Source of the DNA: a virus
Length of the DNA: 64,000 bases
Virus record (IMG/VR): IMGVR_UViG_3300006155_000004
Strand: one strand, 5' to 3'
The notes under the pieces: generated by a model
Told to the model about the DNA's origin: nothing
The model's input: only the letters and a program-made list of their open reading frames with translations
Database searches by the model: none
Made by a program: the position numbers and the translations under genes
In this document: one piece after another, positions 1 to 64,000 of the stretch
Layout of the letters: each line of letters opens with the position of its first letter
How positions within the stretch are numbered: the stretch's first letter is position 1

Positions 1-90
1 AGAGCCGGACGGACAGCAGACACCGACAGCAGAAGACGGAAAAGAGCCGGACGGACAGCAGACACCGACAGCAGAAGACGGAAAAGAGCC
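1..90 (+). repeat. 42-bp tandem direct repeat (2 copies plus 6 bp) in frame inside the scaffold-like CDS
   Basis: nt 1-42 equal nt 43-84 exactly; 85-90 restarts the unit; encodes EPDGQQTPTAEDGK twice. Confidence 0.9.
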
Positions 91-598
91 TACTGTTCAG
101 GAGCTTATGGTAGAACTCGCCAAGTTGAAAAAGGCGCAGGAGCGCGCTGCAAGCGAAGCGGCAGAGTACAAGAAAAAGTACAACGCAAAGCTGTCTGAGA
201 AAGAAAGAGTAGACGCAGAAAAGGCAGAGCGGGAAGCAGAAAGAGAAGAACAATTCCAGCAGCTTTTGAGGGAAAACAAAATCAACAAACTGGAAAAGTA
301 TTACCTTGGAGAACTTAAATACACGCCGGACGAAGCAAGCCAGATGGCGATCGCAGAGGTTGATGACGATTTTGACGCAAAACTGAAAATTCAGCTTGCT
401 GTAGACAAGAGGAAAAAGAAGGAGTATGAAGCGGAATTTATTAAATCAAGACCGCAGATGAATGCCGGAACGGGTGACGGAAAGGTTGTTACATTAGAAC
501 AGTTCACAAAGATGGGGGTAGCGGACAGGGTTAAACTCAAACGCTCCGACCCAGACGGATATGAAAGATTAAGAAAGGCAGAACAGGGAGGAAAATAA
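2..598 (+). CDS. head scaffolding-like protein, 5' end outside window
   Basis: Frame open from window edge through ATG 107; K/E/A-rich coiled coil (KKAQERAASEAAEYKKKYNAKLSEKERVDAEKAEREAEREE); directly upstream of capsid gene. Confidence 0.6.
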   Translation, partial: EPDGQQTPTAEDGKEPDGQQTPTAEDGKEPTVQELMVELAKLKKAQERAASEAAEYKKKYNAKLSEKERVDAEKAEREAEREEQFQQLLRENKINKLEKYYLGELKYTPDEASQMAIAEVDDDFDAKLKIQLAVDKRKKKEYEAEFIKSRPQMNAGTGDGKVVTLEQFTKMGVADRVKLKRSDPDGYERLRKAEQGGK

Positions 599-601
599 AA
601 T

Positions 602-1435
602 ATGGCATTACCAGCAGGAGTTACAGGAATTGCAGATTTGTTCGACCCAGAGGTGGTCGGAGACCTTATTAACAAGAAACTGATTGACGAAATTAGGTTT
701 ACGCCGCTTGCACTTGTAGATGATACGCTTGAAGGGCAGCCGGGGAGCAAGGTCAAACTTCCGTCATTTAATTATGTAGGAAGCGCAGAGAAGGTAGCAG
801 AAGATGAAGACCTGCCAATCAAGAAATTAACGCAGACCGAAGAAGAAGTTGAAATCATGGAGTATGGTCTTGGAATTGAGATTACAGACAGAGGGGCTGT
901 TATGGGATTTGGAGATCCTCTCGATGAAGCCGCAAGGCAGATTACGATTGCCGTTGCGGACGGGGTAGAGAGCAGCATAATTGACGCAGCAAGCACAACA
1001 GCTTCTTTGGTCGGAACATCTACGGCAACAAAGGTTACAGACAGGATTGCAGAGGATCTGGAACTTTTCGGGGAGGAAATCGACGGAGAAAAAGTTCTTG
1101 TGGTTCCCCCAAAAGTGCATACAGCATTAAGAAAATCATCTGACTGGATTCCAAATACACAGATGGGCGCAGACATCATTGTAAAGGGAACGGTAGGGAT
1201 GATTTACGGATGCCAGATTGTTACGTCCAACAGGCTGAAAACAAAGAATGAGGGATTTATCATCAAGCCAGGTGCACTGGCTATCATTTCAAAGAGAAAT
1301 ACGCTTGTAGAGTTTGACAGGGATATTCTTGGAAGAAAAACCCTGATTACAGGCTCCAAAATGTTTGCCCCATATGTTTACGACAAAAGCAAGTTAATAA
1401 AGATTAGTTTTGGTGGCGGAAGTACGGGGGCATAG
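602..1435 (+). CDS. major capsid protein (small HK97-fold / N4-gp56-like type)
   Basis: 277 aa, starts 4 nt after scaffold stop; scaffold-capsid synteny; sequence style of small Firmicute phage capsids (memory only). Confidence 0.65.
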   Translation: MALPAGVTGIADLFDPEVVGDLINKKLIDEIRFTPLALVDDTLEGQPGSKVKLPSFNYVGSAEKVAEDEDLPIKKLTQTEEEVEIMEYGLGIEITDRGAVMGFGDPLDEAARQITIAVADGVESSIIDAASTTASLVGTSTATKVTDRIAEDLELFGEEIDGEKVLVVPPKVHTALRKSSDWIPNTQMGADIIVKGTVGMIYGCQIVTSNRLKTKNEGFIIKPGALAIISKRNTLVEFDRDILGRKTLITGSKMFAPYVYDKSKLIKISFGGGSTGA

Positions 1436-1446
1436 GAGGGTTCGCT

Positions 1447-1719
1447 ATGGGAATGATTTACCACAAAAAAAGAATGTGGAAAAAACTGAGTGAAAAAGAG
1501 GGTTCAGAACCGAAAAATCAAAATATGGATTACTGGGAAACAGAACGAGAAAAAGAAGAAACAAATTACAACGAACAGATGAATTATACAAAAACAGACA
1601 TCAATAAAATGCCAACATCTCAGCTTCAAAGACTTGCAGCAGAATCGGGCATAGAGGATGCAGAGCAGAAAAACGGAGGGGAATTAAAGAAGCTGCTGAT
1701 TGAAAAATTTTCTTTGTAA
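1447..1719 (+). CDS. hypothetical head-module protein with Rho-N/SAP-like C-terminal helix-extended-helix
   Basis: SD AGGAGGG before ATG; C-terminus MPTSQLQRLAAESGIEDAEQKNGGELKKLLIEKF resembles Rho_N/SAP motif. Confidence 0.45.
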   Translation: MGMIYHKKRMWKKLSEKEGSEPKNQNMDYWETEREKEETNYNEQMNYTKTDINKMPTSQLQRLAAESGIEDAEQKNGGELKKLLIEKFSL

Positions 1720-1731
1720 GGCGGTGAAAAT

Positions 1732-1881
1732 ATGATTGATAAAAACGGAAATGAGAAAAAATACAGAAAAATTGATTGGGGAGAAGGGCCGAAAACAAAG
1801 ACAGATATAGGAGCGAACCCAACATGCGTTATTGACTGTGAGATACAAGAGAGAGACGACGGGAGAGTGGTTCTGTGCTGA
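1732..1881 (+). CDS. hypothetical small protein (49 aa)
   Basis: ATG 1732, TGA 1879-1881, fills gap between neighbours; below ORF-track cutoff. Confidence 0.3.
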   Translation: MIDKNGNEKKYRKIDWGEGPKTKTDIGANPTCVIDCEIQERDDGRVVLC

Positions 1882-2210
1882 CATTGGAAAGCGATATACT
1901 GGAAGATTTGACGGCTGAATTATCGGAAACAGATAAGAAGTTCAAACAGTCCATCATGATTCTGAAAATCAAAAATGCAATAAGAGAAGTGAAGCGGGCA
2001 AGGAATTACCCGAAACACTATACAGAAAGCGCAATCGTGGAAGATTTGGAAAACTACTATTCCAACATCCGAAGCATTGCGCTTTTTGATTACAACATGA
2101 TAGGTGCAGAGGGGCAGTCGTCGTCATCCGAAAATGGAACATCGAGGAATTTCATAGACCGGGATAAGCTGTTTAGCGGCATTATCCCGTTGTCGAGAAC
2201 AGGGAGGTAA
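1875..2210 (+). CDS. head-tail connector (gp6-like) candidate
   Basis: 111 aa, GTG start overlapping previous stop; size and position after capsid; acidic N-terminus typical of gp6-type adaptors. Confidence 0.45.
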   Translation: MLTLESDILEDLTAELSETDKKFKQSIMILKIKNAIREVKRARNYPKHYTESAIVEDLENYYSNIRSIALFDYNMIGAEGQSSSSENGTSRNFIDRDKLFSGIIPLSRTGR

Positions 2211-2213
2211 AAT

Positions 2214-3068
2214 TTGAAGTATATTAATTATGACGTAAAAAGCATGGCAATCAGTCCATCGCAAGGAGAAAAGGCAAAGCTTATCAGCGGCGCAGTTAAC
2301 TACTTTGGTGTGTATTTCAATTTTGACGATGAGTTTGCTGCAATCCCTGGGGGAAAGGCAGTTGAGTTTTACAAAAACAAGCAGACAAGACGGGTTGACC
2401 TTGTAGAAAACCAGTGTGCCATTCCAAATGAACTGCTGACTGATAACAAAAATTTTGAAATGCGAGTTATCAGCGGCAATACAATCGGCACAACGTGGGC
2501 AAGCGTGGCGATTACAGAAAGCGGAGTCATCATGCCAGAGGAACCGGAAGAAGAAGCGCCGTCCGGCATGGAATATGTCAAGACCGTAAGTGGCGACGAA
2601 GCGGTTCCTTATTTAAGAGAGGCTTCCAACGGTCTGGAATACTCAAAAGACGGAGTAGATTGGAATAGCGGACTGGACGGCGTTCCAGAAGTTCCGGCGA
2701 CTCCAAAGGGGGCAATATTCGGAAGGGCAAATAAGGACTGGGTGCGCATCGACAAGATGATTGATGAACTAAAAGAACAGGTTTCCAATCTGACAGGCTC
2801 AAACGCAATCGTCGAGGTAAAAGTTGATGGGGTGGCACTTACTCCGGTTGACGGTTCGGTTGACATTGATTTGTCTGCATACGCAAAGACGGCAGACGTT
2901 ACAAGCGAATACGCCACAAAGACGGAGGTTGCAGATTTACAGACCCTAACCGGAGCGGCAACCGGGCTGACAGACCTTGATTATTCCGAAACGGACACGA
3001 CAAATATCGTGACAAAAATCAATGAGATTGCTGCGTTGCTACGGGCAAGAGGCATAGCGACAGAATAA
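2214..3068 (+). CDS. putative virion fibre/decoration-like structural protein
   Basis: 284 aa, TTG start; beta-rich N-half, acidic linker PEEPEEEAPSG, C-terminal repetitive T/D/V segment; function uncertain. Confidence 0.35.
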   Translation: MKYINYDVKSMAISPSQGEKAKLISGAVNYFGVYFNFDDEFAAIPGGKAVEFYKNKQTRRVDLVENQCAIPNELLTDNKNFEMRVISGNTIGTTWASVAITESGVIMPEEPEEEAPSGMEYVKTVSGDEAVPYLREASNGLEYSKDGVDWNSGLDGVPEVPATPKGAIFGRANKDWVRIDKMIDELKEQVSNLTGSNAIVEVKVDGVALTPVDGSVDIDLSAYAKTADVTSEYATKTEVADLQTLTGAATGLTDLDYSETDTTNIVTKINEIAALLRARGIATE

Positions 3069-3190
3069 AATAGAAATAGTCAGCCGATTGTGCGTACCGT
3101 CACGTTGCGAAGCGGCGGGGCGTTGCAGGGCATCCGTCATCAGGCGGTGGAGGGCAGACGGATAAAAGAAACGGAAGGGATTGATAAGTT

Positions 3191-3517
3191 ATGACATTAC
3201 CAATCGTTATCAGCCTTATTGGCTTGTGCGTAAGCGCTTTGTCGGTGGGTGCTGCTATTTATTTCAGCTCAAAAAACAGCCGGCACACAGACATAAAAGA
3301 CATCGAGCGCCAGGTTGCGGAACGTACAGAAGTAAACTTGAAGCTCGATACTATAAATCAGAACACACAGGAAATCCGGTATGACGTATCAGCGGTGAAA
3401 AAGGACGTGCAGAAACACACAGAAAAAATAATCGAACTGGAACAGTCCGCGCGTTCGGCGCACCACCGACTGGACGGACTTGAAGACCGTCTAAATGCAA
3501 GGGAGGTGCAGGAATGA
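3191..3517 (+). CDS. membrane-anchored coiled-coil protein (holin-associated/XhlA-like role possible)
   Basis: N-terminal TM (LPIVISLIGLCVSALSVGAAIYF) then heptad coiled coil; overlaps start of holin-like gene (ATGATG). Confidence 0.45.
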   Translation: MTLPIVISLIGLCVSALSVGAAIYFSSKNSRHTDIKDIERQVAERTEVNLKLDTINQNTQEIRYDVSAVKKDVQKHTEKIIELEQSARSAHHRLDGLEDRLNAREVQE

Positions 3518-3720
3518 TGGATGATAGATTTGTCAGATGGATAAAAGCGGCGGGAATCAGGGCCGGAAAAACAGCATCACAGGTAGCCTTGTCTATGATT
3601 ACGGTAGGTCAAGCGGTTATGGACGTGAACTGGGTAAATGTATTGTCGGTATCTGCGGTTGCGGCGGTTATTTCTATTCTGACAAGTGTTGCAGGACTGC
3701 CAGAGGTTAAGGAGGAATAG
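3514..3720 (+). CDS. small holin-like protein (r1t/Dp-1-type pattern)
   Basis: 68 aa; RAGKTASQVALSMITVG...VNWVNVLSVSAVAAVISILTSVAGLPEV matches two-TM small holin pattern seen in Firmicute phages (memory). Confidence 0.55.
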   Translation: MMDDRFVRWIKAAGIRAGKTASQVALSMITVGQAVMDVNWVNVLSVSAVAAVISILTSVAGLPEVKEE

Positions 3721-3722
3721 CT

Positions 3723-4097
3723 TTGTCAAAAGAAACTCAATTTGATTTTGCTTCATGGGAGCCACCAAGAGACTATTTGTACATAGAAGAAAAACAATCC
3801 CCAAAAGGACTTAGAGATATAATTGTTGAGGAAGTTGATATCTTAAAAACAACAGAGAAGCTTAGTGAAAGAGTTAGAAAAGAAGCAATTAAAGGAATGA
3901 CCGAAGAACAAATTTTATCTTACGACCTTGGGGCAAATAATACATTGAACTGCTTAAAATCATTAATTTTCAATGAAGCAAGAAAAGAAGAAAACCTCTT
4001 AATTTATCAGAAGAACGGAAAGAGCCGGAACGTTCGCAGATACAGAAAACTTTCTGATGTTCTGAAAGAAGCGGACAACGAGGCGGTGGTCGATTGA
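3723..4097 (+). CDS. hypothetical protein
   Basis: 124 aa, TTG start behind AAGGAGG. Confidence 0.5.
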   Translation: MSKETQFDFASWEPPRDYLYIEEKQSPKGLRDIIVEEVDILKTTEKLSERVRKEAIKGMTEEQILSYDLGANNTLNCLKSLIFNEARKEENLLIYQKNGKSRNVRRYRKLSDVLKEADNEAVVD

Positions 4098-4567
4098 GAA
4101 CCCTCCTAAAAAACAAGCAATCCATGAAATACGCCCTCCAAATCGGAGAAGTGCCAATCTACAACCGTGATGAAAACGGCGAAATCATATACGAGTACTA
4201 CGAGGACAGCGACGGGAATATCATCTATTACCTTGATGAAAACGGAAATAAAATACCGTCTGAAACAGGGGAATATGAGATAGGCTATAGCGAGCCTGTC
4301 TATTTTTTATCCAGTTTAGCAATGAGCGGTGGAGAGGCAGAGGCGCAGGAATTTGGATTGTCAACCTCTGACTATAACGCCACTCTGCTATGTCAAAAAG
4401 GTGATTATCCAATCGTTGAGGGTAGCCTTATTTGGACGAAAAGCGAGGTAGGGTACAAAGATACCAACAATGAGATTATCGACCCTATATCGGCAGATTA
4501 TGAGGTCATAAAGGTATCTGAAAGCCTTAATTTTGTGAAGTATGTGTTAAAGGCAGTAGTAAAATAA
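4094..4567 (+). CDS. hypothetical protein (possible head-closure/adaptor by position)
   Basis: 157 aa ORF overlapping previous stop; no recognised motif. Confidence 0.4.
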   Translation: MRTLLKNKQSMKYALQIGEVPIYNRDENGEIIYEYYEDSDGNIIYYLDENGNKIPSETGEYEIGYSEPVYFLSSLAMSGGEAEAQEFGLSTSDYNATLLCQKGDYPIVEGSLIWTKSEVGYKDTNNEIIDPISADYEVIKVSESLNFVKYVLKAVVK

Positions 4568-4596
4568 ATTAGACAGATAGAAAGGAAGATAGAAAG

Positions 4597-4926
4597 ATGA
4601 TTTTACAGTATGAAATGAACGGAAAAGAAATATATAGAGAGGCGGAGCAAATTGCTTTTTCAGAGATTGTCGCAGTTGGGAAACAATTTGATGACGTATA
4701 TTCTGTACTTGACTTTGCAAAAGAACAGATAAAATACACGCCAGACACCATAGAAATTTGTTCTCCGTCTTTGGATGATAAAGATAGGATAAAAGAAATG
4801 AAAACCGTAAAAATGGTTGTATTGAGCAATGGACCTAAAAAGAAAGATAATGAAACTCTTTTGTTTGACGAGCAGTCAGAATCCTATTTGCTTAACAACA
4901 ATGGAAAAACACTGAAAAAGTTTTAA
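4597..4926 (+). CDS. hypothetical protein
   Basis: 109 aa, SD GGAAG upstream of ATG. Confidence 0.5.
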   Translation: MILQYEMNGKEIYREAEQIAFSEIVAVGKQFDDVYSVLDFAKEQIKYTPDTIEICSPSLDDKDRIKEMKTVKMVVLSNGPKKKDNETLLFDEQSESYLLNNNGKTLKKF

Positions 4927-4937
4927 GGCGGTAGCGC

Positions 4938-5261
4938 ATGGAAAAGAAAACAGTAAATATTCTTGGAGCAGAATATACGATTGAAACAGATGAAGAAATC
5001 CTAAAAGATGGCGCAGACGGCATCTGCCATCCATACTCCAATCGGATAAGGATAAGACCAAAAGAGAATATGCTTGGTGACGGAGATACAAAAGAAGAAA
5101 AAGACCGGTGTTATAAGGAAACGCTTTCTCACGAATGTATTCATGCGTATTTTAGGGAAAGTGGACTGTACAGCTACATGAAAGACGAGGTTCTCGTAGA
5201 TTGGATTGCAACGCAATTTCCGAAAATGGCTAAGACTTTTTGGGAATTGGATATTTTGTAG
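4938..5261 (+). CDS. small HExxH zinc-metallopeptidase-like protein
   Basis: 107 aa with HECIH (HExxH) motif in ETLSHECIHAYF. Confidence 0.45.
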   Translation: MEKKTVNILGAEYTIETDEEILKDGADGICHPYSNRIRIRPKENMLGDGDTKEEKDRCYKETLSHECIHAYFRESGLYSYMKDEVLVDWIATQFPKMAKTFWELDIL

Positions 5262-5269
5262 GAGGATAT

Positions 5270-5530
5270 ATGGAAACCATTAAACACATTACGGCAGAAG
5301 TCGGGGAAGAATGCAAGGTAGATGTTGAAATGCTTCATGAAACGCTTACAAAACTTCCAGCTAAAATGTACTTTGAACTGTACAGAAAGATGTATGAAAA
5401 AATATATGGGCTGCCGCCGTTTATGGGATTTAACGGGGGATGCTGCGGGATGATTGGAGAAATACAAGAGGATAATGCAAAGCATTATAAAGAACAGCCG
5501 AAAATATCGAAATCATATGCGGTTGGATGA
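5270..5530 (+). CDS. hypothetical protein
   Basis: ATG 5270 behind GTAGGAGG; 86 aa. Confidence 0.5.
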   Translation: METIKHITAEVGEECKVDVEMLHETLTKLPAKMYFELYRKMYEKIYGLPPFMGFNGGCCGMIGEIQEDNAKHYKEQPKISKSYAVG

Positions 5531-5542
5531 GAGGATAAGGAT

Positions 5543-5713
5543 ATGAGTCCAGAAGAATTTTATGAAAAAATGTTACAATTAAAAAATGATTTTGGAGATA
5601 ACGAAGAAATGGTTCATATAAAAATGGACGACCTTTTATGCAAAGTGTTATCAGCACTTGGATATAGCGACGGGGTTGAGGTTTTTAACGAAACGGGAAA
5701 GTGGTTTTCGTAA
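5543..5713 (+). CDS. hypothetical small protein (56 aa)
   Basis: ATG 5543, TAA 5711-5713; MSPEEFYEKML...KWFS. Confidence 0.4.
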   Translation: MSPEEFYEKMLQLKNDFGDNEEMVHIKMDDLLCKVLSALGYSDGVEVFNETGKWFS

Positions 5714-5746
5714 TAGAGATATTGCGCGCTTTATAGGAGGAACGGC

Positions 5747-5950
5747 ATGGAAGTTAAAAAATTCAATAAAATTGAAATCGTGTCAAATGGGGAGGGGACA
5801 AATGTGTTTATTGACGGAGAAAAAGTTGACTTGGAAGACGTAACAGAGCTTACACTTGGAATTGCAAAAGACACAGACGGGAAATTTTCGCACATTGAAC
5901 TTTTGGCAAAGAGAAGACTGTGTTTTTTAATCACGAAAAAAAGAAAATAA
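5747..5950 (+). CDS. hypothetical protein
   Basis: 67 aa behind ATAGGAGG. Confidence 0.45.
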   Translation: MEVKKFNKIEIVSNGEGTNVFIDGEKVDLEDVTELTLGIAKDTDGKFSHIELLAKRRLCFLITKKRK

Positions 5951-5953
5951 CAA

Positions 5954-6457
5954 ATGGCAAAGAAAATACTTAAAGCCAATCTATCGGTTTCATCAATCCG
6001 CCAGCTACAACAAGACCTCGAGAAATACAAAACAGACATAGAGCGAAAATGCAATCTGTTTGCGGAACGCCTGGCGCAAGAGGGTGTAAGCATAGCAAAA
6101 ATGAATATCGGAGTATATGACGCAATATACACCGGAGAGCTTCTTGCGAGCATTAATTATGAACAGGGCGGGGTCATACAGCATGGTTCCAAGTGGGTTG
6201 TATACACAAACTGCCCGTGGGCCCTATTTGTAGAATTTGGAACTGGAATTGTAGGTGAACAAAATCAGCACCCAGTCACATCAATTATCGGATGGAAATA
6301 CGACGTAAACGACCACGGCGAAAAGGGATGGTTTTATTTTAGGGACGGAGAATGGCACTGGACAAAAGGAATGCCAAGTCGTCCGTTTTTTTATGAAACC
6401 GGAATGGAACTGAGACAAAATATCGTGCGGATTGCAAGGGAGGTTTTCGGGACGTGA
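5954..6457 (+). CDS. HK97 gp10-like head-tail joining protein
   Basis: 167 aa; N-terminal coiled segment then ...YTNCPWALFVEFGTG motif typical of gp10-family tail-attachment proteins (memory). Confidence 0.55.
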   Translation: MAKKILKANLSVSSIRQLQQDLEKYKTDIERKCNLFAERLAQEGVSIAKMNIGVYDAIYTGELLASINYEQGGVIQHGSKWVVYTNCPWALFVEFGTGIVGEQNQHPVTSIIGWKYDVNDHGEKGWFYFRDGEWHWTKGMPSRPFFYETGMELRQNIVRIAREVFGT

Positions 6458-6514
6458 GGGGTAAGGAATCTCTTTTTTTAGTTTAAAAAATAAATCATCA
6501 GGAGGTATGAATTT

Positions 6515-7195
6515 ATGTTAGTAGAAATCATTGGAAAAAGAAACGAAGAAAGGCTTATCACTACAAGTCTTAAAATTGCTGAAAAGTTCGGCAAGGAACA
6601 CGCCCATGTCCTCAGAGATATTCGGGATATGGAATGTAGCGATGCGTTTAGAGAATCCAATTTTGGATTGTCCTCTTATAAGTCCACACAAGGAAAAGCA
6701 TTGCCAATGTACGAAGTGACAAGGGATGGGTTCACCTTGTTGGCTATGGGATATACCGGAAAAGAAGCAATGAAGTTCAAAGAGGACTACATCAACGCGT
6801 TTAACGCAATGGAAAATGAATTAAAACGCATTTACACCGAGCGTCAACAATGGAAGATAGAGCGTGACAAAGGCGTTGTTATTCGTCACATCCTCACAGA
6901 CACAATCAAGATGAAGATTGCAGACAGCCCACACAAGCGGTTTGCATATCCAAATTATACAAATCTGATTTACCGAACTTTGTTTGGAAAAACCGCAAAA
7001 GAACTTGAACAGGAATGTGGCGTAAAGGCAAGAGAAAATTTAAGGGATTATTTTACCGGAAATGCCTTGGAACAGGTACAGAGCATGGAAATGCTGGTTT
7101 CAAGCCTTATCGGGTGTGGTTGGGGATATGAAAAAATAAAAGAATTTGTATCTGAAAACTGCAAATATAAGATTGAGGAGGAAATACATGATTAA
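6515..7195 (+). CDS. Rha-family phage regulatory protein (paralogue A)
   Basis: N-terminus ITTSLKIAEKFGKEHAHVLRDIRD...MTRDGFTLLAMGYTGKEAMKFKEDYINAFNAME = Rha domain; C-terminal domain shared with 9652-10345 and 15727-16374. Confidence 0.8.
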   Translation: MLVEIIGKRNEERLITTSLKIAEKFGKEHAHVLRDIRDMECSDAFRESNFGLSSYKSTQGKALPMYEVTRDGFTLLAMGYTGKEAMKFKEDYINAFNAMENELKRIYTERQQWKIERDKGVVIRHILTDTIKMKIADSPHKRFAYPNYTNLIYRTLFGKTAKELEQECGVKARENLRDYFTGNALEQVQSMEMLVSSLIGCGWGYEKIKEFVSENCKYKIEEEIHD

Positions 7196-7355
7196 AACAA
7201 AAACCAGAGAAATCACAAAAGAATATGACCCAATCAGCGGAAATGTTCTGCGGAAAATTAAAACCAAGTCTGTAACGACGGACGATACAAACTATGTGAG
7301 CAAAGAAAATGACTATGATTCAGAAGAGCTTCCGTTTCGGGATGTGAGGTGGTAA
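7188..7355 (+). CDS. hypothetical small protein
   Basis: ATG 7188 behind GAGGAGG; 55 aa. Confidence 0.4.
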   Translation: MIKTKTREITKEYDPISGNVLRKIKTKSVTTDDTNYVSKENDYDSEELPFRDVRW

Positions 7356-7357
7356 AT

Positions 7358-7624
7358 ATGTCAGTAGCAAGAATTATTACAACGACAGAAAAGTTTGGCG
7401 AGATGGGAAAGCTAGTTGAGAGGATTGAAACGGAGGAATTTCCGGAAGAATGCGGATGCAGATGCGGAAAACAGGAAGAAAACAAATCTAAAAGCGAAGA
7501 AATCAATCAAGAATTGATAGACTCGGGGTTCCAGGTGTTTAAAAGCACCAAATTAATGTGCGAGATTTTAGAAGAAATAGGGCGAATGAAATCTTTTGGG
7601 GTTCCATGCCCGTTTTTCTGGTAA
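7358..7624 (+). CDS. hypothetical protein
   Basis: ATG 7358 behind GTGAGGTGG; 88 aa. Confidence 0.4.
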   Translation: MSVARIITTTEKFGEMGKLVERIETEEFPEECGCRCGKQEENKSKSEEINQELIDSGFQVFKSTKLMCEILEEIGRMKSFGVPCPFFW

Positions 7625-7639
7625 CTGGCGGCGATATAA

Positions 7640-8035
7640 ATGCTCGACAGCATAGAAAGCCAGATTTTTTCGCTCATAAAAGCAAAATTTCCAGAACGGG
7701 TAAAAAAGAAATACCCAGACCTAGATTTTACTACAATCGACAAATCATCCACAAAGCCAAAATTCCCGACCGTCTACATACATCTTATGGAACCGACAGA
7801 GGCAGGAGAAACGCTTGAAGGCTCATCTTTGAATGCTGTAAACGCATCGTTTCAGATTGATGTAAGCGACAACCAGAGCCAGGCAAGGGCGGATGAAGTG
7901 GCAAAAGAGATATTAAAAATCATGAAATCCATGCGGTTTTCGGCAAAACCATTACCATTCCATAACAACGTCGGGGATGTGTACCGGACAACCGCAAGAT
8001 ACCGGAGACTTATCGGAGCCAGGGACATTATATAG
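7640..8035 (+). CDS. tail completion/terminator-like protein (by position)
   Basis: 131 aa directly upstream of tail tube gene. Confidence 0.4.
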   Translation: MLDSIESQIFSLIKAKFPERVKKKYPDLDFTTIDKSSTKPKFPTVYIHLMEPTEAGETLEGSSLNAVNASFQIDVSDNQSQARADEVAKEILKIMKSMRFSAKPLPFHNNVGDVYRTTARYRRLIGARDII

Positions 8036-8070
8036 AAAGTTAACCAGAGAGCAGCAATGCTCTTATTTTT

Positions 8071-8086
8071 ATGCAAATTTTTAAGG
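8071..8086 (+). repeat. degenerate copy of post-terminator motif ATGCCCATTTTTAAA
   Basis: hairpin agagc-N6-gctct + TATTTTT, then ATGCAAATTTTTAAGG, then SD of tail tube gene. Confidence 0.5.
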
Positions 8087-8097
8087 AGGGATGACCT

Positions 8098-8574
8098 ATG
8101 GCAGCTCAAGCACTAAGCACTATAGGAGTGATTTTCGGATGGGGACTTGGTACGATGACAACCCCGCCGACAGAATTTAAACAAATAGAGGAATGCATAA
8201 GCATCGGTGGCGTAGAAGTTACACAGGACAAACTCGACGCAACCCCGCTGGAATCGAAAAGAAAAAAATATGTCGCTGGGCACGAGGACACAGGAGGCGA
8301 ACTTCAGACCGTTTTCAATAATACGGACACATTTGACGACCAGTGGGACGAAATGAAAGACGCATACAACAACAGGACAGCAGGGCAGTCCATGTGGTTT
8401 TGCGCATACCATCCGGGAAAAGAAAAAATGGCTCCGTACATAGTCGAGCCGGGATCCAGACCCAGGTCTGAATACGCAGTTGGAAACGTGTTGCAGTACA
8501 CGATCACAAACACACTGGTTGATTTGCCAGAAGAAATCCCGGCGGTCAGACCAACAGCACCAACAACTACTTAA
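8098..8574 (+). CDS. major tail (tube) protein
   Basis: 158 aa behind AAGGAGGG; immediately precedes chaperone pair with -1 slip. Confidence 0.6.
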   Translation: MAAQALSTIGVIFGWGLGTMTTPPTEFKQIEECISIGGVEVTQDKLDATPLESKRKKYVAGHEDTGGELQTVFNNTDTFDDQWDEMKDAYNNRTAGQSMWFCAYHPGKEKMAPYIVEPGSRPRSEYAVGNVLQYTITNTLVDLPEEIPAVRPTAPTTT

Positions 8575-8596
8575 CAACAGAAAGGACTCACATATT

Positions 8597-9082
8597 ATGC
8601 TGAAATTAAATGTAAAAGGAACGGAATATAATCTGAAATTCGGGTATCGGTCATTTAGGCGCGCCGGGGTTCTGAAAGAAGCGGTTGCAATGCAAAGAAG
8701 GATGCAAGAACTCGGAAAGAAAAAGAAAAAGCCGGAAGAAGAAACTGCGGAAGAAATGGAAATGCTTGAAGAAATGGAAATGCTTGAAGAAATGTTTAAT
8801 TTAAATTCAAAACTTGTTCTTGCCGCGCTGCAAAAATACCACAAAGAATTTAGGGCTGACTACAAGAACCCGGAATCTGTAAGAGAGTGCGAAGAAAAGG
8901 TGGATGACCTTCTGGATGAATACATGGACGAAGAAGGAGCGATGGACGTAGGAACAATGTTTGCAGCTCTTTTGCAGGAACTGTTTTCACAAGGTTTTTT
9001 ACCGAGGAACGGGGAGAACCCGGAGGCGAAAGAGACGAACGAACCAGATGCTGCGACGGAGACGGAGAAAACCGAGAACTAA
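8597..9082 (+). CDS. tail assembly chaperone (G-like)
   Basis: 161 aa acidic protein; contains slippery T_TTT_TTA near 3' end; -1 frame open from 8920 to 9492. Confidence 0.75.
   Translation: MLKLNVKGTEYNLKFGYRSFRRAGVLKEAVAMQRRMQELGKKKKKPEEETAEEMEMLEEMEMLEEMFNLNSKLVLAALQKYHKEFRADYKNPESVRECEEKVDDLLDEYMDEEGAMDVGTMFAALLQELFSQGFLPRNGENPEAKETNEPDAATETEKTEN
8750..8794 (+). repeat. 18-bp tandem repeat x2.5 (EEMEML)
   Basis: gaagaaatggaaatgctt at 8750 and 8768, partial at 8786. Confidence 0.85.
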
Positions 9083-9492
9083 CGTGGGAACTTTACTGTG
9101 AGGAAATACGCCCATACTGGCTCATGGTCACAAAAGGGTACGGATTTACAGTTGACGACATAGACTGGTCATGCCCGACAGACCTTGAGCCGTATGCAAA
9201 GGCGCATAATCTTGAGCTGATGGAACGCGACGCGCAGATGCACAGCATGGGGAAATACACAGAAATAGCATTCAGCGTAGTCATGGCGCATTTTGGCGCA
9301 GGTCTTGCCGGAAAAGATTCTCACGCGGAATATATCGAAAAGCCGTTCATGCAGATGGATGACCCGAACAGGGAACTTACAGAAGAAGAAATTCAGATTG
9401 AAGTCGACCGGTTCTTTGAGGATGAGCGAAGACGGCGCGAAGAATGGAAAAGAAAGAAAAGACGCGCAGAAATGCGGAATGCGGAACGGTAG
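8920..9492 (+). CDS. -1 frame extension of tail chaperone (T part of G-T fusion)
   Basis: Frame open 8920-9492, overlaps 3' 160 nt of G gene; first ATG only at 9124 with no SD. Confidence 0.65.
   Translation: MHGRRRSDGRRNNVCSSFAGTVFTRFFTEERGEPGGERDERTRCCDGDGENRELTWELYCEEIRPYWLMVTKGYGFTVDDIDWSCPTDLEPYAKAHNLELMERDAQMHSMGKYTEIAFSVVMAHFGAGLAGKDSHAEYIEKPFMQMDDPNRELTEEEIQIEVDRFFEDERRRREEWKRKKRRAEMRNAER
8995..9001 (+). promoter_or_regulatory. programmed -1 ribosomal frameshift heptamer T_TTT_TTA
   Basis: Zero frame ggT TTT TTA (QGFL); the -1 frame continues without stop to 9492. Confidence 0.7.
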
Positions 9493-9651
9493 TGCGTCAA
9501 GATCTATTGTTCTTTCAAAATACAGAATCGACGATGTGTCTTTAATAGACGACACTCAATTTATAATAGAAAAAGCAAACTTTATGCATTCTATAAAATT
9601 TATTGTAAATAAATTTTGCGAAAAAGCAAATCATCATGGAGGAATGATTTT

Positions 9652-10345
9652 ATGAATGAAATGATTGAGGAAGCAAAAAAGACACCGATTGAGATTGCAT
9701 TACAGATTGATGACGAGGGATATACCACATCAAGAAAACTTTATTTCTGGCTATATGAAAACGGCAGCCACTATGCAAAATGGCTTAAAGAAAATGTAAC
9801 AGAAAATCCGTTTGCAGAGGAAAATGAGGTTTTCGCCAATCTTGCGAAAACCTCAAAAACAGGGAGGCAGACCGACAGAGGACTACAAAATAACTGATTC
9901 ACTTGCCAAAAGAATTTCTATGGCTACCAAGTCAGGACGCGGAGAAGAAGCAAGGAACTATTTCATAGGTTGCGAACAGGCACTTGCCAAAGTTTCAGAA
10001 CAAATTCATAAAACAGAGATAGAAAGAGCAAAGGGAATAGCGGTGCGCCAGGCGCTAACAAAAGCAATTCAGCAATCGGGAGAAAATGAACGTATGCACG
10101 GACGTGCCTATTCCAATTACACAGACCACATCGTATACAAACAGGTTTTCGGGATGAAAGCAAAGGAACTGCGGGAGAAATACGGGATAGGAAATAAAGA
10201 TAATTTGAGAGACTGCTTTACAGACGAGGAATTAAAGAGTGTTCAAAACGCAGAAATGCTCATTTCAAGCCTCATGGAATACGGATGGGGATTTAACGAA
10301 ATAAAAGATTTTGTGCTGAACAAGGTAAACAGAATGATTGAATAG
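9652..10345 (+). pseudogene. AntA-type antirepressor N-domain fused to Rha-paralogue C-domain, split by +1 frame change near 9847-9859
   Basis: Frame 1 ...FAEENEVFANLAKTSKT then frame 2 GGRPTEDYKITDSLAKRISMATKSGRGEEARNYFIGCEQ (AntA signature); removing one A from A4 9847-9850 or A5 9855-9859 fuses them. Confidence 0.7.
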
Positions 10346-10368
10346 CGCCGGAATCAGGCGTTATTTTT

Positions 10369-10383
10369 ATGCCCGTTTTTAAA
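10369..10383 (+). repeat. post-terminator motif ATGCCCGTTTTTAAA
   Basis: Follows weak hairpin 10344-10362 + T-run; 22 nt upstream of ATG 10406. Confidence 0.6.
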
Positions 10384-10405
10384 TTTAAAATCAGGAGGGG
10401 AAACA

Positions 10406-10585
10406 ATGCAAGAAGCTGAAAAGATGCTCAAAACGTTAAAAAGCATTGATTGTACTTTAAAACGAATTGAGCAGTTGATTAAAACGGGAAATAAATACGA
10501 AGACATAAACAGCGTAATTCCCGGTGCTCCGTACAATAAAAAATACAAGGTTGATTGTGGGAAGTATCCTCTATCAGGAACTTAA
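10406..10585 (+). CDS. hypothetical small protein (59 aa)
   Basis: ATG behind CAGGAGGGG; TAA 10583-10585. Confidence 0.45.
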   Translation: MQEAEKMLKTLKSIDCTLKRIEQLIKTGNKYEDINSVIPGAPYNKKYKVDCGKYPLSGT

Positions 10586-10776
10586 CCAGTTATGGTAATG
10601 TTCTGGCATTTCCATAATTCCAATTTCAACCCATGCGCGACGATAAAACTCATGCTCTTCTCCTGCTTCGCAAAAAGTTTTTCGTTAACGGCATTTAGCA
10701 CTTTTTGGTGAATAGAGTGGTGGATTTCGTCGCTGTGATTACTTACATAGGATTTGAAATCTTTAAAATCTTTCAT
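10582..10776 (-). CDS. hypothetical small protein (64 aa), minus strand
   Basis: ATG 10776 behind GGAAAGGAGGTG; extended -10 TGTTATAAT upstream on minus strand. Confidence 0.5.
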   Translation of the reverse strand: MKDFKDFKSYVSNHSDEIHHSIHQKVLNAVNEKLFAKQEKSMSFIVAHGLKLELWKCQNITITG

Positions 10777-10891
10777 GAAAAACACCTCCTTTCCGAGGAG
10801 ATTATAACACAAATTTACAAAATATGCGCTTGACAAGGCAGTGATTGGTTGGCAGAGATAGACTACCGCGCGACATGGGTTCCGGTTTTTC

Positions 10892-10919
10892 TTGATTTAC
10901 CAATCTGTTGTGGTACAAT
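10892..10919 (+). promoter_or_regulatory. sigma-A-type promoter (TTGATT-16-TGgTACAAT)
   Basis: -35 10892-10897, -10 10914-10919, extended TG; 30 nt upstream of lipoprotein ATG. Confidence 0.55.
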
Positions 10920-10948
10920 ATAAAAAAACTACAAGGGAGGATAAACCG

Positions 10949-11354
10949 ATGAAGAAAAAACTTATAACACTGATACTGGCAGCGTGTGTTCTGTAGAGCG
11001 GGTGCGGAGAAGAATCGAGCAACAGTCGGGAATCGGAAACCGTTGCGGAATCAGAAAAAGACGAAAAGACAGATTCAAAAGAACCCGAAGAAGAATCTAA
11101 CCAGGATAAAAGCGGGCAAGAATCCGAAAACAAAGAAAGCAAAAAGAACAAAAAGAAGTCCAAAAAGAAAAGCAAACCAAAGAAAAAGTCAAATGATGAA
11201 CCCGAAGAAAAGTCCGACGCACAAAAGAAAGGGGGAGGAATTAGGAGAAAAGTTAAACGAAAAATTGGAATCCATTGATTGGGACGAAAATTACGAAAAG
11301 GCAGAAGAAGCCGGAAAGAAAGCGGCGGAATGGCTAAACAAATTATTTGAGTAA
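10949..11354 (+). pseudogene. K/E-rich lipoprotein gene carrying an in-frame TAG and a frameshift
   Basis: MKKKLITLILAACVL-TAG(10994)-SGCGEE (lipobox); frame changes at G5 11231-11235, G4 would give ...AQKKGEELGEKLNEKLESIDWDENYEKAEEAGKKAAEWLNKLFE. Confidence 0.65.
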
Positions 11355-11379
11355 AAATATACATAGGAGGATAAAGCAT

Positions 11380-11993
11380 ATGATGATACAGTGTCCAGAG
11401 TGCGGAAAGGAAATAAGCGATAGAGCAGAGTTTTGTCCTAATTGCGGGTTCCCAATGAGAGAATGCACAACCGCAAGCCATGTAACTGTTAGAAGCATTT
11501 TTGAAATAAATGGTGTTGCGTTTGATGTTTTGAGAGTGAAAAACAAGGCTTTTATTAAAACGGTAGCAAATGTATCAAAAAAGGTTGCGAAACTTTGTAA
11601 GTGTGAGAAAGAGAAAGCGGAAGAGGTTGTATATGGGTACTTTTTAGCCACACACGGAGATTGCATTTACGATATTGCAGAATTAAGAAACAAAATAAAT
11701 CATATAAAATCTGCGAACGGGAAAAAATTATATTGTCCATATTGCCTTAGCAGAAATATTGATTCAATGGAGACGGTTCATGAATCAGTATCAATAGGAA
11801 AGTCGGAGATCAGAAAAAGAGCGCTGTCACGAGAGCCGGAAACAAAGCTGGTAGAGCCGGAATGATTATGGCAACAGGCGGATTATGGGCGTTAACACCA
11901 AAAAAATCAGATTACAAGGAAGTGAGTAAAGGGGAAACTTCATATTATACAACTGTTACAAGGACTTGCGCGGATTGCGGTTCTGCATTTTGA
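11380..11993 (+). pseudogene. zinc-ribbon protein split by frameshift at A5 11814-11818
   Basis: N-terminus CPECG...CPNCG; CPYC at about aa 130 pairs with C-terminal CADCG found only in ORF 11862-11993; A6 would fuse the frames. Confidence 0.6.
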
Positions 11994-12060
11994 TCATATT
12001 CTCATGTTGACAGGAGTTTATCTTGGATGTTTGTTGTGAGGTTTTTAACATCAATATTGA

Positions 12061-12089
12061 ATGACAAATAAAATATGCTGTGATATAAT
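12061..12089 (+). promoter_or_regulatory. sigma-A-type promoter (ATGACA-17-TGaTATAAT)
   Basis: -35 12061-12066, -10 12084-12089 with extended TG. Confidence 0.6.
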
Positions 12090-12118
12090 GAATGAAAATG
12101 CAAAGGAGGATTTTATCA

Positions 12119-12697
12119 ATGAAATCAAAAACAAAGAAATTTCTTTCCGCAATTTTAACCCTGGCCGTTTTGTTTTCCGCGCTTATTCCGATTCATGCAC
12201 GGGCGGCGAAAGAAGATGGAAGCAAAAAGAATCCGTATTCTGCATACAAGTCATGCAAAACGGAAGTGTATGGCGCTTCGTATGCGGGAAAGTTTAAGAT
12301 CAGGCTTGTTGATTATAAAGACGGAAAAGAAGCGCTGAAATTTCTAAAAGAAAACGGGGTCAAAAAGAACCCGGGGAAGTCAAAGGAATATGTATACCTG
12401 AAATTCAAAATCAAATGCATATCAGCCGATGAAGAAGTTCCGGCAGACTTGATTTTGAATGAATATTCGAGTTTCTTTGACTCAAAATGCAAGAAACAGT
12501 TAAAAGCAGAATTGATTCCGGTTGGCGATGGGAACAAAGAACTTTCATATAATACGATGATTTCGCCCGGCGAAACTGTTATTTGCTCAATTGCACTTTC
12601 GGTTAAATCTGGAAGCACGCCGATTACATACAGAATTTCAGCCGGATATGATGAAGATTATAATGAAATAGAGAAATGGTTTACAACAAAGAAGTAA
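12119..12697 (+). CDS. secreted protein with signal peptide (Ig-like/DUF4352-like, superinfection-exclusion candidate)
   Basis: MKSKTKKFLSAILTLAVLFSALIPIHARA-AKE signal peptide; beta-rich body; own promoter and terminator. Confidence 0.55.
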   Translation: MKSKTKKFLSAILTLAVLFSALIPIHARAAKEDGSKKNPYSAYKSCKTEVYGASYAGKFKIRLVDYKDGKEALKFLKENGVKKNPGKSKEYVYLKFKIKCISADEEVPADLILNEYSSFFDSKCKKQLKAELIPVGDGNKELSYNTMISPGETVICSIALSVKSGSTPITYRISAGYDEDYNEIEKWFTTKK

Positions 12698-12726
12698 TAA
12701 GCGATTGGATTCTTTGTAAATTAATT

Positions 12727-12760
12727 TGGCGGGGAGAAAACCCCGCCGTCTTTATAAATT
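12727..12760 (+). terminator. rho-independent terminator
   Basis: GGCGGGG-agaaaa-CCCCGCC then gtctttataaatttt. Confidence 0.75.
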
Positions 12761-12835
12761 TTATTTTGCAACATTAAATGAATATCTTTTTCTTTGTTGT
12801 ACAACAGAAACAAACTATAAAGGAGAAGCTCTAAA

Positions 12836-14014
12836 ATGAACAAAAAATTTTACGAAAGAACATGGTTTGTCGTGATGTGCTGCATAATCTTTCCGCCTGC
12901 CGGAATATTTCTGATATGGAAAAACAAAAAGCCAGACAGGAAAAACTCCAGAATCTTTATCAGCGCGATTCTTTGCTTGTGGACGTTGGCTATTGTTATG
13001 GGCGGTTCGGATGGAGAAAATTTGTCTAACGAAAGCAGAGAACAGCAAGAAGAAACCACAAAGACCGAAGCAGAAAACGAGAAAAGCGACAGACAGGAAG
13101 TAAAAGAAAAAGGCAAAAAGGCAAGGGAAAACAGGGGCAGAAAGGCAAAAAAAGAAAAGCCGAACAAAAAATTAAAGCGCGCAATAGAATCTATCGGAAT
13201 GGACTATTCGCGTGTAAAGAATATAAAGAATCTAAGCGACTGGTCGTCTGGCAAACGATATAGTTTCGTATATGACGGATTCAGATACATAGTATATGAA
13301 CTTGGGAACGGCGAGATAGAATCCGTAAATACAGACGTTAAAAGGGCAAAAATTTACGAGAGAGGATATAAGTCGCTAAACTATAAAGATTTTGAGCCAG
13401 ATGCAAACGTTGTAGAACCCTTGCAGACAGATGCTATTGAAAGGCTTTCTAAATACATCAAGGGAGAAACTTCCATAAAAAGCAAAATAGGCTCAATGAT
13501 GTATTCCAGAATATATGATTACTATTCGATTTCTGGGGAAGTTAAGGCGAAAAATGCTGTCAGTAAAAAGGATTTTACTTTTACGGTTGACTATATCGTA
13601 AAAAACGGAAGTTATGAGTGCGTGTATTTGGCGATTGACGGAGAGGTTGCTTTTGGTTCAGACCAGACACCAGAACTTCCTAAAGAGGAATTGGAGCAGG
13701 AGGACAGTTCGAAAAACGCAGAATCAATCATACTATCCGATGGGAAAGAGGGGAAATACGGTCAATACGATTCGTTTGACGGAGAACCATATTTGAGGTA
13801 TCATGTTCCGGTTGGAAATTATAAGGTCAAGTGCAATATTCGAGGCGGATTTTACATTGAAACCATTGAACTTCACAAAGAAGATGGATGGGACACAGCA
13901 ACCACTATACAGCAGATAAATATGTCAGAGGGAGAAGTAACGGAGATTGTAATAGAGGACGGTCAGTGCATTAGCCTTATTATAAACACAGAGATAGAAC
14001 TGATTAAACAATAA
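12836..14014 (+). CDS. membrane-anchored protein with large extracytoplasmic domain
   Basis: Two N-terminal TM segments (WFVVMCCIIFPPAGIFLIW, IFISAILCLWTLAIVMGG), K/E linker, 270-aa C-domain. Confidence 0.55.
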   Translation: MNKKFYERTWFVVMCCIIFPPAGIFLIWKNKKPDRKNSRIFISAILCLWTLAIVMGGSDGENLSNESREQQEETTKTEAENEKSDRQEVKEKGKKARENRGRKAKKEKPNKKLKRAIESIGMDYSRVKNIKNLSDWSSGKRYSFVYDGFRYIVYELGNGEIESVNTDVKRAKIYERGYKSLNYKDFEPDANVVEPLQTDAIERLSKYIKGETSIKSKIGSMMYSRIYDYYSISGEVKAKNAVSKKDFTFTVDYIVKNGSYECVYLAIDGEVAFGSDQTPELPKEELEQEDSSKNAESIILSDGKEGKYGQYDSFDGEPYLRYHVPVGNYKVKCNIRGGFYIETIELHKEDGWDTATTIQQINMSEGEVTEIVIEDGQCISLIINTEIELIKQ

Positions 14015-14023
14015 GATGCATTA

Positions 14024-14051
14024 AGGGATAGCGATTTTGCTGTCCCTTTTA
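14024..14051 (+). terminator. rho-independent terminator
   Basis: agggatagc-gatttt-gctgtccct followed by TTTT. Confidence 0.65.
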
Positions 14052-14069
14052 AAATTTTTAATTTTCCTC

Positions 14070-14098
14070 TTGACTTTTGTTTAAACAGATGTTATATT
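14070..14098 (+). promoter_or_regulatory. sigma-A-type promoter (TTGACT-17-TATATT)
   Basis: -35 14070-14075, -10 14093-14098. Confidence 0.6.
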
Positions 14099-14128
14099 TT
14101 GTTTATACAAAAGAAAGGAGATGATAAG

Positions 14129-14305
14129 TTGTCGCCTAGAACTGGCAGACCAACAAACAATCCCAAAGAAAATTATACAGGGATTAGGTTATCTGACGAT
14201 GAACTTAAAAAGTTGAAGTTTTGCATGGAAAAAACTGGAATGACAAAAACAGGCGTGATACGTGCGGGGATTGAACTTGTTTATGAACAGATAACAAAGA
14301 AATAA
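14129..14305 (+). CDS. ribbon-helix-helix (CopG/MobC-like) DNA-binding protein
   Basis: TTG behind AAAGGAG; SPRTGRPTNNPKENYTGIRLSDDELKKLKFCMEKTGMTKTGVIRAGIE pattern. Confidence 0.45.
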   Translation: MSPRTGRPTNNPKENYTGIRLSDDELKKLKFCMEKTGMTKTGVIRAGIELVYEQITKK

Positions 14306-14425
14306 AGCGGTAACGCTCCGACCAAAGAACATACCGCTTTAAACCAAAACTCCCATAAGAAGCTGACGCATACAGTATAACAGCCTCTTGTGGGAATGTC
14401 AAACATTTTCATAGGAGGTTTTTAT

Positions 14426-15037
14426 ATGGATGATTTAATGATTAAAAATGTGGATGTATTTGGCGATAGCATAATGGCTGTAAAAGACAAAGACGGGAAC
14501 ATATGGGCCGGTGTTAGCTACTTTTGTCGTGCGCTTGGAATGGATAAAAAGCAGAAAGACAATCAGGTAGAGAGAGTGCAGCAAGACGACGTATTAAAGA
14601 GGGGTGCCGGTAAATTTCCGGCAGGGGTATTCGACCCAGCAAATGAAGCAGTTGCGCTTCGCATTGACTTCGTTCCAATATGGCTTACAAAAATTAGAAT
14701 AACTCCAAAAATGAAAAATGAACGCCCGGAACTTGCGGAGAAACTACTGAATTACCAATTGAAAGCCAAAGACATCCTTGCCGACGCTTTCCTCCCAAAC
14801 AGGGAGCCGGAACAAACCCAGGTATGCAATCCATCCGAAATCCAGTTAGGAGAACTTGCAAGCTATCTTAAAATCATGGACAAGGTAGCGAACCGCCAGA
14901 ATCTCGCATCTTATAAGATTGCAGAGAACTTCAAGAGAGTGTCGGAGCAGTTCGGCGTACAGCTTTCAGATGATTTTGTGAACGTGCCGGAATATGTGCA
15001 GCAGACCCTTAAACTTGAGGGAGGTGCGGCAAAATGA
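14426..15037 (+). CDS. antirepressor with P22_AR N-terminal-like domain
   Basis: VDVFGDSIMAVKDKDGNIWAGVSYFCRALGMDKKQKDNQVERVQQDDVL...PIWLTKI resembles P22 Ant N-domain (memory). Confidence 0.55.
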   Translation: MDDLMIKNVDVFGDSIMAVKDKDGNIWAGVSYFCRALGMDKKQKDNQVERVQQDDVLKRGAGKFPAGVFDPANEAVALRIDFVPIWLTKIRITPKMKNERPELAEKLLNYQLKAKDILADAFLPNREPEQTQVCNPSEIQLGELASYLKIMDKVANRQNLASYKIAENFKRVSEQFGVQLSDDFVNVPEYVQQTLKLEGGAAK

Positions 15038-15213
15038 CCGAAAAACAGAAAAAGGAATACGCAGACGCTCTGAAAGACAGAACAAAGGAGTTTTTAGACC
15101 GCATAGGCACTGACGACGATGAGGGGCAGCGCATTATCAAGCTGATTTACTTCTTTGCCCGCAGCGGATTTAAGGAGTATGGGGCTGGAAGAAAGGCGGT
15201 GCAGCATGAGTAA
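15034..15213 (+). CDS. hypothetical small protein (59 aa)
   Basis: ATGA overlap with previous stop; TAA 15211-15213. Confidence 0.4.
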   Translation: MTEKQKKEYADALKDRTKEFLDRIGTDDDEGQRIIKLIYFFARSGFKEYGAGRKAVQHE

Positions 15214-15454
15214 AATCAAAGAAACCATAACCGCCGTGTCTGCCGGGAATGAACCGGGAGCGGTCAGGATCAAGAGAGAAGAACAAGAACGGATGCCAGA
15301 ATGGTATTTTGCTACGGCTATGAAATGCGCTGTTGTAATCGCCGCGATAGCTGCCGCAACTGCAATTATCATATTTGCAGACTTATGGAAAGTTCTTGCT
15401 TTGATTGTAGCTGGGATTTTTTATACTTTGATTTACTTTGCGTTGCAGAATTAG
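15206..15454 (+). CDS. small membrane protein
   Basis: Two TM segments (AVVIAAIAAATAIIIF, LALIVAGIFYTLIYF); the G of its TAG stop is the first G of a G9 tract. Confidence 0.5.
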   Translation: MSKIKETITAVSAGNEPGAVRIKREEQERMPEWYFATAMKCAVVIAAIAAATAIIIFADLWKVLALIVAGIFYTLIYFALQN

Positions 15455-15462
15455 GGGGGGGG
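15454..15462 (+). repeat. orphan G9 homopolymer
   Basis: ttaGGGGGGGGGtg; directly abuts stop codon; in-frame GTG at 15462 and ATG at 15498 downstream. Confidence 0.9.
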
Positions 15463-15497
15463 TGCACAGAGCGAAACAAATAGAGAGCGAACATACA

Positions 15498-15632
15498 ATG
15501 AAATGGAGAAAAGAGCAGATTAAGAATATGGTGTATGGGATGAACGCAAACTGTTGCGTCATAAACATGATATACGGATTTGCCAGAAAATGTTTTGAGA
15601 TATCCAGAGAAAAGGCAAAAGAAAAATTATAA
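15498..15632 (+). CDS. hypothetical small protein (44 aa; may start at GTG 15462)
   Basis: Same frame open from 15438 through the G tract; weak SD for ATG. Confidence 0.35.
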   Translation: MKWRKEQIKNMVYGMNANCCVINMIYGFARKCFEISREKAKEKL

Positions 15633-15648
15633 AGTGGTTATTGCAAAA

Positions 15649-15676
15649 GGCGTCTTCTTGGGAAGACGTCTTTTTT
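15649..15676 (+). terminator. rho-independent terminator
   Basis: GGCGTCTTC-ttgg-GAAGACGTC + TTTTTT. Confidence 0.85.
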
Positions 15677-15691
15677 ATGCCCATTTTTAAA
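15677..15691 (+). repeat. post-terminator motif ATGCCCATTTTTAAA
   Basis: Immediately after terminator T-run; 35 nt upstream of Rha paralogue C. Confidence 0.65.
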
Positions 15692-15726
15692 TTATCGAAA
15701 TAAAAATCATAGAGGAGGAAAATGAT

Positions 15727-16374
15727 ATGTTGGTAGAAATGAGGAAGCTCAACAAAAGAGAAATCAATGTTGTCACAAGCCTTGATGTGGCTGAAACATT
15801 TGAAAAGGAACATAAGAACGTATTGAGGGATATAAGAGAATTACCTTGTAGCGAAGAATTTCGACTGCTCAATTTTGTGCCGTCGGAATATCTAAATCAG
15901 CAGAACCACAAGCAGCCAATGTATTACATTACAAGAGACGGATTTACTCTTTTAGTCATGGGTTACACCGGCGAAAAGGCTATGAAATTTAAGGAGGCTT
16001 ACATAAGACAGTTCAATGCTATGGAGGCTACACTGCAAGGAAAGCTGATTGAGCGAGAAAAAGGAATCGTAGTCCGGCAAGCATTTACGAAAGCGTTAAA
16101 AGAAAGCGGAGAGAACGAAAGAACGCACGGACACGCTTATTCGCTTTACACGGACTTGATTTACAAGGCAGTTTTCGGGAAGAACGCCAAACAGCTAAGA
16201 GAGGAATATGGAATAGCAAAACAGGACAATCTAATAGATTGCTTTGCCCAGGAAGAACTCGCAAAGGTAAAATCTGTTGAAATGGTTGTCAGCGGTCTTG
16301 TAGATTGTGGTTGGGGATATGATGATGTGAAGGGTTTTATAACCAACAGCACAAGAAAGTTGATTGCAGCTTAA
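15727..16374 (+). CDS. Rha-family phage regulatory protein (paralogue C)
   Basis: VVTSLDVAETFEKEHKNVLRDIRE...ITRDGFTLLVMGYTGEKAMKFKEAYIRQFNAME; leader and first codons (MLVE) parallel 6515 gene. Confidence 0.8.
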   Translation: MLVEMRKLNKREINVVTSLDVAETFEKEHKNVLRDIRELPCSEEFRLLNFVPSEYLNQQNHKQPMYYITRDGFTLLVMGYTGEKAMKFKEAYIRQFNAMEATLQGKLIEREKGIVVRQAFTKALKESGENERTHGHAYSLYTDLIYKAVFGKNAKQLREEYGIAKQDNLIDCFAQEELAKVKSVEMVVSGLVDCGWGYDDVKGFITNSTRKLIAA

Positions 16375-16405
16375 TATATAATATTGAAAAAAGGATTCTT
16401 TTTTT

Positions 16406-16420
16406 GCGCCCATTTTTAAA
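16406..16420 (+). repeat. post-terminator motif GCGCCCATTTTTAAA
   Basis: After A/T hairpin aaaaaag-gatt-ctttttt; 17 nt upstream of ATG 16438. Confidence 0.6.
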
Positions 16421-16437
16421 AATCGGAGGTATTGACC

Positions 16438-16569
16438 ATGAAAAGTGAAAGAAAAAATAAAGAAGAACGACTTGAGGATGCATTGCTGGAATACATTGAA
16501 CGCCACGACAAAGATGCGCGGCCAGACACATTAGAAACAATCCCGGCTGCGGCAATGGCGTTTGTTTAG
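16438..16569 (+). CDS. hypothetical small protein (43 aa)
   Basis: ATG behind TCGGAGGT; TAG 16567-16569. Confidence 0.4.
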   Translation: MKSERKNKEERLEDALLEYIERHDKDARPDTLETIPAAAMAFV

Positions 16570-16579
16570 CTTTGGAAAA

Positions 16580-16744
16580 TTATTTAGTTTTCTGCTCGTT
16601 TAATTCAGATAATTTGTCATAGACATTTTGCATAAATTTTGCCACGTCTTTTCTGTTTTGGTCATTTGCTGCATGTGGCCAGCTTTGCGGTTTTGCGACG
16701 GTAATGTCCTTGACATATTCGAGCAATACAGAATTATCAATCAC
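16580..16744 (-). CDS. hypothetical small protein (54 aa), minus strand
   Basis: GTG start behind AAAGGAGGTGATACC on minus strand; ends TAA at 16580. Confidence 0.45.
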   Translation of the reverse strand: MIDNSVLLEYVKDITVAKPQSWPHAANDQNRKDVAKFMQNVYDKLSELNEQKTK

Positions 16745-16841
16745 GGTATCACCTCCTTTGGGAGAATTATACCACAAACAACAGGTAAGCACCCAATCTA
16801 TGGGTGCTATTTTTATTATGCTTTGTAAAGGCGGTGAAGGC

Positions 16842-19800
16842 ATGGCAGAAATAGATTCCCTTGAGATTCAAATAACAGCGAGCAGCAGAGCGGCGGCAAC
16901 GGCAATAGATGCGCTCAACAGAAAGCTTGGGACGCTTGCAAACTCCCTTAATTTTGATGCGCCTGGTCTGGAAAAACTGGATAAAATCCACGGAGACAAC
17001 ATAAAAAACCTTGGAACAGGTCTAAACGCACTCGGAAAAGGACTGCAAAGCATACAGTCCATCCGAAGGATAGATTTCGGAAAAATTGCAACCGATGTGC
17101 GAAGGCTGTCAAACATCCAGTCCGGGAATCTCCAAACACTCGGAAACGCTATGCGCCCGCTTGCAGATGGAATCAATGCGCTGTCAAAAGCAAAGGTTGA
17201 CAATTCCAACCTTACCAATCTGATAAACAGCCTTACAAGACTGTCAAATGCGAACCTAAGCAACCTTAACGGGGCAAACTTCACGCAGCTTGGAACTTCC
17301 ATAAAGGATTTTGCAAATGCCGTATCGGGCGCAAACAAGGTGGAGCAATCCACAATCGCTATGACAAACGCGGTTGCAAAGCTGGCAGCAGCCGGAAAAA
17401 ACATAGGAAAAGTCACCGGAGCATTGCCGCACCTTGCAAACAGCCTGAAAGCCTTTATGAACACCATGCATGAAGCGCCGCAGGTAGCAAATGAGACAAT
17501 CACATTTGCACAGGCAATCGGGACACTGGCAAGTGCAGGGGACAAAACCAAGGCAACCGCAAGCAATTTAAAACAGCTTGGTACGGAACTGAAAAACTTT
17601 ATGCAGACCATGTCCGCGGCACCGAATGTCAGCGACAGTGTTATCAGAATGACAACCGCACTTTCTGGACTTGTTAATCAGGGCGGGAGGGTGACGCTTT
17701 CGTCAAACTCCCTAAGCAGCAGCTTTAGCCGGGTATCTGGAATGTCTGGAAGGCTCAGGACAAACTTTCGGAATCTGACAGGCTCCATGTCCGGTCTGAG
17801 CGGAGCGACCTCAAAAACGGCGTCCAGCCTTAAAGGATTTTTACGGCAGCTCATGTCAGCAACCGGTGTGTATTTCAGCATATACGGCGCAATCCGGGGA
17901 CTGAAATCTGCAATCGATATTTCGTCCGACCTGACAGAAGTACAGAACGTTGTGGACGTGGCGTTTGGAGATATGGCATACAAAGTCGAGGAATTTGCAA
18001 AGGTTTCCGTAAAAGATTTTGGAATGTCGGAACTTACCACAAAAGAAATAGCCGGACGGTTCCAGGCAATGTCAACCGCAATCGGTGTAAGTGCAGATAA
18101 AATCGGACAGGCAAACACGTTTTTAAGCGGGCAGACAAAAGGATATGTTGCGGTTTCCGATTCGATGGCAGACGTTTCTATTAACCTGACGAAGTTAGCC
18201 GCTGATATGGCATCGTTTTACAACGTCGAACAGACCGACGTAGCCAAAAGCCTTGAATCCATATTCACGGGAACCACGGCCCCGCTGCGAAAATATGGTC
18301 TTGACCTGACACAGGCAACTCTTTCCGAGTGGGCATTGAAACAGGGACTTGACGCTGATATAAGTTCCATGTCTCAGGCCGAAAAGACCATGCTGCGGTA
18401 TCAGTATGTCCTGTCAAATACAAAAGCAGCACAGGGCGACTTCGCGCGTACAGCAGACTCGTGGGCTAATCAAACACGTGTTCTGGCACAGCAGTTTGAA
18501 ATACTGGCTTCTGTAATCGGCGGCGTTTTTATTAACGCTTTTAAGCCGGTTGTCAAGACACTAAATGCCGTTATGGCAAAAGTAATATCATTTGCAAAAA
18601 CCGTAGCAGACGCACTTGGCACAATTTTCGGCTGGACATTTGAGGTAAATCCAGGCGGAATAACAAATGATTTTGGCGACATGTCATCTGGTATCGAAGA
18701 TGTTGCAGACAGTGCAGGAGATGCGGCAGATAAAGTAAAAGACACGACAGACGAAGTAAAAGACCTGAAAGCGAATTTGCAGGGAATTGATAAGCTACAT
18801 GTCATAAGCCTTGATAAAGACAAAGACAAAGGAAAGGACAAGGGAACCGGAAAAGACAAGGACAAGGGAGACGGAATTGGCGGAATAGGCGGCTTAGATA
18901 CAAACCTGTTTGAAACCAAGAGTGTATTGAAAAAATATAAAAGCAGCATTGACACACTGTACAAACTGGGAGAGTACATAGGAAAAACTCTGACAAAAGC
19001 ATTAAACAGCATAAACTGGGATAAAGTATACGCTGCGGCAGACAATTTCGGGATTGGTCTGGCGCAGTTTTTAAATGGGCTGATTTCGCCAGAACTGTTT
19101 GCTGCGGTTGGTCGGACGATAGCCGGGGCGTTGAATACCGCACTCCATGTGCTTGACAATTTCGGAGCAACTTTTGACTGGAAAAATCTTGGAGATTCGC
19201 TTTCTGCTGGACTGGTTGCGTTCTTGAAAGGCATTGACTGGGAAACCGCGCTGTCCGCTGCTGCAAACTGGGGAACCGGAATTGCGACGACTCTGAATAG
19301 TTTTATATCTCCAGAATCATTCGGGCTTGTCGGAGAATCAATAGCAAAGGCTTTAAACACAGCGGTGCAATTCGCGCTTAGTTTCGGACAAGAATTTGAC
19401 TGGACAAATTTTGGAGAATCTCTTGCTACGGGAGTAAACGAATTCTTTAGAAACTTTAATTTTGAAAATCTGGCAGAGGCAATTAACGTGTGGGCAAAAG
19501 GAATTCTTGACACCATGATAACATTTCTGGACAAAACAGAATGGTACATGATTGGAGAAAGAATTGGAACATTTCTTGCGGAATTAGACTTTGCAGAAAT
19601 AGGAGGGAAAATCGGGCAAGCAATATGGAAAGCTATAAACGCGGGGATAGAGCTGTTTAAGGGGATGTTTTCCAAAGCACCGATAGAAGCGGCAATAATA
19701 GCCGCTTTTGCAGCACTAAAATTAACGGGAGCAGGCTCGATTATAGCAGGAGGGATAGCAAAGGCGCTATCTTCCACGAAAGCAAAAATATCCACAGCAA

Positions 19801-22800
19801 TAACAAAAGTGTTAAAAACAGCACTGTTGAAACCTATATCAAAATTTTTTACGGCAACCCTGATTCCGTCTATTACGGGACTTTTTTCAACGGTCGGAAG
19901 TGCATTTGGACTTTCTGGAAGTGCGGCGGTAGCGGCAGGTGGAGGAGTCGTTGTTGCCGGAATCGTCACGGCTGTTGCGACGATAAAAGACCTCTGGGGC
20001 ACGTCCGAAATTTTCAGAAAATCTGTATTGGATGCCTTCGATAAAATAAAGAAAAGCGTTTCTGATGCTTTTGAAAAAGTATCGGGAGCGGTAAAACCTC
20101 TGATTGATGCATTTGGAGAACTTGGAAAAGCACTTTCAGACTTTTATCAGAAAGGCCCTTTAAAACCGATAGTTGAGCTGCTTGCAAGCCTTGCCGTAAC
20201 GCTGGGTGGTGCAGTAATATCAACAGCGATAGACGTTATATCTGATGCGTTTTCCGCCCTTGCAAACGTTCTGACGGGGGCTGTTGAAGTTATAACAGGC
20301 GTCTTGGAGGCACTTAACGGAATTATTCATCTTGATTTTGACATGGCAATAAGCGGAGCCGCAAAAGCCGCGAAAGGAATACTTGATGCGTTTTCTGGAA
20401 TTTTAGGAGGAATAATAAACGCCGGAGTTGATATTGTAAAAGGTCTGCTGAAAGGAATTTTAAGTGGATTTTCCAATATTGGCAGCTGGCTTAAAAAGAA
20501 TATATTTGACCCGTTTATTAATGCGTTCAAGAATATTTTCGGAATCCATTCTCCATCAACAGTAATGGCAGAACAAGGCAGATTTTTAATACAAGGCCTG
20601 CTAAATGGAATATCCGGCATGATTGGCAAAGTTACCAAGCTGTTTGCAGATATAAAAAACAGTATCGCAAGAGTATGGGGCGAAGCAAAAAAGAACACAA
20701 CCGAAGCGTGGAACACAATATCAAACAAAGTCAGCGAAACGTGGGGAAACATGAAGTCCTGGGCGTCGGAAAAGTTTTCTGCTATAAAAAATTCGGTTAC
20801 GGGCGCATGGGACAAGGCAAAAGAAAAAACCGTAAGCGCATGGACAACAATATCAAATAAGATAAGCGAAACCTGGAACAACATAAAGTCTTGGGCGTCG
20901 GAAAAGTTCAATGCGGCAAAGAAATCCATAAGCGATGCATGGGAAAGCGCGAAGTCCAAGACAACAAGCACGTGGAGCACGATTTCTTCAAAGTTGAGCA
21001 GTACATGGAACAACATAAAAACATGGGCATCTGATAAGTTTTCAAGTGCAAAAAATTCAATAGTAAATGCATGGAATACCGCAAAAACAAAGACACAGAG
21101 TACATGGGACACAATCAAAAACAAAATATCGAGCGTCTGGAAAAACATAAAGTCAACCATATCGGGGGCGCTGACCGGAGAAGGAGGCATAGCAGGAAAA
21201 CTGTCATCCGCATGGTCGAACATCAAAAGCACGGCATCAAAAATGTGGAAACAGATTGCTGACAGCATCTTAAGCCCGATTAAAAAAGCAATAGACGGTG
21301 TGAAAAATGGGATTAACTGGGTTCTGGAAAAGGTCGGGGCTAAAAAGAGCGTGATTAAAGGAAGCCCGAAATATGCTAAAGGCTCCAATGGAATCCCAGA
21401 AGACACGTTTGGCATAGTCAACGACCAGAAAGGCTCCACATACCGCGAACTAATCGTACCGCCGCACGGAAAGCCGTTCATCCCAAAAGGACGAAACGTC
21501 ATGCTTCCGCTTGAAAAAGGAACAAAAATCATGCCCGCAATGGAAACCAAGCGTTTTATTGGCGGGCTTCCTCATTTTGAGGGCGGAATAGGCGATTTTA
21601 TCGGCGGCGCATGGGAGAAAGTAAAAAACTTTACTGGACAGATATGGGATTATATTTCAGAGCCGAAAAAGATTGTCCAGATTGCCATAGATAAATTCAC
21701 GAGCATGACGGGCATTTTGGAACCTATGCTATCAATCGCAAAAGGGGCAGTAAGCACGATCGCGGACGGAGCGACCAGTTTTGTCAAGAAAATATTTGAC
21801 GAAGAACTAAAGGTTGACTACAAAGTCGGCGCAGGCGTGCAGCAATGGGCTGGACTTGCAGCAAAAGCCTTGCAGATAACAGGACAGTATTCAGCCGCCA
21901 ACCTCTCCTATCTTTTGCAGCAGATGCAACATGAGTCAAGTGGAAATCCGATGTCCATAAACCTATGGGATTCAAATGCAAAAAAGGGAACTCCATCCAA
22001 GGGATTGATGCAGGTGATTGACCCCACATTCCAGTCTTACGCAAAACCTCCATATAACAAGAACATTTATGATCCGTTATCGAACATTATTGCTTCTATA
22101 AGGTATTCGTTGGCAAAATACGGAAGTCTTTATAACGCATGGGCCAAAAGAGGATTTATAGGATATGAGTCCGGAATTGGAAAAATAACCATATCGGATA
22201 TCATACCGGGATACGCAAACGGCGGGTTCCCAGAATCCGGGCAACTATTTATGGCAAGGGAAAACGGATCGCCGGAAATGGTAGGAAAAATCGGGAGCCG
22301 GACGGTGGTGGCAAACAACGAACAGATTACGGACGCGGTGGCAAAGGCAATTGCGGAAAAGATGAATGAAACAACGGACGAATTTGGAAAGATCATGAAC
22401 CAACTTTTGAAAAAGATGGAAAAAATCTTTCTATCCGCGTCCGAACAAAAAGGTGTTGACCGAAAGTCTTTATACTTTGTGGCAGACAGACTTATTGCCA
22501 ACATCAAAGATTCCTTTTCTTCGATAACAAATGAGTTTTTAAAAACCGGAACAATTTCTGACAACGAAGTACAATCGTTACTAGAAAAAACCGCGCAAAT
22601 AATAGAAAAAGGCAGGCAAGACAACCAAGAAAACGCCGACGCGCTGAGTTTGATATACAAAAGCATATCATCAAATTCGGTGGATGCATTTAACGCTATG
22701 AATGAAGCTGCAAGCGCATATAGAAAATATGCAGAAAGCGCGAAAAAAGAAACAAAAAGAAAAGAAGAAATAGATATAGAAATAAATACAGACGTAAAAG

Positions 22801-23717
22801 AAGAAAGTGTTTACGATGCGGCAAAAAGCGTCATGGATGGAATGCGAGACGGAATGGATAAATATGTTTCAGAAATGGAACAATGGGTAAATTCTGTTAG
22901 AGAATCAACGCAAGAATGGTTTTCGATGGTTGGAGATGGAATTTATGTTTATGGGCAGGAGGCTTCTGACGGATATGGAGATGGGATATATGACGGATAT
23001 GAAGATGTGGTAAATTCGGCGGAATCAGTTGCAAGCGGAGCAGAAAGTGCGTTTTCTGGAACAGAAGAGGAGGTTCAAATAGATGGCGTGAATATTGTTT
23101 CTGGACTTCAAAGTGGAATGGAAGAAAGGTGGGGAGAGCTTTTAGAATGGATCGCTGAAAAAAAAGAAGAATTAACGCTAAGTCTTTCGGAATTAGAAGA
23201 AGCAATGATGCCGGTTGGCGAGGGGATTATCAACGGACTGGCGCATGGCATGGAATCGATGTGGTATTCCGTAGAAGAGTGGGCAAAGAAAATAGAAGAT
23301 ACATTTTCTTCTGCCAAAAGCACGGAAAAGAATATGGAATACTTGCAAAGTGTAGCAACAAAAATTGCAGATAGCGCAGAAATTACAGGAAAAGATAAAA
23401 CGGGATCTTTGGATAAACAAAAGTACAAAATAGCGGACCTTACACAAATTACAAAAAATAATAGCGTCGGGAAAGTCGTAGATCTTCGTGAGTACAACAA
23501 GAAAACAAATTATTCTGGAACAGACGTAAAAAACCAGAACGCAAGGGACATGTCTGTGAGCATGATTACAGCAATAAACCAGGCAATTGTGCCTGCGCTA
23601 CAAAAGATAGGAAATACGACCGTTGAATTAAAAGGGGATGCAAAAGGGTTGTTTGATGCGGTAGTAAAAGAAAACAGCAAATATAAAACGATAACCGGAG
23701 CATCCGCAATGCGGTAA
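16842..23717 (+). CDS. tail tape measure protein with internal lytic transglycosylase (SLT) domain
   Basis: 2291 aa from ATG 16842; helical A/L/N-rich N-part; DKDKGKDKGTGKDKDKGDGIGGIGG linker; five roughly 40-aa W-rich repeats (about 20.65-21.2 kb); QHESSGNP...GLMQV SLT motif at about 21.9 kb. Confidence 0.9.
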   Translation: MAEIDSLEIQITASSRAAATAIDALNRKLGTLANSLNFDAPGLEKLDKIHGDNIKNLGTGLNALGKGLQSIQSIRRIDFGKIATDVRRLSNIQSGNLQTLGNAMRPLADGINALSKAKVDNSNLTNLINSLTRLSNANLSNLNGANFTQLGTSIKDFANAVSGANKVEQSTIAMTNAVAKLAAAGKNIGKVTGALPHLANSLKAFMNTMHEAPQVANETITFAQAIGTLASAGDKTKATASNLKQLGTELKNFMQTMSAAPNVSDSVIRMTTALSGLVNQGGRVTLSSNSLSSSFSRVSGMSGRLRTNFRNLTGSMSGLSGATSKTASSLKGFLRQLMSATGVYFSIYGAIRGLKSAIDISSDLTEVQNVVDVAFGDMAYKVEEFAKVSVKDFGMSELTTKEIAGRFQAMSTAIGVSADKIGQANTFLSGQTKGYVAVSDSMADVSINLTKLAADMASFYNVEQTDVAKSLESIFTGTTAPLRKYGLDLTQATLSEWALKQGLDADISSMSQAEKTMLRYQYVLSNTKAAQGDFARTADSWANQTRVLAQQFEILASVIGGVFINAFKPVVKTLNAVMAKVISFAKTVADALGTIFGWTFEVNPGGITNDFGDMSSGIEDVADSAGDAADKVKDTTDEVKDLKANLQGIDKLHVISLDKDKDKGKDKGTGKDKDKGDGIGGIGGLDTNLFETKSVLKKYKSSIDTLYKLGEYIGKTLTKALNSINWDKVYAAADNFGIGLAQFLNGLISPELFAAVGRTIAGALNTALHVLDNFGATFDWKNLGDSLSAGLVAFLKGIDWETALSAAANWGTGIATTLNSFISPESFGLVGESIAKALNTAVQFALSFGQEFDWTNFGESLATGVNEFFRNFNFENLAEAINVWAKGILDTMITFLDKTEWYMIGERIGTFLAELDFAEIGGKIGQAIWKAINAGIELFKGMFSKAPIEAAIIAAFAALKLTGAGSIIAGGIAKALSSTKAKISTAITKVLKTALLKPISKFFTATLIPSITGLFSTVGSAFGLSGSAAVAAGGGVVVAGIVTAVATIKDLWGTSEIFRKSVLDAFDKIKKSVSDAFEKVSGAVKPLIDAFGELGKALSDFYQKGPLKPIVELLASLAVTLGGAVISTAIDVISDAFSALANVLTGAVEVITGVLEALNGIIHLDFDMAISGAAKAAKGILDAFSGILGGIINAGVDIVKGLLKGILSGFSNIGSWLKKNIFDPFINAFKNIFGIHSPSTVMAEQGRFLIQGLLNGISGMIGKVTKLFADIKNSIARVWGEAKKNTTEAWNTISNKVSETWGNMKSWASEKFSAIKNSVTGAWDKAKEKTVSAWTTISNKISETWNNIKSWASEKFNAAKKSISDAWESAKSKTTSTWSTISSKLSSTWNNIKTWASDKFSSAKNSIVNAWNTAKTKTQSTWDTIKNKISSVWKNIKSTISGALTGEGGIAGKLSSAWSNIKSTASKMWKQIADSILSPIKKAIDGVKNGINWVLEKVGAKKSVIKGSPKYAKGSNGIPEDTFGIVNDQKGSTYRELIVPPHGKPFIPKGRNVMLPLEKGTKIMPAMETKRFIGGLPHFEGGIGDFIGGAWEKVKNFTGQIWDYISEPKKIVQIAIDKFTSMTGILEPMLSIAKGAVSTIADGATSFVKKIFDEELKVDYKVGAGVQQWAGLAAKALQITGQYSAANLSYLLQQMQHESSGNPMSINLWDSNAKKGTPSKGLMQVIDPTFQSYAKPPYNKNIYDPLSNIIASIRYSLAKYGSLYNAWAKRGFIGYESGIGKITISDIIPGYANGGFPESGQLFMARENGSPEMVGKIGSRTVVANNEQITDAVAKAIAEKMNETTDEFGKIMNQLLKKMEKIFLSASEQKGVDRKSLYFVADRLIANIKDSFSSITNEFLKTGTISDNEVQSLLEKTAQIIEKGRQDNQENADALSLIYKSISSNSVDAFNAMNEAASAYRKYAESAKKETKRKEEIDIEINTDVKEESVYDAAKSVMDGMRDGMDKYVSEMEQWVNSVRESTQEWFSMVGDGIYVYGQEASDGYGDGIYDGYEDVVNSAESVASGAESAFSGTEEEVQIDGVNIVSGLQSGMEERWGELLEWIAEKKEELTLSLSELEEAMMPVGEGIINGLAHGMESMWYSVEEWAKKIEDTFSSAKSTEKNMEYLQSVATKIADSAEITGKDKTGSLDKQKYKIADLTQITKNNSVGKVVDLREYNKKTNYSGTDVKNQNARDMSVSMITAINQAIVPALQKIGNTTVELKGDAKGLFDAVVKENSKYKTITGASAMR

Positions 23718-23723
23718 AAAGGG

Positions 23724-24137
23724 GTGATGCGATTGCCGGGAAAATACAAAGGCTGGGACATTAAAATGCCGAAAGGCATTGTCCCAGCCAAATTTATTAT
23801 GGGATTCAAAGAAACACCTGACGCTCTTATGGATTTAGACCCACGACGGACAGGGGAGGGACTTTTGATTAGAAATGTGCTTCCTTATGTGGCAACCACA
23901 ATAGATATAACGTTTGTCCCAATGTCCATGTCGGAAAAAATGGAGCTGCAAGAATATTTTCCGCCGTCTGTATATGTAAAAGCTCCGGTAACATACTGGA
24001 ACGAAAAGCACAACGATTATTTTACAGGAGATTTTTATATACCGGAAATACCGTGGGAAAGATATGTGGACTGCTATAACGAACCTATCTACATAGCTAC
24101 TCCAATACAGCTCATAGGGTATGGTGAAAAACGATGA
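23724..24137 (+). CDS. distal tail protein-like (by position)
   Basis: 137 aa directly after TMP, overlaps next gene. Confidence 0.4.
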   Translation: MMRLPGKYKGWDIKMPKGIVPAKFIMGFKETPDALMDLDPRRTGEGLLIRNVLPYVATTIDITFVPMSMSEKMELQEYFPPSVYVKAPVTYWNEKHNDYFTGDFYIPEIPWERYVDCYNEPIYIATPIQLIGYGEKR

Positions 24138-26587
24138 TTAATGTAAGCGATAAAGTCAGGGAACTGTACAAGACGGACAGAGTCCCGATACGCAAAGAGC
24201 CGATCACAAAAAAACTGTATATCAGGATTCTGGAAACCGGAACCGTCATAAGCGACGCGGACATGGAACTGGAAAACTTTACGCTTGAGGAAAGTATATG
24301 TAGCGCAGGCGAAATAGTTTTCGGTTCCTGTGAAGCGTCGTTCGTTTCGTTCGCTGTATACCAGACAGTCGAGGATTTGTCCAGTAAGACCGTCCGTATC
24401 TGGCAGACTATAAACGGAAATGAGGTTCCGTTTGGAACATACAAGGTTGCAACAGTGACAAAACGGGACGGCGACCCAAGGTGGAAAGACATAACCGCCT
24501 ACGACAGAATGCCCGAACTTGACCGGGACGCTACGGCGTGGTTTACGGATTTCTGGAACAGGCATACGGTATCTACGATAAAAGAGTTCCGGCTGTCGTT
24601 TTTTGGGTTTATGGGGTTCGATATAGTGGAACAGACGCTTATAAACGACCACATGGAGATTAAAAAGACCATAGACCCGGAATTTATAAAGGCAAGATAC
24701 ATTGCCCAGAAGATCGGCGAGATCAATGCGAGTTTCGGTCATTTTACAAGAGAGAATAAATTTAAGTACATTGATATAGGATCTCTTGCTCTATATCCAG
24801 CGGAAGACCTGTACCCGTCAGAAGATTTATTCCCGTCTGAGTCAACCGAAATTTTGTCCGGGGATTCTGCTATGCTGTATTTTGCGGACGAGAGCCATTA
24901 CGAAGATTACTATGTGCGAGCGATAGATAGCGTGCAGATTAAGGATTCTGATGGGAGCGCGGGAATTATAGTTGGAGAGGAAAATAAAAACCCTTACATT
25001 ATACACAGCAATTTCTTTGCATTTGGAAAAAGCGAACAGGAATTAAGGAATATTGCGAAAACATTTCTTTGGTCAGTTAAACGAAAGTTTTATATACCAA
25101 ACACGACAAGCATGATCGGCCTGCCTTATTTAGAGGTTGGGGATTCTGTAACTATCATGTTAGAACAAGACGCAATAGAGTCGTTTATATTTCAGAGACG
25201 AATGACTGGGATACATGCATTAAAAGATGAAATCACGGCAAAGGGAAACGAATATAGGAAAAACGATATAGACGACGGCGCGGAACTGATGCAGCTAAAA
25301 TCCAAGATGGACAATGTAGTGGCAGACACAGATCAAAAACTGGAAGATCTTTCGGATGATATGGATGGCAAACTGGAAGATCTGTCTGATGATGTGGACG
25401 GAAAAATAGGAGATGTAAATGTAAAAATAGGAGATTTGAAAATTTCTTTGCAACAAACCAACGAGGGACTTTCTGCAGAAATTACAAGAGCAAAGGGAGA
25501 AGAAGCAAAACTAAGCAGCCAAATCATTATGACTGTAAACGAAATCAAACTTGCAGTCAGCGAGACATATCAGACGAAGTCGGATGCAAGCAGCCAATAT
25601 GCGCACCTTGAATCCTCCATACAACTGACAGCCCAGGACATTACATCTACGGTCAGCGCAACATATGAAACTAAGAGCGCTGCAAGCGCAAGCTACGCAA
25701 ACCTGTCTTCTCAGATTGTACAGACAGCAAACAGTATTACATCTACGGTCAGCGCAACATATGAGACAAAAAGCAATGCAGGAAGTTATTATCAGAGTTT
25801 TCAGTCGCAGATAACACAGACAGCCGACCAGATCAGCACAAAGGTTTCTGCTGGAGATGTGCAAAGTTTGATTGAGCAAAATGCAGATTCAATAAGGCTT
25901 AAGGCGGGGAAAATTGTTGTAGACTCCACTTATTTTAAGGTGGACATGTACGGGAACATAGATGCAAAAAGCGGGAAAATTGCTGGATTTACCATAGACA
26001 ATGGCGGATTTTCGTCTCCAAATGGAAGCACAACAATATACCACAACATAGTATATACGAGTGAATTAAGGCCGGGGAGTGGGATTAGTGATTTTATTAT
26101 AGGAAATTACGGAACCTTAACCAGCATATACGGAAGCAATGTAAAACTGACCGGGAATGTATACATGCCAACGGTATATTCAAATAACACGACAGCAGAT
26201 CCAAACATGCACATAACAAGCACAGGATACTTAAATACAAAGGGTGGATCTTCCAGAAAATGGAAACACGGAATAGGGGAAATAAAATCAGAAGAGATAC
26301 ATCATCACAAAATATATAAAACTCGAACATGTGAGTTTATATATAATGATGATTATATATCTATTCAGGATTGCCGAAGAGGGAAGAAAATACCAGGGTT
26401 CGTAATTGAAGATCTTGAAGAAGACTATCCGATAGCGGTTGATTATGATGAAAACGGAAATCTTTCCACATGGTCGCCTAGCATGTTCATTGCTCCGTTT
26501 GTAGAACTTCATAAAGAGCATCATGCAGATATAGAAGAAATAAAAAATATATTAAATAAAATTATCAAAAAAATAGGAGGTGTTTAA
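24134..26587 (+). CDS. tail-associated baseplate/tail-tip protein with coiled-coil repeats and C-terminal S74-type intramolecular chaperone domain
   Basis: 817 aa; repeats TSTVSATYETKS(A/N)A; LEDLSDD(M/V)DGK x2; C-terminus GGSSRKWKHGIGEI...IPGFVIEDLEEDYPIAV resembles endosialidase chaperone domain. Confidence 0.65.
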   Translation: MINVSDKVRELYKTDRVPIRKEPITKKLYIRILETGTVISDADMELENFTLEESICSAGEIVFGSCEASFVSFAVYQTVEDLSSKTVRIWQTINGNEVPFGTYKVATVTKRDGDPRWKDITAYDRMPELDRDATAWFTDFWNRHTVSTIKEFRLSFFGFMGFDIVEQTLINDHMEIKKTIDPEFIKARYIAQKIGEINASFGHFTRENKFKYIDIGSLALYPAEDLYPSEDLFPSESTEILSGDSAMLYFADESHYEDYYVRAIDSVQIKDSDGSAGIIVGEENKNPYIIHSNFFAFGKSEQELRNIAKTFLWSVKRKFYIPNTTSMIGLPYLEVGDSVTIMLEQDAIESFIFQRRMTGIHALKDEITAKGNEYRKNDIDDGAELMQLKSKMDNVVADTDQKLEDLSDDMDGKLEDLSDDVDGKIGDVNVKIGDLKISLQQTNEGLSAEITRAKGEEAKLSSQIIMTVNEIKLAVSETYQTKSDASSQYAHLESSIQLTAQDITSTVSATYETKSAASASYANLSSQIVQTANSITSTVSATYETKSNAGSYYQSFQSQITQTADQISTKVSAGDVQSLIEQNADSIRLKAGKIVVDSTYFKVDMYGNIDAKSGKIAGFTIDNGGFSSPNGSTTIYHNIVYTSELRPGSGISDFIIGNYGTLTSIYGSNVKLTGNVYMPTVYSNNTTADPNMHITSTGYLNTKGGSSRKWKHGIGEIKSEEIHHHKIYKTRTCEFIYNDDYISIQDCRRGKKIPGFVIEDLEEDYPIAVDYDENGNLSTWSPSMFIAPFVELHKEHHADIEEIKNILNKIIKKIGGV

Positions 26588-26589
26588 AT

Positions 26590-26883
26590 ATGCTAGATAA
26601 TGTTGTTATTTCAATTAACGTGTCTGCAAAATCTATTAGAAAAAACGAATCCGGAGAGCGGGAAGAGTGCGCAAGGTTCGGATCAAGCATAGCGATAGAT
26701 GGGAGTTGGAACACGAACAAGTCTGTCAATCCGGAAGCGTATCAATCAAATAAGGAAGAAACTAGATCTGATTTTGCGAAGTTTGAAGAAAGCGTGGAGG
26801 AGTTTTCGGGGGATATTTTCCCGGCACTAAACTCATTGGTGGAAAAATTCAAAAAAGAGCTTGAACGGGAAATTGCCAAATAG
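26590..26883 (+). CDS. hypothetical tail-module protein
   Basis: 97 aa behind ATAGGAGG. Confidence 0.45.
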   Translation: MLDNVVISINVSAKSIRKNESGEREECARFGSSIAIDGSWNTNKSVNPEAYQSNKEETRSDFAKFEESVEEFSGDIFPALNSLVEKFKKELEREIAK

Positions 26884-26899
26884 ATAGGAGTTGGTTTTT

Positions 26900-28009
26900 A
26901 TGGACAAGGCTTACACAAGGATACATTGGGAAAATAGCCCAAGCACAAAAACGGCTCTTGGAGCAATGAACCTGAATCGAACGGACTATGCTATAGACGA
27001 GATTGACAACCGGGTTATGCGTCACGACAACGAAAAGGCGGACAAAACCGAAATCCTGAACCTTGTCAACGGCTGGACAATGGACGAACAGACCGGAATC
27101 ATAACGGTCACGAAAGTCAATGGGGAAAGATTGATATTCGACCTGAATATCGAGAAAATACCAGTCAACTTTGAACTGTCTCCAGAGGGAATCCTAACCA
27201 TGACAACCGCTGATGGAACACGGTTTACGGCAAATATCGGCGCGATGATTCCGATGCTTGAGTTTGAAAGCACCGATACGATTGCAGTTTCTGTAACGGG
27301 AGAGGGGGTCAACAAGACATATTCCTTTTTCGTAAAAGACGGGAGCATAACAGAGGATAAGCTGCAGCCGAACTTTCTTGCGGATGTTACTGTACAGGCG
27401 GAAAACGCGTCCGCAGCAGCAACGGCGGCGGCAGATTCGGCAAGGGCAGCAAAAGATTCTGAAACCAATGCGGCACGGTCGGCGGCAGATGCAGCAGCGT
27501 CTGCACTGGCGGCACAGGAGTCAAAGGTTGCGGCGGCAGAATCAGAAGCAGCAGCAAAGCGTTCCGAAGAAGCATCGGAAGTTTCACAACAGGCGGCAGC
27601 GGCGTCGGAAGTGGCGGCAAAGGAATCGGAAGAAGCCGCAAAACTGTCCGAAACCAATGCAGCAGAGTCCGAAACCAATGCGGCGGCATCCGAACGAACG
27701 GCACTGGAAAAAGCGGAAGAAGCGTCGGACAGCGCAGACCTGTCAAAGTCCTATGCGGTCGGAGGAACTGGAACGAGACCCGGGGAAGACACAGATAACT
27801 CGGAGTATTACAGCAATCAATCGAAAGAGTATTTAAATAAGGTAGAAACTGCTGGCGAAAACGCCCTTGAAACGATTAAAAACGCTTTAAAAGCAGCAAA
27901 ACCGGAATTTGTGACAAACGTACAGAACGGCCACCTTTATTACAAGGGCGGGCGTTTTTTCTTTCTGGTTGATGAAAACGGGCATTTGAGATGGAGGGTG
28001 ATGATTTGA
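26900..28009 (+). CDS. tail fibre/baseplate upper-type protein with alanine-rich heptad shaft
   Basis: N-terminus IHWENSPSTKTALGAMNLNRTDYAIDEIDNR; 110-aa A/E/S repeat (AAESEAAAKRSEEASEVSQQAAAASE...). Confidence 0.6.
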   Translation: MDKAYTRIHWENSPSTKTALGAMNLNRTDYAIDEIDNRVMRHDNEKADKTEILNLVNGWTMDEQTGIITVTKVNGERLIFDLNIEKIPVNFELSPEGILTMTTADGTRFTANIGAMIPMLEFESTDTIAVSVTGEGVNKTYSFFVKDGSITEDKLQPNFLADVTVQAENASAAATAAADSARAAKDSETNAARSAADAAASALAAQESKVAAAESEAAAKRSEEASEVSQQAAAASEVAAKESEEAAKLSETNAAESETNAAASERTALEKAEEASDSADLSKSYAVGGTGTRPGEDTDNSEYYSNQSKEYLNKVETAGENALETIKNALKAAKPEFVTNVQNGHLYYKGGRFFFLVDENGHLRWRVMI

Positions 28010-29541
28010 ACGAGGAAAAAATGGATGAGCTGCTTCGTCTGATGCGGGCCATTGTTCCTGACACGTCCGATATGAGTGACGCCGGAAAAGTTGGGTTTGT
28101 ATATAAATTTGATTATGACCCGGCAGCGCCTTATGAAAAGCTTGATGTAGTTAAATACGGAATGTCCTTATGGACGCCAAAAACGGACACGATCGGGAAC
28201 CCGCCGCCCGATCAGTCACAATACGGTCAAGAAGATGCGCAAGAGAATGATTTTTGGGTTTTGTTCCTACCTGGCGCCCTTGGAAGCGAATATGTTAAAA
28301 AGACCGATATATCCGCCCCTCCTACCGAAACCGAATCAGGAAAGCCCGGGGTAAATTATCCGGACGGCAAGACAATTACAATTGACGAAAACGGGATGCT
28401 TACGGGGGCGCCTACAGGCAGGTCGCTTACAAAAGAAGAAATGAACACACAGCTTTCAGATGGAACGTTGGAAGACGGGAGCGCAGTGTACCTTTCCGGT
28501 AATGAGCAGGACGGCGACCGCGGGAATATGGTGGGGCTTATCATAGACGGGCAGTTTGTCCCGTATGGTATGGTAGGACTGCGCGACGGGGTTCCGGTAT
28601 ACCTGTTCAACACCTATGAGGAATACGAAGCGGCAAAGCCTAACCTGGTAGACCCATGCGTGTTCATTACGCTTGACGACCTTGATACGGGCGGCTGGAC
28701 GTTTGATGATGCGCTTGATCCGGAGTCTGAGAATGCGGTGCAGAACAAGGCTTTGTATGCTTATATAAGTGGGATCATGACAATGGAAGATCCTATATCA
28801 TTTAATGGAGGCGCCGGATATCACAATTCGATTTTTCGAGGAAAATATCTTGGTGATACACTGACGCAAGAGCAGGTAGCAGAAATTGAAGCTGGAACAT
28901 TCAAGGATATGTTTGTTGGTGACTACTGGACAATCGGTGGGGTGAATTACCGCATTGCCCATCTTGATTACTGGCTGCGGTGCGGGGATGCAGAATGCAC
29001 GAAGCACCATGCCGTCATAGTTCCTGACACCTGCCTGTATAATGCACAGATGCATAACACTGCATCCGGGCAGTATGAGGGCGGAGCAGCCAACACAACA
29101 GAGGGCGGCTATATCGGTTCTGATATGTATAAAACGGGGCTTAACCAGGCAAAAACTATAATCAATAACGCTTTCGGCTCGGCGCATATATTGTCACACA
29201 GGGAACTGTTGGTAAATGCCGTCACAAATGGCAGGCCGAGCAACAATGTATGGTATGACAGCACCGTGGAATTAATGAATGAGCCTATGGTATACGGCAG
29301 CTATATTTTTACTCCGGCGCATGATGGCACGGTGATTTCATACCGTTACACCATTGACAAGTCACAGTTGGCGTTATTCGCATTGCGCCCGGATTTAATC
29401 TGTAACCGTGTGGGCTGGTGGTTGCGTGACGTTGTTTCGGGCGCTCATTTTGCCAATGTGTACTGGCACGGCCATGCGGACTGCTACTACGCTTCCAACG
29501 CTTTTGGCGTGCGCCCGGCTTTCGGGGTTTGCGGATCTTGA
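27991..29541 (+). CDS. tail fibre / receptor-binding protein
   Basis: 516 aa; SENAVQNKALY collar motif; C-terminus WWLRDVVSGAHF...AFGVRPAFGV (DUF6273-like, memory); start may be ATG 28021. Confidence 0.55.
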   Translation: MEGDDLNEEKMDELLRLMRAIVPDTSDMSDAGKVGFVYKFDYDPAAPYEKLDVVKYGMSLWTPKTDTIGNPPPDQSQYGQEDAQENDFWVLFLPGALGSEYVKKTDISAPPTETESGKPGVNYPDGKTITIDENGMLTGAPTGRSLTKEEMNTQLSDGTLEDGSAVYLSGNEQDGDRGNMVGLIIDGQFVPYGMVGLRDGVPVYLFNTYEEYEAAKPNLVDPCVFITLDDLDTGGWTFDDALDPESENAVQNKALYAYISGIMTMEDPISFNGGAGYHNSIFRGKYLGDTLTQEQVAEIEAGTFKDMFVGDYWTIGGVNYRIAHLDYWLRCGDAECTKHHAVIVPDTCLYNAQMHNTASGQYEGGAANTTEGGYIGSDMYKTGLNQAKTIINNAFGSAHILSHRELLVNAVTNGRPSNNVWYDSTVELMNEPMVYGSYIFTPAHDGTVISYRYTIDKSQLALFALRPDLICNRVGWWLRDVVSGAHFANVYWHGHADCYYASNAFGVRPAFGVCGS

Positions 29542-29630
29542 AAATATGAAGCATTTGGATATTTACTATAAATATTAAAATAAATTTTTTCGATATAGTC
29601 AAGTATCGCTTGATATAGGATAGGAGGCAT

Positions 29631-30137
29631 ATGAGCATTTCAATACTAGAAAATGGCACACGGCACAAAATCCAAACTTGGTCTTTGCCGGACGAAAAAA
29701 TAGATAAAAACAGCAAAAATGCTGTTTCGAATAATGCAGTAGCGAAAGCGCTAGAACAGATGAAAGACGGAGTCGCGGAACAGGCCGAGTCTTTGGATGC
29801 TAAAATTCGGGCCAATTCACATAATGTGTCTGAGATTAGCAAGCTTATACAAAAGTTTACGCGATATGATGGCAGGACGGATATGTATGTAGGCGACCTG
29901 GATGATTTAAGGGAAAACAGCATCTACAACTGCAATGAAAGCACGCTGCATGCACCAAAAAAGTTCACAAACTGGTTTTTTGTTGTTACTTTTGTCCACA
30001 CACCAAATAATGATTATGTTGCTCAGGTTGCGATACACATGAATGGCCCGGGCGGAAGCACGCCAATCGCAATCCGGAACTGTGGCAGCGGAGTTTGGGG
30101 AAGATGGCGTTATATAGCAGTGCAAGAGGAGGAGTAA
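29631..30137 (+). CDS. fibre-tip protein, tract-less paralogue (cassette 0), knob-like C-domain
   Basis: MSISILENGTRHKI leader-like N-terminus; NSKNAVSNNAVAKAL motif; C-domain GDLDDLRENSIYNC...VWGRWRYI parallels cassette 2 (DLNDYLSPGNYYC...WTAWKKI). Confidence 0.6.
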   Translation: MSISILENGTRHKIQTWSLPDEKIDKNSKNAVSNNAVAKALEQMKDGVAEQAESLDAKIRANSHNVSEISKLIQKFTRYDGRTDMYVGDLDDLRENSIYNCNESTLHAPKKFTNWFFVVTFVHTPNNDYVAQVAIHMNGPGGSTPIAIRNCGSGVWGRWRYIAVQEEE

Positions 30138-30139
30138 CA

Positions 30140-30650
30140 ATGGGAATATACATGCAAAATAACAATGTAGTTCATCGGCTGGACGGAAATGGCGGGGGGG
30201 GGCATTCTTGAAAGAATAGAAAAAATTGAAGAAAAAATAAAGCAAATGAATTTTGAAATGTCCGAAAAACTTCCTATTAATATGGTAACAAATAGAACAG
30301 ATATAACGGAAGCTGGGTATGCAGCAGACGCACGGCAGTTGAATCCGGCGCTGCCAGAAACACTTTCCGCAAAATTGCAAGATATTTTAAAATACCCACG
30401 GATCCGGAAGATTGTCGAAATTGCAGCCGCTTCCGGAAAGCCATTAGATTCAGGAAGTTATATATCAGTAAATGTAGATTTAACGCCATATGGATTTCTA
30501 AAGAAGCCATATGCGTTCTTAAAGCATACAACGTGGCTTGCGGTTCATTCCATCATCGTAACAAATGTGAATGCACATGTTACGCTTACAAATCCATACA
30601 ATGATGCACATGACGATTCGGCATCGTTTATATTGATAGAATTTTTATGA
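30140..30650 (+). CDS. fibre-tip cassette 1, start and body in different frames across G9 (in frame at G8/G11)
   Basis: SD GAGGAGGAG, ATG 30140 MGIYMQNNNVVHRLDGNGGGG then stop 30209; body frame ...GGGILERIEKIEEK...DITEAGYAADARQLN... to 30650. Confidence 0.7.
30194..30202 (+). repeat. G9 homopolymer, cassette 1
   Basis: ggcGGGGGGGGGcat. Confidence 0.9.
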
Positions 30651-30662
30651 AAGGGGATAACA

Positions 30663-31209
30663 ATGGGGTTATACATACACCAAAACAACACCGCAACCCC
30701 GATCGGGGGGGGGCGTAAGCAAAATAATATTAGACCGAATAACGGCATTAGAATCAGGCCTTGAAACGGTAAACCATGCATTGTCTTTAAAACTTGACTT
30801 GGACAAGGTAACACAAAGCGATTCCATAACAGAACGTGGCTATGCGGTTGATGCAAGAGAATTAAACGCTTCGCTTAGCGGAACGGTTGCGAATAAAACG
30901 GAAAGAATTAATGAATCTCTTTCCGGATGCAGCAGGCTTTTTGGGGGCCAGATGATAAACAGAGGATCGGATTTAAATGATTATTTAAGTCCTGGAAATT
31001 ATTATTGCAGTTCGAATGCGATCGCAGGAACGTTGAAAAACTCTCCTATAGTCGATGCATTTACAATGAAAGTGGAATTTGCTACAGGTGTGGCATATCC
31101 ATGTCAAACCTTGCGGGATTTTATTATCGGAACATTGTATTACAGGGTTTTTAATCCTTTTAAAAACCAGTGGACGGCATGGAAAAAAATAGATCTGGTT
31201 CCGATTTAG
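30663..31209 (+). CDS. fibre-tip cassette 2 (knob-like C-domain), out of frame across G9 (in frame at G8/G11)
   Basis: ATG 30663 MGLYIHQNNTATPIGGG then stop 30762; +1 frame GVSKIILDRITALESGLETVNHALSLKLDLDKVTQSDSITERGYAVDARELN... to 31209. Confidence 0.7.
30705..30713 (+). repeat. G9 homopolymer, cassette 2
   Basis: atcGGGGGGGGGcgt. Confidence 0.9.
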
Positions 31210-31227
31210 AACAGAAAGAGAGGAAAA

Positions 31228-31790
31228 ATGGGATTATATGTAAAAAATAACGGATCAGAAAAGAAAATCGGGGGGGGGCAGGACAGGCCGTACTAAACCG
31301 CATTGCGGCGCTGGAATCGGGGCTTGAAAGCGTAAGGCGGTCCCTGGCAGGCAAGCTGGATTTAAATAATGTGACACAGGGAACATCTATAACGGAGGCC
31401 GGATGGGCCGCGGATGCGCGGCAGATGAACTCTGCTTATCCAGGCAGCATCGCAGAAAAGGTGGAAGGGAATGCCGGCAGGATATCGGCACTTTCATTCC
31501 GGTTTGCATTAAAGGCTGAAGTGGCAGGGAATGGGGAGACAACGGATATAACACTGCCGTCATACGGCGTGTATATCCTGATTTCGCATCATGGCGGCGT
31601 ATGGACGACACTGGAGGGGATGGCATATATTTCCTGCAGCCCGTACCAGGATGCATATGTGGCTGAAAAAATATTTGGGCGTTATGACTTTGACGCTATG
31701 GAAATGTCTATAGACACAGGGACAAGGGTTTTATCGGTTAAAAACCATTGCGCATCCGGATCCAATATTTATTTATATCAAATACTATAG
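31228..31790 (+). CDS. fibre-tip cassette 3, out of frame across G9 (in frame at G10/G7)
   Basis: ATG 31228 MGLYVKNNGSEKKIGGG then stop 31294; -1 frame GGAGQAVLNRIAALESGLESVRRSLAGKLDLNNVTQGTSITEAGWAADARQMN... to 31790. Confidence 0.7.
31270..31278 (+). repeat. G9 homopolymer, cassette 3
   Basis: atcGGGGGGGGGcag. Confidence 0.9.
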
Positions 31791-31808
31791 ACGGAAAGGG
31801 GCGGCAAT

Positions 31809-31966
31809 ATGAATTTGTATATACAAAAAAACGGAAAGGCGGGCGAAATTGGGGGGGGGTAATAAAAACCCTTATAGACCGTATGGCGGCACTTGAGTCA
31901 GGTCTTGCAGGCCTTAAAACGGAACTGCAGGGCAGGCTGCTGGTTGTTGTATATAATTTTGTTTAG
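31809..31966 (+). pseudogene. fibre-tip cassette 4, truncated remnant that still carries leader and G9
   Basis: ATG 31809 MNLYIQKNGKAGEIGGG then TAA 31860; -1 frame GGVIKTLIDRMAALESGLAGLKTELQGRL then ends 31966, no C-domain. Confidence 0.6.
31851..31859 (+). repeat. G9 homopolymer, cassette 4
   Basis: attGGGGGGGGGtaa. Confidence 0.9.
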
Positions 31967-31982
31967 AAAGGAAAATAGGAAC

Positions 31983-32369
31983 ATGAAAGAATTTGTAACA
32001 GCTAACGAAAAGATTTATGAATGCAGCAATGTAACAACTGGCATAGATTCCATTACCATGACGATGGAAAACCAGAATGCAAACGACATGATCGCGGAGT
32101 TTGATGGAGTAACCGAACTTACCGTATCATTCGAAAAAAAGAAAGAAGAATGGGAAGAGGATCTGGGACTGGTTTTAGAAGACCCGCACGGGATATATAA
32201 AAACTTAAAATTGGAATCAGTAACCACGAACGTGAACGACGGATCGGTAAGCGTGACAATGCATATAAAAAGCGATATCGAAATGCGGCTGGACGCTTTG
32301 GAAACGGGGCAGGAATTGCAGGACGGCGCCATTATGGAACTGGCACAGAATGTGGGAGGTGGGTTATAA
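31983..32369 (+). CDS. XkdW-like tail-module protein (by position)
   Basis: 128 aa from ATG 31983; precedes XkdX-like mini gene and endolysin. Confidence 0.4.
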   Translation: MKEFVTANEKIYECSNVTTGIDSITMTMENQNANDMIAEFDGVTELTVSFEKKKEEWEEDLGLVLEDPHGIYKNLKLESVTTNVNDGSVSVTMHIKSDIEMRLDALETGQELQDGAIMELAQNVGGGL

Positions 32370-32503
32370 TGGTTAAATTTTTGATCAACCAGATCAAGGT
32401 CGGAAACATAAGCTTATTGGACGTGCCACCAATGTGGCGCGCTTCGGTTGAAGCTAAAATGGGTGAGGATTCTGAACGCAGAAAGGGAAACGAATGGGAA
32501 TAA
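32369..32503 (+). CDS. XkdX-like small protein (44 aa)
   Basis: TAATG overlap; MVKFLINQIKVGNISLLDVPPMWRASVEAKM pattern common before lysis genes in Firmicute phages (memory). Confidence 0.45.
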   Translation: MVKFLINQIKVGNISLLDVPPMWRASVEAKMGEDSERRKGNEWE

Positions 32504-33285
32504 AGAGAAAGACAGCGCTTGCGCACAGGAGCAATTACGGAGATTTGCGTCCGTCTTCTGCTATTAAATACATAATCCTGCATTATACAGCAAATGACGG
32601 TGATACAGACGAGGGAAACGGATCCTATTTCAAAGGGGCAAACAGGAACGCTTCTGCCCACTATTTCGTAGATGACGACAGCATAACAAGGTCTGTTCCG
32701 GATAATTACGTTGCGTGGTCCGTAGGTGGAGAAAAGTGGCAGGACTGCGGCAGGACTGGCGGCGGAAAGTTTTATGGGCATGCAACCAATTCAAACAGTA
32801 TCAGCATAGAGATGTGCGACACAGTTCGGGACGGCATGGTCATGGCAACCGAAAAGACGATGGAGAATGCGGCTATGCTGTGCGGGGAATTGATGGAGAA
32901 ATATAACATTGACATAGACCACGTGATCCGACACTTTGACGTGAACGGGAAGCACTGCCCGGCCTATTTTATGGAAAATAAAAAATGGGAGGATTTCAAG
33001 GACAGGGTGCGCGGAAATGAATTTAAAACAGATAGGATCTATGCGACGGTTCGGGAATGCTATCTTAGAAATAGTGTGGGCACTGGCAGGAACAAGGCGA
33101 AATATAAATCGCTTTCCGCTGCCGTAAAAAAGAAATGCAGAAATCAACTAGGGTATGCGGTGTTCAAAAAAGGCAGCACGTTCCGGCTGGCGAAAACAAA
33201 GAAATCCGGAAAAGATATATGGGGGCAAATGAAGTCCGGATATTGGATTCCGATTATTTATAAAGGAAAAGCAAGAGTAAAATAA
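32494..33285 (+). CDS. endolysin: N-acetylmuramoyl-L-alanine amidase (Amidase_2/PGRP type) with SH3-like C-domain
   Basis: IILHYTANDG...ASAHYFVDD...ISIEMC...VIRHFDVNGKHCPAYF catalytic pattern; basic C-terminal wall-binding part. Confidence 0.85.
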   Translation: MGIKRKTALAHRSNYGDLRPSSAIKYIILHYTANDGDTDEGNGSYFKGANRNASAHYFVDDDSITRSVPDNYVAWSVGGEKWQDCGRTGGGKFYGHATNSNSISIEMCDTVRDGMVMATEKTMENAAMLCGELMEKYNIDIDHVIRHFDVNGKHCPAYFMENKKWEDFKDRVRGNEFKTDRIYATVRECYLRNSVGTGRNKAKYKSLSAAVKKKCRNQLGYAVFKKGSTFRLAKTKKSGKDIWGQMKSGYWIPIIYKGKARVK

Positions 33286-33290
33286 AAAGA

Positions 33291-33326
33291 ATCCGCCGTA
33301 TAAAAATATGTTTTTGTGCGGCGGAT
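33291..33326. terminator. hairpin after endolysin (T-run only on minus strand)
   Basis: ATCCGCCG-N20-CGGCGGAT; large loop, weak as + strand terminator. Confidence 0.35.
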
Positions 33327-33792
33327 AATCGTAAAAATGTATCATTCTAACTCTTCTATCTTTTTTAAAATTAATTCTTTTTCTTTTTCGCTTAATCTTT
33401 CGTTGGTTCCATAGATTGACAAAGAAACGGAATAACCACCAAACAGCATAAGCCAAAAACAAAAGAAAGAGCTGCGGGAATCAACAAGAAAATCCCTAAA
33501 TGAAACAAAAAAAGGACAGAAAAAGACGAAAGTCCAGAACGATCACGTTATGAGAAATGAGATTTTTCCGCCACAACTTCTAGCTTATTAGACTTTTCTT
33601 CCGATTCTTTACATCCTTTTCTTTTGGTTCTGCTATTTTATCGTTCATAAATAAATATGCCCCATCCAAATGTATATTGCGATCATACTAAATGGTGTTA
33701 TTAAAATACAGAATTAAATAAAAAAATATTTATTTTGCTTACCAAATACGGAAAAAGTGATAGTAGGCTATATTAAATTGGAGAAACGCAAA

Positions 33793-33954
33793 ATGAAATC
33801 TGTTGTTTTTGAAAAGAAACTAAAAGATCTAAGGGAAAACGCAGGATTAACGCAAAGACAATTGGCTGTTCGAATTGAAGTTTCAAAGTCTACGGTGGCT
33901 TTGTATGAAATACAGGAAAGAGGGCTTTCATCAGATTCTTTGATTGGCCGATGA
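33793..33954 (+). pseudogene. XRE-family HTH gene, apparently truncated/frameshifted
   Basis: LKDLRENAGLTQRQLAVRIEVSKSTVALYEIQERG then early stop; plausible continuation DDGIDIIERLIETMRDKNRKIKGI in +1 frame to 34023. Confidence 0.5.
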
Positions 33955-34082
33955 TGGCATAGATATTATAGAACGTCTTATAGAAACAATGAGAGACAAA
34001 AACAGAAAGATAAAAGGAATTTGAACGACAACAAGAAATTGTCGGTTTTTGTCGTTAATTAATTATTATTTCACAAAAACTA

Positions 34083-34111
34083 TTGCAAAAAACGAATATA
34101 TGTTCTATAAT
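34083..34111 (+). promoter_or_regulatory. consensus-like sigma-A promoter (TTGCAA-17-TATAAT)
   Basis: -35 34083-34088, -10 34106-34111. Confidence 0.65.
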
Positions 34112-34159
34112 ATTATCTGTCTTACATAGTACAAATACAAAATATGTTCGAGGTGTGTC

Positions 34160-34330
34160 ATGGATAAAACGCAAAATAAAGAAAAAGAGGTCGAGTTTTT
34201 TGTTTCTCCAGAAGAATACAAAAGAGAAGCGATTAAAATAATCAAAAAAATAAAAAGTCCCGAAATATTAAAATTGATATACTATTTTTCCAAAAGTGGC
34301 TATAAAGAGGAAAATGCGGGGAGAAGATAG
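34160..34330 (+). CDS. hypothetical small protein (56 aa)
   Basis: ATG behind GAGGTG; TAG 34328-34330. Confidence 0.4.
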   Translation: MDKTQNKEKEVEFFVSPEEYKREAIKIIKKIKSPEILKLIYYFSKSGYKEENAGRR

Positions 34331-34343
34331 CTCCCCGAAATCC

Positions 34344-34721
34344 CTACAATATGAACTTTTCAAAGAAATCACAAATCAATTCTTTTTCGTCGGCCGGGAG
34401 CTTGCTATATTCAACAACTATTTTAGCAAATCTCTTATCTGCCAATGCGATTTTCAGTACATTGTCCATAAATTCTGCATCTGCACCAGAACCATTCTTT
34501 TCATCAGTTAAATCAGACTTTCCTATACGAAAATAATCAGCCAATTTTTGAATTTTTCCAAGGCTCGGAAACGACTTTCCGCTGCACCACATATTTAATG
34601 TAGGCGGATTTTCTCCGATAGCCTCAGCCACTTCTTTTTGTGTCTTCTGATTTAATGATATATATCTGTTTAAATTCTTAGCAAACACTTTCTTTTGTTC
34701 GTCATTTTCTATTTTAAACAC
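34344..34721 (-). CDS. cI-like XRE-family repressor without peptidase domain
   Basis: 125 aa; HTH KNLNRYISLNQKTQKEVAEAIGENPPTLNMWCSGKSFPSLGKIQKLADYF; divergent from cro-like gene; no S24 domain. Confidence 0.8.
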   Translation of the reverse strand: MFKIENDEQKKVFAKNLNRYISLNQKTQKEVAEAIGENPPTLNMWCSGKSFPSLGKIQKLADYFRIGKSDLTDEKNGSGADAEFMDNVLKIALADKRFAKIVVEYSKLPADEKELICDFFEKFIL

Positions 34722-34738
34722 CCCCTTTTTCGATTTTT

Positions 34739-34767
34739 ATTATATAGCATAATTCAAAAAAATTCAA
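34739..34767 (-). promoter_or_regulatory. repressor promoter (TTGAAT-17-TATAAT on minus strand)
   Basis: -10 = complement of 34739-34744, -35 = complement of 34762-34767. Confidence 0.6.
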
Positions 34768-34771
34768 TATG

Positions 34772-34792
34772 AAATTCAATATTTTTGAATTT
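34772..34792. promoter_or_regulatory. operator O1, 7-7-7 palindrome AAATTCA-N7-TGAATTT
   Basis: aaattcaatatttttgaattt between the divergent promoters. Confidence 0.7.
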
Positions 34793-34796
34793 TCTA

Positions 34797-34825
34797 TTGA
34801 CAATCAGAAAAAATTCAATTAAAAT
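34797..34825 (+). promoter_or_regulatory. early rightward promoter (TTGACA-17-TAAAAT)
   Basis: -35 34797-34802, -10 34820-34825. Confidence 0.65.
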
Positions 34826-34831
34826 GAATTT
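34811..34831. promoter_or_regulatory. operator O2, AAATTCA-N7-TGAATTT
   Basis: aaattcaattaaaatgaattt overlapping spacer and -10 of rightward promoter. Confidence 0.7.
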
Positions 34832-34856
34832 AGAAATTAGGAAAGGGGTGGTGTAA

Positions 34857-35072
34857 ATGCCGAGAATTTCTTTAAAAGCCGCGAGGGTGAATGCTAACAT
34901 GGAGCAGAGGGAATGGGCAGAAAACATAGGAGTATCAGTGGCTACGGTGATTAATTGGGAGAAGGGAAATACAGAACCAACCTTGTCTCAGTTAAGGAAA
35001 ATAAGTGAGTTGTCCGGGATTCCTATGGACTTTATTTTTGTGCCTGAAAAGTTCAATTTAATTGAATTTTAG
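34857..35072 (+). CDS. Cro-like XRE HTH protein, possible antitoxin for the adjacent MazF
   Basis: 71 aa; MEQREWAENIGVSVATVINWEKGNTEPTLSQLRKISELSGIPMDFIF; first gene of rightward operon; 9 nt before toxin gene. Confidence 0.75.
   Translation: MPRISLKAARVNANMEQREWAENIGVSVATVINWEKGNTEPTLSQLRKISELSGIPMDFIFVPEKFNLIEF
35049..35069. promoter_or_regulatory. operator-like site O3 (AAGTTCA-N7-TGAATTT) inside the 3' end of the cro-like gene
   Basis: aagttcaatttaattgaattt, one mismatch to O1/O2 half-sites; ends 13 nt before mazF ATG. Confidence 0.55.
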
Positions 35073-35081
35073 GGAGGGAAA

Positions 35082-35393
35082 ATGTCTGATATGAAACGTG
35101 GACAAGTTTACTATGCAGAACTAAGACCGGTTATCGGAAGCGAGCAAGGAGGAGTCAGACCGTGTTTGGTTATCCAGAATGACACAGGGAACTTACATTC
35201 CACGACCGTCATGATAGCGGCCATGACAACGAAGAGAAAGGCAAATATACCGACACATGTTGCTGTATCGTCAGAAGATTACTGTCTTGACATCAACACA
35301 ACAATTCTTCTTGAACAGATACGAACGATAGACAAAAGTAGGATATCAAGTTTTGTTAGCAGATTGAACGACTGTACCATGAAAAAAGGTTGA
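35082..35393 (+). CDS. mazF: MazF/PemK-family endoribonuclease toxin
   Basis: KRGQVYYAELRPVIGSEQGGVRPCLVIQNDTGNLHSTTVMIAAMTTKRKANIPTHV...TILLEQIRTIDKSRI matches MazF/EndoA signature. Confidence 0.85.
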   Translation: MSDMKRGQVYYAELRPVIGSEQGGVRPCLVIQNDTGNLHSTTVMIAAMTTKRKANIPTHVAVSSEDYCLDINTTILLEQIRTIDKSRISSFVSRLNDCTMKKG

Positions 35394-35448
35394 CGAAGCG
35401 TTAAATATCGGCCTTGCATTAAATAAGGAAGAAAGAGAAGCGGAAAAC

Positions 35449-36156
35449 TTGGGAGAGATAATTCACGTTGGAAACAGAGACATTTCCGTTAAAGAATACA
35501 ACGGACAAAGAGTGGTGACGTTCAAAGATATTGATGACGTTCACAACAGACCGGACGGAACGGCAAACAAAAGGTTCCTTGACAACAAGAAGCGGTTTGT
35601 AGAGGGGGAAGATTTCTTTAAGATAAGCAATTCCGAAATTCGGAAAAGCCGCATAATTCCTATATCTGACAATGATTACATGGACAAAATACTTGTAACA
35701 GAACAGGGATATCTGATGCTTGTCAAGTCATTTACAGATGATTTGGCGTGGGAAGTCCAGAGGAAACTTGTAAATGATTATTTCGGAGCGAAGAAGCTAT
35801 CTCCGGTCGAAATGATGCGGATTCAGCTTGGAATGATTGATGAACTTGGAGATAGAGTTACTGATCTAGAAAATACATACACAATCGACCACGGGCAACA
35901 GAGGGTTTTGGAAAACACGGTAAACAAAACTGTTATATCGGTTTTGGGCGGAAAAGAATCAAACGCCTACAAAGAAATAGGAAGAAAGGTATTTGCAGAG
36001 CGCAACAGGGATTTGAAGAACTATTTTAAGGTCAATTCCAGAGATGACGTTCCAAAGCTGCATTATGAAGATGCAATCAAGTATGCGGAGGATTGGAAAC
36101 CTTGCATAAACACTGCGATGCTTATTTCGAGCTGCAATGCTCAGATGAATTTATAG
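35449..36156 (+). CDS. ORF6N-domain antirepressor-like protein
   Basis: ISVKEYNGQRVVTFKDIDDVHNRPDGTANKRFLDNKKRFVEGEDFFKI...VTEQGYLMLVKSFTDDLAWEVQRKLV; TTG start. Confidence 0.65.
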   Translation: MGEIIHVGNRDISVKEYNGQRVVTFKDIDDVHNRPDGTANKRFLDNKKRFVEGEDFFKISNSEIRKSRIIPISDNDYMDKILVTEQGYLMLVKSFTDDLAWEVQRKLVNDYFGAKKLSPVEMMRIQLGMIDELGDRVTDLENTYTIDHGQQRVLENTVNKTVISVLGGKESNAYKEIGRKVFAERNRDLKNYFKVNSRDDVPKLHYEDAIKYAEDWKPCINTAMLISSCNAQMNL

Positions 36157-36174
36157 AAGAAAGGAGAAATGAAT

Positions 36175-36297
36175 ATGTATATACCGGAATTTTGGCTGGG
36201 CGTATTATCGGTGGTTTCGGCTGAAATGATTGCATTTATTGCGGTCATAATCTATGCGTTTATCAAAAGCGGCAAGAAAAGAAAGGAGGATGAATAG
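36175..36297 (+). CDS. small membrane protein (40 aa)
   Basis: ATG behind AAGGAG; one TM (LGVLSVVSAEMIAFIAVIIYAFI). Confidence 0.4.
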   Translation: MYIPEFWLGVLSVVSAEMIAFIAVIIYAFIKSGKKRKEDE

Positions 36298-36698
36298 TGC
36301 CAAGGCCAAAAAAGTTTGAACATGGCGCAGAAATAAGACGCCTGTGCAGCCGGAATATGCGCGGCAGACAACTGGGCGCTTGTTGGTGAAACAGAGTTTT
36401 GCCTGAAAATCATCCACAAAACACTGAAAAAATAAGAAAGATTGACAGGTATGCAATTCCAAAGAAAGGATGGAAGTGTTGAATTTAGAAACGGTAACCA
36501 CTCAAGACTGCATTGAGAACTACAAATCCAAAGGCAGAAGCGTCATTTTGAACGACGGAAAACTAATTGGATTTCAGCAAGAAGAAATCCCCACACAGAC
36601 CGAAAATCCAAGTGGGGATAAATAGCCAGATAAGGCTATTACTATGCCTAATTATATGCGGTTATTCGGGGAAAGCCAAGCGAAAGGAAGAAAAACAA

Positions 36699-36890
36699 AT
36701 GAGAAAAAATTTAAAAGAAGCCCGCAACAAGGCGGGCATGACGCAGAAACAGGTTGCAGAGTATTTGGAAATTAGTGAAATTGGTTATAGACAAATTGAA
36801 TCTGGAAAACGGATTGGTTCAATCAAAACATGGGACGCACTAGAGGATTTGTTTAATATTCATCAGCGGAAGTTAAGAGAGAACTTTTAA
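36699..36890 (+). CDS. XRE-family HTH protein
   Basis: LKEARNKAGMTQKQVAEYLEISEIGYRQIESGKR. Confidence 0.65.
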   Translation: MRKNLKEARNKAGMTQKQVAEYLEISEIGYRQIESGKRIGSIKTWDALEDLFNIHQRKLRENF

Positions 36891-37089
36891 AATCCTCTAA
36901 ACACATTAAGTCGTCCAAAGAAACATTAAATATCACCGCAAGCTTTAATATTTTTTCTATATTTGGCTCACGCGTTCCTTGTTCGTATTGCCTTATTGTG
37001 ATTGTGGAAACCCCTAGATAATCAGCTATTTCCTTTTGCTTTAAAGGTGATTGCGTGCGTAGTTCGCGTAAACGTTCATTGAATCTCAT
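36853..37089 (-). CDS. XRE-family HTH repressor-like protein
   Basis: NERLRELRTQSPLKQKEIADYLGVSTITIRQYEQGTREPNIEKILKLAVIFNVSLDDL; divergent from 37223 operon. Confidence 0.75.
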   Translation of the reverse strand: MRFNERLRELRTQSPLKQKEIADYLGVSTITIRQYEQGTREPNIEKILKLAVIFNVSLDDLMCLEDFKSSLLTSADEY

Positions 37090-37108
37090 AAGTACCTCCT
37101 AAAAATAC

Positions 37109-37137
37109 TTGACAGATTCAAAATGAATCGCTATAAT
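37109..37137 (+). promoter_or_regulatory. perfect consensus sigma-A promoter TTGACA-17-TATAAT
   Basis: -35 37109-37114, -10 37132-37137; operator palindrome fills the spacer. Confidence 0.75.
37115..37129. promoter_or_regulatory. operator palindrome GATTCAaaaTGAATC (copy 1)
   Basis: Perfect 6-3-6 inverted repeat inside promoter spacer. Confidence 0.7.
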
Positions 37138-37148
37138 GTGATAAAAGC

Positions 37149-37163
37149 GATTCAAAATGAATC
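37149..37163. promoter_or_regulatory. operator palindrome GATTCAaaaTGAATC (copy 2)
   Basis: Identical 15-mer 34 bp downstream of copy 1. Confidence 0.7.
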
Positions 37164-37222
37164 GTAATGTATAAAACGGTATAGTTGATTTTCATTATAC
37201 CACAAATCAGGAGGTATGCACA

Positions 37223-37534
37223 ATGAGCAAGAAAACAACAATCAAGGAAAGGATTACACACATCAAGAGAAAACTTGGATTGGACAAGCAAGAGAACGAG
37301 AAAATACAGAAGATTAAAAAAGATTTCAACGAACGAACCGCAGAAATAGGAGAAGAATGGGATTTATCAGATTTTCTCACGCTCTTAGAATTGTCGGAGT
37401 ACGGTCATTTAGGAAAGTCCAATGCCATCATATTTGCTTTTAAGATTGGCTATATGCAAGGGTATGAGGATTTGAGGGTTAAAACTTTGAATTGGCTCGA
37501 ACAATCATTCGGCGTTAAGGAAACGGAGGGCTAA
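37223..37534 (+). CDS. hypothetical early protein
   Basis: 103 aa behind CAGGAGG. Confidence 0.5.
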   Translation: MSKKTTIKERITHIKRKLGLDKQENEKIQKIKKDFNERTAEIGEEWDLSDFLTLLELSEYGHLGKSNAIIFAFKIGYMQGYEDLRVKTLNWLEQSFGVKETEG

Positions 37535-37537
37535 TAA

Positions 37538-37840
37538 ATGGAAGATTGCTTGAAAGCCCTTAGAGAAAGGCTGTATGCAGTGATGGGTAAGAACGACTGG
37601 ACGTTGACAAGGCTTTCAAATGAGTGTGGAGTTTCCTATCGCGAGTTACAGCAAATTCTTTACAAACAAAACAAAGATGTTCGGCTGTCAACCCTTGTAA
37701 GAATATCGGACGGTCTTGGAATACCACTAATTTCACTGGTTGACATGGAGGAAATGCGGAAAGAGGAAAATGCAGAGTTTATCAGAAAATTGTATTCAGA
37801 CATGAAAGAATATTTAAGAAAGAGTGGTGTTGAAATTTGA
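37538..37840 (+). CDS. HTH (XRE-like) protein
   Basis: WTLTRLSNECGVSYRELQQILYKQNKDVRLSTLVRISDGLGIPL. Confidence 0.55.
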   Translation: MEDCLKALRERLYAVMGKNDWTLTRLSNECGVSYRELQQILYKQNKDVRLSTLVRISDGLGIPLISLVDMEEMRKEENAEFIRKLYSDMKEYLRKSGVEI

Positions 37841-38484
37841 GTGAATTGGTTGAAATTGTTTCAGAGAGAAACGGGAAACCTGTTACTACAAGCCTAAAAG
37901 TTGCGGAAAAATTTGAGAAAGACCATAGGCATGTGCTTGAAAGCATTAGAAATCTCGTAGCCGAAAAGTCGGCCGCCAAATTCTTTAAGGAAACTACCTA
38001 TAAAAACAGAGGAAAGAAATATCCTATGTTTGAAATGGATAGAGATGGTTTTTCTTTGCTCGTCATGGGGTTTAATGGAAAGAAAGCGTTGCAGTGGAAG
38101 TTGGATTACATACAGGCGTTTAACAGCATGGAAAGTTTTATAAAATCTATACAATCCGCCAAAATGGATTATCCAGCACTTACAAAAGCAATCGAGCAGG
38201 CACATGAAGAGCCAAAGTTTTACCATTTTAGTAATGAAATCAACATGATTAACCGTATTGCACTTGGAGCAGACGCAAAGCACTTTAAGGAAGAAAACGG
38301 AATTGATAAGGAAGAAAATTCTATCAGACCATATTTGACGGCGGAACAAATAAAGGCAATCGAGGAATTACAAAGGATAGATATAGGGCTTTTAGTTGCA
38401 AATATTGAATTTGAGAAGAGAAAGCAAATATTGAGGACGCATTATAGTAAAAACACATCAATTACAGAAATGGCGAGGCAATGA
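37837..38484 (+). CDS. Rha-family phage regulatory protein (paralogue D, different C-domain)
   Basis: VTTSLKVAEKFEKDHRHVLESIRN...MDRDGFSLLVMGFNGKKALQWKLDYIQAFNSME. Confidence 0.8.
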   Translation: MSELVEIVSERNGKPVTTSLKVAEKFEKDHRHVLESIRNLVAEKSAAKFFKETTYKNRGKKYPMFEMDRDGFSLLVMGFNGKKALQWKLDYIQAFNSMESFIKSIQSAKMDYPALTKAIEQAHEEPKFYHFSNEINMINRIALGADAKHFKEENGIDKEENSIRPYLTAEQIKAIEELQRIDIGLLVANIEFEKRKQILRTHYSKNTSITEMARQ

Positions 38485-38679
38485 AAAAAATATATTGCAT
38501 TAAATGAGTTTGAGAGAAGAATTGCCAATGAGGGTATGGAGTTTAACGAATTTCCAAACAAGAAAGAACTTGAAAAAACAGAAAAAGAGATTGCTGAAAC
38601 TAACGAGGGTTTCAAAAATATAGTATTTGAGTTGGGGTGTTCAGTTTTGGCAAAAGCGTATCTGAAAGCAATAGATTAA
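38481..38679 (+). pseudogene. small ORF broken at A7 (38484-38490); A6 would give a 65-aa protein coupled by ATGA
   Basis: ATG 38481 reads MKKIYCIK-stop; with one A fewer it reads MKKYIALNEFERRIANEGMEFNEF...AKAYLKAID to TAA 38677. Confidence 0.4.
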
Positions 38680-38707
38680 CTAAATCACAGATCAAAGGAG
38701 AAAACCA

Positions 38708-39346
38708 ATGAATAGAGAAAAGAATGAAAACAACCAAGTTACATTAATCGGAGAAATCGCAAGTAATTTTGAGTTCAGCCATGAGTGCTACGGCGAGGGA
38801 TTTTATACCGCCATGCTTTCGAGCGAGAGGACAAGCGGTCAGAAAGACATTATTCCAATTATGGTATCGGAACGGCTTGTTGATGTGAAAGCAGACTGGA
38901 TAGGTCGGTTTGTAATAGTGAATGGTCAGTTTAGGTCTTATAACAAGCATGATGAAGAAAGAAACCATCTTATTCTTTCGGTATTTGTTAGGGGGTTTAA
39001 GGAAACAGAATTTGAACATGAAGAACCGGGAAGCGGTAATGATGAAAACGACATTTCCCTTGACGGATATATCTGCAAATCGCCAACTTACCGAAAAACA
39101 CCGTTCGGCAGAGAAATCACAGACATTCTTCTTGCGGTCAACCGCTCATACGGAAAATCAGACTACATACCATGTATCGCATGGGGAAGAAATGCGGTAT
39201 ATGCAAGTGGTTTGGAAGTCGGCACAAGGCTACGGATTGAGGGAAGAATCCAGAGCAGGGAATACCAGAAACGCATTTCTGACGATGAATATGAAACACG
39301 AATTGCTTATGAGGTTTCGGTTTCAAAGATGGAAGCGGAGGAATGA
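38708..39346 (+). CDS. tandem OB-fold, SSB-like protein lacking acidic tail
   Basis: 212 aa; two halves each with NxV.L.G....... and ...R....GR...R.Y pattern (QVTLIGEI...VIVNGQFRSY / ISLDGYIC...LRIEGRIQSREY). Confidence 0.45.
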   Translation: MNREKNENNQVTLIGEIASNFEFSHECYGEGFYTAMLSSERTSGQKDIIPIMVSERLVDVKADWIGRFVIVNGQFRSYNKHDEERNHLILSVFVRGFKETEFEHEEPGSGNDENDISLDGYICKSPTYRKTPFGREITDILLAVNRSYGKSDYIPCIAWGRNAVYASGLEVGTRLRIEGRIQSREYQKRISDDEYETRIAYEVSVSKMEAEE

Positions 39347-39534
39347 TCATGATTTATTTTGCTTATGTAATTGCCTGGATTAGCACATCGGCCGCGGTAA
39401 TTTCTGGAATGTATTTTACAAAGTCTGCATTGTGCCTATGGGCGCTTGTCTTGCCTGCTTGCATTAAATTAACACGCAATGGCGAAGACGACAAAGAAAG
39501 CGAGGAGGCAGAAGATGAACAGAGCAAAGATTGA
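39343..39534 (+). CDS. small membrane protein
   Basis: 63 aa, two TM segments, acidic tail. Confidence 0.45.
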   Translation: MIMIYFAYVIAWISTSAAVISGMYFTKSALCLWALVLPACIKLTRNGEDDKESEEAEDEQSKD

Positions 39535-39844
39535 AGATGCATTGCTTGCAATGGGAGTTCCGGCAGGAATTAAAGGTTTTACATACATTACGGACGCGAT
39601 ACAGATTTTTGACGAAAGAGGAACAAACATCCGCATGACAAAAGAATTATATCCGACGATCGCAAAGAATAACGGAACAACTCCGTCCATAGTGGAAAGG
39701 TCAATCAGACACGCACTTACAGTAGCAAGAGATTGCAGGGGTAAATATGAAATCATTAATCACTACATAGGATTTGCGAACTGTCAAAATTCAAGTTCCC
39801 TTAAACAGCTCCACATGATGCTGAAAAGGGAGGATTCGGAATGA
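39515..39844 (+). CDS. Spo0A C-terminal (DNA-binding) domain homologue without receiver domain
   Basis: MGVPAGIKGFTYITDAIQIF...KELYPTIAKNNGTTPSIVERSIRHALTVA parallels Spo0A GVPAHIKGYLYLREAI...[27 protein letters not shown]. Confidence 0.75.
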   Translation: MNRAKIEDALLAMGVPAGIKGFTYITDAIQIFDERGTNIRMTKELYPTIAKNNGTTPSIVERSIRHALTVARDCRGKYEIINHYIGFANCQNSSSLKQLHMMLKREDSE

Positions 39845-40125
39845 GAAATACAGACCACAAAATCAAATCTACCTACGAAGTAACCCAAACCCATGAGTTT
39901 TCCGTAGACTGGAACGGCTTTAACTTTCTTATCATCTACGGACACCACAAAAACGGCTGGTTCATTGCAATTCCAAATTGGAATAAATGCACCGAAGCAG
40001 GAGAGCCGTCAGACGCAGCATATAACGCTACAAAGTTAGCGCAGACGCACATGAATGACATTGCGCCTGTGTATCTTGCACAGGCGATTAAAGAGCATTG
40101 GGAGGGATTGGAGAAACGAAAGTAA
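39841..40125 (+). CDS. hypothetical protein
   Basis: 94 aa, ATGA overlap. Confidence 0.5.
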   Translation: MRNTDHKIKSTYEVTQTHEFSVDWNGFNFLIIYGHHKNGWFIAIPNWNKCTEAGEPSDAAYNATKLAQTHMNDIAPVYLAQAIKEHWEGLEKRK

Positions 40126-40304
40126 AACAAATTGAAGGAAAAGATGTTCTAAATAATATCCAGAGCAGGGAATATTACAGAATGTCCAAGCAGTCAGACA
40201 AAGATGTTTTCAACATAAAAAGATTATCTGAAATGACTATTGCAGAACTCTTAAAGGCAGTTGAAAACAATGACACTTTCTTAGAAATAAAACAGGAGGA
40301 CTAA
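40098..40304 (+). CDS. hypothetical protein (start uncertain; ATG at 40182)
   Basis: ORF fills the gap; weak SD. Confidence 0.3.
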   Translation: MGGIGETKVKQIEGKDVLNNIQSREYYRMSKQSDKDVFNIKRLSEMTIAELLKAVENNDTFLEIKQED

Positions 40305-40306
40305 CC

Positions 40307-40465
40307 ATGTCAGAAATACAATGTTGCGGTCAATGCCGCCATCACAAACCCATGGCGCAAGATGAATTTATGTGCGACAACGAAAACAGCGAGGGCTACG
40401 GATTATCAACAGCTTATGATGATTGCTGTGAGGACGGATTTGAGGAGGCAGAGGAAAATAAATAA
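40307..40465 (+). CDS. small Cys-rich acidic protein (52 aa)
   Basis: ATG behind CAGGAGGA; MSEIQCCGQCRHH... Confidence 0.4.
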   Translation: MSEIQCCGQCRHHKPMAQDEFMCDNENSEGYGLSTAYDDCCEDGFEEAEENK

Positions 40466-40490
40466 AGCAGAAAAAAGACAATTTCATGGA

Positions 40491-41123
40491 ATGTCAAAAT
40501 CGAGAATTAACAGAATATATAGGTGCATGAAATCAAGGTGTTATAACAAAAACAATTATTCCTATGAATATTACGGTGGCAGAGGAATTACGGTTTGTGA
40601 TGAATGGCTAGGTGAAAATGGATTTATCAATTTCTACAACTGGTCTATGACGAACGGGTATGCAGATAACTTGACGATTGATCGTATTGATACAAATGGT
40701 AATTATGAGCCTAATAATTGCCGTTGGGTGACCATGTTGCAGCAATCAAATAACACGAGGGCAAATAGAAATTTTGAATATAACGGAGAAGTGCATACCC
40801 TAAAAGAATGGGCGAATTTGCTTAAGATAAATTACAATACTCTATTTTCTAGGATTGATGTATTGGGATGGGATTTTAAAAAAGCTATTTCAGAACCAGT
40901 TCAAGAACAAAAGAAAACAAGAAGCGCAGGAAGAAAAGGGAGATATATCGAATACAACGGTGAAATTCACAACATTGCGGAATGGTCAAATGTAACTGGT
41001 ATAGGCAAAAAGACAATCTCTTACAGAATTAAGAACGGATATCCTTTGGATAAAGTATTTGGAAAAAATGATTTGAGAAGTGCGGGTTGTGAAATATGTG
41101 TTAAAGAATATAAAAAAATATAG
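40491..41123 (+). CDS. phage DNA-binding protein (HNH/AP2-neighbourhood family) with duplicated C-terminal EYNGE(V/I)H..EW modules
   Basis: RIYRCMKSRCYNKNNYSYEYYGGRGITVCDEW...LTIDRIDTNGNYEPNNCRWVT; repeats FEYNGEVHTLKEWANLL / IEYNGEIHNIAEWSNVT. Confidence 0.45.
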   Translation: MSKSRINRIYRCMKSRCYNKNNYSYEYYGGRGITVCDEWLGENGFINFYNWSMTNGYADNLTIDRIDTNGNYEPNNCRWVTMLQQSNNTRANRNFEYNGEVHTLKEWANLLKINYNTLFSRIDVLGWDFKKAISEPVQEQKKTRSAGRKGRYIEYNGEIHNIAEWSNVTGIGKKTISYRIKNGYPLDKVFGKNDLRSAGCEICVKEYKKI

Positions 41124-41133
41124 GAGGTCAACA

Positions 41134-43074
41134 ATGCAAGCAAGAATTAAATCTCTCCATTTGGAGAATTTCAAAGGCGTTAAATTCGCTACATATCAGT
41201 TTGACGGAAAGAATGTGTCTGCCATCGGTCAAAACGGAGCAGGAAAAACAACAATTTTCACAGCCTATATGTGGCTTATGGCAGATAAGGACAGCGACTT
41301 AAAGAGCAATCCGAACATAAGACCGCTTGACACAGAAGAATGTACACCGAGGGTTGAGGTTGTGTTTGACATTGACAGAAAGGAAGTGACCACCGCCAAA
41401 ATCCAGAAATGCACCGTTAAGAAAGGAAAGAACGTCGGTGCAGATACCGTATCGCTGTCAAACAGCTATGAAGTCAACAGCGTGGAATATGGCGAGCGTG
41501 ATTTCAAAAAGAAAATGACAGAGTACGGATTTGACTTTGATTTATTCCTGCCGCTATCTCACCCAGACATGTTCACAAGCCAAAAGTCAGCAGATATGCG
41601 AAAGGTTCTGTTTGGCATGGCAAGCGAACAGTCCGACTTTGATATTGCTTTACAGGCAGATGATTGCATAGAGGCTACCAATCTTCTAAAAATGTACACA
41701 TTTGATGAAGTCAAATCCATGCAGAATGCCACGCTCCGAAAAATCAGAGAGGAATACGGAAAGGACGGGGAAATCCTTAGAGCGAAAATTGAGGGCATGG
41801 AGCAGTCAAAAACAGATATTGACGTTGCCGAACTGGAGTTACAGAAAAAAGCCCTGAATGAGCAGATTGCGGACAACAAGGCAAAGCAGGAGGATATTTC
41901 AAAGGAATTTGAGGAACAACAAAAGGCAAGCGACGGCGTAATTGAACTGAAATTTGAGTTGAACGACTTGCAGAGAAAGGCGAATGAGAAATTAGAGAAG
42001 AAACGCAGAGAAATAAGGGAAGAAATTAATTCTGTTGATTGGCAGTTAAAAGAGATAAGGCACCAAATCCGGCTGAATAAGCAGGATATTGAAGCGGCAC
42101 AGAAATCCATAGACACAAATACAGTCCTTATCAATGCAACAAGGGAGAACTGGAAAGCGGCTAATGAGCGTGTATTTGACGAAAACAGCCTTATTTGTTC
42201 CTGTTGCGGACAAGAATACCCAGAAGAAAGAAAGGGAAAAATTAAAGCTGATTTTGGAAAGAACAGAGAGGAAGAATTAGCCTTTTTAACCAAAAGAGGG
42301 AATGAATTAAAGGCGGCTATCGACAAGGATAAGGCAGAAATTGAACAGTTAAAAGCCACATTAAAAGAGAATGAAGATGAAGAAATCAACCTTGCGGAAT
42401 CAATTAAAGGATTAGAGAAATGCCTTGAAGAAGTTCCACAGTCCGTTGACATTTCCGACCGCCCCGAAGTGCAGGAAATCCAAAGGCAGATTGCTGAAAA
42501 AGAAGCTGCCATGAGCAAGGGCAACAGTGCGGAGGAAATAAGACAGCAGTTGAAAGCCGGGGGAGAGGATTTACAGTCACGATTAACCGAGGTTGAGAAA
42601 CAGCTTGCCCTTGCACAGAAGAATGTTGAGATTGACGAGCAGATAGCAGCACTCCGAAAGAAACAGGGCGAATTTGAGCAGAACAAGGCAAATGCAGAGA
42701 AGATTTTGTATCAGCTTGAGCTTGTGAGCAAGCGGAAGAATGAGTTACTGACTGACCAAGTAAATTCCCATTTCAAACTGGTTAAATTCCGCCTGTTTGA
42801 CTATCTGAAAAATGGGAGTGTGGTGGATGATTGCGAGCCGACGATTGACAGGAAATCCTTAAAAGACCATTCAAACGGTGCGTTGCGCGTGCTTGCGAAG
42901 TTGGATATTGTGGATGGATTGCAAAGGTTTTACGGACAGCATTACCCGGTGTTTACAGATGATTTTTCCCTTGTCACAGAAAATACCGAGCGCAGAATTG
43001 ACACGGACTTCCAGTTGATTAAGCTGGTTGCGGAAAAGGGTGTTAAGGAATTGAAGATTGAAACGGAGGGATAA
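41134..43074 (+). CDS. SMC/SbcC/RecF-like AAA ATPase (recombination module)
   Basis: 646 aa; Walker A GQNGAGKTT at N-terminus; about 350-aa coiled coil with CSCCGQ zinc-hook-like centre; C-terminal ABC signature region. Confidence 0.7.
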   Translation: MQARIKSLHLENFKGVKFATYQFDGKNVSAIGQNGAGKTTIFTAYMWLMADKDSDLKSNPNIRPLDTEECTPRVEVVFDIDRKEVTTAKIQKCTVKKGKNVGADTVSLSNSYEVNSVEYGERDFKKKMTEYGFDFDLFLPLSHPDMFTSQKSADMRKVLFGMASEQSDFDIALQADDCIEATNLLKMYTFDEVKSMQNATLRKIREEYGKDGEILRAKIEGMEQSKTDIDVAELELQKKALNEQIADNKAKQEDISKEFEEQQKASDGVIELKFELNDLQRKANEKLEKKRREIREEINSVDWQLKEIRHQIRLNKQDIEAAQKSIDTNTVLINATRENWKAANERVFDENSLICSCCGQEYPEERKGKIKADFGKNREEELAFLTKRGNELKAAIDKDKAEIEQLKATLKENEDEEINLAESIKGLEKCLEEVPQSVDISDRPEVQEIQRQIAEKEAAMSKGNSAEEIRQQLKAGGEDLQSRLTEVEKQLALAQKNVEIDEQIAALRKKQGEFEQNKANAEKILYQLELVSKRKNELLTDQVNSHFKLVKFRLFDYLKNGSVVDDCEPTIDRKSLKDHSNGALRVLAKLDIVDGLQRFYGQHYPVFTDDFSLVTENTERRIDTDFQLIKLVAEKGVKELKIETEG

Positions 43075-43076
43075 AA

Positions 43077-43298
43077 ATGCCAACAGAGGATTGCAAAACG
43101 AAACAGTTAGAAGCAGAGAATGAAAAGCTCAAAAAGGAATTGTCTGAAATAAAGGAGAAAGAGTACAAAAAATCAGTTGAAAACAACAGATTGGAGTGTA
43201 AGATTTCCAGCTTGGAAAGAGAAAAGGATAGGTTATTAGAGATAATCGAAAATCTTTCCAAAGGATTTGCAAATATGGAGAGTGTAACAAAAAAGTAA
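43077..43298 (+). CDS. coiled-coil protein
   Basis: 73 aa heptad-rich. Confidence 0.45.
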   Translation: MPTEDCKTKQLEAENEKLKKELSEIKEKEYKKSVENNRLECKISSLEREKDRLLEIIENLSKGFANMESVTKK

Positions 43299-43312
43299 AC
43301 GGAGGTTCAACC

Positions 43313-43612
43313 ATGAAGAAACAAATTTTAATCGTGGCGTTGGCGGTTGTGATGGTGGTTTGCTTAGTGGGGTGCGGCACTACATATCAAGAGGCGACAG
43401 GGCAGACAGAAAGCAATGAGAGCGGCGATTTTGGAAATGGATATTTTACTGCCATTTCCGAATGGAGTAGCACAACCAATAAGTACAAAATAGTCTATGC
43501 GAACGACACGAAGGTTAAATATTTTGTCTTCAATACTGGTTATAAATTTGGTATTACCCCACTCTACAACGCAGACGGAACATTGCAGATTTATGAAGAA
43601 AGCAAGGATTGA
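43313..43612 (+). CDS. lipoprotein
   Basis: MKKQILIVALAVVMVVCLVGC lipobox. Confidence 0.65.
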   Translation: MKKQILIVALAVVMVVCLVGCGTTYQEATGQTESNESGDFGNGYFTAISEWSSTTNKYKIVYANDTKVKYFVFNTGYKFGITPLYNADGTLQIYEESKD

Positions 43613-43693
43613 GGAACGAAGAAATACAACACGAATTTTATCAAAAGTTACATTGAGGAACATAAGACGGAAATTGAAACGGCAACTTGCGGT

Positions 43694-43957
43694 ATGCGAG
43701 AGGATTGGAGTTGGACTGCCGGGAAAGTTTTTGAAAATGGGGAGTTTTCCGCCAATTATGATTGGAATAAAGAGCATATTTCTGTTGCAGGAATTAGTGG
43801 CTCAACTTGGGCGACACCTGTTATGGAAGTTGAATTTAAGGACGGAAGAACAGAAGTTGTTAATTGCTATGAAGATGATGGAGAAAGAGCAAGCCGACGT
43901 CAGATTTCACAGCAGAAAGCATTTGCAAGGGCAACGGGCGGCATGGACTACATATAA
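43694..43957 (+). CDS. hypothetical protein
   Basis: 87 aa ORF. Confidence 0.4.
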   Translation: MREDWSWTAGKVFENGEFSANYDWNKEHISVAGISGSTWATPVMEVEFKDGRTEVVNCYEDDGERASRRQISQQKAFARATGGMDYI

Positions 43958-44018
43958 GCGAAGATTAACCTCTCATACACCTTATGGCATGGGTTGAGGA
44001 CGAAAGGAGAATGAGGAT

Positions 44019-44246
44019 ATGAAAGTTGATGATTTAAAAAGAGGAAACGAAATCGAAAAAAGAATTTACGAGCTGGAGAAAATGCAGAAATGGCTTGAAG
44101 ATGTGAAAGGGAGAAGTGTTTCTGTTATCGCAAGTGGCTGTACGGTAAATGACACCGTTTTGCTTTCTGATGATATGCGAACCGCAATGCTTGGGATGTG
44201 TATTGGAGAAAGAGCAATATTAATCAAAGAGTTTGAAGAATTATAA
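44019..44246 (+). CDS. hypothetical protein
   Basis: 75 aa behind AAAGGAGAA. Confidence 0.5.
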   Translation: MKVDDLKRGNEIEKRIYELEKMQKWLEDVKGRSVSVIASGCTVNDTVLLSDDMRTAMLGMCIGERAILIKEFEEL

Positions 44247-44272
44247 AAATAAAAGAAAGCGAGGAATAAACC

Positions 44273-44509
44273 ATGTCAGTAAAAACAAAGAATGAACTGC
44301 TTGAAGAAATCGAGCAGAAGAACGAGGAAATCGAGGTACTCAAAGCGGACATTGAGAAACTTGAAAAGTACAGAAAGTATGATGAAATGGCAGACGAGGC
44401 TAAGGCTATCAATGACAGTTTTGTCCGCAGCGGTTTTACAGAACAACAGGCGTTCGAACTTACAAGAGGCGCAGTAACAGCGGCGGTAGGCAGACCAACA
44501 TTATTTTAA
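44273..44509 (+). CDS. hypothetical protein
   Basis: 78 aa behind GCGAGGAA. Confidence 0.5.
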   Translation: MSVKTKNELLEEIEQKNEEIEVLKADIEKLEKYRKYDEMADEAKAINDSFVRSGFTEQQAFELTRGAVTAAVGRPTLF

Positions 44510-44529
44510 TTTTAAGGAGGATATGAATT

Positions 44530-45345
44530 ATGGCAACAAAGAATGAGGTAGCAACACAGAACAATCAGTTGGCAATCGAAAAGGAATTTGGTCTTGTGGA
44601 GTATGAGTCGAACGGCGAAATGATTAAATTGTCGTTCCCTACGGTAAGAAGATACCTTGTCAGCGGCGGCGGAAACGTCACAGACCAAGAGGTAATGATG
44701 TTTTTGACATTGTGCAGATATCAGCACCTTAACCCGTTTTTGAGAGAGGCATATCTGATTAAGTACGGAAGTAACGACCCAGCAACGATTGTAACTGGAA
44801 AAGACGTGTTTACAAAGCGAGCGAACGCCGCGCCGGATTATGCCGGAAAGCAGGCGGGAGTTGTTGTTCTTACAGAAAGCGGAGAGATTATTGAACGCGA
44901 GGGTTCGATGGTTTTGCCAAAAGAAACGCTTGTAGGCGGTTGGGCGAAAGTGTTCATAAAAGGGCATGAAACGCCAGAGTATATCAGCGTTGGGCTTGAT
45001 GAATACATCGGCAGAAAGAAAGATGGAACTGTAAACAGCCAGTGGAGCAAAAAGCCAGGGACTATGATACGGAAAGTTGCAGTAGTGCAAGCGTTAAGAG
45101 AGGCTTTCCCAGACAGATTTCAGGGAATGTATGCGCAAGAAGAAATGCAAGAGGTTTCGGACATTCAGCTTGATACGCAAGAAGTTGTAGCGAGGGAGAT
45201 AGAACAAAACGCCAATTCCGTGCCATTCGAGGCAATCGAAGAAAAGCCAGAACCGCCGACCGTGCCAAAGGCGCAGACGAAAGAGAAAGAGCCTGTCAAA
45301 GTTGAGGGTGAACAGGAGTTGCCGGATTTTATGAAAGCGGATTAG
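44530..45345 (+). CDS. recT: RecT-family single-strand annealing recombinase
   Basis: FLTLCRYQHLNPFLREAYLIKYG...GGWAKVF...WSKKPGTMIRKVAVVQALREAFPDRFQGMY. Confidence 0.85.
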   Translation: MATKNEVATQNNQLAIEKEFGLVEYESNGEMIKLSFPTVRRYLVSGGGNVTDQEVMMFLTLCRYQHLNPFLREAYLIKYGSNDPATIVTGKDVFTKRANAAPDYAGKQAGVVVLTESGEIIEREGSMVLPKETLVGGWAKVFIKGHETPEYISVGLDEYIGRKKDGTVNSQWSKKPGTMIRKVAVVQALREAFPDRFQGMYAQEEMQEVSDIQLDTQEVVAREIEQNANSVPFEAIEEKPEPPTVPKAQTKEKEPVKVEGEQELPDFMKAD

Positions 45346-45355
45346 GAGGGGCGTT

Positions 45356-45577
45356 ATGTGCAAACTATGTAGTGATGAAAATGTAGGAAACCTAACGCCG
45401 CTAAGTTCTGAAAATATTCCATTCGGAGAAAGCTACTTGGAACTGGAAATATTTTTTGGGAGAAACGATGACGGAAAAGCAAGAGTAAGAGCGGGCTTGT
45501 TTGACGGTTGCGAAACAATAAAGGAAGTCACATGGGAAACCCGATACTGTCCTGCATGCGGGAGAAAACTTGAATAA
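45356..45577 (+). CDS. zinc-ribbon protein
   Basis: CKLC...CPACG pairs. Confidence 0.5.
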   Translation: MCKLCSDENVGNLTPLSSENIPFGESYLELEIFFGRNDDGKARVRAGLFDGCETIKEVTWETRYCPACGRKLE

Positions 45578-45630
45578 TCAGAATTTTCGAAAGCGCAATA
45601 TACATTTTATTCTTTAAGCAGGAGGAAAGC

Positions 45631-45798
45631 ATGGAAAGACCAGAAAAAATAGAAACATTTATGTATGCGTTAATTAAAAACGCAAGCATGATTAGCCGAG
45701 TTGAATTTTTTGAAGATTGGGGCATTTCGAAAGAAGAAATGAACGAATGCATAAAATACGTCAAGGAAAAATTGGAAGTAAATAATATTTATGCGTAG
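45631..45798 (+). CDS. hypothetical small protein (55 aa)
   Basis: ATG behind CAGGAGGAAAGC; TAG 45796. Confidence 0.45.
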   Translation: MERPEKIETFMYALIKNASMISRVEFFEDWGISKEEMNECIKYVKEKLEVNNIYA

Positions 45799-45805
45799 CC
45801 ACACG

Positions 45806-45832
45806 GCGGACTTTCTTTCGTGGGAAGTCCGC
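45806..45832 (+). other. 8-bp-stem hairpin GCGGACTT-N11-AAGTCCGC just left of the IS
   Basis: No T-run follows; possible terminator remnant or IS target feature. Confidence 0.4.
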
Positions 45833-45840
45833 AAATAATA

Positions 45841-45859
45841 GAGCACTCTCGGAAACTCA
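45841..45859. repeat. IS left terminal inverted repeat GAGCACTCTCGGAAACTCA
   Basis: Matches reverse complement of 47720-47738 at 16 of 19 positions. Confidence 0.75.
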
Positions 45860-46023
45860 ATAGAGAATAAGCAGGAAAAGGTTGATTTTCAGAAATGAGA
45901 GGGATAAGGGATGGATGATTATGGGGCTTGAGCAGTCCAGAGAGCATAAAGAATAAAAATGTGCATGACTTTAAAACCTGTCGAAAAACAGGCCTGAAAG
46001 AATCCAGAAGCAGGAAACTTGGT

Positions 46024-47505
46024 TTATGCCACTGCCTGCACCTGCTGTTTATAGCGGGCATCCAGATGGATGCAGATTCCAATCATGGTTGTCATGAAAG
46101 AATAATGCTCCTTTGTGTGTATGAACATACGGTGCAGTCCGTAATCATTGAGGATGCGGTTGTTGATACGTTCCGTGGCGGTGCGTTGATTATAAATCTT
46201 CTTATAAGCATCTGTGCCGCGGGGGACGTCGGTGTAAAGCCGGATATCCCATTCGGGCCGGGTCTTGACGACTCTCCCATATTTGGAATCGGTGCAGGAG
46301 TTTTTACATTTGGAACAGTGATCTTTCCCATAGGGGCAGCGCCACATGAGGTAACCGCTGGATCTGTCATAACCGTTAGGCTTCATGCGCAGTTTTTCCT
46401 GACATAAGGGTGTTCCATCTTTGTCAATGGTGATGGTATCAGGAATTGTTTTTGGCCGGCCGCATTTGTCGTTCAGGTCGATGAAGGCCCGTATTCCCCT
46501 GTTTTTAAGGATCCGGTAGGTGGGGTAATTGTCCATTGCAGAATCCAGGCACATATTCGAAGTGGAAACAGCCGGCATATGTTTTTCCAGTTCATGGAAA
46601 GCGACAAGGAAATTGACCGAATCATGACGCTTTGCACTGGTAAAACGCAGAAGCAGGGGGAGATCTGTCCTGAGTTCACTGTTATAGCAGGATAATTGGA
46701 ACAAAGTGTAGCCGAAGTAATATTTTTCCAGGTCGCTGTCCCAGCCCCAGGAAGCATCGGGGTCGGGGAAATGCCGCAGGTTTTCCGGTGCGCCAACCCT
46801 GTGGTGCCCGCGTGGGCAGGCATGGGTATGCACGGCGGTGCCGTCTCCGGAAACCGTAAGGTGTTCCCTTGGTATGAGGCCGGATTCCATGGAAGGCAGG
46901 ACAGCCACGTGATAGAAGAAGCGCTGCAGCCGCCCTTCAAAGTTAAAAGGGATATCCTTCCCGCTCATGAGCCGTTTTTCGATAGATTCTGTGATTTTGG
47001 GCTTTGCCTCCTGTGCTTTCTGTTTTTTGCCTTTGGGCTTATCCGGCTTTTTGGTGTTCCAGGAAGCCGGAAGCAGTTTGTCCCGCGCATATAAGTCCGT
47101 TGGCGGTGCAGCCCAGAGCCTGTCCATGAAGTCAAAATAAGAACCGAGGGGCGGCAGGGAATCCGAAGTGCAGCCGATGAGAGCGGCAAGGAGGCGGTCA
47201 TGTTTGAGCCTGTCGACCCAAAGGGTAAGGGATAGCTTGGCCAAACCTTCTGAAAATAGAAGAAAGAAAAGGATAAAAGACCTTAAGATTTGTGGCTGGT
47301 TCTTAGCGGGCCTGCCAGTGTTGGAGTAAAAGGGCAGAAGGAACTCCATGGCCTTATCGGTATCGAAAAGGCGGAGTTTCTGCCATGGTTTCCAAAGCTC
47401 CGTATGGAGCCGGACTCTTTCAGAGGAATCGAAATGGACTTTGGATTCGTTGAGAAAGTACTTGTAATCTTGCATGGACTGCCAGTACTTGATCATAAAG
47501 TGCAC
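46024..47505 (-). CDS. DDE transposase
   Basis: 493 aa; N-terminus NTGRPAKNQPQILRSFILF (DUF772-like); C-terminus YKKIYNQRTATERINNRILNDYGL (Y-R-E signature); GC-richer than surroundings. Confidence 0.8.
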   Translation of the reverse strand: MHFMIKYWQSMQDYKYFLNESKVHFDSSERVRLHTELWKPWQKLRLFDTDKAMEFLLPFYSNTGRPAKNQPQILRSFILFFLLFSEGLAKLSLTLWVDRLKHDRLLAALIGCTSDSLPPLGSYFDFMDRLWAAPPTDLYARDKLLPASWNTKKPDKPKGKKQKAQEAKPKITESIEKRLMSGKDIPFNFEGRLQRFFYHVAVLPSMESGLIPREHLTVSGDGTAVHTHACPRGHHRVGAPENLRHFPDPDASWGWDSDLEKYYFGYTLFQLSCYNSELRTDLPLLLRFTSAKRHDSVNFLVAFHELEKHMPAVSTSNMCLDSAMDNYPTYRILKNRGIRAFIDLNDKCGRPKTIPDTITIDKDGTPLCQEKLRMKPNGYDRSSGYLMWRCPYGKDHCSKCKNSCTDSKYGRVVKTRPEWDIRLYTDVPRGTDAYKKIYNQRTATERINNRILNDYGLHRMFIHTKEHYSFMTTMIGICIHLDARYKQQVQAVA

Positions 47506-47719
47506 CTCCTAGTAGTTTAGTTTAATGCTGTGCGTGTGGCACAGACGCTTCTTAACTACAAGGGGCGCGTTTGGCGATTGGCGTATATGGTCACCAAACG
47601 CGCCGCACATTTTGACTTATATGTCAATACTTTTTTGAAAATTTAACAAAAATGTTTTCCGGGATATGGAGGAAAGCAAAAAAGAAGAACATGAAAAAAG
47701 AGCGGAAATTCGGGCTTAA

Positions 47720-47738
47720 AGAGTTTCCGAGACCGCTC
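47720..47738. repeat. IS right terminal inverted repeat AGAGTTTCCGAGACCGCTC
   Basis: See left repeat. Confidence 0.75.
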
Positions 47739-47763
47739 ATAATATGAGATTGGAGGGATTTCA

Positions 47764-47934
47764 ATGAAAACAAAAATTGAATTAGATAAAGAAGATATAA
47801 GAAGAATTATCGCAGAACATTTTTCTGTGAATGAAGATAGAGTGACAGTCGGTGCAAAAGAAATGTGCGTTGGATGTGGAATGATGGAGCATAATGAAAG
47901 CGTACCGTATTGCATTGTTGAAAAGACGGATTAA
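47764..47934 (+). CDS. hypothetical small protein (56 aa)
   Basis: ATG behind TGGAGGGA, 20 nt right of the IS junction. Confidence 0.45.
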   Translation: MKTKIELDKEDIRRIIAEHFSVNEDRVTVGAKEMCVGCGMMEHNESVPYCIVEKTD

Positions 47935-48004
47935 ATAGAAAAACCGTTTTGTAATTGTGAATTTGGAGAATGTTTATTATTTGGAGAGTTAAGGAGGGCG
48001 AGGA

Positions 48005-48217
48005 ATGGGTATTTTTATTGATATTTGCGTGTTTGTAGTTCTGTCCGTTTTACCGTATGCAATATTGATTCTTCTTTGTAAATATGGAACAAAAGGGCAA
48101 CATATAAGAGTTACGCTTGGTGCTTTAATGGTTTGTTTGGCGGCGAGTTGTTTGATAAACGGATTTCTTGGCTGCTGGATTTTAATAAATTATGGCTTGT
48201 TGCCAAAATTATTTTGA
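48005..48217 (+). CDS. small membrane protein
   Basis: 70 aa, 3 hydrophobic segments. Confidence 0.5.
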   Translation: MGIFIDICVFVVLSVLPYAILILLCKYGTKGQHIRVTLGALMVCLAASCLINGFLGCWILINYGLLPKLF

Positions 48218-48237
48218 AGATTAAGGAGGCTTAACAC

Positions 48238-48645
48238 ATGGACATAAAAGAATTTGCAAAGTCAATAAGCGGAAAAGAATATGGTTATCCGCAGTTCACC
48301 AAAGAGGAAATCGAAACAGCGAAAGAAAGCGGATTTGTCATTGTCTACGGTTGTTCTGATGACCTTATGGAGTTTGATGGCGCAATTCAGGACAAGGGCG
48401 GCTGTTTTGGCGGTGGCGAGGTTTATTTCAACAAGAAAGAGGTATGCCAGGACGAAACAGACCATACCGCATTTGATAATTATAGCAACTGCATAAATGC
48501 GGTATGGTATATGGACGAAGACGAAAACGGAAATATGATTACATGGACTTACGAAACCGAGATGCCGCACGAAACCTTTATGATTTATGAGGGCGGAGAG
48601 TCTTATTGCAGAGGGATTGTGTTCAGCATTGATGATGTGAAATAG
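48238..48645 (+). CDS. hypothetical protein
   Basis: 135 aa behind TAAGGAGG. Confidence 0.55.
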   Translation: MDIKEFAKSISGKEYGYPQFTKEEIETAKESGFVIVYGCSDDLMEFDGAIQDKGGCFGGGEVYFNKKEVCQDETDHTAFDNYSNCINAVWYMDEDENGNMITWTYETEMPHETFMIYEGGESYCRGIVFSIDDVK

Positions 48646-48658
48646 GAGGAAATGGGGA

Positions 48659-48838
48659 ATGAGCGAATTCGTAACTTGCAAAGGAAAAACGGTAGATGAC
48701 TGCCTTAAATGTGGATTGTATTATTCTTCACACAGCCCACATTATGACAAGGCTTATAAAAAAGAAGTTATAAGTATTACTTGTTTTTACGGACAAAGTG
48801 GAGAATATGACGCAGAAACAAGAAAAAGAGTTGATTAA
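48659..48838 (+). CDS. hypothetical small Cys-containing protein (59 aa)
   Basis: ATG 48659, TAA 48836. Confidence 0.4.
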   Translation: MSEFVTCKGKTVDDCLKCGLYYSSHSPHYDKAYKKEVISITCFYGQSGEYDAETRKRVD

Positions 48839-48853
48839 GGAGGCTTAACCGAT

Positions 48854-49210
48854 ATGAGGATTTTATCGCAAAACAATGGAAAGTACGATTTGCCGTATGA
48901 AAATATAGTTTTAGAGAAAATGATGGATTGCAACACGATTTATGCCTATACAGGCACAGGGCAGCCGTTTAAGATGGCGGTTTATTCTTCTGCCGAGAAA
49001 ATGGATAAGGCTATAGAGATGTTGCATGAGGTATACACAGGTATTCCACTTATTCTTCAAAATGTGGATATTTCAGAAGAAGCGGAGGAAATGTTTAAGA
49101 AATGGAAGAAACAAGGAATATTTGTTGTTTCTGAAAATCAACCGTCAAAAGTTGAATATGTGGGTAATATTTTGTTCCAATTTCCTGCTGATGATGAAGT
49201 GGGGGTATGA
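48854..49210 (+). CDS. hypothetical protein
   Basis: 118 aa behind TAAGGAGG. Confidence 0.55.
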   Translation: MRILSQNNGKYDLPYENIVLEKMMDCNTIYAYTGTGQPFKMAVYSSAEKMDKAIEMLHEVYTGIPLILQNVDISEEAEEMFKKWKKQGIFVVSENQPSKVEYVGNILFQFPADDEVGV

Positions 49211-49211
49211 A

Positions 49212-49607
49212 ATGAACATATCCACATTAGAACAAGTCCGAAAGGACATGGAGCATGGCGTTTACAACATGACAGAAAACGGGAAATGTACGGGTTGCGA
49301 CAACTGCTGTTCAAATATTCTGCCAATGACAGACAAGGAAATAGAGGCTATTAGACGGTACATAAAGAAACACTACATCAAAGAGTGCAAGCATACAATT
49401 CCACTTGCAAATCCAGTTCTTGACATGACTTGCCCGTTTCTCAATACAGATAAGAAAACGGATAAATGCACGATATACAGTGTCCGTCCTGCTATATGCA
49501 GATGCTTTATCTGTTCTGAACCGAACGGAGCGTTGAAACATAAGGAATTATGGCATGGAGTTAGATTGCCTGTGAATGTGAGGGAAACATTTTATGGAAA
49601 GGATTGA
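49212..49607 (+). CDS. YkgJ-family Cys-cluster (CxxCxxCC) zinc/iron-binding protein
   Basis: GKCTGCDNCCSNILPMT...MTCPFLN...CTIYSVRPAICRCFIC. Confidence 0.65.
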   Translation: MNISTLEQVRKDMEHGVYNMTENGKCTGCDNCCSNILPMTDKEIEAIRRYIKKHYIKECKHTIPLANPVLDMTCPFLNTDKKTDKCTIYSVRPAICRCFICSEPNGALKHKELWHGVRLPVNVRETFYGKD

Positions 49608-49613
49608 AAAGGA

Positions 49614-50213
49614 ATGAACATAAAAGATTTCAAAGCCGGTCAGACGGTTTATGTTGAACTGACCGGGAACGCAAGCAGAGGAAAGACACCTGAACAATGT
49701 ATTGAGGAATGGGAGATTACTTCTGTTGGGAGGAAATACATAAAGGCAGCAAAGAAAGGATATGACAGGCTTTTTAGAGAAAACACTTTTGAATTTCAAG
49801 ATTACAATGAAAGATTTGTTGAGAAATCGGTTTACTGCGAAAAAAATTATGTTCTCTACACAACAAGGCAGGAGATTGAGGAAAAACAAGAGAAAAGCAG
49901 GCTGTTTCAGGAGATTGAGCAGCGGTTCAGATACGGTTCGCAAAGGGATATTTCCTTAGAGAAGTTGAGGGCAATACATGGGGTTTTGGATGAAAGCAGA
50001 ATGTCAGACATTGATTTCCTTAAAACGGTTCGTGAGATTTGCGAGAATAGATGTCATTCAGGCTTTGAAGATACAGAAGAAGAATATCCACATTGCCCGT
50101 TTCCGTGGAGGTTTTGCGATTTGGATAAGAATTTTTATGAAATGACAAATGATGAATTAGAGGAAATCTGTAAAACAGCAAGAGACTTTAAAGAGAATTT
50201 TCAAAGGAAGTGA
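49614..50213 (+). CDS. hypothetical protein
   Basis: 199 aa. Confidence 0.55.
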   Translation: MNIKDFKAGQTVYVELTGNASRGKTPEQCIEEWEITSVGRKYIKAAKKGYDRLFRENTFEFQDYNERFVEKSVYCEKNYVLYTTRQEIEEKQEKSRLFQEIEQRFRYGSQRDISLEKLRAIHGVLDESRMSDIDFLKTVREICENRCHSGFEDTEEEYPHCPFPWRFCDLDKNFYEMTNDELEEICKTARDFKENFQRK

Positions 50214-50214
50214 T

Positions 50215-50802
50215 TTGATTGATTTTGAAGTGTTTAGGGAGTGCGGTTTATTGAAAGTAGATATTTTTAATACAGAAAACAAGTATCAAATAATTTATGC
50301 TGACCCACCTTGGAGAAATCCTAAAAGCTGTACAAAGGCAAGAAATAACGAAAAACATTATCCGTCAATGGCAACTGATGAAATATGCAGACTCCCAATA
50401 ACAAATATATCGGAAAGAAACGCAATTCTTTTTCTGTGGATTTGCTTTCCTTGTTTAGAGTATAGTTTGAAAGTGATAAATTCATGGGGGTTTGAGTATT
50501 ACGGTTTGGGTTTTGATTGGTGCAAAATAAAATCTGACGGAACGCCCAAAATCGGATGCGGATATTATACAAGGCAGAACAACGAATTATGCCTTGTTGG
50601 AGTAAAATACGGAATGGAAAACAGAATAAAACCACTTGTTAAAAATATCGGTTGTAGTATTTTGGAACAGCCTAGGGAACACAGCAGAAAGCCAGATATT
50701 GTCAGAGAAAATATTATAAAAATTTGCGGAGATATTCCAAGAATCGAGTTATTTGCAAGACAAGAATATGACGGTTGGGATTGCTGGGGAAATGAAATTT
50801 AA
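50215..50802 (+). CDS. MT-A70-family N6-adenine DNA methyltransferase (orphan)
   Basis: IIYADPPWRN (DPPW motif), AILFLW, EHSRKPD; TTG start. Confidence 0.85.
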   Translation: MIDFEVFRECGLLKVDIFNTENKYQIIYADPPWRNPKSCTKARNNEKHYPSMATDEICRLPITNISERNAILFLWICFPCLEYSLKVINSWGFEYYGLGFDWCKIKSDGTPKIGCGYYTRQNNELCLVGVKYGMENRIKPLVKNIGCSILEQPREHSRKPDIVRENIIKICGDIPRIELFARQEYDGWDCWGNEI

Positions 50803-50823
50803 AAAGAAAGCGAGGTGATTTAG

Positions 50824-51573
50824 ATGTTCGTTAGATGTATTGGCACTGGTAGTAGCGGAAATTGTTACGCTTTATATGACAATTACGGCAAGATACTTCT
50901 TTTAGATTTGGGTTTAGCAAGGAAACAAATACTTAGAGGAATTGACTTTAATGTAACTGATGTTGTCGGGGCGGTAGTGAGCCACGGGCATGGAGACCAC
51001 GCAAAGTCGGTTAAGGACTTTGAGAATATGGGAATACCTGTTTTCAAGCCCTATATTGGAAAATGGAAAATGGCAGAAATGGATAGACATTATCCAACAT
51101 ACTACGGAAAGAGAACGAGAGATTTTAAGGTTCTTGAATTTGACATGACAGATAAGAACAACCGATTCATGCACACCAACAATGATGGCTCAGAATGTCC
51201 ATGTTACGGTTTTTTGATTGAACATGAGGACATGGGGAAGATGTTATACATAACCGACGCAGAGCTTGTCAAATGGAGATTTAGTGGTATCAATCACATC
51301 TTAATCTCTTGCAACTATCAAAAAAAATATATTTCTGACAGTGCAAAAAGAAGCCATGTTCTTATGGGGCATATGGAGTTGGAGACGGTAAAGGACTTTA
51401 TAAAGGCAAATAAATCCAATGCCCTTAGAACTGTCATGTTGTGCCATTTAAGCCAAGATAGCGCCGACCCGGAGGAATGTCTGTCAGAGATTCAAAATGT
51501 CGTTGGAGAGGACGTTAAATGCGTTGTGGCGACGGTGGGAGAAACGGTTGAATTAAGTTTGTATCCATTTTAA
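50824..51573 (+). CDS. metallo-beta-lactamase-fold hydrolase (possible nuclease partner of RecT)
   Basis: VVSHGHGDHAKS (HxHxDH) motif. Confidence 0.65.
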   Translation: MFVRCIGTGSSGNCYALYDNYGKILLLDLGLARKQILRGIDFNVTDVVGAVVSHGHGDHAKSVKDFENMGIPVFKPYIGKWKMAEMDRHYPTYYGKRTRDFKVLEFDMTDKNNRFMHTNNDGSECPCYGFLIEHEDMGKMLYITDAELVKWRFSGINHILISCNYQKKYISDSAKRSHVLMGHMELETVKDFIKANKSNALRTVMLCHLSQDSADPEECLSEIQNVVGEDVKCVVATVGETVELSLYPF

Positions 51574-51583
51574 GGAGGTTTCC

Positions 51584-51898
51584 ATGAAGATAGAATTTGA
51601 CGAAAACGATTTGAAATATATAGAGAAAATCAATGAGGATTTGAAATCTGGTGAGCAAATCCCTTTGTTTGTTGGAACGGTTGGTAAAAGATATTTTATT
51701 GAGTTTACTTGTGAGGACATAGCTAAAGCTAATGCGTTTTCCATGATGTTTATGAACCCTAACGCTGAAAAGATACGGGAATTAAAGGAAAGATTAGGGA
51801 TAACGGTAAACTGTATAAGCTATTGTTCGGGTGATTCAAAACGAGAGGAACTTAAAAGATATTTGGAGAAAATGTTGCGTGAATTGGAACAGATGTAG
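51584..51898 (+). CDS. hypothetical protein
   Basis: 104 aa behind TAAGGAGG. Confidence 0.55.
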   Translation: MKIEFDENDLKYIEKINEDLKSGEQIPLFVGTVGKRYFIEFTCEDIAKANAFSMMFMNPNAEKIRELKERLGITVNCISYCSGDSKREELKRYLEKMLRELEQM

Positions 51899-51927
51899 CG
51901 GAAAGCGGTTGAATTGAAAGAAAGCAG

Positions 51928-52263
51928 GTGTCCGTTTTGATAGATTTATACCCTACAAAATGCAATCTATGTGGCGGTACGGTTGTTTACATAAGCAATT
52001 CAAAAATCTATGGCAGGGAATACGGAAGCGGAAAATGTTATTACTGTGCAAACTGCGGTTCTTATGTCGGAACGCACAAGCCAAGACCGAAAGAAGCATT
52101 GGGGATTTTAGGAAATGGCAAAATGCGTGAAATGAAAATGAAGTGCCATGAATTATTCGACCGACAATGGAAGAACGAGAAAACTTCCAAGAAAAGGCAT
52201 ATCGCAAGGAAGAAAGCATATGAGGATTTGGCGGTTAAGCTGAATATTCCGGTTGAAGAATGA
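51928..52263 (+). CDS. zinc-finger protein
   Basis: CNLCGG...CYYCANCG; GTG start. Confidence 0.5.
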   Translation: MSVLIDLYPTKCNLCGGTVVYISNSKIYGREYGSGKCYYCANCGSYVGTHKPRPKEALGILGNGKMREMKMKCHELFDRQWKNEKTSKKRHIARKKAYEDLAVKLNIPVEE

Positions 52264-52321
52264 CATTTCGGATATTTTGATATGGATATGCTGAATAAGG
52301 ATTATGGGATTTTGAAAGGCG

Positions 52322-52684
52322 GTGTCTGTTTTGAATGAAAAAGAAATCATGGAGGAAATACATAAAACCGTCAGCGAAACAATGGATAGAGAGATTATGA
52401 AATGCCTTGGCGTGGAGTATCACAAGCCAAAAGAAACAAAATGTAATCCGTTAGAAGATGCGAAAAATATGATTGCCAAAATGAGTACGGTAATCATGTG
52501 CAGTGAAAGTGATAAAAAGAAGTTGGAAGAACAGGAATTGCCCGGAATGACGACGATTATCCCTAGTCAGTATTTGGAAGACGGAACGGTTTACATGATA
52601 ACAGATGAAAAGCTGAAAGGATATATGTTGGAATCGGAAAGAAGAAAACGGTTAAGAGAAAAGAAATCTGATAAGGCAGATTAA
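52322..52684 (+). CDS. hypothetical protein
   Basis: 120 aa; start GTG 52322 or ATG 52349. Confidence 0.45.
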   Translation: MSVLNEKEIMEEIHKTVSETMDREIMKCLGVEYHKPKETKCNPLEDAKNMIAKMSTVIMCSESDKKKLEEQELPGMTTIIPSQYLEDGTVYMITDEKLKGYMLESERRKRLREKKSDKAD

Positions 52685-52743
52685 CCGCCCACACATCGGC
52701 AGGATTGCAAAATATCCATTTTGAGAAAGAGAGGGAAAGATTT

Positions 52744-53208
52744 ATGACAATAAATTATATCTTAGAAAATATTTTTTCAGATCATTACATCAAATGGCAT
52801 TGTAAGGACGTTGATAGTATTGCTATGACTGAATTTAACGTTGCATGTCCGATTGGTGCACCGTTTTCTGAGCCGATTATTGACGTTAAAGAAGTTTATG
52901 TAAAAACAAAGTGCATTGTATCTCCATCACGCAAATATAAGGAAAATTGGGCAAGAGTTGTATGCCTGATTAATTCTAACGATCCAAGCGATGTAGACAA
53001 GATACTAACAGTTAGACAAGTCCTCGAGAGATTAAAACAATTTGACGGAGAGCTTGAATTGTGCGGCACAGATAAGGGGCATGATTTTAATTCTAATAAT
53101 TGGGTTTGTGCTTTTATAAACATTCTTGACGGAACAAGCAATGACGAATGCGAGAAACATAATATTCCACAGAATTACAAAGGAACCATAACAAATTTTT
53201 TAACATAA
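52744..53208 (+). CDS. hypothetical protein
   Basis: ATG behind GAGAGGGAAAG. Confidence 0.5.
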   Translation: MTINYILENIFSDHYIKWHCKDVDSIAMTEFNVACPIGAPFSEPIIDVKEVYVKTKCIVSPSRKYKENWARVVCLINSNDPSDVDKILTVRQVLERLKQFDGELELCGTDKGHDFNSNNWVCAFINILDGTSNDECEKHNIPQNYKGTITNFLT

Positions 53209-53241
53209 AAAAAGAAATACTTCGCCCAGAAAGGAGAAACT

Positions 53242-53574
53242 ATGGGAACAAACTATTATTTAGTCAAAAACAGACCGTCTATTGACAGAGGGTTGCATAT
53301 CGGAAAATCTTCTATTGGTTGGAGATTTCTTTTTCACAAACCGTCAATTTGGGATGTTGACAAGCCATTAAATACATTTGAACAATGGAGAGATTATCTC
53401 AAAGAAACAACAGAGGCAGGAACACACGTCATTATGAACGAGTATGACGAGATTGTTTCGTATGAATGGCTTATGGAACTGATTAAAAACAAGCAAGAAG
53501 AGGACAGCCCTGATATGTTTCAATATTGCGAAAATGTCAATGGGTATCGGTTTTCTGATGGAGAGTTTAGTTAG
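53242..53574 (+). CDS. hypothetical protein
   Basis: 110 aa behind GAAAGGAG. Confidence 0.55.
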   Translation: MGTNYYLVKNRPSIDRGLHIGKSSIGWRFLFHKPSIWDVDKPLNTFEQWRDYLKETTEAGTHVIMNEYDEIVSYEWLMELIKNKQEEDSPDMFQYCENVNGYRFSDGEFS

Positions 53575-53585
53575 GAGGGGTTGAA

Positions 53586-53816
53586 TTGAAATTTGTGTTG
53601 AATGGTTGCGACATATCATTTGTTGCGGAAGCGCCAGAGGATATCACATTGAAACAGCTTATCAAACAGTGTGACAAAATCAAGCCTGATTGGTGTGCTT
53701 GCGGCATATGTTCTTTGGGTTATGTCGGATATTCGGAAGATATAGAAGCGGATATTGCAATCGGATATGACACGATTGAAAAAGTTGGTGATGTTTCTTG
53801 CAGTATTGAGGATTGA
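53586..53816 (+). CDS. hypothetical protein
   Basis: 76 aa, TTG start behind AGGAGGGG. Confidence 0.45.
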   Translation: MKFVLNGCDISFVAEAPEDITLKQLIKQCDKIKPDWCACGICSLGYVGYSEDIEADIAIGYDTIEKVGDVSCSIED

Positions 53817-53827
53817 AAGGAGAACCT

Positions 53828-54253
53828 ATGGCAGAAAAGAAATTATCAGAGGAATTAAGGCATTGTTTGAAATATGACGCTTGCGGAGATTGTCAATACT
53901 ACAAGCCAGAAACAAAATTTACTTGCCGAGGCTTGCTGCAAAAGGCGTATGAAGTGGTTAAGCGGTATGAGGAAATGGATGAATGCAGGAATGTTTTGAA
54001 ACTTCCAATAAATATAGAAACGCCAATTTATTCTATCGAATATTGTTGCGGTGAAAACAAAGACAATAAGATGGGAATGTGTTTTAGGGGATTTTGTTCT
54101 GATTGTGAAAAGAAATCTCATTACATTTTGGAAGCAACAGCAAAAAGTTCTTGCCAAATTTCGGAAATTGGTAAAAGCGTTTTTCTGTCGAAAGAAGCTG
54201 CTAAAAAGGCATTAAAGGAAATGGAGGATAGGAAGAATGGAGAGATTGACTGA
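53828..54253 (+). CDS. Cys-rich hypothetical protein
   Basis: ATG behind AAAGGAGAA. Confidence 0.5.
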   Translation: MAEKKLSEELRHCLKYDACGDCQYYKPETKFTCRGLLQKAYEVVKRYEEMDECRNVLKLPINIETPIYSIEYCCGENKDNKMGMCFRGFCSDCEKKSHYILEATAKSSCQISEIGKSVFLSKEAAKKALKEMEDRKNGEID

Positions 54254-55112
54254 AAGATTGACGGATAAATCATATTGTATTTCTGATATTCGGGCAATAC
54301 AGAAAGAAACATTTTATGAGGATATGGAATGCAGGCGTGGCTTTGACTTGTATACAGGAAAAGCCATTGACAAGCTGGCAGAATATGAGGATTTAGAGGA
54401 ACAAGGGAAACTGCTGAAATTGCCAGTTGCAGTGGGAACCTGGGTATATGAAGTTTATCGGTTCATGGATGAGGGTGTTTGTGAGATTGATGTTCATAAA
54501 ATCAAGCTAGAAGATTTAGAGAATATCGGAAAAACCGTTTTCCTCACCATAGAAGAAGCCGAGGATAAGCTGGCAGAAATGGAGGGGGAAGAAGCGAACG
54601 AGCGGAGAGTGATTATATACATAAGTGCTACCAAGCAAACCACAACCGCAAAATGGCATTTAGAGGGAGTATATCCGTCTGATTTATGGGTTGCGATATT
54701 ACATGATATTTCAGATTTAAAGCCATTTTTGGGAGAATCAAAAGTAATCATTAAGTTTAGCGATAGAACCAGGGAGGCCGTGTTTTATTTTAGCGGCGGA
54801 AAACTGATACAAGCAGGTCAAAACGAATTAGATTTTTGGGTTAAGAAATCAGAAAAGGAAAGCGAGGAAAAATCAATGTTACATAATGTGACCGTAAAAC
54901 ATGAGGAAGACAAGGTGCTTGAAGAATTTTGGGTAATGAGGGCGGTAAAAGAGGGGAAATTACCATTTGATTTCAAAAAGACAGTTATTGACGAAAGAAA
55001 ATTAGACCATGAGCCGAGCAAAAGCGAAATCGCACAATTCCTAGCCGACAGCAAAGCGGATTTCGTGTCGGTGGTGCAGAATTACAGATTTGAAAATGAG
55101 TTGCCGTTTTAG
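54237..55112 (+). CDS. hypothetical protein
   Basis: 291 aa; N-terminus MERLTERL...LAEYEDLEEQGKLLKLP common in Clostridial phage early genes (memory). Confidence 0.55.
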   Translation: MERLTERLTDKSYCISDIRAIQKETFYEDMECRRGFDLYTGKAIDKLAEYEDLEEQGKLLKLPVAVGTWVYEVYRFMDEGVCEIDVHKIKLEDLENIGKTVFLTIEEAEDKLAEMEGEEANERRVIIYISATKQTTTAKWHLEGVYPSDLWVAILHDISDLKPFLGESKVIIKFSDRTREAVFYFSGGKLIQAGQNELDFWVKKSEKESEEKSMLHNVTVKHEEDKVLEEFWVMRAVKEGKLPFDFKKTVIDERKLDHEPSKSEIAQFLADSKADFVSVVQNYRFENELPF

Positions 55113-55130
55113 GGAAAGGAGATTGAGGGA

Positions 55131-55457
55131 ATGAAACTTTATATTTTTAAAACATCGAATTGGAGTCATAAGCCAAAACTTACAATGGAAGAATTTGAGG
55201 TTGAGGAAAAACCGAAAACCTATGTATGCAAAGGAAGACGATTTAACAAAGAAGATATAGAAAAGGTAAGCGGATATGACTTTGATGAGTGTATGCTACT
55301 TGAAAACAATCCGTCTAAGGCTTGCGAAATTCTTTTGAAAAGAAAAGAGTTGGAATTGAAATGGGCGGAGGAAAAGGTTGCTGATAAGAAAGCAGAAATC
55401 GAGAATTTGAAAAGATATATCAGAAGAGAAAGTGAGAGGAAAGGCAATGATTGTTAA
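55131..55457 (+). CDS. hypothetical protein
   Basis: 108 aa behind AAAGGAG. Confidence 0.55.
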   Translation: MKLYIFKTSNWSHKPKLTMEEFEVEEKPKTYVCKGRRFNKEDIEKVSGYDFDECMLLENNPSKACEILLKRKELELKWAEEKVADKKAEIENLKRYIRRESERKGNDC

Positions 55458-55701
55458 GAGAAGAATTTTTGACGAATTAAACAAGAGATTAAAAGAGGCG
55501 AGGGAAGAAAACGAAGAATTACGGAAGAAAAATAATGATTTGAACAGAAGAATAAAAAGTGAGAGAGTAACGGGGTGTTGGTGCAGGACCTGTAAAAATT
55601 CCGTTGCAGAAACACATCAAACTGTATACGGAGATTACAAAACATATGATTGTTTGCTTGATGTGAAATGCAACGATTATGAGAGATTGGAGGATAAATA
55701 A
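55447..55701 (+). CDS. hypothetical coiled-coil/Cys protein
   Basis: ATG 55447 overlapping previous gene. Confidence 0.45.
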   Translation: MIVKRRIFDELNKRLKEAREENEELRKKNNDLNRRIKSERVTGCWCRTCKNSVAETHQTVYGDYKTYDCLLDVKCNDYERLEDK

Positions 55702-55702
55702 T

Positions 55703-56125
55703 ATGAATCGTGTAATTTTAATGGGACGCTTGACAAAAGACCCAGACGTAAGATATTCACAAGGCAATAATCCAATGGCGATAGCAAGGTACACGCTAGC
55801 AGTTGAGCGAAAATTCAAGCGTGACGGCGAGGCGAACGCAGATTTTATTAACTGTATCGCATTTGGGAAGAATGGCGAGTTTGCGGAGAAGTATCTGCAT
55901 AAGGGGATTAAGATAGCAGTTGTCGGTCGTATTCAGACGGGAAGTTATACAAATAAAGACGGCGTAAAAGTATATACAACAGATGTGGTTGTGGAAGAAC
56001 ATGAGTTTGCAGAGAGCAAGAACACAAATCAACAGAATGAGCAAAGCAACAGACCGCAACCAAGTAATTCTGATGATGACTTCATGCAAATTCCCGACAA
56101 TATGGAGGACTTGCCATTCAACTGA
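55703..56125 (+). CDS. ssb: single-stranded DNA-binding protein
   Basis: MNRVILMGRLTKDPDVRYSQ...INCIAFGKNGEFAEKYLHKGIKIAVVGRIQTGSY; acidic tail DDDFMQIPDNMEDLPF. Confidence 0.9.
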   Translation: MNRVILMGRLTKDPDVRYSQGNNPMAIARYTLAVERKFKRDGEANADFINCIAFGKNGEFAEKYLHKGIKIAVVGRIQTGSYTNKDGVKVYTTDVVVEEHEFAESKNTNQQNEQSNRPQPSNSDDDFMQIPDNMEDLPFN

Positions 56126-56138
56126 TTGGAGATATGAA

Positions 56139-56552
56139 ATGATTTGGAATTTAGTAATAATAGGAATAATATTTCTCGTTGGATTTTTGATAGATCACAT
56201 TATCAAATACAAGGAATTGAAATTTGACAATATGATTTTGAAAAAACAAGTTGACGAAATCAGAAACAACTTCAAGATGTACAGAAGTATTTCTGATTGC
56301 GAAAATGCAGAGGTTGAAAAGTTAAAGAGCCAAAATGCAGAACTTCTTATGGAAAATATGCAACTCAAATCTCTTATTGGTGCATATCGGAATGTATATG
56401 GTTATCAGGACAAATATTCAACACCGCAAATTCCAAAAGATACGGTTGATGCTGTCCGATACGCCATGAAACACGCCCATCCAGACAACGGAGGAAATGC
56501 AGAAGATTTCATAAGGTTTCAAAAGTGCTATGAGGAATTGACGAGGAAGTGA
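56139..56552 (+). CDS. membrane-anchored coiled-coil protein with minimal J-domain (HPD) at C-terminus
   Basis: TM IWNLVIIGIIFLVGFLI; coiled coil; AVRYAMKHAHPDNGGNAEDFIRFQKCYEELT. Confidence 0.55.
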   Translation: MIWNLVIIGIIFLVGFLIDHIIKYKELKFDNMILKKQVDEIRNNFKMYRSISDCENAEVEKLKSQNAELLMENMQLKSLIGAYRNVYGYQDKYSTPQIPKDTVDAVRYAMKHAHPDNGGNAEDFIRFQKCYEELTRK

Positions 56553-56562
56553 GGTTGAGAAG

Positions 56563-56904
56563 ATGAAAGAAGCATTAGAGAAAATAAGAGATTTGTGCAG
56601 GAAGAATGATGAAGATAGCCACAGATACGAAAAAGAGGGAAATTTATCAATGGCTATCATGGCAGGAGTTAGAACACAGTGTTATGAGGAATGTTTTGAA
56701 ATTGTGAACAGCTGTGAAAACAAAGATAAAGATGAGGAATTGAAGCACTTTCTTGAAATTGAAATCGAGCAGGCAGAAAAACGAATGAAAGAAGAATCCA
56801 ACCCTACATTTAACGGACTTATCGTAGGACATGAATTTCAAATTGAGTTGAACAAAGGACATATACGCTTTTGCAAAGAAGTGTTGAAAATGTTAGCAAA
56901 ATAA
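56563..56904 (+). CDS. hypothetical protein
   Basis: 113 aa behind GTGAGGTTGAG. Confidence 0.55.
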   Translation: MKEALEKIRDLCRKNDEDSHRYEKEGNLSMAIMAGVRTQCYEECFEIVNSCENKDKDEELKHFLEIEIEQAEKRMKEESNPTFNGLIVGHEFQIELNKGHIRFCKEVLKMLAK

Positions 56905-56977
56905 AATTTAAGGATTGGAGGTAATGGAGGTTTGATGGCACAGATGAATTTATTTGATTTTATGGGAGGTTGAGGGA

Positions 56978-57336
56978 ATGGCATACGACTTAAATTCAGA
57001 CTTTGACATAGAACAGCACAAGAAAACTTTTATTCATTATCTCGAAGTGGTGATTGATGGAAACGGAAAGATAATGTATGCCGTTCCGTCACATCAAGAA
57101 AAGCTGATTACCCTTGCTCGTGAAAAGCTGAATGTCACAAGAGAAGAATTAAATGCCATTGTCCGCAGGAGTATTATTTTGACTTTATGGCATGGCTATG
57201 CAAAATAAGTGGTACTTGTGCGGTTTGGGAGAATTTTATTCAGTGCGACAATCTGACAGAACGGCAGATGAGGGCGTTGCAGATGTTGAAAGATAATGGA
57301 TTGTATTTAGGAGAAATTCCGAAGGAGGTTGATTGA
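56978..57336 (+). pseudogene. conserved small phage protein split by a frameshift near 57159-57161
   Basis: Frame 2 ...LNVTREELNA then frame 1 CPQEYYFDFMAWLCKISGTCAVWENF...LQMLKDNGLYLGEIPKEVD to TGA 57334; one extra nt (TT to TTT) would fuse. Confidence 0.5.
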
Positions 57337-57338
57337 AT

Positions 57339-57548
57339 ATGAAAAATAAAATTAAGAAAATTTTGAATTTTGTTACAGATATAGTACTTATATATTCTGT
57401 ACTTATGATGATTTTTGTTGTGTTTTTCTTTTTGGTTGCAATACCGACTGTTTCGTTACCATTTTTGATACTTTCTGTGGCGATTAAAATTATTCCGATG
57501 ATAAGCAAGAAAAAGGAGGACACCCAAAATGCTAACCATGCCAATTAA
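57339..57548 (+). CDS. small membrane protein
   Basis: ATG behind GAAGGAGG; two TM segments. Confidence 0.5.
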   Translation: MKNKIKKILNFVTDIVLIYSVLMMIFVVFFFLVAIPTVSLPFLILSVAIKIIPMISKKKEDTQNANHAN

Positions 57549-57583
57549 AAAGAAGTGGTTAGGAGAGAGGAAAGAGAGGAAAT

Positions 57584-57739
57584 ATGGAGAAATTATTTGA
57601 TGTTTATTTTACAAAAGCTGACAGAAAAGAATACAAAGTTAGATATTGCTGCATTGATAAAAGTCAAGCAAGAAGATTATTCTTTTCTGAAATCCAAAAG
57701 GGAGAAGAATTAAAAAGAATTGTCGAGGTCAAGGAGTAG
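57584..57739 (+). CDS. hypothetical small protein (51 aa)
   Basis: ATG 57584, TAG 57737. Confidence 0.4.
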   Translation: MEKLFDVYFTKADRKEYKVRYCCIDKSQARRLFFSEIQKGEELKRIVEVKE

Positions 57740-57789
57740 CATTTTATCCTGACGGCGCAGGAAATTTTGAATGGAAGTGAGGATTAAGT

Positions 57790-57942
57790 ATGGATAACGA
57801 GAAAATGACAGTTGTTGACGCAAGGAAAATTTTGCAGATTATGAATGACTGTTGCAAAGGTCTGATTTTCACAAAAGATGAAGTAAGTCAGATTGCTGCA
57901 ATTTGTTTGAAAGCAATAGAACGAGTAGAAAGTGAGGATTAA
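57790..57942 (+). CDS. hypothetical small protein (50 aa)
   Basis: ATG behind GTGAGGA; TAA 57940. Confidence 0.4.
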   Translation: MDNEKMTVVDARKILQIMNDCCKGLIFTKDEVSQIAAICLKAIERVESED

Positions 57943-57944
57943 CT

Positions 57945-58205
57945 ATGGCTTGTGCATTAGGAATAGAACAGGATTGTAACGAGTGCAGAATGTGTGGAAA
58001 TGGGAAAGGCGGTAAGAAGATGACAAATTTTGAACGGATTAAGGGAATGGGAATTGGAGAGCTAGCAGAGGTATTAGAGGATAGGGATATAGTATTTTCA
58101 TGTAATAAATGCCCTGCAAAGAAAAACAAAGGGCATGGATGCCCTGAACAAAGTTGCTTGCCATACATTAAGGAATGGTTAGAAAGCGAGTGTGATGTGG
58201 AATGA
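57945..58205 (+). CDS. Cys-rich hypothetical protein
   Basis: 86 aa behind GTGAGGA. Confidence 0.5.
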   Translation: MACALGIEQDCNECRMCGNGKGGKKMTNFERIKGMGIGELAEVLEDRDIVFSCNKCPAKKNKGHGCPEQSCLPYIKEWLESECDVE

Positions 58206-58381
58206 ACAAAGCATTGGCAGAGTTTGTAATGTGTTTTTCTCTTTTGTATCTGATTGAGGGGATACACAATTCATTTAAAAAGAAAACCAATATGGCATAT
58301 AAGATTTCACATATTTTATATCCATTGTTTATGGTTGGGGTGATGATTTATTTCTTGATTTCAGGAGTAATAGTGGATTAG
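58202..58381 (+). CDS. small membrane protein (59 aa)
   Basis: ATGA overlap; two TM segments. Confidence 0.4.
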   Translation: MNKALAEFVMCFSLLYLIEGIHNSFKKKTNMAYKISHILYPLFMVGVMIYFLISGVIVD

Positions 58382-58397
58382 GGGGTGTTGGTAAAAC

Positions 58398-58565
58398 ATG
58401 AAACCATTATGTCAAACGTATATCAATATATTTCATTTCCCAGAGTGTTGTGCGGAGAATTTGACGGATTGCGTAAGGCTGATTACGAATTGTGGGAATT
58501 ACAGCAGGCATGATATGGGAGAAAGCGAGAATAAAAAGGAGGAAAATCAGAATGAACAGAATTAA
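58398..58565 (+). CDS. hypothetical small protein (55 aa)
   Basis: ATG 58398, TAA 58563. Confidence 0.35.
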   Translation: MKPLCQTYINIFHFPECCAENLTDCVRLITNCGNYSRHDMGESENKKEENQNEQN

Positions 58566-58710
58566 ATTATGGATTTCAAAGTTTATATGCAAATGGAGTG
58601 ACTTTGCAGAAATGGGGAATGACAAGGATATTTTGGAGTTGAAGAAAAGTATTAAGGCTTATGAAAACGGAATAGCCAAAAGAAAAGATATGGAGTGTGA
58701 TAACCAGTGA
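58552..58710 (+). CDS. hypothetical small protein (52 aa)
   Basis: ATG behind AAAAGGAGGAAAA. Confidence 0.45.
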   Translation: MNRIKLWISKFICKWSDFAEMGNDKDILELKKSIKAYENGIAKRKDMECDNQ

Positions 58711-58811
58711 GCAACCGACAGAACATAGCCAAAGCAAAAGCCATAGAGCAGAAGAACAAGAAGCGTCTGCTTGCGGTTAATCCAAAACTTGACAAGAAAA
58801 GCGGCATTTGA
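58707..58811 (+). pseudogene. N-terminal fragment of a second GIY-YIG nuclease gene, cut at the GIY motif
   Basis: SNRQNIAKAKAIEQKNKKRLLAVNPKLDKKSGI-stop aligns with SNYKNIAKVKVIERKNEQKLLAVNPKLDNGSGIYILW of 60835 gene. Confidence 0.6.
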
Positions 58812-58834
58812 ATTTGAATGTGAGGTGAAATATT

Positions 58835-60838
58835 GTGATTGAATTATTGGAACACAACAAAGAAACCTACAAAAGATTATGTGATTTACTGGAAAATAAC
58901 AATAAATGCGCTTTAGTGCAGGCAACAGGCACAGGGAAAAGTTATATTGCAGGGAGGTACATAGAAGAACACGCAGAAACATCCTTAATACTTGTGCCAA
59001 CAAACGCAATAGCTGATGCATGGGAAGAACTGCTTGCAGGAACGGAAAAGGAAGTCAATATCATAACCTATCAAGCCTTTGCGAAAGAACCGAAGAATTA
59101 TCTTGATTATGATTTAGTGATTGCTGATGAAATGCACCACTTGGGAAGTGATGTATGGGGCAAGAAATTTGTTGAAACCTACTTGCAGAGCGAAAACCAT
59201 AAAATCATAGGATTAACCGCTACGGAAATCCGTTATCTTGATAATTCAAGGGATATGGCAGAAGAAATCTTTGAGAATATGAGGATTGACGGTTGCGACT
59301 TGTCAACAGCGATAAATACAGGCGTTCTTCCTACGTTCAAGTATGTTTCCGCATTATATTGTGATGAAAGCGATTTTGACGAATGGAAAGAAAAAGCAGA
59401 GAAGATAAAGGACATAAAAACACAAACAGAACTCAAAGGGCGGTTAGATGTCTGTATTAAAAACATGGTATCGGTAAAACAGGCGGTCAATGAAAATCTG
59501 ACTGACGATTACAAGAAAATCATTGTGTTTCTGAATAATGTGGAATCGAAAGAAACAGCACTCGAAATGTTTAAAGATGTGTTTCCGAAAGCTAATTTTT
59601 ATGACGTGGATTACAGCAAGCAACGGACAGCGAACAATGAGCAGATAAACAAGTTTAAGGAAGACGGAAACAGGGCGGTATTGTTTGCGGTGGATATGCT
59701 GAATGAGGGAATCCATATCAAAGGTACGGATTGCGTGATTATGTTCAGAAAGACGGTATCTCCGCAGGTGTATTTACAGCAGTTGGGGCGTGGACTTGCA
59801 AGCGGAACGGATAAAACGCCTGTTATATTTGATTTTGTTGGAAATGAAAATTTGAAATTAAAAGCAAAATATGAAGCAGAAGAAAGCGCTGAAATAATAA
59901 ATCGAATAGATGGGAACTTAGATAAAGAACATAAGATAATTTTTAAAACATATTTATCTGACATAGAAAATTGTATTAATTCGATATGCTCTTTGTGTTT
60001 CAATTATTTTAAAGAAGACGAAATTGCGTTTATTAAAGAAAATTATGGAAAGATAAACACAAAAGAAATTGCTAAAATTTTAGGAAGAAGCAAGGGTGTA
60101 ATACATAATCTTGCAGCAAGGCTTGGGATTGCAAAAACAATCGAAAACTGGACAGATAAAGAAATAGAAATAGTCAGAAAAGAATATGCAAGCATAGGGG
60201 CAAAAGGAATAATTGAAAAATACAAAATTTCAAGAAGTGCAGATTCAATCCGTTCAAAGGCTAACAGTCTTGGAATTACTGTTAAATCCAATGATATATG
60301 GACTGATGAGCAAATAAGGTATTTAAAGGAAAACTGTACAGATAAAACATATGATGAGATTGCGAAATATTTAGGAAGAAGCAAAAACTCTGTAATAAAC
60401 AAGTTAAGAAGAATGGAAATTGATACAAATAAACAAAATTTGAAAAAGGTTTATTCTTTTGATAAAAGAGGGAATTTCGCAAAAGAGTATAGATGCATTT
60501 CTGAATGTGCAAAGAACTTTGGAGTCGGAAATAGTTCCGTTAGGGCGGCGATAGAACACAATTACACGGTTAATGGATTTTATCTTTTCTACGAGCCGAA
60601 TTTTAAGATAAAGAGCAAGACATACTCAAAAAAGAAAGTTATGAAACTCGATAAAAATCGAAACCTTATAAAGATATTTGACTCTGTAAAAGAAGCTACG
60701 GAAGAAAGCGGACTTTCCGAATTGTGGACAAGATTAAACAATAAAGTTGACAACCATATTAAGGAAACTGAATTCGTATGGATGTATGAGGAAGATTATA
60801 AAAAGATGATTGCAGAACAGAAAGCAGGTGGAGCATGA
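58835..60838 (+). CDS. SF2 (DEAD/DEAH, type III res-like) helicase fused to Myb/SANT-like repeats and NUMOD-like homing-endonuclease DNA-binding modules
   Basis: VQATGTGKSYIA (Walker A), IADEMHHLG (DExH), QQLGRGLA (motif VI); then 3x ...EIAKxLGRSKxxxxxxxxRLGI with W-T-D-(K/E)-(E/Q)-I; then ECAKNFGVGNSSVRAAIE and EATEESGLSELW. Confidence 0.7.
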   Translation: MIELLEHNKETYKRLCDLLENNNKCALVQATGTGKSYIAGRYIEEHAETSLILVPTNAIADAWEELLAGTEKEVNIITYQAFAKEPKNYLDYDLVIADEMHHLGSDVWGKKFVETYLQSENHKIIGLTATEIRYLDNSRDMAEEIFENMRIDGCDLSTAINTGVLPTFKYVSALYCDESDFDEWKEKAEKIKDIKTQTELKGRLDVCIKNMVSVKQAVNENLTDDYKKIIVFLNNVESKETALEMFKDVFPKANFYDVDYSKQRTANNEQINKFKEDGNRAVLFAVDMLNEGIHIKGTDCVIMFRKTVSPQVYLQQLGRGLASGTDKTPVIFDFVGNENLKLKAKYEAEESAEIINRIDGNLDKEHKIIFKTYLSDIENCINSICSLCFNYFKEDEIAFIKENYGKINTKEIAKILGRSKGVIHNLAARLGIAKTIENWTDKEIEIVRKEYASIGAKGIIEKYKISRSADSIRSKANSLGITVKSNDIWTDEQIRYLKENCTDKTYDEIAKYLGRSKNSVINKLRRMEIDTNKQNLKKVYSFDKRGNFAKEYRCISECAKNFGVGNSSVRAAIEHNYTVNGFYLFYEPNFKIKSKTYSKKKVMKLDKNRNLIKIFDSVKEATEESGLSELWTRLNNKVDNHIKETEFVWMYEEDYKKMIAEQKAGGA

Positions 60839-61428
60839 AAAGCAATTATAAAAATATCGCAAAAGTAAAGGTTATTGAAAGAAAGAATGAGCAGAAATTA
60901 CTTGCAGTCAATCCTAAGTTGGATAATGGGAGCGGGATTTACATACTTTGGAGAACAGAAGTCCATGCCTATGTAGGGCAGAGTGTAGGGTTGCTTACCA
61001 GATTAGCACAACACCTTGCAGGATATAGCCAACATATAGATTTGTCGCTAAAAAAGCACAAACTTTATTCTTCTGAAAATCCATATGGATATAGGGTTGA
61101 CTTTATCCATTGCGATAAATCGGAATTGGACGATAAAGAACGGGAATATATCCAAAAGTGTATTGATAAAGGGTGGGTATTGAAAAACAAGACTTCTGGC
61201 GGTCAAGATGACGGAAAGGAAAAGATTGCAGATTATAAACCGCCAAAGACATACAGACAGGGCATACAAGCCGGAAAGAAAACCCTTGCAAGGGAACTTT
61301 CCTCTATCATCAGTAAGCATTTGACTGTAAGGCTGAAAGATGAAAAGCAGGGAAATAAAGTATCGGAGAAGCAGCTTGAAAAATTTAATCAATTATTAGA
61401 TGAAAACACATATAAAACGGAGGAATAG
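60835..61428 (+). CDS. GIY-YIG nuclease
   Basis: SGIYILWRTEVHAYVGQSVGLLTRLAQH...REYIQKCI. Confidence 0.7.
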   Translation: MKSNYKNIAKVKVIERKNEQKLLAVNPKLDNGSGIYILWRTEVHAYVGQSVGLLTRLAQHLAGYSQHIDLSLKKHKLYSSENPYGYRVDFIHCDKSELDDKEREYIQKCIDKGWVLKNKTSGGQDDGKEKIADYKPPKTYRQGIQAGKKTLARELSSIISKHLTVRLKDEKQGNKVSEKQLEKFNQLLDENTYKTEE

Positions 61429-61431
61429 CAG

Positions 61432-61653
61432 ATGAAATATAAAGAGTTTCGTGCATGGTGCAATCAAAGAGCGGCTGATGGGTGCTGGGGGATGCAAACT
61501 GCAATGTTTTGTGTTTGGGTTGTGGATGAGATCAGGAAAATCCCATTTTGGAAACGCGAAAAAGTTTGGAAAGAGAAATATGAGGAAGAAATAATGCGAG
61601 ATGTTGTAGGACCAATAGAAAAGAAAATCAAGGAAGTATACGAGGAAATTTAA
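61432..61653 (+). CDS. hypothetical protein
   Basis: 73 aa behind ACGGAGGAA. Confidence 0.5.
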   Translation: MKYKEFRAWCNQRAADGCWGMQTAMFCVWVVDEIRKIPFWKREKVWKEKYEEEIMRDVVGPIEKKIKEVYEEI

Positions 61654-61689
61654 TCGGATTTTGGATGAAAATAATTATGGAGGTTGAGT

Positions 61690-61848
61690 ATGGAAATGGT
61701 TCAAGACGGCGTTGAGGTTTATTGTCTGCCGGATAACGCCTATTGCAATGCAGACGAAGAAAAGAGAAGCCCGCTTGATATTGACGATTGCCCTATTGGG
61801 TGTGCAGTGTGTAGCGGAGATTGTTACCATTATAGGGAAGATGATTGA
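61690..61848 (+). CDS. small Cys-rich protein (52 aa)
   Basis: ATG behind TGGAGGTTGAG; TGA 61846. Confidence 0.4.
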   Translation: MEMVQDGVEVYCLPDNAYCNADEEKRSPLDIDDCPIGCAVCSGDCYHYREDD

Positions 61849-61872
61849 AATTATAAGAAATGAGGTGCGGTT

Positions 61873-62150
61873 ATGAGTGCTAAGGAATATGCAAGGTTAA
61901 TGAGAGAAGAATTGTATCGGCAGAATAAAAGCGTTTTGGAAGTCACAGACGATTTATGGCTTGCCATTGCAGATAATATGGAAAAATTTGCAGAATGGGC
62001 GGTTGAGGAATATAAGGAAAGGGCGGTTGAACAGTTGGAGAAAGCAAAAAAAATTTTACCGGCATGGGTACTTTGCAATCGGCTTATTTTGACAAAGGGA
62101 TTGATAAGGCTATTGAAATTGTCAAGTCTGGCGGTGTTGCGGATGATTAG
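61873..62150 (+). pseudogene. hypothetical protein broken at A8 (62046-62053); A9 restores a 92-aa ORF
   Basis: After ...EQLEKAKK the -1 frame reads NFTGMGTLQSAYFDKGIDKAIEIVKSGGVADD-TAG(62148); as assembled the frame runs on into the next gene. Confidence 0.5.
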
Positions 62151-62328
62151 ATACGAAAATCAATGTATAGATTGCGGTTTTCCATGCAGATATGAGGCTT
62201 GCAGGTATTACAAGGTTGCAATCCCTGTCTGCGGCGAATGTGGGGAAGATGTGGACAAGTTATATCGTTTGGACGGGGAAGAATTATGCGAAACCTGCGT
62301 GTTGAGGAGATTGGAGGTTGTGGAGTGA
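62143..62328 (+). CDS. zinc-ribbon protein (61 aa)
   Basis: MIRYENQCIDCGF...CGECGEDVDKLYRLDGEELCETC; ATG overlaps restored upstream stop. Confidence 0.5.
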   Translation: MIRYENQCIDCGFPCRYEACRYYKVAIPVCGECGEDVDKLYRLDGEELCETCVLRRLEVVE

Positions 62329-62576
62329 TATTTGTATCAAAGAAAAAGAAAATTAAACTCGGAAAGTTGATAGCGGCTACAAAACAAATAGCAGTACATT
62401 CTATCGGCGAAACAGACAAGAAAACGCAGATTGAGAATATGAGCAAAATTGTTGAAAACCTTGCAAGCATAGCTTTTGAAATAGGCGGAGAACGATTCGC
62501 AATGATTGATGTTGTTGCCTCCGAATACACCTTGCAGGAAGCACTTAAAAAGAGAATTGAGGGCAAAAATGGATAA
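62325..62576 (+). CDS. hypothetical protein
   Basis: GTGA overlap, SD GGAGG 7 nt upstream. Confidence 0.45.
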   Translation: MIFVSKKKKIKLGKLIAATKQIAVHSIGETDKKTQIENMSKIVENLASIAFEIGGERFAMIDVVASEYTLQEALKKRIEGKNG

Positions 62577-62922
62577 GAGAAAATACACAATATACTGTGT
62601 GGATTTTGATGGAACTTTATGCGAAAGCATATATCCTGGCATAGGCAATCCGAACATGGAACTGATAAACCATCTAATCAAACGCCGGAAACAGGGAAAT
62701 AAAGTCATTCTGTGGACTTGCAGAGTTGGTGACAGGCTGAATGAAGCAGTTGAGTGGTGTAGGCAGTACGGTCTTGAATTTGACGCTGTGAATGAGAATC
62801 TGCCGGAAATGATTGAATGGTTTGGTACAGATTCCAGAAAAATTCATGCAGATATATTTATTGACGATAAGGCGGTAAACAAGCCAAAATATCATGTTCC
62901 TTATAAGGAGGTGGCGGAATGA
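62569..62922 (+). CDS. HAD-superfamily phosphatase/nucleotidase-like protein
   Basis: YCVDFDGTLC (DxDGT motif I), ILWTCR, IFIDDK (motif IV). Confidence 0.55.
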   Translation: MDKRKYTIYCVDFDGTLCESIYPGIGNPNMELINHLIKRRKQGNKVILWTCRVGDRLNEAVEWCRQYGLEFDAVNENLPEMIEWFGTDSRKIHADIFIDDKAVNKPKYHVPYKEVAE

Positions 62923-63416
62923 CAGAGAATGAAGCAAGAGAATTTTTGGGAAGATTTTCTTTGGATAGAATCGGGTATGCTAGTGGGAAAGAAGTTGATA
63001 CAGATCGTTTTAATTATTTTACAGAAGCGTTAATGACAGCCATGCAAGCATTAACTGAAATCCAGCAGTACCGAGCAATCGGCACAGTCGAGGAATGCCG
63101 GGAGGCAAGGGAAAGGCAGATGGGGAAGAAACCAAATCATTTCTACAAAAAATATGGAAAACATCAGTGGAGACGAAAAGATAGCGGAGAAATTGATGAA
63201 GATGCGTGGGATTCTGATGCTCATAGTGGGGTTGTTTGTGAAGTTTGTGGAGAATGTGTCTGTACAATGTGCAATCCAGACTATGATGAATTAGATGATT
63301 GCGAGGAAGAATACTGGATTTGCCCTAATTGCGGAAAAAAGATATATTGCAAAGACGAGTACTGTAAATGCGGTCAGCACCTTGATTGGAGTGATACCCA
63401 ACGGCCTACCAAATAG
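62919..63416 (+). CDS. hypothetical protein with C-terminal zinc ribbons
   Basis: CEVCGECVC...CPNCG...CKCG. Confidence 0.5.
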   Translation: MTENEAREFLGRFSLDRIGYASGKEVDTDRFNYFTEALMTAMQALTEIQQYRAIGTVEECREARERQMGKKPNHFYKKYGKHQWRRKDSGEIDEDAWDSDAHSGVVCEVCGECVCTMCNPDYDELDDCEEEYWICPNCGKKIYCKDEYCKCGQHLDWSDTQRPTK

Positions 63417-63436
63417 CAGACCAAAGACACCCGTTC

Positions 63437-63598
63437 ATGGGACTTGACAATAAAATCTGTAAAAATCCTACATATTGGTGTAGACTGCATCAGGTTTGGC
63501 TGTCGGAGGAAGATGTTAAAAGGAAGAAATGCAGATGTAAAGATGATTTTGATTTGATTGGTACGTATAGGTGCGGAAATTTGGATAGGAGGGATTGA
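63437..63598 (+). CDS. small Cys-rich protein (53 aa)
   Basis: ATG 63437, TGA 63596. Confidence 0.35.
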   Translation: MGLDNKICKNPTYWCRLHQVWLSEEDVKRKKCRCKDDFDLIGTYRCGNLDRRD

Positions 63599-63602
63599 GG
63601 GA

Positions 63603-63890
63603 ATGAATATATCATCTCACGCTAAACAGCGATTAAAAGAAAGATGCGGATTCACTAAGAAATCCTATGAGCGCATGGCAGAAAAAGCATTTAACGAGGG
63701 AACAACGCACAAGCAGACAAGGGGCAGATTGAATAAATGGATTACAAGCCTATTCTTTAGGAATTGTAACGCTAACAACATACGGATTTATGGCGATAAT
63801 GCGTACATATTCTGCGGGGAAACACTTGTGACCGTTATTTCTATTCCCTCAAACATAAAGAGGGATATGGACAAAATGATTGAGAAATAG
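63603..63890 (+). CDS. hypothetical protein
   Basis: ATG behind TAGGAGGGATTGAGGGA. Confidence 0.5.
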   Translation: MNISSHAKQRLKERCGFTKKSYERMAEKAFNEGTTHKQTRGRLNKWITSLFFRNCNANNIRIYGDNAYIFCGETLVTVISIPSNIKRDMDKMIEK

Positions 63891-63902
63891 GAGGATTTTG
63901 AA

Positions 63903-64000
63903 ATGAGTATGTTATCGGAACAAGTAAACCAACTAAAAGAAGAAGCTAAATATTTGGAAAAAGACCAAGAAAAGAGATTGGCAAGCATATTACGCCAAGC
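63903..64000 (+). CDS. hypothetical protein, 3' end outside window
   Basis: ATG behind ATAGGAGGA; open to window edge. Confidence 0.45.
   Translation, partial: MSMLSEQVNQLKEEAKYLEKDQEKRLASILRQ

Follow-up and report, generated by a model that had tools for sequence, protein, structure and literature searches.

Tandem polyG-tract cassettes beside the tail module of a metagenomic phage and their probable gating by tract length

PolyG tracts and layout of the array

The window (the whole stretch of 64,000 nucleotides that was analysed) contains exactly five G-runs of at least 7 nt, each of them G9, and no C-run of at least 7 nt. About 0.16 runs of G9 or longer were expected in the window from base composition, and no dinucleotide shuffle of the window reached the observed G-run count. 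Four of the five tracts are located 14–18 codons into four tandem cassettes, and the cassette array is flanked by a tail module on one side and an endolysin gene on the other. The features are as follows.

15454–15462, + strand: fifth tract, intergenic, G9; its first G also closes the TAG stop codon of an 82-aa membrane protein
16704–29541, + strand: upstream tail module, from tape-measure-like to DUF6273-like ORFs
2337 aa, + strand: tape-measure-like ORF of this module (the L010 orthologue has an SLT domain)
23724–24137, + strand: DUF6711 protein, upstream tail module
24134–26587, + strand: 817-aa tail protein, upstream tail module
26891–28009, + strand: 372-aa fibre-like protein, upstream tail module
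27991–29541, + strand: 516-aa DUF6273-like protein, upstream tail module
29631–30137, + strand: orf168, a tract-less cassette paralogue heading the array, with the leader-like N-terminus MSISILENGTRHKI
30140–30193, + strand: cassette 1 leader, 18 codons, MGIYMQNNNVVHRLDGNG, preceded by GAGGAGGAG
30194–30202, + strand: tract 1, G9, encoding a Gly hinge; cassette 1 in frame at G8/G11
30204–30650, + strand: cassette 1 body, 148 codons, +1 frame, with coiled coil, neck motif ITEAGYAADARQLN and head domain
30663–30704, + strand: cassette 2 leader, 14 codons, MGLYIHQNNTATPI
30705–30713, + strand: tract 2, G9; cassette 2 in frame at G8/G11
30715–31209, + strand: cassette 2 body, 164 codons, +1 frame, with a head like receptor-binding tail-fibre tips
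31228–31269, + strand: cassette 3 leader, 14 codons, MGLYVKNNGSEKKI
31270–31278, + strand: tract 3, G9; cassette 3 in frame at G10/G7
31278–31790, + strand: cassette 3 body, -1 frame, about 170 codons
31809–31850, + strand: cassette 4 leader, 14 codons, MNLYIQKNGKAGEI
31851–31859, + strand: tract 4, G9, with TAA TAA directly following in the zero frame; in frame at G10/G7
31859–31966, + strand: cassette 4 body remnant, coiled coil only, 35 codons counting the first, which is begun by the last G of the tract
32494–33285, + strand: Amidase_2 endolysin, marking the end of the structural module

The tract-less orf168 was aligned with the cassettes and is 91% conserved in loci L001–L006. Leader-like N-termini of the 'MSISI...' type were also found in the in-frame family members P0036, P0055, P0057 and P0115. 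Orf168 is probably the constitutive fibre.

Cassette ATGs are located at 30140, 30663, 31228 and 31809. Relative to the original prediction, the tract array was confirmed and some ATG positions moved one base lower. A purine-rich, Shine-Dalgarno-like stretch can be read 5' of each ATG, strong in cassette 1 and weaker in the others. Counted from the ATG, 18, 14, 14 and 14 codons precede the respective tracts, all of which begin in codon phase 0, and the zero frame is closed by stops at 30209, 30762, 31294 and 31860. The long body ORF lies in the +1 frame in cassettes 1 and 2 and in the -1 frame in cassettes 3 and 4, and G9 puts none of the four in frame. The predicted arithmetic, by which any multiple of three is OFF for all four cassettes and a one-step slip in either direction turns on a different class, was reproduced, and the OFF rule extends to 31 of 32 cassettes of relatives. 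As in an SSR contingency locus, a homopolymer is located within the ORF and a one-unit change in its length switches the frame ON or OFF.

Switching by inversion was rated low. The cassettes are co-oriented, without an adjacent recombinase or long inverted repeats: no recombinase gene was found between 23.7 and 33.3 kb of the window, and inverted repeats in the array were short and imperfect (at most 30 nt and at most 86% complementary; the longest, 30 nt, 70%). With regard to a diversity-generating retroelement (DGR), a search of 29–33 kb detected no near-identical repeat pair.

Cassette proteins

The cassettes encode, in this order, a conserved leader of ~14 aa, the tract-encoded Gly hinge and a coiled coil, followed by a neck with the conserved motif VTQ..ITEAGYAADARQLN and by a variable head. 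Across the family the tract is always found at the same hinge position, and because it encodes the Gly-Gly-Gly hinge itself, a three-G change merely lengthens the linker. A beta-hairpin is predicted for the leader, which presumably serves as a docking element. Full-length P0006, an ON protein, gave a poor AF2 model (pLDDT 55), of which only the N-terminal hairpin and helix were read.

Leaders and bodies are under purifying selection, and the genes are live. Bodies are open over 145–195 codons with dN/dS of 0.16–0.59, including pairs with both copies OFF. In the window, dN/dS was 0.31 for the cassette 1 body (vs L001), 0.40–0.59 for cassette 2 and 0.52 for cassette 3 (vs L012); the cassette 3 body is 85% identical to P0001. 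In the ATG frame, 22 distinct leaders showed coding periodicity, with an entropy of 0.97 bits at codon position 1, 0.73 at position 2 and 1.40 at position 3. As expected of a contingency locus the tracts thus lie in functional genes, with the exception of the truncated cassette 4. This has 34 body codons past the tract, compared with an intact 160-codon body in L012, and is a deletion remnant of an L012-type cassette.

A leaderless form of cassette 1, starting at ATG 30189, had been considered conceivable. Such a form is possible: the ATG is in the body frame and opens a 153-aa ORF (30189–30650), whose orthologue was called by gene callers as P0002 ('MAGGGILERIEK...'). In relatives the tract's first G forms part of a GTG or ATG codon, and many database products are called from 'MAGGG', 'MWGG' or 'MGGG' starts. 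As the working product it is unlikely, since the leader peptide is conserved across the family and a leader under peptide-level constraint must belong to a functional protein. Moreover, a tract-side start codon is present in some cassettes only (window cassettes 2–4 are without one), ATG 30189 has no clear Shine-Dalgarno sequence, unlike the leader ATGs, and gene finders give tract starts for any frameshifted ORF. Translation of the bodies from starts at the tract, with the tract not gating expression, was accordingly judged highly improbable as a general explanation.

The head of cassette 2 was modelled with AF2 at pLDDT mostly >90. Foldseek matched it to 6ct8, 6cl6, 6cl5, 9euf_5 and 6iab, with rmsd 1.4–2.0 Å over 84–93 columns and probability 1.00 against the C-termini of R1/R2 pyocin fibres, and also to fibre or RBP proteins of phi812, P68 and 80alpha. 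A tblastn search of INPHARED with cassette 2 matched annotated tail fibre proteins, all from Acinetobacter, Salmonella, Escherichia, Aeromonas, Clostridium and Eggerthella phages. Position beside the tail module, modelled head fold and tblastn matches together identify the cassettes as putative short tail-fibre/receptor-binding proteins. Pfam gave no match for the three full-length cassettes, PHROGs gave none for cassettes 1 and 3 and weak ones only for cassette 2, and a PDB sequence-profile search gave nothing beyond coiled-coil (GCN4) noise.

Tract-length alleles and the mode of gating

For detection of relatives, several collections were searched. A blastn search of 29600–32400 against 50,697 phage records (INPHARED) gave no match. 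In IMG/VR, no related locus was found with cassette 2, and a 21-sequence profile retrieved only five distant fibre genes, all without polyG. GTDB species-representative genomes contained none, either by profile or by a leader-plus-tract DNA pattern. In JGI metagenomes the same DNA pattern matched seven loci: two new relatives (L029 and L032), the L009 contig again (L027) and four unrelated G-rich sequences, which were discarded (L026, L028, L030 and L031). Since gene callers split or truncate the cassettes ('MGGG...' and 'MAGGG...' starts), the family is invisible in current databases.

About 32 related cassettes with the same layout were found in other metagenomic phages, in arrays of 3–9 paralogues with 0 to 3 ON at once. 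Siphovirus-like as well as P2-like myovirus contexts from several metagenomes show this layout, and the arrays of L007 and L012 come after Baseplate_J and Tail_P2_I genes. The array phages are temperate-looking (repressor genes, toxin-antitoxin). A gene with a Spo0A_C domain, together with the Clostridium relatives, hints at Firmicutes hosts. A tyrosine integrase is encoded upstream of the L014 array.

Besides G9, assembled genomes carry G7, G8, G10 and G11 cassette alleles. The same cassette was found as G8 (ON) in L012 and G9 (OFF) in L014/L015; as G8 in L019 and L016 and G9 in L014, L015, L017 and L018; as G11 (ON) in L032 and G9 (OFF) in L029; as G10 in L008 and G9 in L007; and as G8 (OFF) in L034 and G7 (ON) in L033. 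L007 additionally holds near-identical paralogues, one G8 and one G11. In-frame products are present in the protein database (P0006, P0007, P0034); P0022, P0025 and P0030 are in frame too, with tracts of G7, G7 and G8 implied by back-translation. In -1 cassettes the ON alleles were G7 only, and a G10 ON allele was not found among the cassettes compared. Per array, 3 ON/1 OFF were counted in L007, 1 ON/2 OFF in L009 and 1 ON/5 OFF in L012, while several samples contained nine-cassette arrays that were wholly OFF. The mixed populations that had been expected are thus found in these three relatives, but not in this phage, in which all four cassette tracts are G9 in every assembly. Contigs ending exactly in tracts (L016, L017, L029, L044) were not counted as within-sample heterogeneity, because leaders repeated among co-occurring phages break assembly graphs likewise.

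Homology blocks shared between phages start and stop exactly at tracts, and tract 3 is the meeting point of two blocks common to other phages. The cassette 3 leader sits on another body of another frame class in L014. The leader of L001 cassette 3 starts with TTG. On these block boundaries, cassettes appear to be exchanged between phages at the tracts.

G9 accounted for 62 of 80 cassette observations, with the +1 and -1 classes both represented. Out of 32 distinct cassettes, 31 are out of frame at tract lengths of n = 0 mod 3, G9 included (P = 4e-5 under equal probability of the three classes, for cassettes that are related to one another). The G9 consensus was repeated in independent ENA, Logan, JGI and NCBI assemblies. 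This bears on the reading of the cassettes as decaying pseudogenes, or of the G9 runs as sequencing or assembly artefacts. None of the four window cassettes is in frame, and cassette 4 is truncated; some sequencing technologies err on homopolymers. The agreement of the independent assemblies speaks against such a reading, as do intact bodies with dN/dS <1, conserved leader peptides, the constant hinge position of the tract and an architecture common to ~32 distinct cassettes of various phage types, in-frame ones included. It is considered extremely unlikely.

In this phage, all four cassette tracts were G9 in each of 4–5 assemblies (ERR2497919, ERR2497921, JGI 3300006213, 3300006149, 3300006151), so that their own switching was not directly observed. 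The fifth tract, in contrast, is G9 in the window, L036 and L039 and G8 in L037, L038 and L040, all of them assemblies of this phage, with 0 mismatches between G9 and G8 assemblies across 600 nt of flanks. Two more non-cassette tracts vary in the closest relatives (G10/G10/G11 and G9/G9/G8). Within sets of same-phage assemblies, 1 of 15 cassette loci and 3 of 3 non-cassette loci were polymorphic (Fisher p = 0.005, with many samples coming from the same projects and hence not independent), which suggests that G9 is actively maintained at the cassettes. Length polymorphism as known from contingency loci is therefore seen in the family, with ON and OFF alleles, and at the fifth tract, whereas the cassette tracts of the window are invariant. 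We infer that the four window tracts themselves switch, and likewise the rate and phenotypic consequence of such switching.

The array probably consists of tandem alternative tail-fibre genes, each gated by a polyG contingency tract and subject to phase variation by slipped-strand mispairing at the DNA level. Mispairing during DNA replication would alter a tract by one or more Gs. G8 or G11 would switch cassettes 1 and 2 ON, and G10 or G7 would switch cassette 3 ON; the same rule would apply to cassette 4, but this is a remnant. At G9 all cassettes would be OFF, with translation from the ATG halting 1–17 codons past the tract. The sequenced population would then be all-OFF and presumably rely on the tract-less orf168. 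Rare progeny with one ON cassette would display an extra or different fibre, as a form of bet-hedging on host range. In C. jejuni, polyG tracts have a modal length of nine by mutational bias, with G8 mostly gaining and G11 mostly losing units (PMC3401435), and a bias of this type could account for the prevalence of G9. That G9 is OFF in 31 of 32 cassettes is not what pure drift among OFF lengths predicts. Two points stay unexplained by DNA slippage, namely that the modal G9 is out of frame and that the window tracts are invariably G9.

These two points would be covered by programmed recoding, in which the genome would be kept at G9 and RNA polymerase slippage would add or drop a G in a minority of transcripts. 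The nine-G run is about as long as the RNA:DNA hybrid, and ribosome slippage on GGG GGG GGG might contribute. All cassettes of both classes would be made at a low, sub-stoichiometric level, virions would carry mixed fibres, and other DNA alleles would be secondary. The prevalence of out-of-frame G9 in both frame classes, the all-OFF nine-cassette arrays of several samples and the constancy of the window cassette tracts in genomes whose intergenic G9 flips to G8 are consistent with this, and one genomic length serving both classes suits slippage in two directions. However, in-frame G7, G8 and G11 alleles are at consensus in several populations, with three cassettes ON in L007, so DNA length matters and varies. 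G/C runs form more stable hybrids, which also counts against RNA slippage. Documented slippage of bacterial RNA polymerase occurs on A/T runs (PMC6260861), and classical contingency loci provide a mutational cause for a mode of G9 (PMC3401435). A flanking RNA hairpin that would promote slippage was not found: structure upstream or downstream of the tracts was nowhere significant (z -1.05 to +1.64). Recoding from a fixed G9 is regarded as unlikely.

Ribosomal frameshifting alone on GGG GGG GGG (-1 in cassettes 3 and 4, +1 in cassettes 1 and 2) is very improbable. tRNA-Gly can re-pair perfectly anywhere in the run and in either direction. An A-site stop codon is a classical stimulator of +1 frameshifting, and the zero-frame stop TAA TAA of cassette 4 is directly 3' of its tract; this stop context mismatches the needed direction, because cassette 4 needs -1. 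The same motif would have to work in two opposite directions, a canonical X XXY YYZ heptamer with A or U at YYY is absent, no downstream structure was detected in the four cassettes (z -1.05 to +0.82), and sequence 3' of the tract is unconserved between cassettes. Since in-frame DNA alleles exist, expression requires no frameshifting. Nucleic-acid slippage, which the original prediction had favoured over ribosomal slippage, is preferred here as well, because both directions are needed, flanking RNA structure is lacking and length alleles are heritable.

A combined possibility, distinctly unlikely, is that G9, more than a length reached by random mutation, was selected and conserved as a 'universal OFF but leaky' length, with RNA polymerase or ribosome slippage both ways, locking at the DNA level and a role in crossover. 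In that case every cassette would be expressed at a low level, and single bursts would give virions with mosaic fibre sets. DNA slippage would now and then lock one cassette fully ON. The leader-plus-tract unit would be a crossover point for cassette exchange between phages, and a nine-cassette array, which in some elements lies beside a tyrosine recombinase, would resemble an integron-like reservoir of receptor-binding modules.

Comparison with known systems

Phage ecology and phage therapy are limited mainly by host range. Among the known routes to multiple specificities are invertible fibre segments, DGRs, several fixed RBPs and, in Campylobacter phages, single RBP genes gated by polyG. Here polyG gating would be multiplexed into compact, modular arrays of 3–9 small fibre genes with one homopolymer switch each; because there are two frame classes, the subset that is unlocked depends on the direction of the slip. 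Under DNA-level slippage, uncultured temperate phages that probably infect Firmicutes would thereby gain a host-range repertoire that is heritable, reversible and combinatorial.

Tail fibres are switched by site-specific inversion in Mu (G segment/Gin) and P1 (C segment/Cin), and plasmid R64 carries shufflons. These systems share with the array several alternative C-terminal receptor-binding modules, a conserved N-terminal part and a stochastic genetic switch. Here, in contrast, the switch is a frameshift, no invertase is located by the array and the states are not mutually exclusive (0 to 3 ON).

Homopolymers also open alternative frames at the nucleic-acid level in paramyxovirus P/V, by co-transcriptional G insertion, and by bacterial slippage in Thermus dnaX and IS elements. 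In these systems the genomic tract is fixed and the RNA varies, whereas here the genomic tract varies among populations. The proposed likeness to P-gene G insertion is unsupported in that form, as the evidence found is heritable length polymorphism at the DNA level.

The head fold is shared with R-type pyocin (6ct8, 6cl6, 6cl5) and staphylococcal phage proteins (9euf, 6iab, 6v8i). Neck motif and head are shared with the short tail fibre of Clostridium phage CB452P1 (33% identity, E = 2e-12). This tract-less 177-aa fibre (OP172752.1, CDS 16757–17290) adjoins baseplate genes, which likewise precede the L007 and L012 arrays. Unlike the cassettes, it is a single constitutive gene with another N-terminal adaptor and without leader, polyG tract or array.

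The polyG/C loci of C. jejuni (Bayliss et al. 2012, PMC3401435) resemble the cassettes in homopolymer slippage, reversible frameshifts and a modal length of nine, and several loci switching independently yield combinatorial diversity as in bacterial contingency loci generally. The modal length is almost always OFF here, a feature not reported there. Contingency loci have been shown in phages T2 and T4 (Gomez, Barrick & Waters 2025, bioRxiv 10.1101/2025.10.21.683753). Tail fibre genes of BASEL coliphages are depleted in homopolymer repeats (bioRxiv 10.1101/2025.10.21.683753), whereas 4 of the 5 tracts in 64 kb fall in tail-fibre cassettes here.

The closest parallel is found in Campylobacter Fletchervirus. 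According to Sorensen et al. (2021, Cell Rep 35:109214), as summarised in bioRxiv 10.1101/2025.10.21.683753, polyG tracts of 7–11 G in RBP genes create phage subpopulations. By that summary, the two systems have in common G7–G11 homopolymers in receptor-binding genes and further polyG tracts elsewhere in the genome, and in Fletchervirus a length change shifts the frame so that subpopulations differ in host recognition. Homology was not detected, with no blastn match in the 50,697 INPHARED records and no Campylobacter phage among the tblastn matches. Unlike what that summary describes for Fletchervirus, the tracts analysed here occupy a fixed hinge 14–18 codons from the start of small fibre genes of ~170–190 aa, and these genes form tandem arrays of 3–9, fall into two frame classes and have a default tract length that leaves all of them OFF.

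Reading frames of the polyG cassettes

Exactly five G-runs of at least seven nucleotides were present in the window, each exactly nine long, and no C-run of at least seven was found. Base composition predicts about 0.16 runs of G9 or longer per 64 kb. Tracts 1–4 lie at the same position within four tandem units (cassettes 1–4), each composed of leader, G9 and body and provided with a purine-rich Shine-Dalgarno-like stretch.

Tracts and reading frames (window coordinates)
15454-15462: fifth tract, G9, intergenic
29631-30137: orf168, directly upstream of cassette 1, with a leader-like N-terminus and no tract
30140: ATG of cassette 1; tract 1, G9, 30194-30202; zero-frame stop at 30209
30189-30650: ORF whose ATG (30189) shares the body frame of cassette 1
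30663: ATG of cassette 2; tract 2, G9, 30705-30713; zero-frame stop at 30762
31228: ATG of cassette 3; tract 3, G9, 31270-31278; zero-frame stop at 31294
31809: ATG of cassette 4; tract 4, G9, 31851-31859; zero-frame stop at 31860

The leaders span 18, 14, 14 and 14 codons, and each tract begins in codon phase 0. Translation in the zero frame stops soon after the tract, and the long ORF beyond it continues in another frame. Cassettes 1 and 2 have their body in the +1 frame and are in frame (ON) at G8 or G11; cassettes 3 and 4 have it in the -1 frame and need G10 or G7. At G9 none of the four is in frame. The frames were thus correctly described by the original prediction, as was the position of ATG 30189 in the body frame of cassette 1. 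One qualification concerns cassette 4. Its body (31859-31966) extends only 34 codons past its tract and is truncated after the coiled coil (ELQGRL, then LVVVYNFV and a stop), whereas the related contig L012 carries an intact 160-codon body; cassette 4 is a deletion remnant of a cassette of that kind. Leader, Shine-Dalgarno-like stretch and G9 are all retained. Access to the bodies by ribosomal frameshifting alone is unlikely, as opposite directions would be required at one motif and neither structure flanking the tracts nor a conserved 3' context was found.

Encoded proteins and selection

The array follows a siphovirus-type tail module and precedes an Amidase_2 endolysin. The module holds a tape-measure-like ORF of 2337 aa, a DUF6711 protein, a tail protein of 817 aa and two fibre-like proteins (372 and 516 aa). 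The 64 kb are phage DNA throughout, with capsid, tail, lysis, repressor, RecT and helicase genes. Repaired in frame, cassettes 1–3 encode proteins of 169–187 aa with a common plan: leader (consensus MGIYIQxNGxxxPI), tract-encoded GGG, an amphipathic helix of ~25 residues, the motif KLDxxKVTQSTxVTEAGYAADARQLN and a variable C-terminal domain of ~100 residues. In the AlphaFold2 model, of low overall confidence, the leader forms a beta-hairpin followed by a long helix. The cassette 2 head was predicted with pLDDT mostly >90 and matched, in Foldseek, the C-terminal receptor-binding domains of R2 and R1 pyocin fibres (6ct8, 6cl6, 6cl5; rmsd 1.4–2.0 Å, probability 1.00) as well as fibre or receptor-binding protein (RBP) chains of staphylococcal phages phi812, P68 and 80alpha. 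Among isolate phages, tblastn returned only distant relatives (≤33% identity), several of which carry a tail fibre annotation. They include a fibre of 177 aa in Clostridium phage CB452P1 that adjoins baseplate genes but differs from the cassettes in its N-terminus and lacks polyG. An exhaustive HMMER search gave 585 relatives, including many longer fibre proteins in which neck and head follow other N-terminal adaptors. On this evidence the cassettes are short tail-fibre or receptor-binding proteins, presumably trimeric. The tract-less orf168 is kept in relatives and is likely a constitutive fibre member.

Divergent body copies stay open, with dN/dS of 0.16–0.59, pairs in which both copies are out of frame (OFF) included. 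In 22 distinct 14-codon leaders, entropy in the ATG frame was 0.97 bits at the first codon position, 0.73 at the second and 1.40 at the third, the pattern of translated sequence. Leader and body are thus both under selection, which makes sense only if leader-hinge-body fusions are made.

Other features were recorded in the window. A DDE transposase ORF (46024-47505, minus strand; local GC 0.47, AT skew near zero) lies within the replication and recombination module, whose genes are otherwise all on the plus strand, and probably represents an IS insertion into the phage. Rha regulatory family matches were obtained at 6515-7195 and 15727-16374; a third ORF, equal in length at 215 aa (37837-38484), lies where the identical contig L010 has a Phage_pRha gene call. 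The identical contigs L010 and L036 also gave calls for a PemK toxin and for antirepressor-like genes of the ORF6N/ORF6C and P22_AR_N types. At the window start (1-90), a stretch of 48 nt matches itself perfectly when shifted by 42 nt, which indicates a tandem repeat with a period of 42 nt.

Tract length in related phages

Relatives with the leader-tract-body layout were collected by protein and DNA-pattern searches of Logan, ENA, JGI and IMG/VR assemblies; leaders of the ~32 distinct cassettes were checked by hand. Arrays occur in siphovirus-like context (L001–L006), downstream of P2-like baseplate genes (L007, L012) and, in one case (L014–L019), downstream of a tyrosine integrase. In this last case, nine leader-polyG cassettes (L014 6427-13227) lie directly 3' of the integrase (phrog_1). 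Eight of them have G9, the tract of the ninth has decayed to G6, and none is in frame. No tail genes were found in the 8 kb upstream, and the array may represent the end of a prophage, a satellite or a reservoir of cassettes.

Classed by the tract length n that brings the body into frame, 21 of the ~32 cassettes require n = 2 mod 3 and 10 require n = 1 mod 3; only one, the second L025 cassette, belongs to n = 0 mod 3. G9 was seen in 62 of 80 cassette observations and is OFF in every distinct cassette except that one. The same cassette was found at different lengths in different samples: G8 (ON) in L012 versus G9 in L014 and L015; G8 in L019 and L016 versus G9 in four samples; G9 in L029 versus G11 (ON) in L032; G9 in L007 versus G10 in L008; and G7 (ON) in L033 versus G8 in L034. 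Three of four cassettes are ON in L007 (G8, G11, G11), one of three in L009 and one of six in L012, and in-frame counterparts of cassettes that are OFF elsewhere exist among database proteins (P0022, P0025, P0030). Both its recurrence in independent assemblies and the evidence of selection contradict a reading of the array as artefact or pseudogene. In many family members the start assigned by gene callers is a GTG or ATG that includes the first tract G ('MGGG…', 'MAGGG…'; P0015, P0017, P0019, P0021, P0029, P0037, P0123), and as such calls hide leader and frameshift, the family is systematically mis-annotated.

Six contigs (L010, L011, L041–L044) are 100% identical to the window, hence not independent lineages, and carry G9 at all four cassette tracts. 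The fifth tract is G9 in the window, L036 and L039 and G8 in L037, L038 and L040, with 0 mismatches across 600 nt of flanks, which demonstrates DNA-level length instability of a G9 run in this phage genome. The tract begins with the final base of the TAG stop codon of a gene for an 82-aa membrane protein (15206-15454). A 44-aa ORF (15498-15632) starts 35 nt downstream of the tract, which also lies ahead of a Rha-family gene and may be regulatory. In the nearest relatives (L001–L003; shared blocks 91–96% identical), two further non-cassette tracts vary, both after the lysis module (L001 11440-11449 and 12076-12084). One (G10, G10, G11) falls within a small ORF that is in frame at G10, and the second (G9, G9, G8) separates a divergent HTH repressor gene from the first rightward ORF, which suggests phase-variable control near the lysogeny switch. 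Short-read contigs L016, L017, L029 and L044 end inside a polyG tract or ≤3 nt past it, which is compatible with length heterogeneity within samples or with branching of the assembly graph at leaders common to co-occurring phages.

Tract 3 also marks a boundary of homology. L014 matches window positions 30838-31280 (cassette 2 C-terminus and cassette 3 leader), stopping 2 nt past the tract, and L012 matches 31268-31938, beginning 2 nt before it; both blocks are 94–96% identical to the window. In L014 the cassette 3 leader (MGLYVKNNGSEKKI) is attached to a different body of the other frame class. These junctions imply recombination at the tract, and leader plus tract appears to serve as the site of body exchange between phages, a possible route for frame-class change.

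Mechanism and comparison with known systems

The best-supported mechanism, and in our judgement a reasonably probable one, is phase variation at a contingency locus by polyG slipped-strand mispairing. Altered tract length would switch a cassette ON or OFF; the ON and OFF alleles are heritable and sometimes become fixed in a population. Slips of +1 and -1 would turn on different cassettes, two frame classes being present per array, and independent switching would yield combinatorial fibre sets. With the tract coding for a glycine hinge, the G8 and G11 products differ by a single Gly, which explains the occurrence of both as ON alleles. An inversion switch for the array was not supported.

Slippage does not explain three observations. 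G9 is the ON length in only 1 of 32 cassettes (P = 4e-5 if the three classes are equiprobable, a figure that exaggerates the point, the cassettes being related). OFF cassettes stand at G9, not at the alternative OFF length (G10 in +1 cassettes, G8 in -1 cassettes). Within same-phage assembly sets, drawn partly from the same projects, 1 of 15 cassette tracts was polymorphic versus 3 of 3 non-cassette tracts (Fisher p = 0.005). Taken as a whole, this suggests a preference for G9 at cassettes, which could reflect mutational bias acting along with selection against ON alleles; C. jejuni polyG loci have a modal length of nine and a mutational bias towards nine (PMC3401435). That G9 is itself functional, RNA polymerase or ribosome slipping both ways for low-level expression of all cassettes, seems doubtful.

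In the searched literature, no description was found of small fibre genes in tandem multi-cassette arrays, of a tract at a fixed hinge position, of two frame classes with one OFF length in common, of spread over unrelated tail architectures or of cassette exchange at the tract. PolyG phase variation is a known class of mechanism, phage RBP genes included: polyG-gated RBP genes are known in Fletchervirus phages (as cited in bioRxiv 10.1101/2025.10.21.683753). Contingency loci are known in T2 and T4, and homopolymer repeats are under-represented in tail fibre genes of the BASEL coliphages (bioRxiv 10.1101/2025.10.21.683753).

What the first reader, a model, noticed from the sequence alone, without database searches (positions are those of the whole stretch)
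34739..35393. MazF-family toxin as second gene of the cro-side early operon, with an operator-like site just before it
The immunity region has divergent promoters (TTGAAT-17-TATAAT leftward, TTGACA-17-TAAAAT rightward) and two 21-bp 7-7-7 operators (AAATTCA-N7-TGAATTT at 34772 and 34811). The rightward operon starts with a 71-aa Cro-like XRE protein. Nine nt later comes a clear MazF/PemK endoribonuclease. A third operator-like palindrome (AAGTTCA-N7-TGAATTT, 35049-35069) sits inside the last codons of the cro-like gene, 13 nt before the mazF ATG. Canonical MazF partners are AbrB/RHH-type MazE proteins, not XRE HTH proteins. There are two possibilities. The Cro-like protein may double as the antitoxin, tying the lysis-lysogeny switch to a toxin-antitoxin pair. 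Alternatively the toxin may be an unneutralised early weapon for host mRNA shut-off or exclusion, kept silent only by the prophage repressor.
Basis: partly seen in the sequence, partly recalled or inferred. Interest (0 to 1): 0.65.

Follow-up and report, generated by a model that had tools for sequence, protein, structure and literature searches.

The report
Split MazF–antirepressor fusion gene beside phage switch
The "MazF toxin gene" after cro is the front half of a frameshift-split copy of a common, undescribed gut-phage early gene that fuses a MazF RNase domain to an antirepressor-like protein, and it is not a toxin–antitoxin pair with Cro.

Summary
The ORFs, the divergent promoters and the three 7-N7-7 operators are real. 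The MazF ORF (35082-35393) is not a complete gene. An extra base in the run ATGAAAAAAGG (35379-35389) stops it before the conserved C-terminal helix. That helix, a charged linker and the next ORF (ORF6N+ORF6C, 35449-36156) continue without a stop in the +1 frame. Repaired, the reading frame matches intact 345-367-aa MazF–ORF6N/Bro-N–ORF6C proteins end to end (81% to P0162). More than 100 such protein clusters exist in gut metagenomes, all keeping the catalytic Arg and Thr.

The exact truncated allele occurs on 16 contigs from at least 6 samples, so it is not a sequencing error. Cro is not a dedicated antitoxin. Of 80 viral contigs with Cro homologues, 1 carries MazF. MazF fusions sit behind at least four kinds of upstream gene. 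O3 and the codons "MSD" belong to the cro module: a 91%-identical switch has them in front of a T5orf172 gene.

Best reading: a CI-silenced early-lytic RNase–antirepressor fusion, here split and probably disabled in its MazF part. The fusion family was absent from the papers and GenBank phages I searched.

The parts
34344..34721 (-). cI-like repressor gene: 125 aa, XRE HTH plus a C-terminal region, no peptidase domain found.
   Evidence: ORF list. Pfam HTH_3 E=2e-9. PHROG 'transcriptional repressor/regulator'. A divergent partner of the Cro homologue is detected on nearly all of 80 related viral contigs.
34739..34767 (-). Leftward promoter-like site for cI: TTGAAT-17-TATAAT.
   Evidence: Consensus scan, 10 of 12 positions. 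Consensus match only; function not tested.
34772..34792 (.). Operator O1: AAATTCA-N7-TGAATTT, exact palindromic half-sites.
   Evidence: Pattern search, 0 mismatches. Identical in L007.
34797..34825 (+). Rightward early promoter-like site: TTGACA-17-TAAAAT.
   Evidence: Consensus scan, 11 of 12 positions. O2 overlaps its -10 hexamer.
34811..34831 (.). Operator O2: AAATTCA-N7-TGAATTT, exact.
   Evidence: Pattern search, 0 mismatches. Identical in L007.
34857..35072 (+). Cro-like gene: 71 aa, XRE HTH at residues 6-59.
   Evidence: Pfam HTH_3 E=7e-12. Homologues on 80 IMG/VR contigs, 79 of them without MazF.
35049..35069 (.). Operator O3 (AAGTTCA-N7-TGAATTT) inside the last codons of cro. It is about 238 bp from O2. 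I read it as a distal operator of the switch.
   Evidence: One mismatch to the operator pattern. 91% complementary to O2. The same site sits at the end of cro in L007, where a T5orf172 gene follows. TP901-1 CI uses three operators OR, OL and OD (PMC7250872).
35082..35090 (+). Start codon plus two codons (M-S-D) that come from the cro module and another gene's 5' end. They mark a recombination or deletion junction.
   Evidence: Homology between L007 and the window runs through 35093. In L007 'ATGTCTGAT' starts the T5orf172 gene. The mazF-module homology begins at 35089-35091 in all relatives.
35082..35393 (+). Truncated MazF/PemK-domain ORF: 103 aa, lacking most of the terminal helix.
   Evidence: PF02452 E=7e-28 but profile positions 1-100 of 109 only. 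57-58% identity range to B. subtilis MazF structures, with Arg and Thr aligned to catalytic R25 and T48. The exact protein is on 16 contigs.
35379..35393 (+). Frameshift site ATG AAA AAA GGT TGA (A6G2). In-frame relatives read ATG-AAG-AAG-GTT, ATG-CAG-AAA-GTT and similar.
   Evidence: Frame translations. DNA comparison with L001, L004, L007, L012, L022, L023, L126 and L160. The same A6G2 is present in the distant lineage L009-L011.
35383..35448 (+). Remnant of the MazF terminal helix and charged linker (KKVDEALNIGLALNKEEREAEN), now in the +1 frame relative to mazF. No start codon precedes it in that frame.
   Evidence: Translation. Aligns to residues 98-119 of intact fusions. AlphaFold places the helix at 93-106 and a disordered linker at 111-120 in the intact P0121.
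35425..35451 (+). Purine-rich SD-like tract (AAGGAAGAAAGAGAAG) followed by TTG. This is the internal ribosome-binding site and start for the ORF6N/ORF6C product.
   Evidence: In 12 of 15 loci a TTG, ATG or GTG lies 7-10 nt after an AAGGAG/AGAGAGG/AGGGAGG core. The residue at this position is L in 56, M in 44 and V in 4 of 107 fusion proteins.
35449..36156 (+). ORF6N + ORF6C antirepressor-like ORF (235 aa). It is the 3' part of the split fusion gene.
   Evidence: Pfam ORF6N E=1e-17 and ORF6C E=9e-26. PHROG 'anti-repressor'. 32% identity to TP901-1 ORF6 and bIL285 orf6. The repaired 35091-36156 reading frame is 81% identical over 354 aa to the intact P0162.

Best explanation
Window 35082-36156 is one gene that has been split by a single-base insertion.

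The normal form (shown). It is a 345-367-aa early phage protein made of:
- an N-terminal MazF/PemK endoribonuclease domain;
- a roughly 10-residue charged, disordered linker;
- an antirepressor-like module: ORF6N or Bro-N followed by ORF6C, or sometimes T5orf172.

The gene sits on the cro side of a TP901-1-like cI/cro switch in temperate phages of Lachnospiraceae.

This window (shown). The A6G2 run at 35382-35389 shifts the frame. The MazF domain stops at 103 aa, without residues V99-L109 of its conserved terminal helix.

This window (inferred).
- The truncated domain is probably unstable or inactive.
- The ORF6N/ORF6C part is probably still made, from the Shine-Dalgarno-like tract and TTG at 35449 that lie inside the linker.

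Regulation (inferred from position and operators). CI bound to O1, O2 and the distal O3 silences the whole rightward operon in the lysogen. The fusion would be made only on induction or infection.

Antitoxin. No dedicated antitoxin is encoded next to the gene (shown). The Cro-like protein is a switch regulator, not the antitoxin (shown by co-occurrence).

Function of the intact fusion (inferred). It most likely acts as an early-lytic mRNA interferase tied to an antirepressor-like, DNA-binding and oligomerising module. The internal start probably also gives a MazF-less short form.
For: Split gene:
- The +1 frame after 'TMKK' reads VDEALNIGLALNKEEREAENL and continues without a stop into the ORF6N/ORF6C ORF.

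The family is real and intact elsewhere:
- Nearly all of the 120 best-listed protein clusters (90% identity level) carry PF02452 + PF10543 or PF02498 + PF10552. More than 100 are full length, 345-367 aa with 98-100% query cover.
- Intact ORFs were read directly in L022, L023 and L160 and in L183, L185 and L186.
- In the 50%-identity library the architecture persists down to 39% identity (P0247).

The MazF domain is under selection:
- R23 and T46 (BsMazF R25 and T48) are invariant in 107 fusion proteins.
- dN/dS is 0.06-0.35 among 11 lineages.
- AlphaFold gives the MazF domain pLDDT above 90, with TM 0.86-0.88 to S. aureus and B. subtilis MazF.

The allele is real: the exact 103-aa protein is on 16 contigs from at least 6 samples with the same gene order.

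Cro is not the partner:
- 1 of 80 contigs with a Cro homologue has MazF.
- Upstream neighbours of the fusion vary.

O3 and MSD belong to the cro module.

Internal SD and start are conserved.
Against: - No experiment. RNase activity, toxicity, use of the internal start and CI binding to O1-O3 are all inferred.
- The MazF core in the window keeps every invariant residue, and the split allele persists in several samples. A residual function of the 103-aa protein cannot be excluded.
- UACAU, the site cut by the closest characterised MazFs (from my own knowledge), is not depleted in the phage's genes: 45 observed against 33 expected. This gives no support to a 'host-only weapon', although the real cleavage site is unknown.
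- In several relatives (L001, L004, L022, L183) a minus-strand ORF separates the fusion from cro. There its transcription may not be under the switch.
Confidence: 0.8

Rival explanations
1. First reader, option 1. XRE-MazF is a type II toxin-antitoxin pair. The 71-aa Cro-like protein both runs the switch and neutralises MazF. O3 is the pair's own operator.
For: - The genes are adjacent with a 9-nt gap, the usual antitoxin-then-toxin order.
- No MazE-like ORF is nearby.
- An operator-like palindrome lies just upstream of mazF.
Against: - Cro homologues almost never co-occur with MazF: 1 of 80 contigs.
- MazF fusions follow at least four unrelated kinds of upstream gene.
- The adjacency in this window arose from a junction that reuses another gene's start codon; L007 has cro-O3-T5orf172-mazF.
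- Cro has only about 12 residues beyond its HTH.
- Surveys of MazF partners list AbrB, RHH/CopG, XF1863, DUF3018 and winged HTH. Xre is not listed (PMC2701414; PMC3879964).
Confidence: 0.04
2. First reader, option 2, as written. A free-standing, complete MazF is an un-neutralised early weapon for host mRNA shut-off or exclusion, held silent only by the prophage repressor.
For: - The gene lies in the CI-controlled rightward operon.
- No antitoxin gene was found.
- Catalytic residues are present.
- PHROG 1936 'MazF-like growth inhibitor' is filed under host takeover.
Against: - The ORF is not complete. It lacks the terminal helix, which is at least 90% conserved in 107 relatives.
- The normal form is a fusion, not a free-standing protein.
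- UACAU is not avoided in phage genes.
Confidence: 0.1
3. The frameshift is overcome or used. Options are +1 ribosomal frameshifting, transcriptional slippage, or phase-variable length change of the A-run. Any of these would make the fusion conditionally or at low level.
For: - The identical ATGAAAAAAGGTTGA occurs in two distant lineages. W-L009 has dS of about 1.4, while closer relatives of W are in frame.
- The helix and linker remain conserved at the amino-acid level in the +1 frame.
- The allele is stable across samples.
Against: - Only 6 A's.
- No SD-like stimulator upstream, and no slow or stop codon in the A site at the slip position. The stop is one codon further on. This is read from the sequence.
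- A -1 slip gives a dead end.
- Other lineages are broken at quite different places: L014 by +1 nt before the ATG, L140 in the MazF core, L001 in a G-run, L004 by an in-frame TAG, and L007, L012, P0002 and P0005 in the T5orf172 part. That pattern looks like ordinary mutational loss.
- L009 also carries changes in the conserved IQND motif.
Confidence: 0.06

Closest known systems
MazF/EndoA-MazE type II toxin-antitoxin system of Bacillus subtilis (PDB 4MDX, 4ME7), with S. aureus MazF
   Same: - The MazF domain is 54-58% identical, with TM 0.86-0.88.
- The catalytic Arg25 and Thr48 equivalents are conserved.
- The RNA-binding motifs SEQGG-R-P and ILLEQIRTIDK are retained.
   Different: - No MazE (RHH/AbrB) gene is adjacent.
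- The domain is normally the N-terminus of a three-domain protein.
- It lies in a phage early operon rather than an autoregulated two-gene operon.
- In this window it is truncated before the terminal helix.
TP901-1 / bIL285 lactococcal phage switch: cI, mor, three CI operators, then ORF6 'anti-repressor'
   Same: - Divergent cI and cro(mor) genes.
- Two operators between them plus a third distal one (PMC7250872).
- An ORF6N+ORF6C gene immediately downstream. The window's 235-aa ORF is 32% identical to TP901-1 ORF6.
   Different: - Here the ORF6-type gene carries a MazF domain in front of its own ribosome-binding site.
- Operator sequences and the Cro type differ.
- CI binding and looping are not tested here.
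Xre-Bro and Xre-Ant pairs of prophages, proposed as TA-like by Makarova 2009 and tested in pneumococcal phage MM1 by Chan 2014
   Same: - An Xre regulator lies next to a Bro-N/ORF6C-type protein.
- Such proteins inhibit growth when over-expressed and are not neutralised by the adjacent Xre (PMC4257102).
   Different: [quoted passage not shown] In this family they do, because a MazF domain is fused to them.
Solitary MazF-mx of Myxococcus xanthus, neutralised by the unlinked regulator MrpC
   Same: A MazF without a co-transcribed antitoxin, tied to a developmental decision and its transcription factor (as summarised in PMC2701414 and PMC4257102).
   Different: - Chromosomal and free-standing there, and the partner was identified experimentally.
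- Here it is phage-borne, fused, and no partner is identified.
Host MazF in the arbitrium lysis-lysogeny decision of SPbeta-like phages
   Same: A MazF RNase is part of the phage lysis-lysogeny circuit together with antirepressors (bioRxiv 10.1101/2025.11.27.690993).
   Different: There MazF is the host's. It favours lysogeny and is inhibited by phage AimX. Here the MazF domain is phage-encoded, on the lytic side, and fused to the antirepressor-like protein.
PHROG 1936 'MazF-like growth inhibitor' (phage-encoded MazF homologues)
   Same: The window ORF matches it at E=3e-21, and the intact fusion at E=3e-27.
   Different: - The match covers only the MazF part.
- The fusion as a whole hits separate 'anti-repressor' PHROGs.
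- No GenBank phage record covers 80% or more of the fusion.

Membership tests
MazF/PemK endoribonuclease (Pfam PF02452) | Significant match to the family profile | tested here: met
   97.4 bits against a cutoff of 23.1, E=7e-28. phmmer to B. subtilis EndoA E=1e-34.
MazF/PemK endoribonuclease (Pfam PF02452) | Complete domain including the C-terminal alpha-helix | tested here: not met
   Profile positions 1-100 of 109 only. The helix remainder VDEALNIGLAL lies in the +1 frame. Intact relatives match 1-109 of 109. The helix spans 93-106 in the model of P0121.
MazF/PemK endoribonuclease (Pfam PF02452) | Catalytic Arg and Thr (B. subtilis and B. cereus MazF Arg25 and Thr48) | tested here: met
   They align to R and T of GGVRP and AAMT. 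Both are invariant in 107 fusion proteins. Their role is documented in PMC7354611.
MazF/PemK endoribonuclease (Pfam PF02452) | Sequence-specific RNase activity and growth inhibition | not testable with these tools
   Needs expression and cleavage assays.
Type II toxin-antitoxin pair (XRE antitoxin + MazF toxin) | Conserved co-occurrence of the two genes across genomes | tested here: not met
   1 of 80 Cro-homologue loci has MazF within 2.5 kb. The MazF clade follows HTH_3, DUF739, HTH_26, an unassigned 55-aa protein, T5orf172 or a minus-strand ORF.
Type II toxin-antitoxin pair (XRE antitoxin + MazF toxin) | Antitoxin with a toxin-binding extension beyond its DNA-binding domain | tested here: inconclusive
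   The HTH covers residues 6-59 of 71, leaving about 12 residues. That is short, but the sequence alone does not decide it.
Type II toxin-antitoxin pair (canonical MazE-MazF) | Small AbrB- or RHH-type gene immediately upstream, usually overlapping | tested here: not met
   None in the window or in any clade locus examined.
MazF-ORF6N/Bro-N-ORF6C fusion proteins (unnamed family found here) | The three domains in this order with the conserved NKEERExxx(L/M) linker | tested here: met
   All parts are present and collinear. The repaired frame is 81% identical over 354 aa to P0162. Linker conservation.
MazF-ORF6N/Bro-N-ORF6C fusion proteins (unnamed family found here) | One uninterrupted reading frame | tested here: not met
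   A +1 nt at the A6G2 run, 35382-35389. The window carries a split allele of the family's gene.
TP901-1-type genetic switch | Divergent cI and cro(mor), three CI operators including a distal one, and an ORF6-type gene after cro | tested here: met
   Layout and operator pattern. ORF6 homology. Three operators in TP901-1.
TP901-1-type genetic switch | CI hexamer binding with looping, and a CI:MOR complex | not testable with these tools
   Needs EMSA or footprinting and reporter assays.

The most novel reading that the evidence does not exclude
The MazF-antirepressor fusion is a new kind of phage lysis-lysogeny effector. It would be an antitoxin-less RNase domain, tethered to an ORF6/Bro-type module. 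Its activity would be tempered by a MazF-less short isoform made from the conserved internal start, through mixed oligomers formed via ORF6C. It would help commit the cell to lytic growth, for example by cutting repressor or host mRNAs. The recurrent splitting at the A-run would be a selectable or phase-variable off-switch in lysogens.
Probability: 0.2. Interest if true: 0.75.

Novelty: new variant of a known kind. Interest (0 to 1): 0.5.

Why it matters
MazF is the textbook toxin of a two-gene toxin-antitoxin module. Phage 'antirepressor-like' ORF6/Bro proteins are common and growth-inhibitory, but their mechanism is obscure.

This work found a large family (more than 100 clusters at 90% identity, with architecture kept down to 39% identity) in which the two are one polypeptide. 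It has invariant catalytic residues, no adjacent antitoxin, and a position next to the cI/cro switch of gut Lachnospiraceae phages.

- It gives the ORF6/Bro class a concrete biochemical activity to test.
- It offers a phage-encoded counterpart to the recently reported role of host MazF in arbitrium phages.
- It shows one way a MazF can exist without MazE.

For annotation, such loci should not be called 'XRE-MazF TA systems'. Split alleles like the one in this window should be flagged as disrupted fusion genes.

Tried and rejected
1. Sequencing error as the cause of the frameshift. Rejected: the exact 103-aa protein is on 16 contigs from at least 6 samples, and the IMG/VR contig L015 is 99.9% identical with no gaps.
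2. Programmed frameshifting. There is no stimulatory signal, the A-run has only six A's, and a -1 slip gives a dead end (sequence). Kept only as a low-probability rival.
3. Shared descent of the A6G2 allele in W and L009. Rejected: dS is about 1.4, while in-frame relatives (L007, L126, L012) are much closer to W. Recurrent slippage is more likely.
4. Fusion ORFs as decaying accidents. My first impression was that most copies are broken. This was overturned, which showed more than 100 intact full-length clusters, and by dN/dS.
5. The 59-aa Cys-rich minus-strand ORF upstream of some fusions as the antitoxin. It is absent from the window, L007, L009, L012, L014 and L185, and has no Pfam or PHROG hit. 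It is not a constant partner.
6. The fused C-terminal domains as an intramolecular antitoxin. The AlphaFold monomer shows no confident inter-domain packing (pTM 0.35, linker pLDDT below 50). Neither supported nor excluded.
7. Avoidance of the UACAU cleavage site in phage genes. Not seen: 45 observed against 33.1 expected under synonymous-codon shuffling.
8. Known defence systems. No PADLOC hit for the fusion or its parts.
9. GenBank phages. No DNA match to the region, and no record with 80% or more of the fusion.
10. Literature. No paper holds both 'ORF6N' and 'PemK'. The MazF + Bro-N/ORF6C search returned only TA surveys.
11. The 'two-stretch' hits in the 50% library as other MazF-antirepressor arrangements. 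They are tandem MazF-MazF proteins.
12. The 77-aa ORF upstream of the stand-alone relative P0013 as a MazE. No Pfam hit. Left open.
Full report
**1. What is in the sequence**

The region holds the following features.

| Feature | Coordinates | Evidence |
|---|---|---|
| cI-like XRE gene | 34344-34721 (-) | |
| Cro-like XRE gene, 71 aa | 34857-35072 (+) | |
| PemK/MazF ORF, PF02452 E=7e-28 | 35082-35393 (+) | |
| ORF6N+ORF6C 'antirepressor-like' ORF | 35449-36156 (+) | |
| Leftward promoter-like site TTGAAT-17-TATAAT | 34767-34739 | |
| Rightward promoter-like site TTGACA-17-TAAAAT | 34797-34825 | |
| AAATTCA-N7-TGAATTT, exact | 34772 and 34811 | |
| Same pattern, one mismatch | 35049 | |

- The MazF ORF starts 9 nt after the cro stop.
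- At up to 2 mismatches the whole window has 5 operator-pattern matches against 1.8 expected.
- The three best matches lie within 300 bp.

**2. The MazF ORF is cut short**

- It ends '...NDCTMKKG*' and covers only positions 1-100 of the 109-position Pfam profile.
- In the +1 frame the sequence goes on '...KKVDEALNIGLALNKEEREAENLGEIIHVGNRD...'.
- That stretch is the canonical MazF terminal helix. B. subtilis EndoA reads 'DKVDEALQISLAL' at this point.
- A charged linker follows, and the frame runs without any stop codon into the ORF6N/ORF6C ORF.
- The cause is one extra base in ATG-AAA-AAA-GGT-TGA (35379-35393).
- In-frame relatives read ATG-AAG-AAG-GTT (L012), ATG-CAG-AAA-GTT (L001, L007, L022) or ATG-AGG-AAA-GTT (L160).

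**3. The normal state is a fusion gene**

- Searching with an intact relative (L160 = P0121, 355 aa) returned a best-120 list that consists almost entirely of proteins carrying PF02452 + PF10543 (ORF6N) or PF02498 (Bro-N) + PF10552 (ORF6C).
- More than 100 of these clusters (90% identity level) are full length: 345-367 aa, 58-100% identical, 98-100% query cover.
- I read intact ORFs directly in DNA of L022 (MazF-T5orf172, 308 aa), L023 (MazF-Bro-N-ORF6C, 346 aa) and L160.
- Further intact ORFs are in L183, L185 and L186.
- In a library clustered at 50% identity the same architecture persists down to 39% identity (P0247).
- The window's reading frame with one base removed aligns end to end with the intact P0162: 285 of 354 identical.
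- Hosts are Lachnospiraceae, judged from the two closest GTDB genomes.

**4. The MazF domain looks functional in the family**

- In an alignment of 107 fusion proteins the invariant MazF positions include R23 and T46.
- These align with Arg25 and Thr48 of B. subtilis and B. cereus MazF.
- Those residues are the experimentally defined catalytic pair (PMC7354611).
- dN/dS of the MazF core among 11 lineages is 0.06-0.35.
- An AlphaFold model of P0121 gives these regions:
  - MazF domain, residues 1-108, pLDDT above 90.
  - Terminal helix, residues 93-106.
  - Disordered linker, residues 111-120, pLDDT below 50.
  - ORF6N domain, then a helical ORF6C domain.
  - No confident packing between domains (pTM 0.35).
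- The MazF part superposes on S. aureus and B. subtilis MazF with TM 0.86-0.88.
- The window's frameshift removes the equivalents of V99-L109. Most of these positions are at least 90% conserved.

**5. The split allele is real and recurrent**

- The exact 103-aa protein is encoded on 16 contigs from at least six samples (one Logan run and five JGI metagenomes).
- All of them show the order cI - cro - mazF(103 aa) - ORF6N/ORF6C.
- The IMG/VR contig L015 is 99.9% identical to the window over 4.4 kb, with no gaps.
- The same A6G2 sequence is found in L009-L011, a distant lineage (dS to the window about 1.4).
- Closer relatives of the window (L007, L126, L012; dS 0.38-0.48) are in frame. The A-run is therefore a slippage hot spot.
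- Other lineages are broken elsewhere:

| Lineage | Disruption |
|---|---|
| L014 | +1 nt before the ATG of 'MRRVDEAL' |
| L140 | frameshift inside the MazF core |
| L001 | frameshift in a G-run of ORF6N |
| L004 | in-frame TAG |
| L007, L012, P0002, P0005 | frameshifts in the T5orf172 part |

- I found no signal for programmed recoding. The A-run has six A's, there is no upstream SD-like stimulator, the stop is not adjacent to the slip site, and a -1 slip leads to a dead end.

**6. The linker carries an internal start**

- The linker is encoded by a purine-rich tract with a Shine-Dalgarno core (AAGGAG, AGAGAGG or AGGGAGG).
- A TTG, ATG or GTG follows 7-10 nt later in 12 of 15 loci.
- In 107 proteins the residue at that position is L in 56, M in 44 and V in 4.
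- 9 of the 10 Leu codons seen at DNA level are TTG.
- This is the ribosome-binding site and start of the ORF6-type gene.
- The homology block shared by all relatives runs exactly from the mazF ATG (35091) to this TTG (35449-35451).
- I infer that intact genes give both a long (MazF-Ant) and a short (Ant) product.
- I also infer that in the window the short product is still made.

**7. Cro is not the antitoxin, and O3 is not a mazF operator**

- Cro homologues (mostly 62-81% identical; the nine most distant are 42%) with their divergent cI partner occur on 80 IMG/VR contigs. Only the window's own lineage has a MazF domain within 2.5 kb.
- The fusion follows unrelated upstream genes:
  - HTH_3 Cro (window).
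  - DUF739 Cro (L009-L012).
  - HTH_26 Cro (L185).
  - An unassigned 55-aa protein (L014).
  - A T5orf172 gene (L007).
  - A small minus-strand ORF (L001, L004, L022, L183).
- L007 has a switch 91% identical to the window's, with the same O1, O2 and O3. Its cro is followed by 'ATG TCT GAT TTG...' of a T5orf172 gene, and mazF comes after that.
- The window's 'MSD' start and O3 therefore belong to the cro module. The cro-mazF adjacency is a secondary junction.
- The layout matches the TP901-1 switch: divergent cI and cro, two central operators plus a distal one, then an ORF6-type gene.
- TP901-1 CI acts at OR, OL and OD (PMC7250872). TP901-1 ORF6 is 32% identical to the window's 235-aa ORF.
- Surveys of MazF partners do not list Xre (PMC2701414; PMC3879964).

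**8. Where is the antitoxin?**

- None is encoded next to any copy examined.
- The chromosomal MazF homologues of the same host group (50-62% identical, L024-L101) mostly lie 90-110 nt after alanine racemase or another large gene, with no MazE-sized ORF between.
- Solitary mazF is therefore common in these bacteria.
- The simplest reading is silencing by CI in the lysogen and expression only in lytic growth.
- Neutralisation by the short isoform, by a host factor, or by the fused domains remains possible and is untested.
- A test for avoidance of UACAU in phage genes was negative: 45 observed against 33 expected.
- That UACAU is the site cut by B. subtilis, S. aureus and C. difficile MazF is from my own knowledge.

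**9. Comparison with what is known**

- Phage MazF-like proteins exist as PHROG 1936, 'MazF-like growth inhibitor'.
- ORF6/Bro-type proteins are annotated as antirepressors. In pneumococcal prophage MM1 they inhibit growth and are not neutralised by the neighbouring Xre (PMC4257102).
- Makarova et al. remarked that antirepressors lack typical toxin domains (PMC2701414). This family is the exception.
- Host MazF takes part in the arbitrium lysis-lysogeny decision (bioRxiv 10.1101/2025.11.27.690993).
- I found no paper that mentions ORF6N together with PemK.
- There is no PADLOC model.
- No GenBank phage covers 80% or more of the fusion.

**10. Verdict**

- The XRE-MazF toxin-antitoxin reading is not supported.
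- The 'silent early weapon' reading fits the family but not this truncated copy.
- What is really there is a split allele of a widespread, undescribed MazF-antirepressor fusion gene.
- This is a new variant of known kinds. It is of moderate interest in this window and of higher interest as a family.

Noticed in passing
window 33757-34024: The XRE gene upstream of the immunity region is also broken. Homologues of 103-125 aa align with residues 1-53 in one frame (ORF 33757-33954) and residues 78-105 in another frame (33944-34021). About 25 residues of the HTH domain are missing between them, so this is an out-of-frame internal deletion. It is the second disrupted gene within 1.7 kb, and L190-L192 share the same state.
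   Followed up: partly
L024-L101 (genome contigs), e.g. L030 1735-3342: In most Lachnospiraceae and other Clostridia genomes sampled, the chromosomal mazF (50-62% identical) lies 90-110 nt downstream of alanine racemase or another large gene. No MazE-sized ORF lies between them. This differs from the alr-mazE-mazF order of Bacillus, which I know from memory. Solitary mazF seems to be the rule in this host group.
   Followed up: partly
window 36567-37137: There is a second switch-like module. An XRE ORF at 36567-36890(+) overlaps, tail to tail, a convergent XRE ORF at 36853-37089(-). A perfect consensus promoter TTGACA-17-TATAAT lies at 37109-37137(+). An HTH_26 ORF (37538-37840) and a Rha-family regulator (37837-38484) follow. 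L185 has a similar cluster of three small XRE genes.
   Followed up: no
window 46024-47505 (-): A 493-aa ORF with DDE transposase domains (PF13751, PF01609, weak) lies on the minus strand within an otherwise plus-strand phage-like region. It may be an IS insertion.
   Followed up: no
L001 3762-3941, L004 3094-3273, L183 2756-2935 (minus strand): A conserved 59-aa Cys-rich ORF (CxxC...CP) with a strong RBS is divergently placed immediately upstream of the MazF fusion in several loci. The intergenic motif GGAG(A/G)TTATACCACA is repeated before neighbouring small genes. It has no Pfam or PHROG hit and is absent from the window.
   Followed up: partly
L015/L191 (IMGVR_UViG_3300006204_000517), equivalent to window about 35500: In this 99.9%-identical contig the ORF6N part carries a nonsense codon (VKE*NGQRVETF against VKEYNGQRVVTF in the window). 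In that sample the antirepressor-like half is interrupted as well.
   Followed up: no
window 32494-34721 and relatives L007, L009, L012, L014, L183, L186: The endolysin gene (Amidase_2, 32494-33285) lies directly upstream of the immunity region with no integrase between them. The order lysin - small genes - cI(-) - cro(+) is shared by all related loci. This suggests the attachment/integration module is elsewhere, or that these elements are not classically integrated.
   Followed up: no
P0248, P0255, P0257, P0259, P0265, P0267, P0359 (50%-identity library): Proteins with two to four tandem PemK/MazF domains in one chain (235-471 aa) turned up among the hits. They are covalently linked MazF repeats, unrelated to the antirepressor fusion.
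   Followed up: partly
L022 after 3924; L007 after 4919: Behind the T5orf172-type fusion partner there is an out-of-frame relic of the ORF6C 3' end ('...EYAKNWKPCTNTAMAISNCNVQMNL*'). This shows that the T5orf172 module replaced most of an ORF6-type gene by recombination.
   Followed up: no
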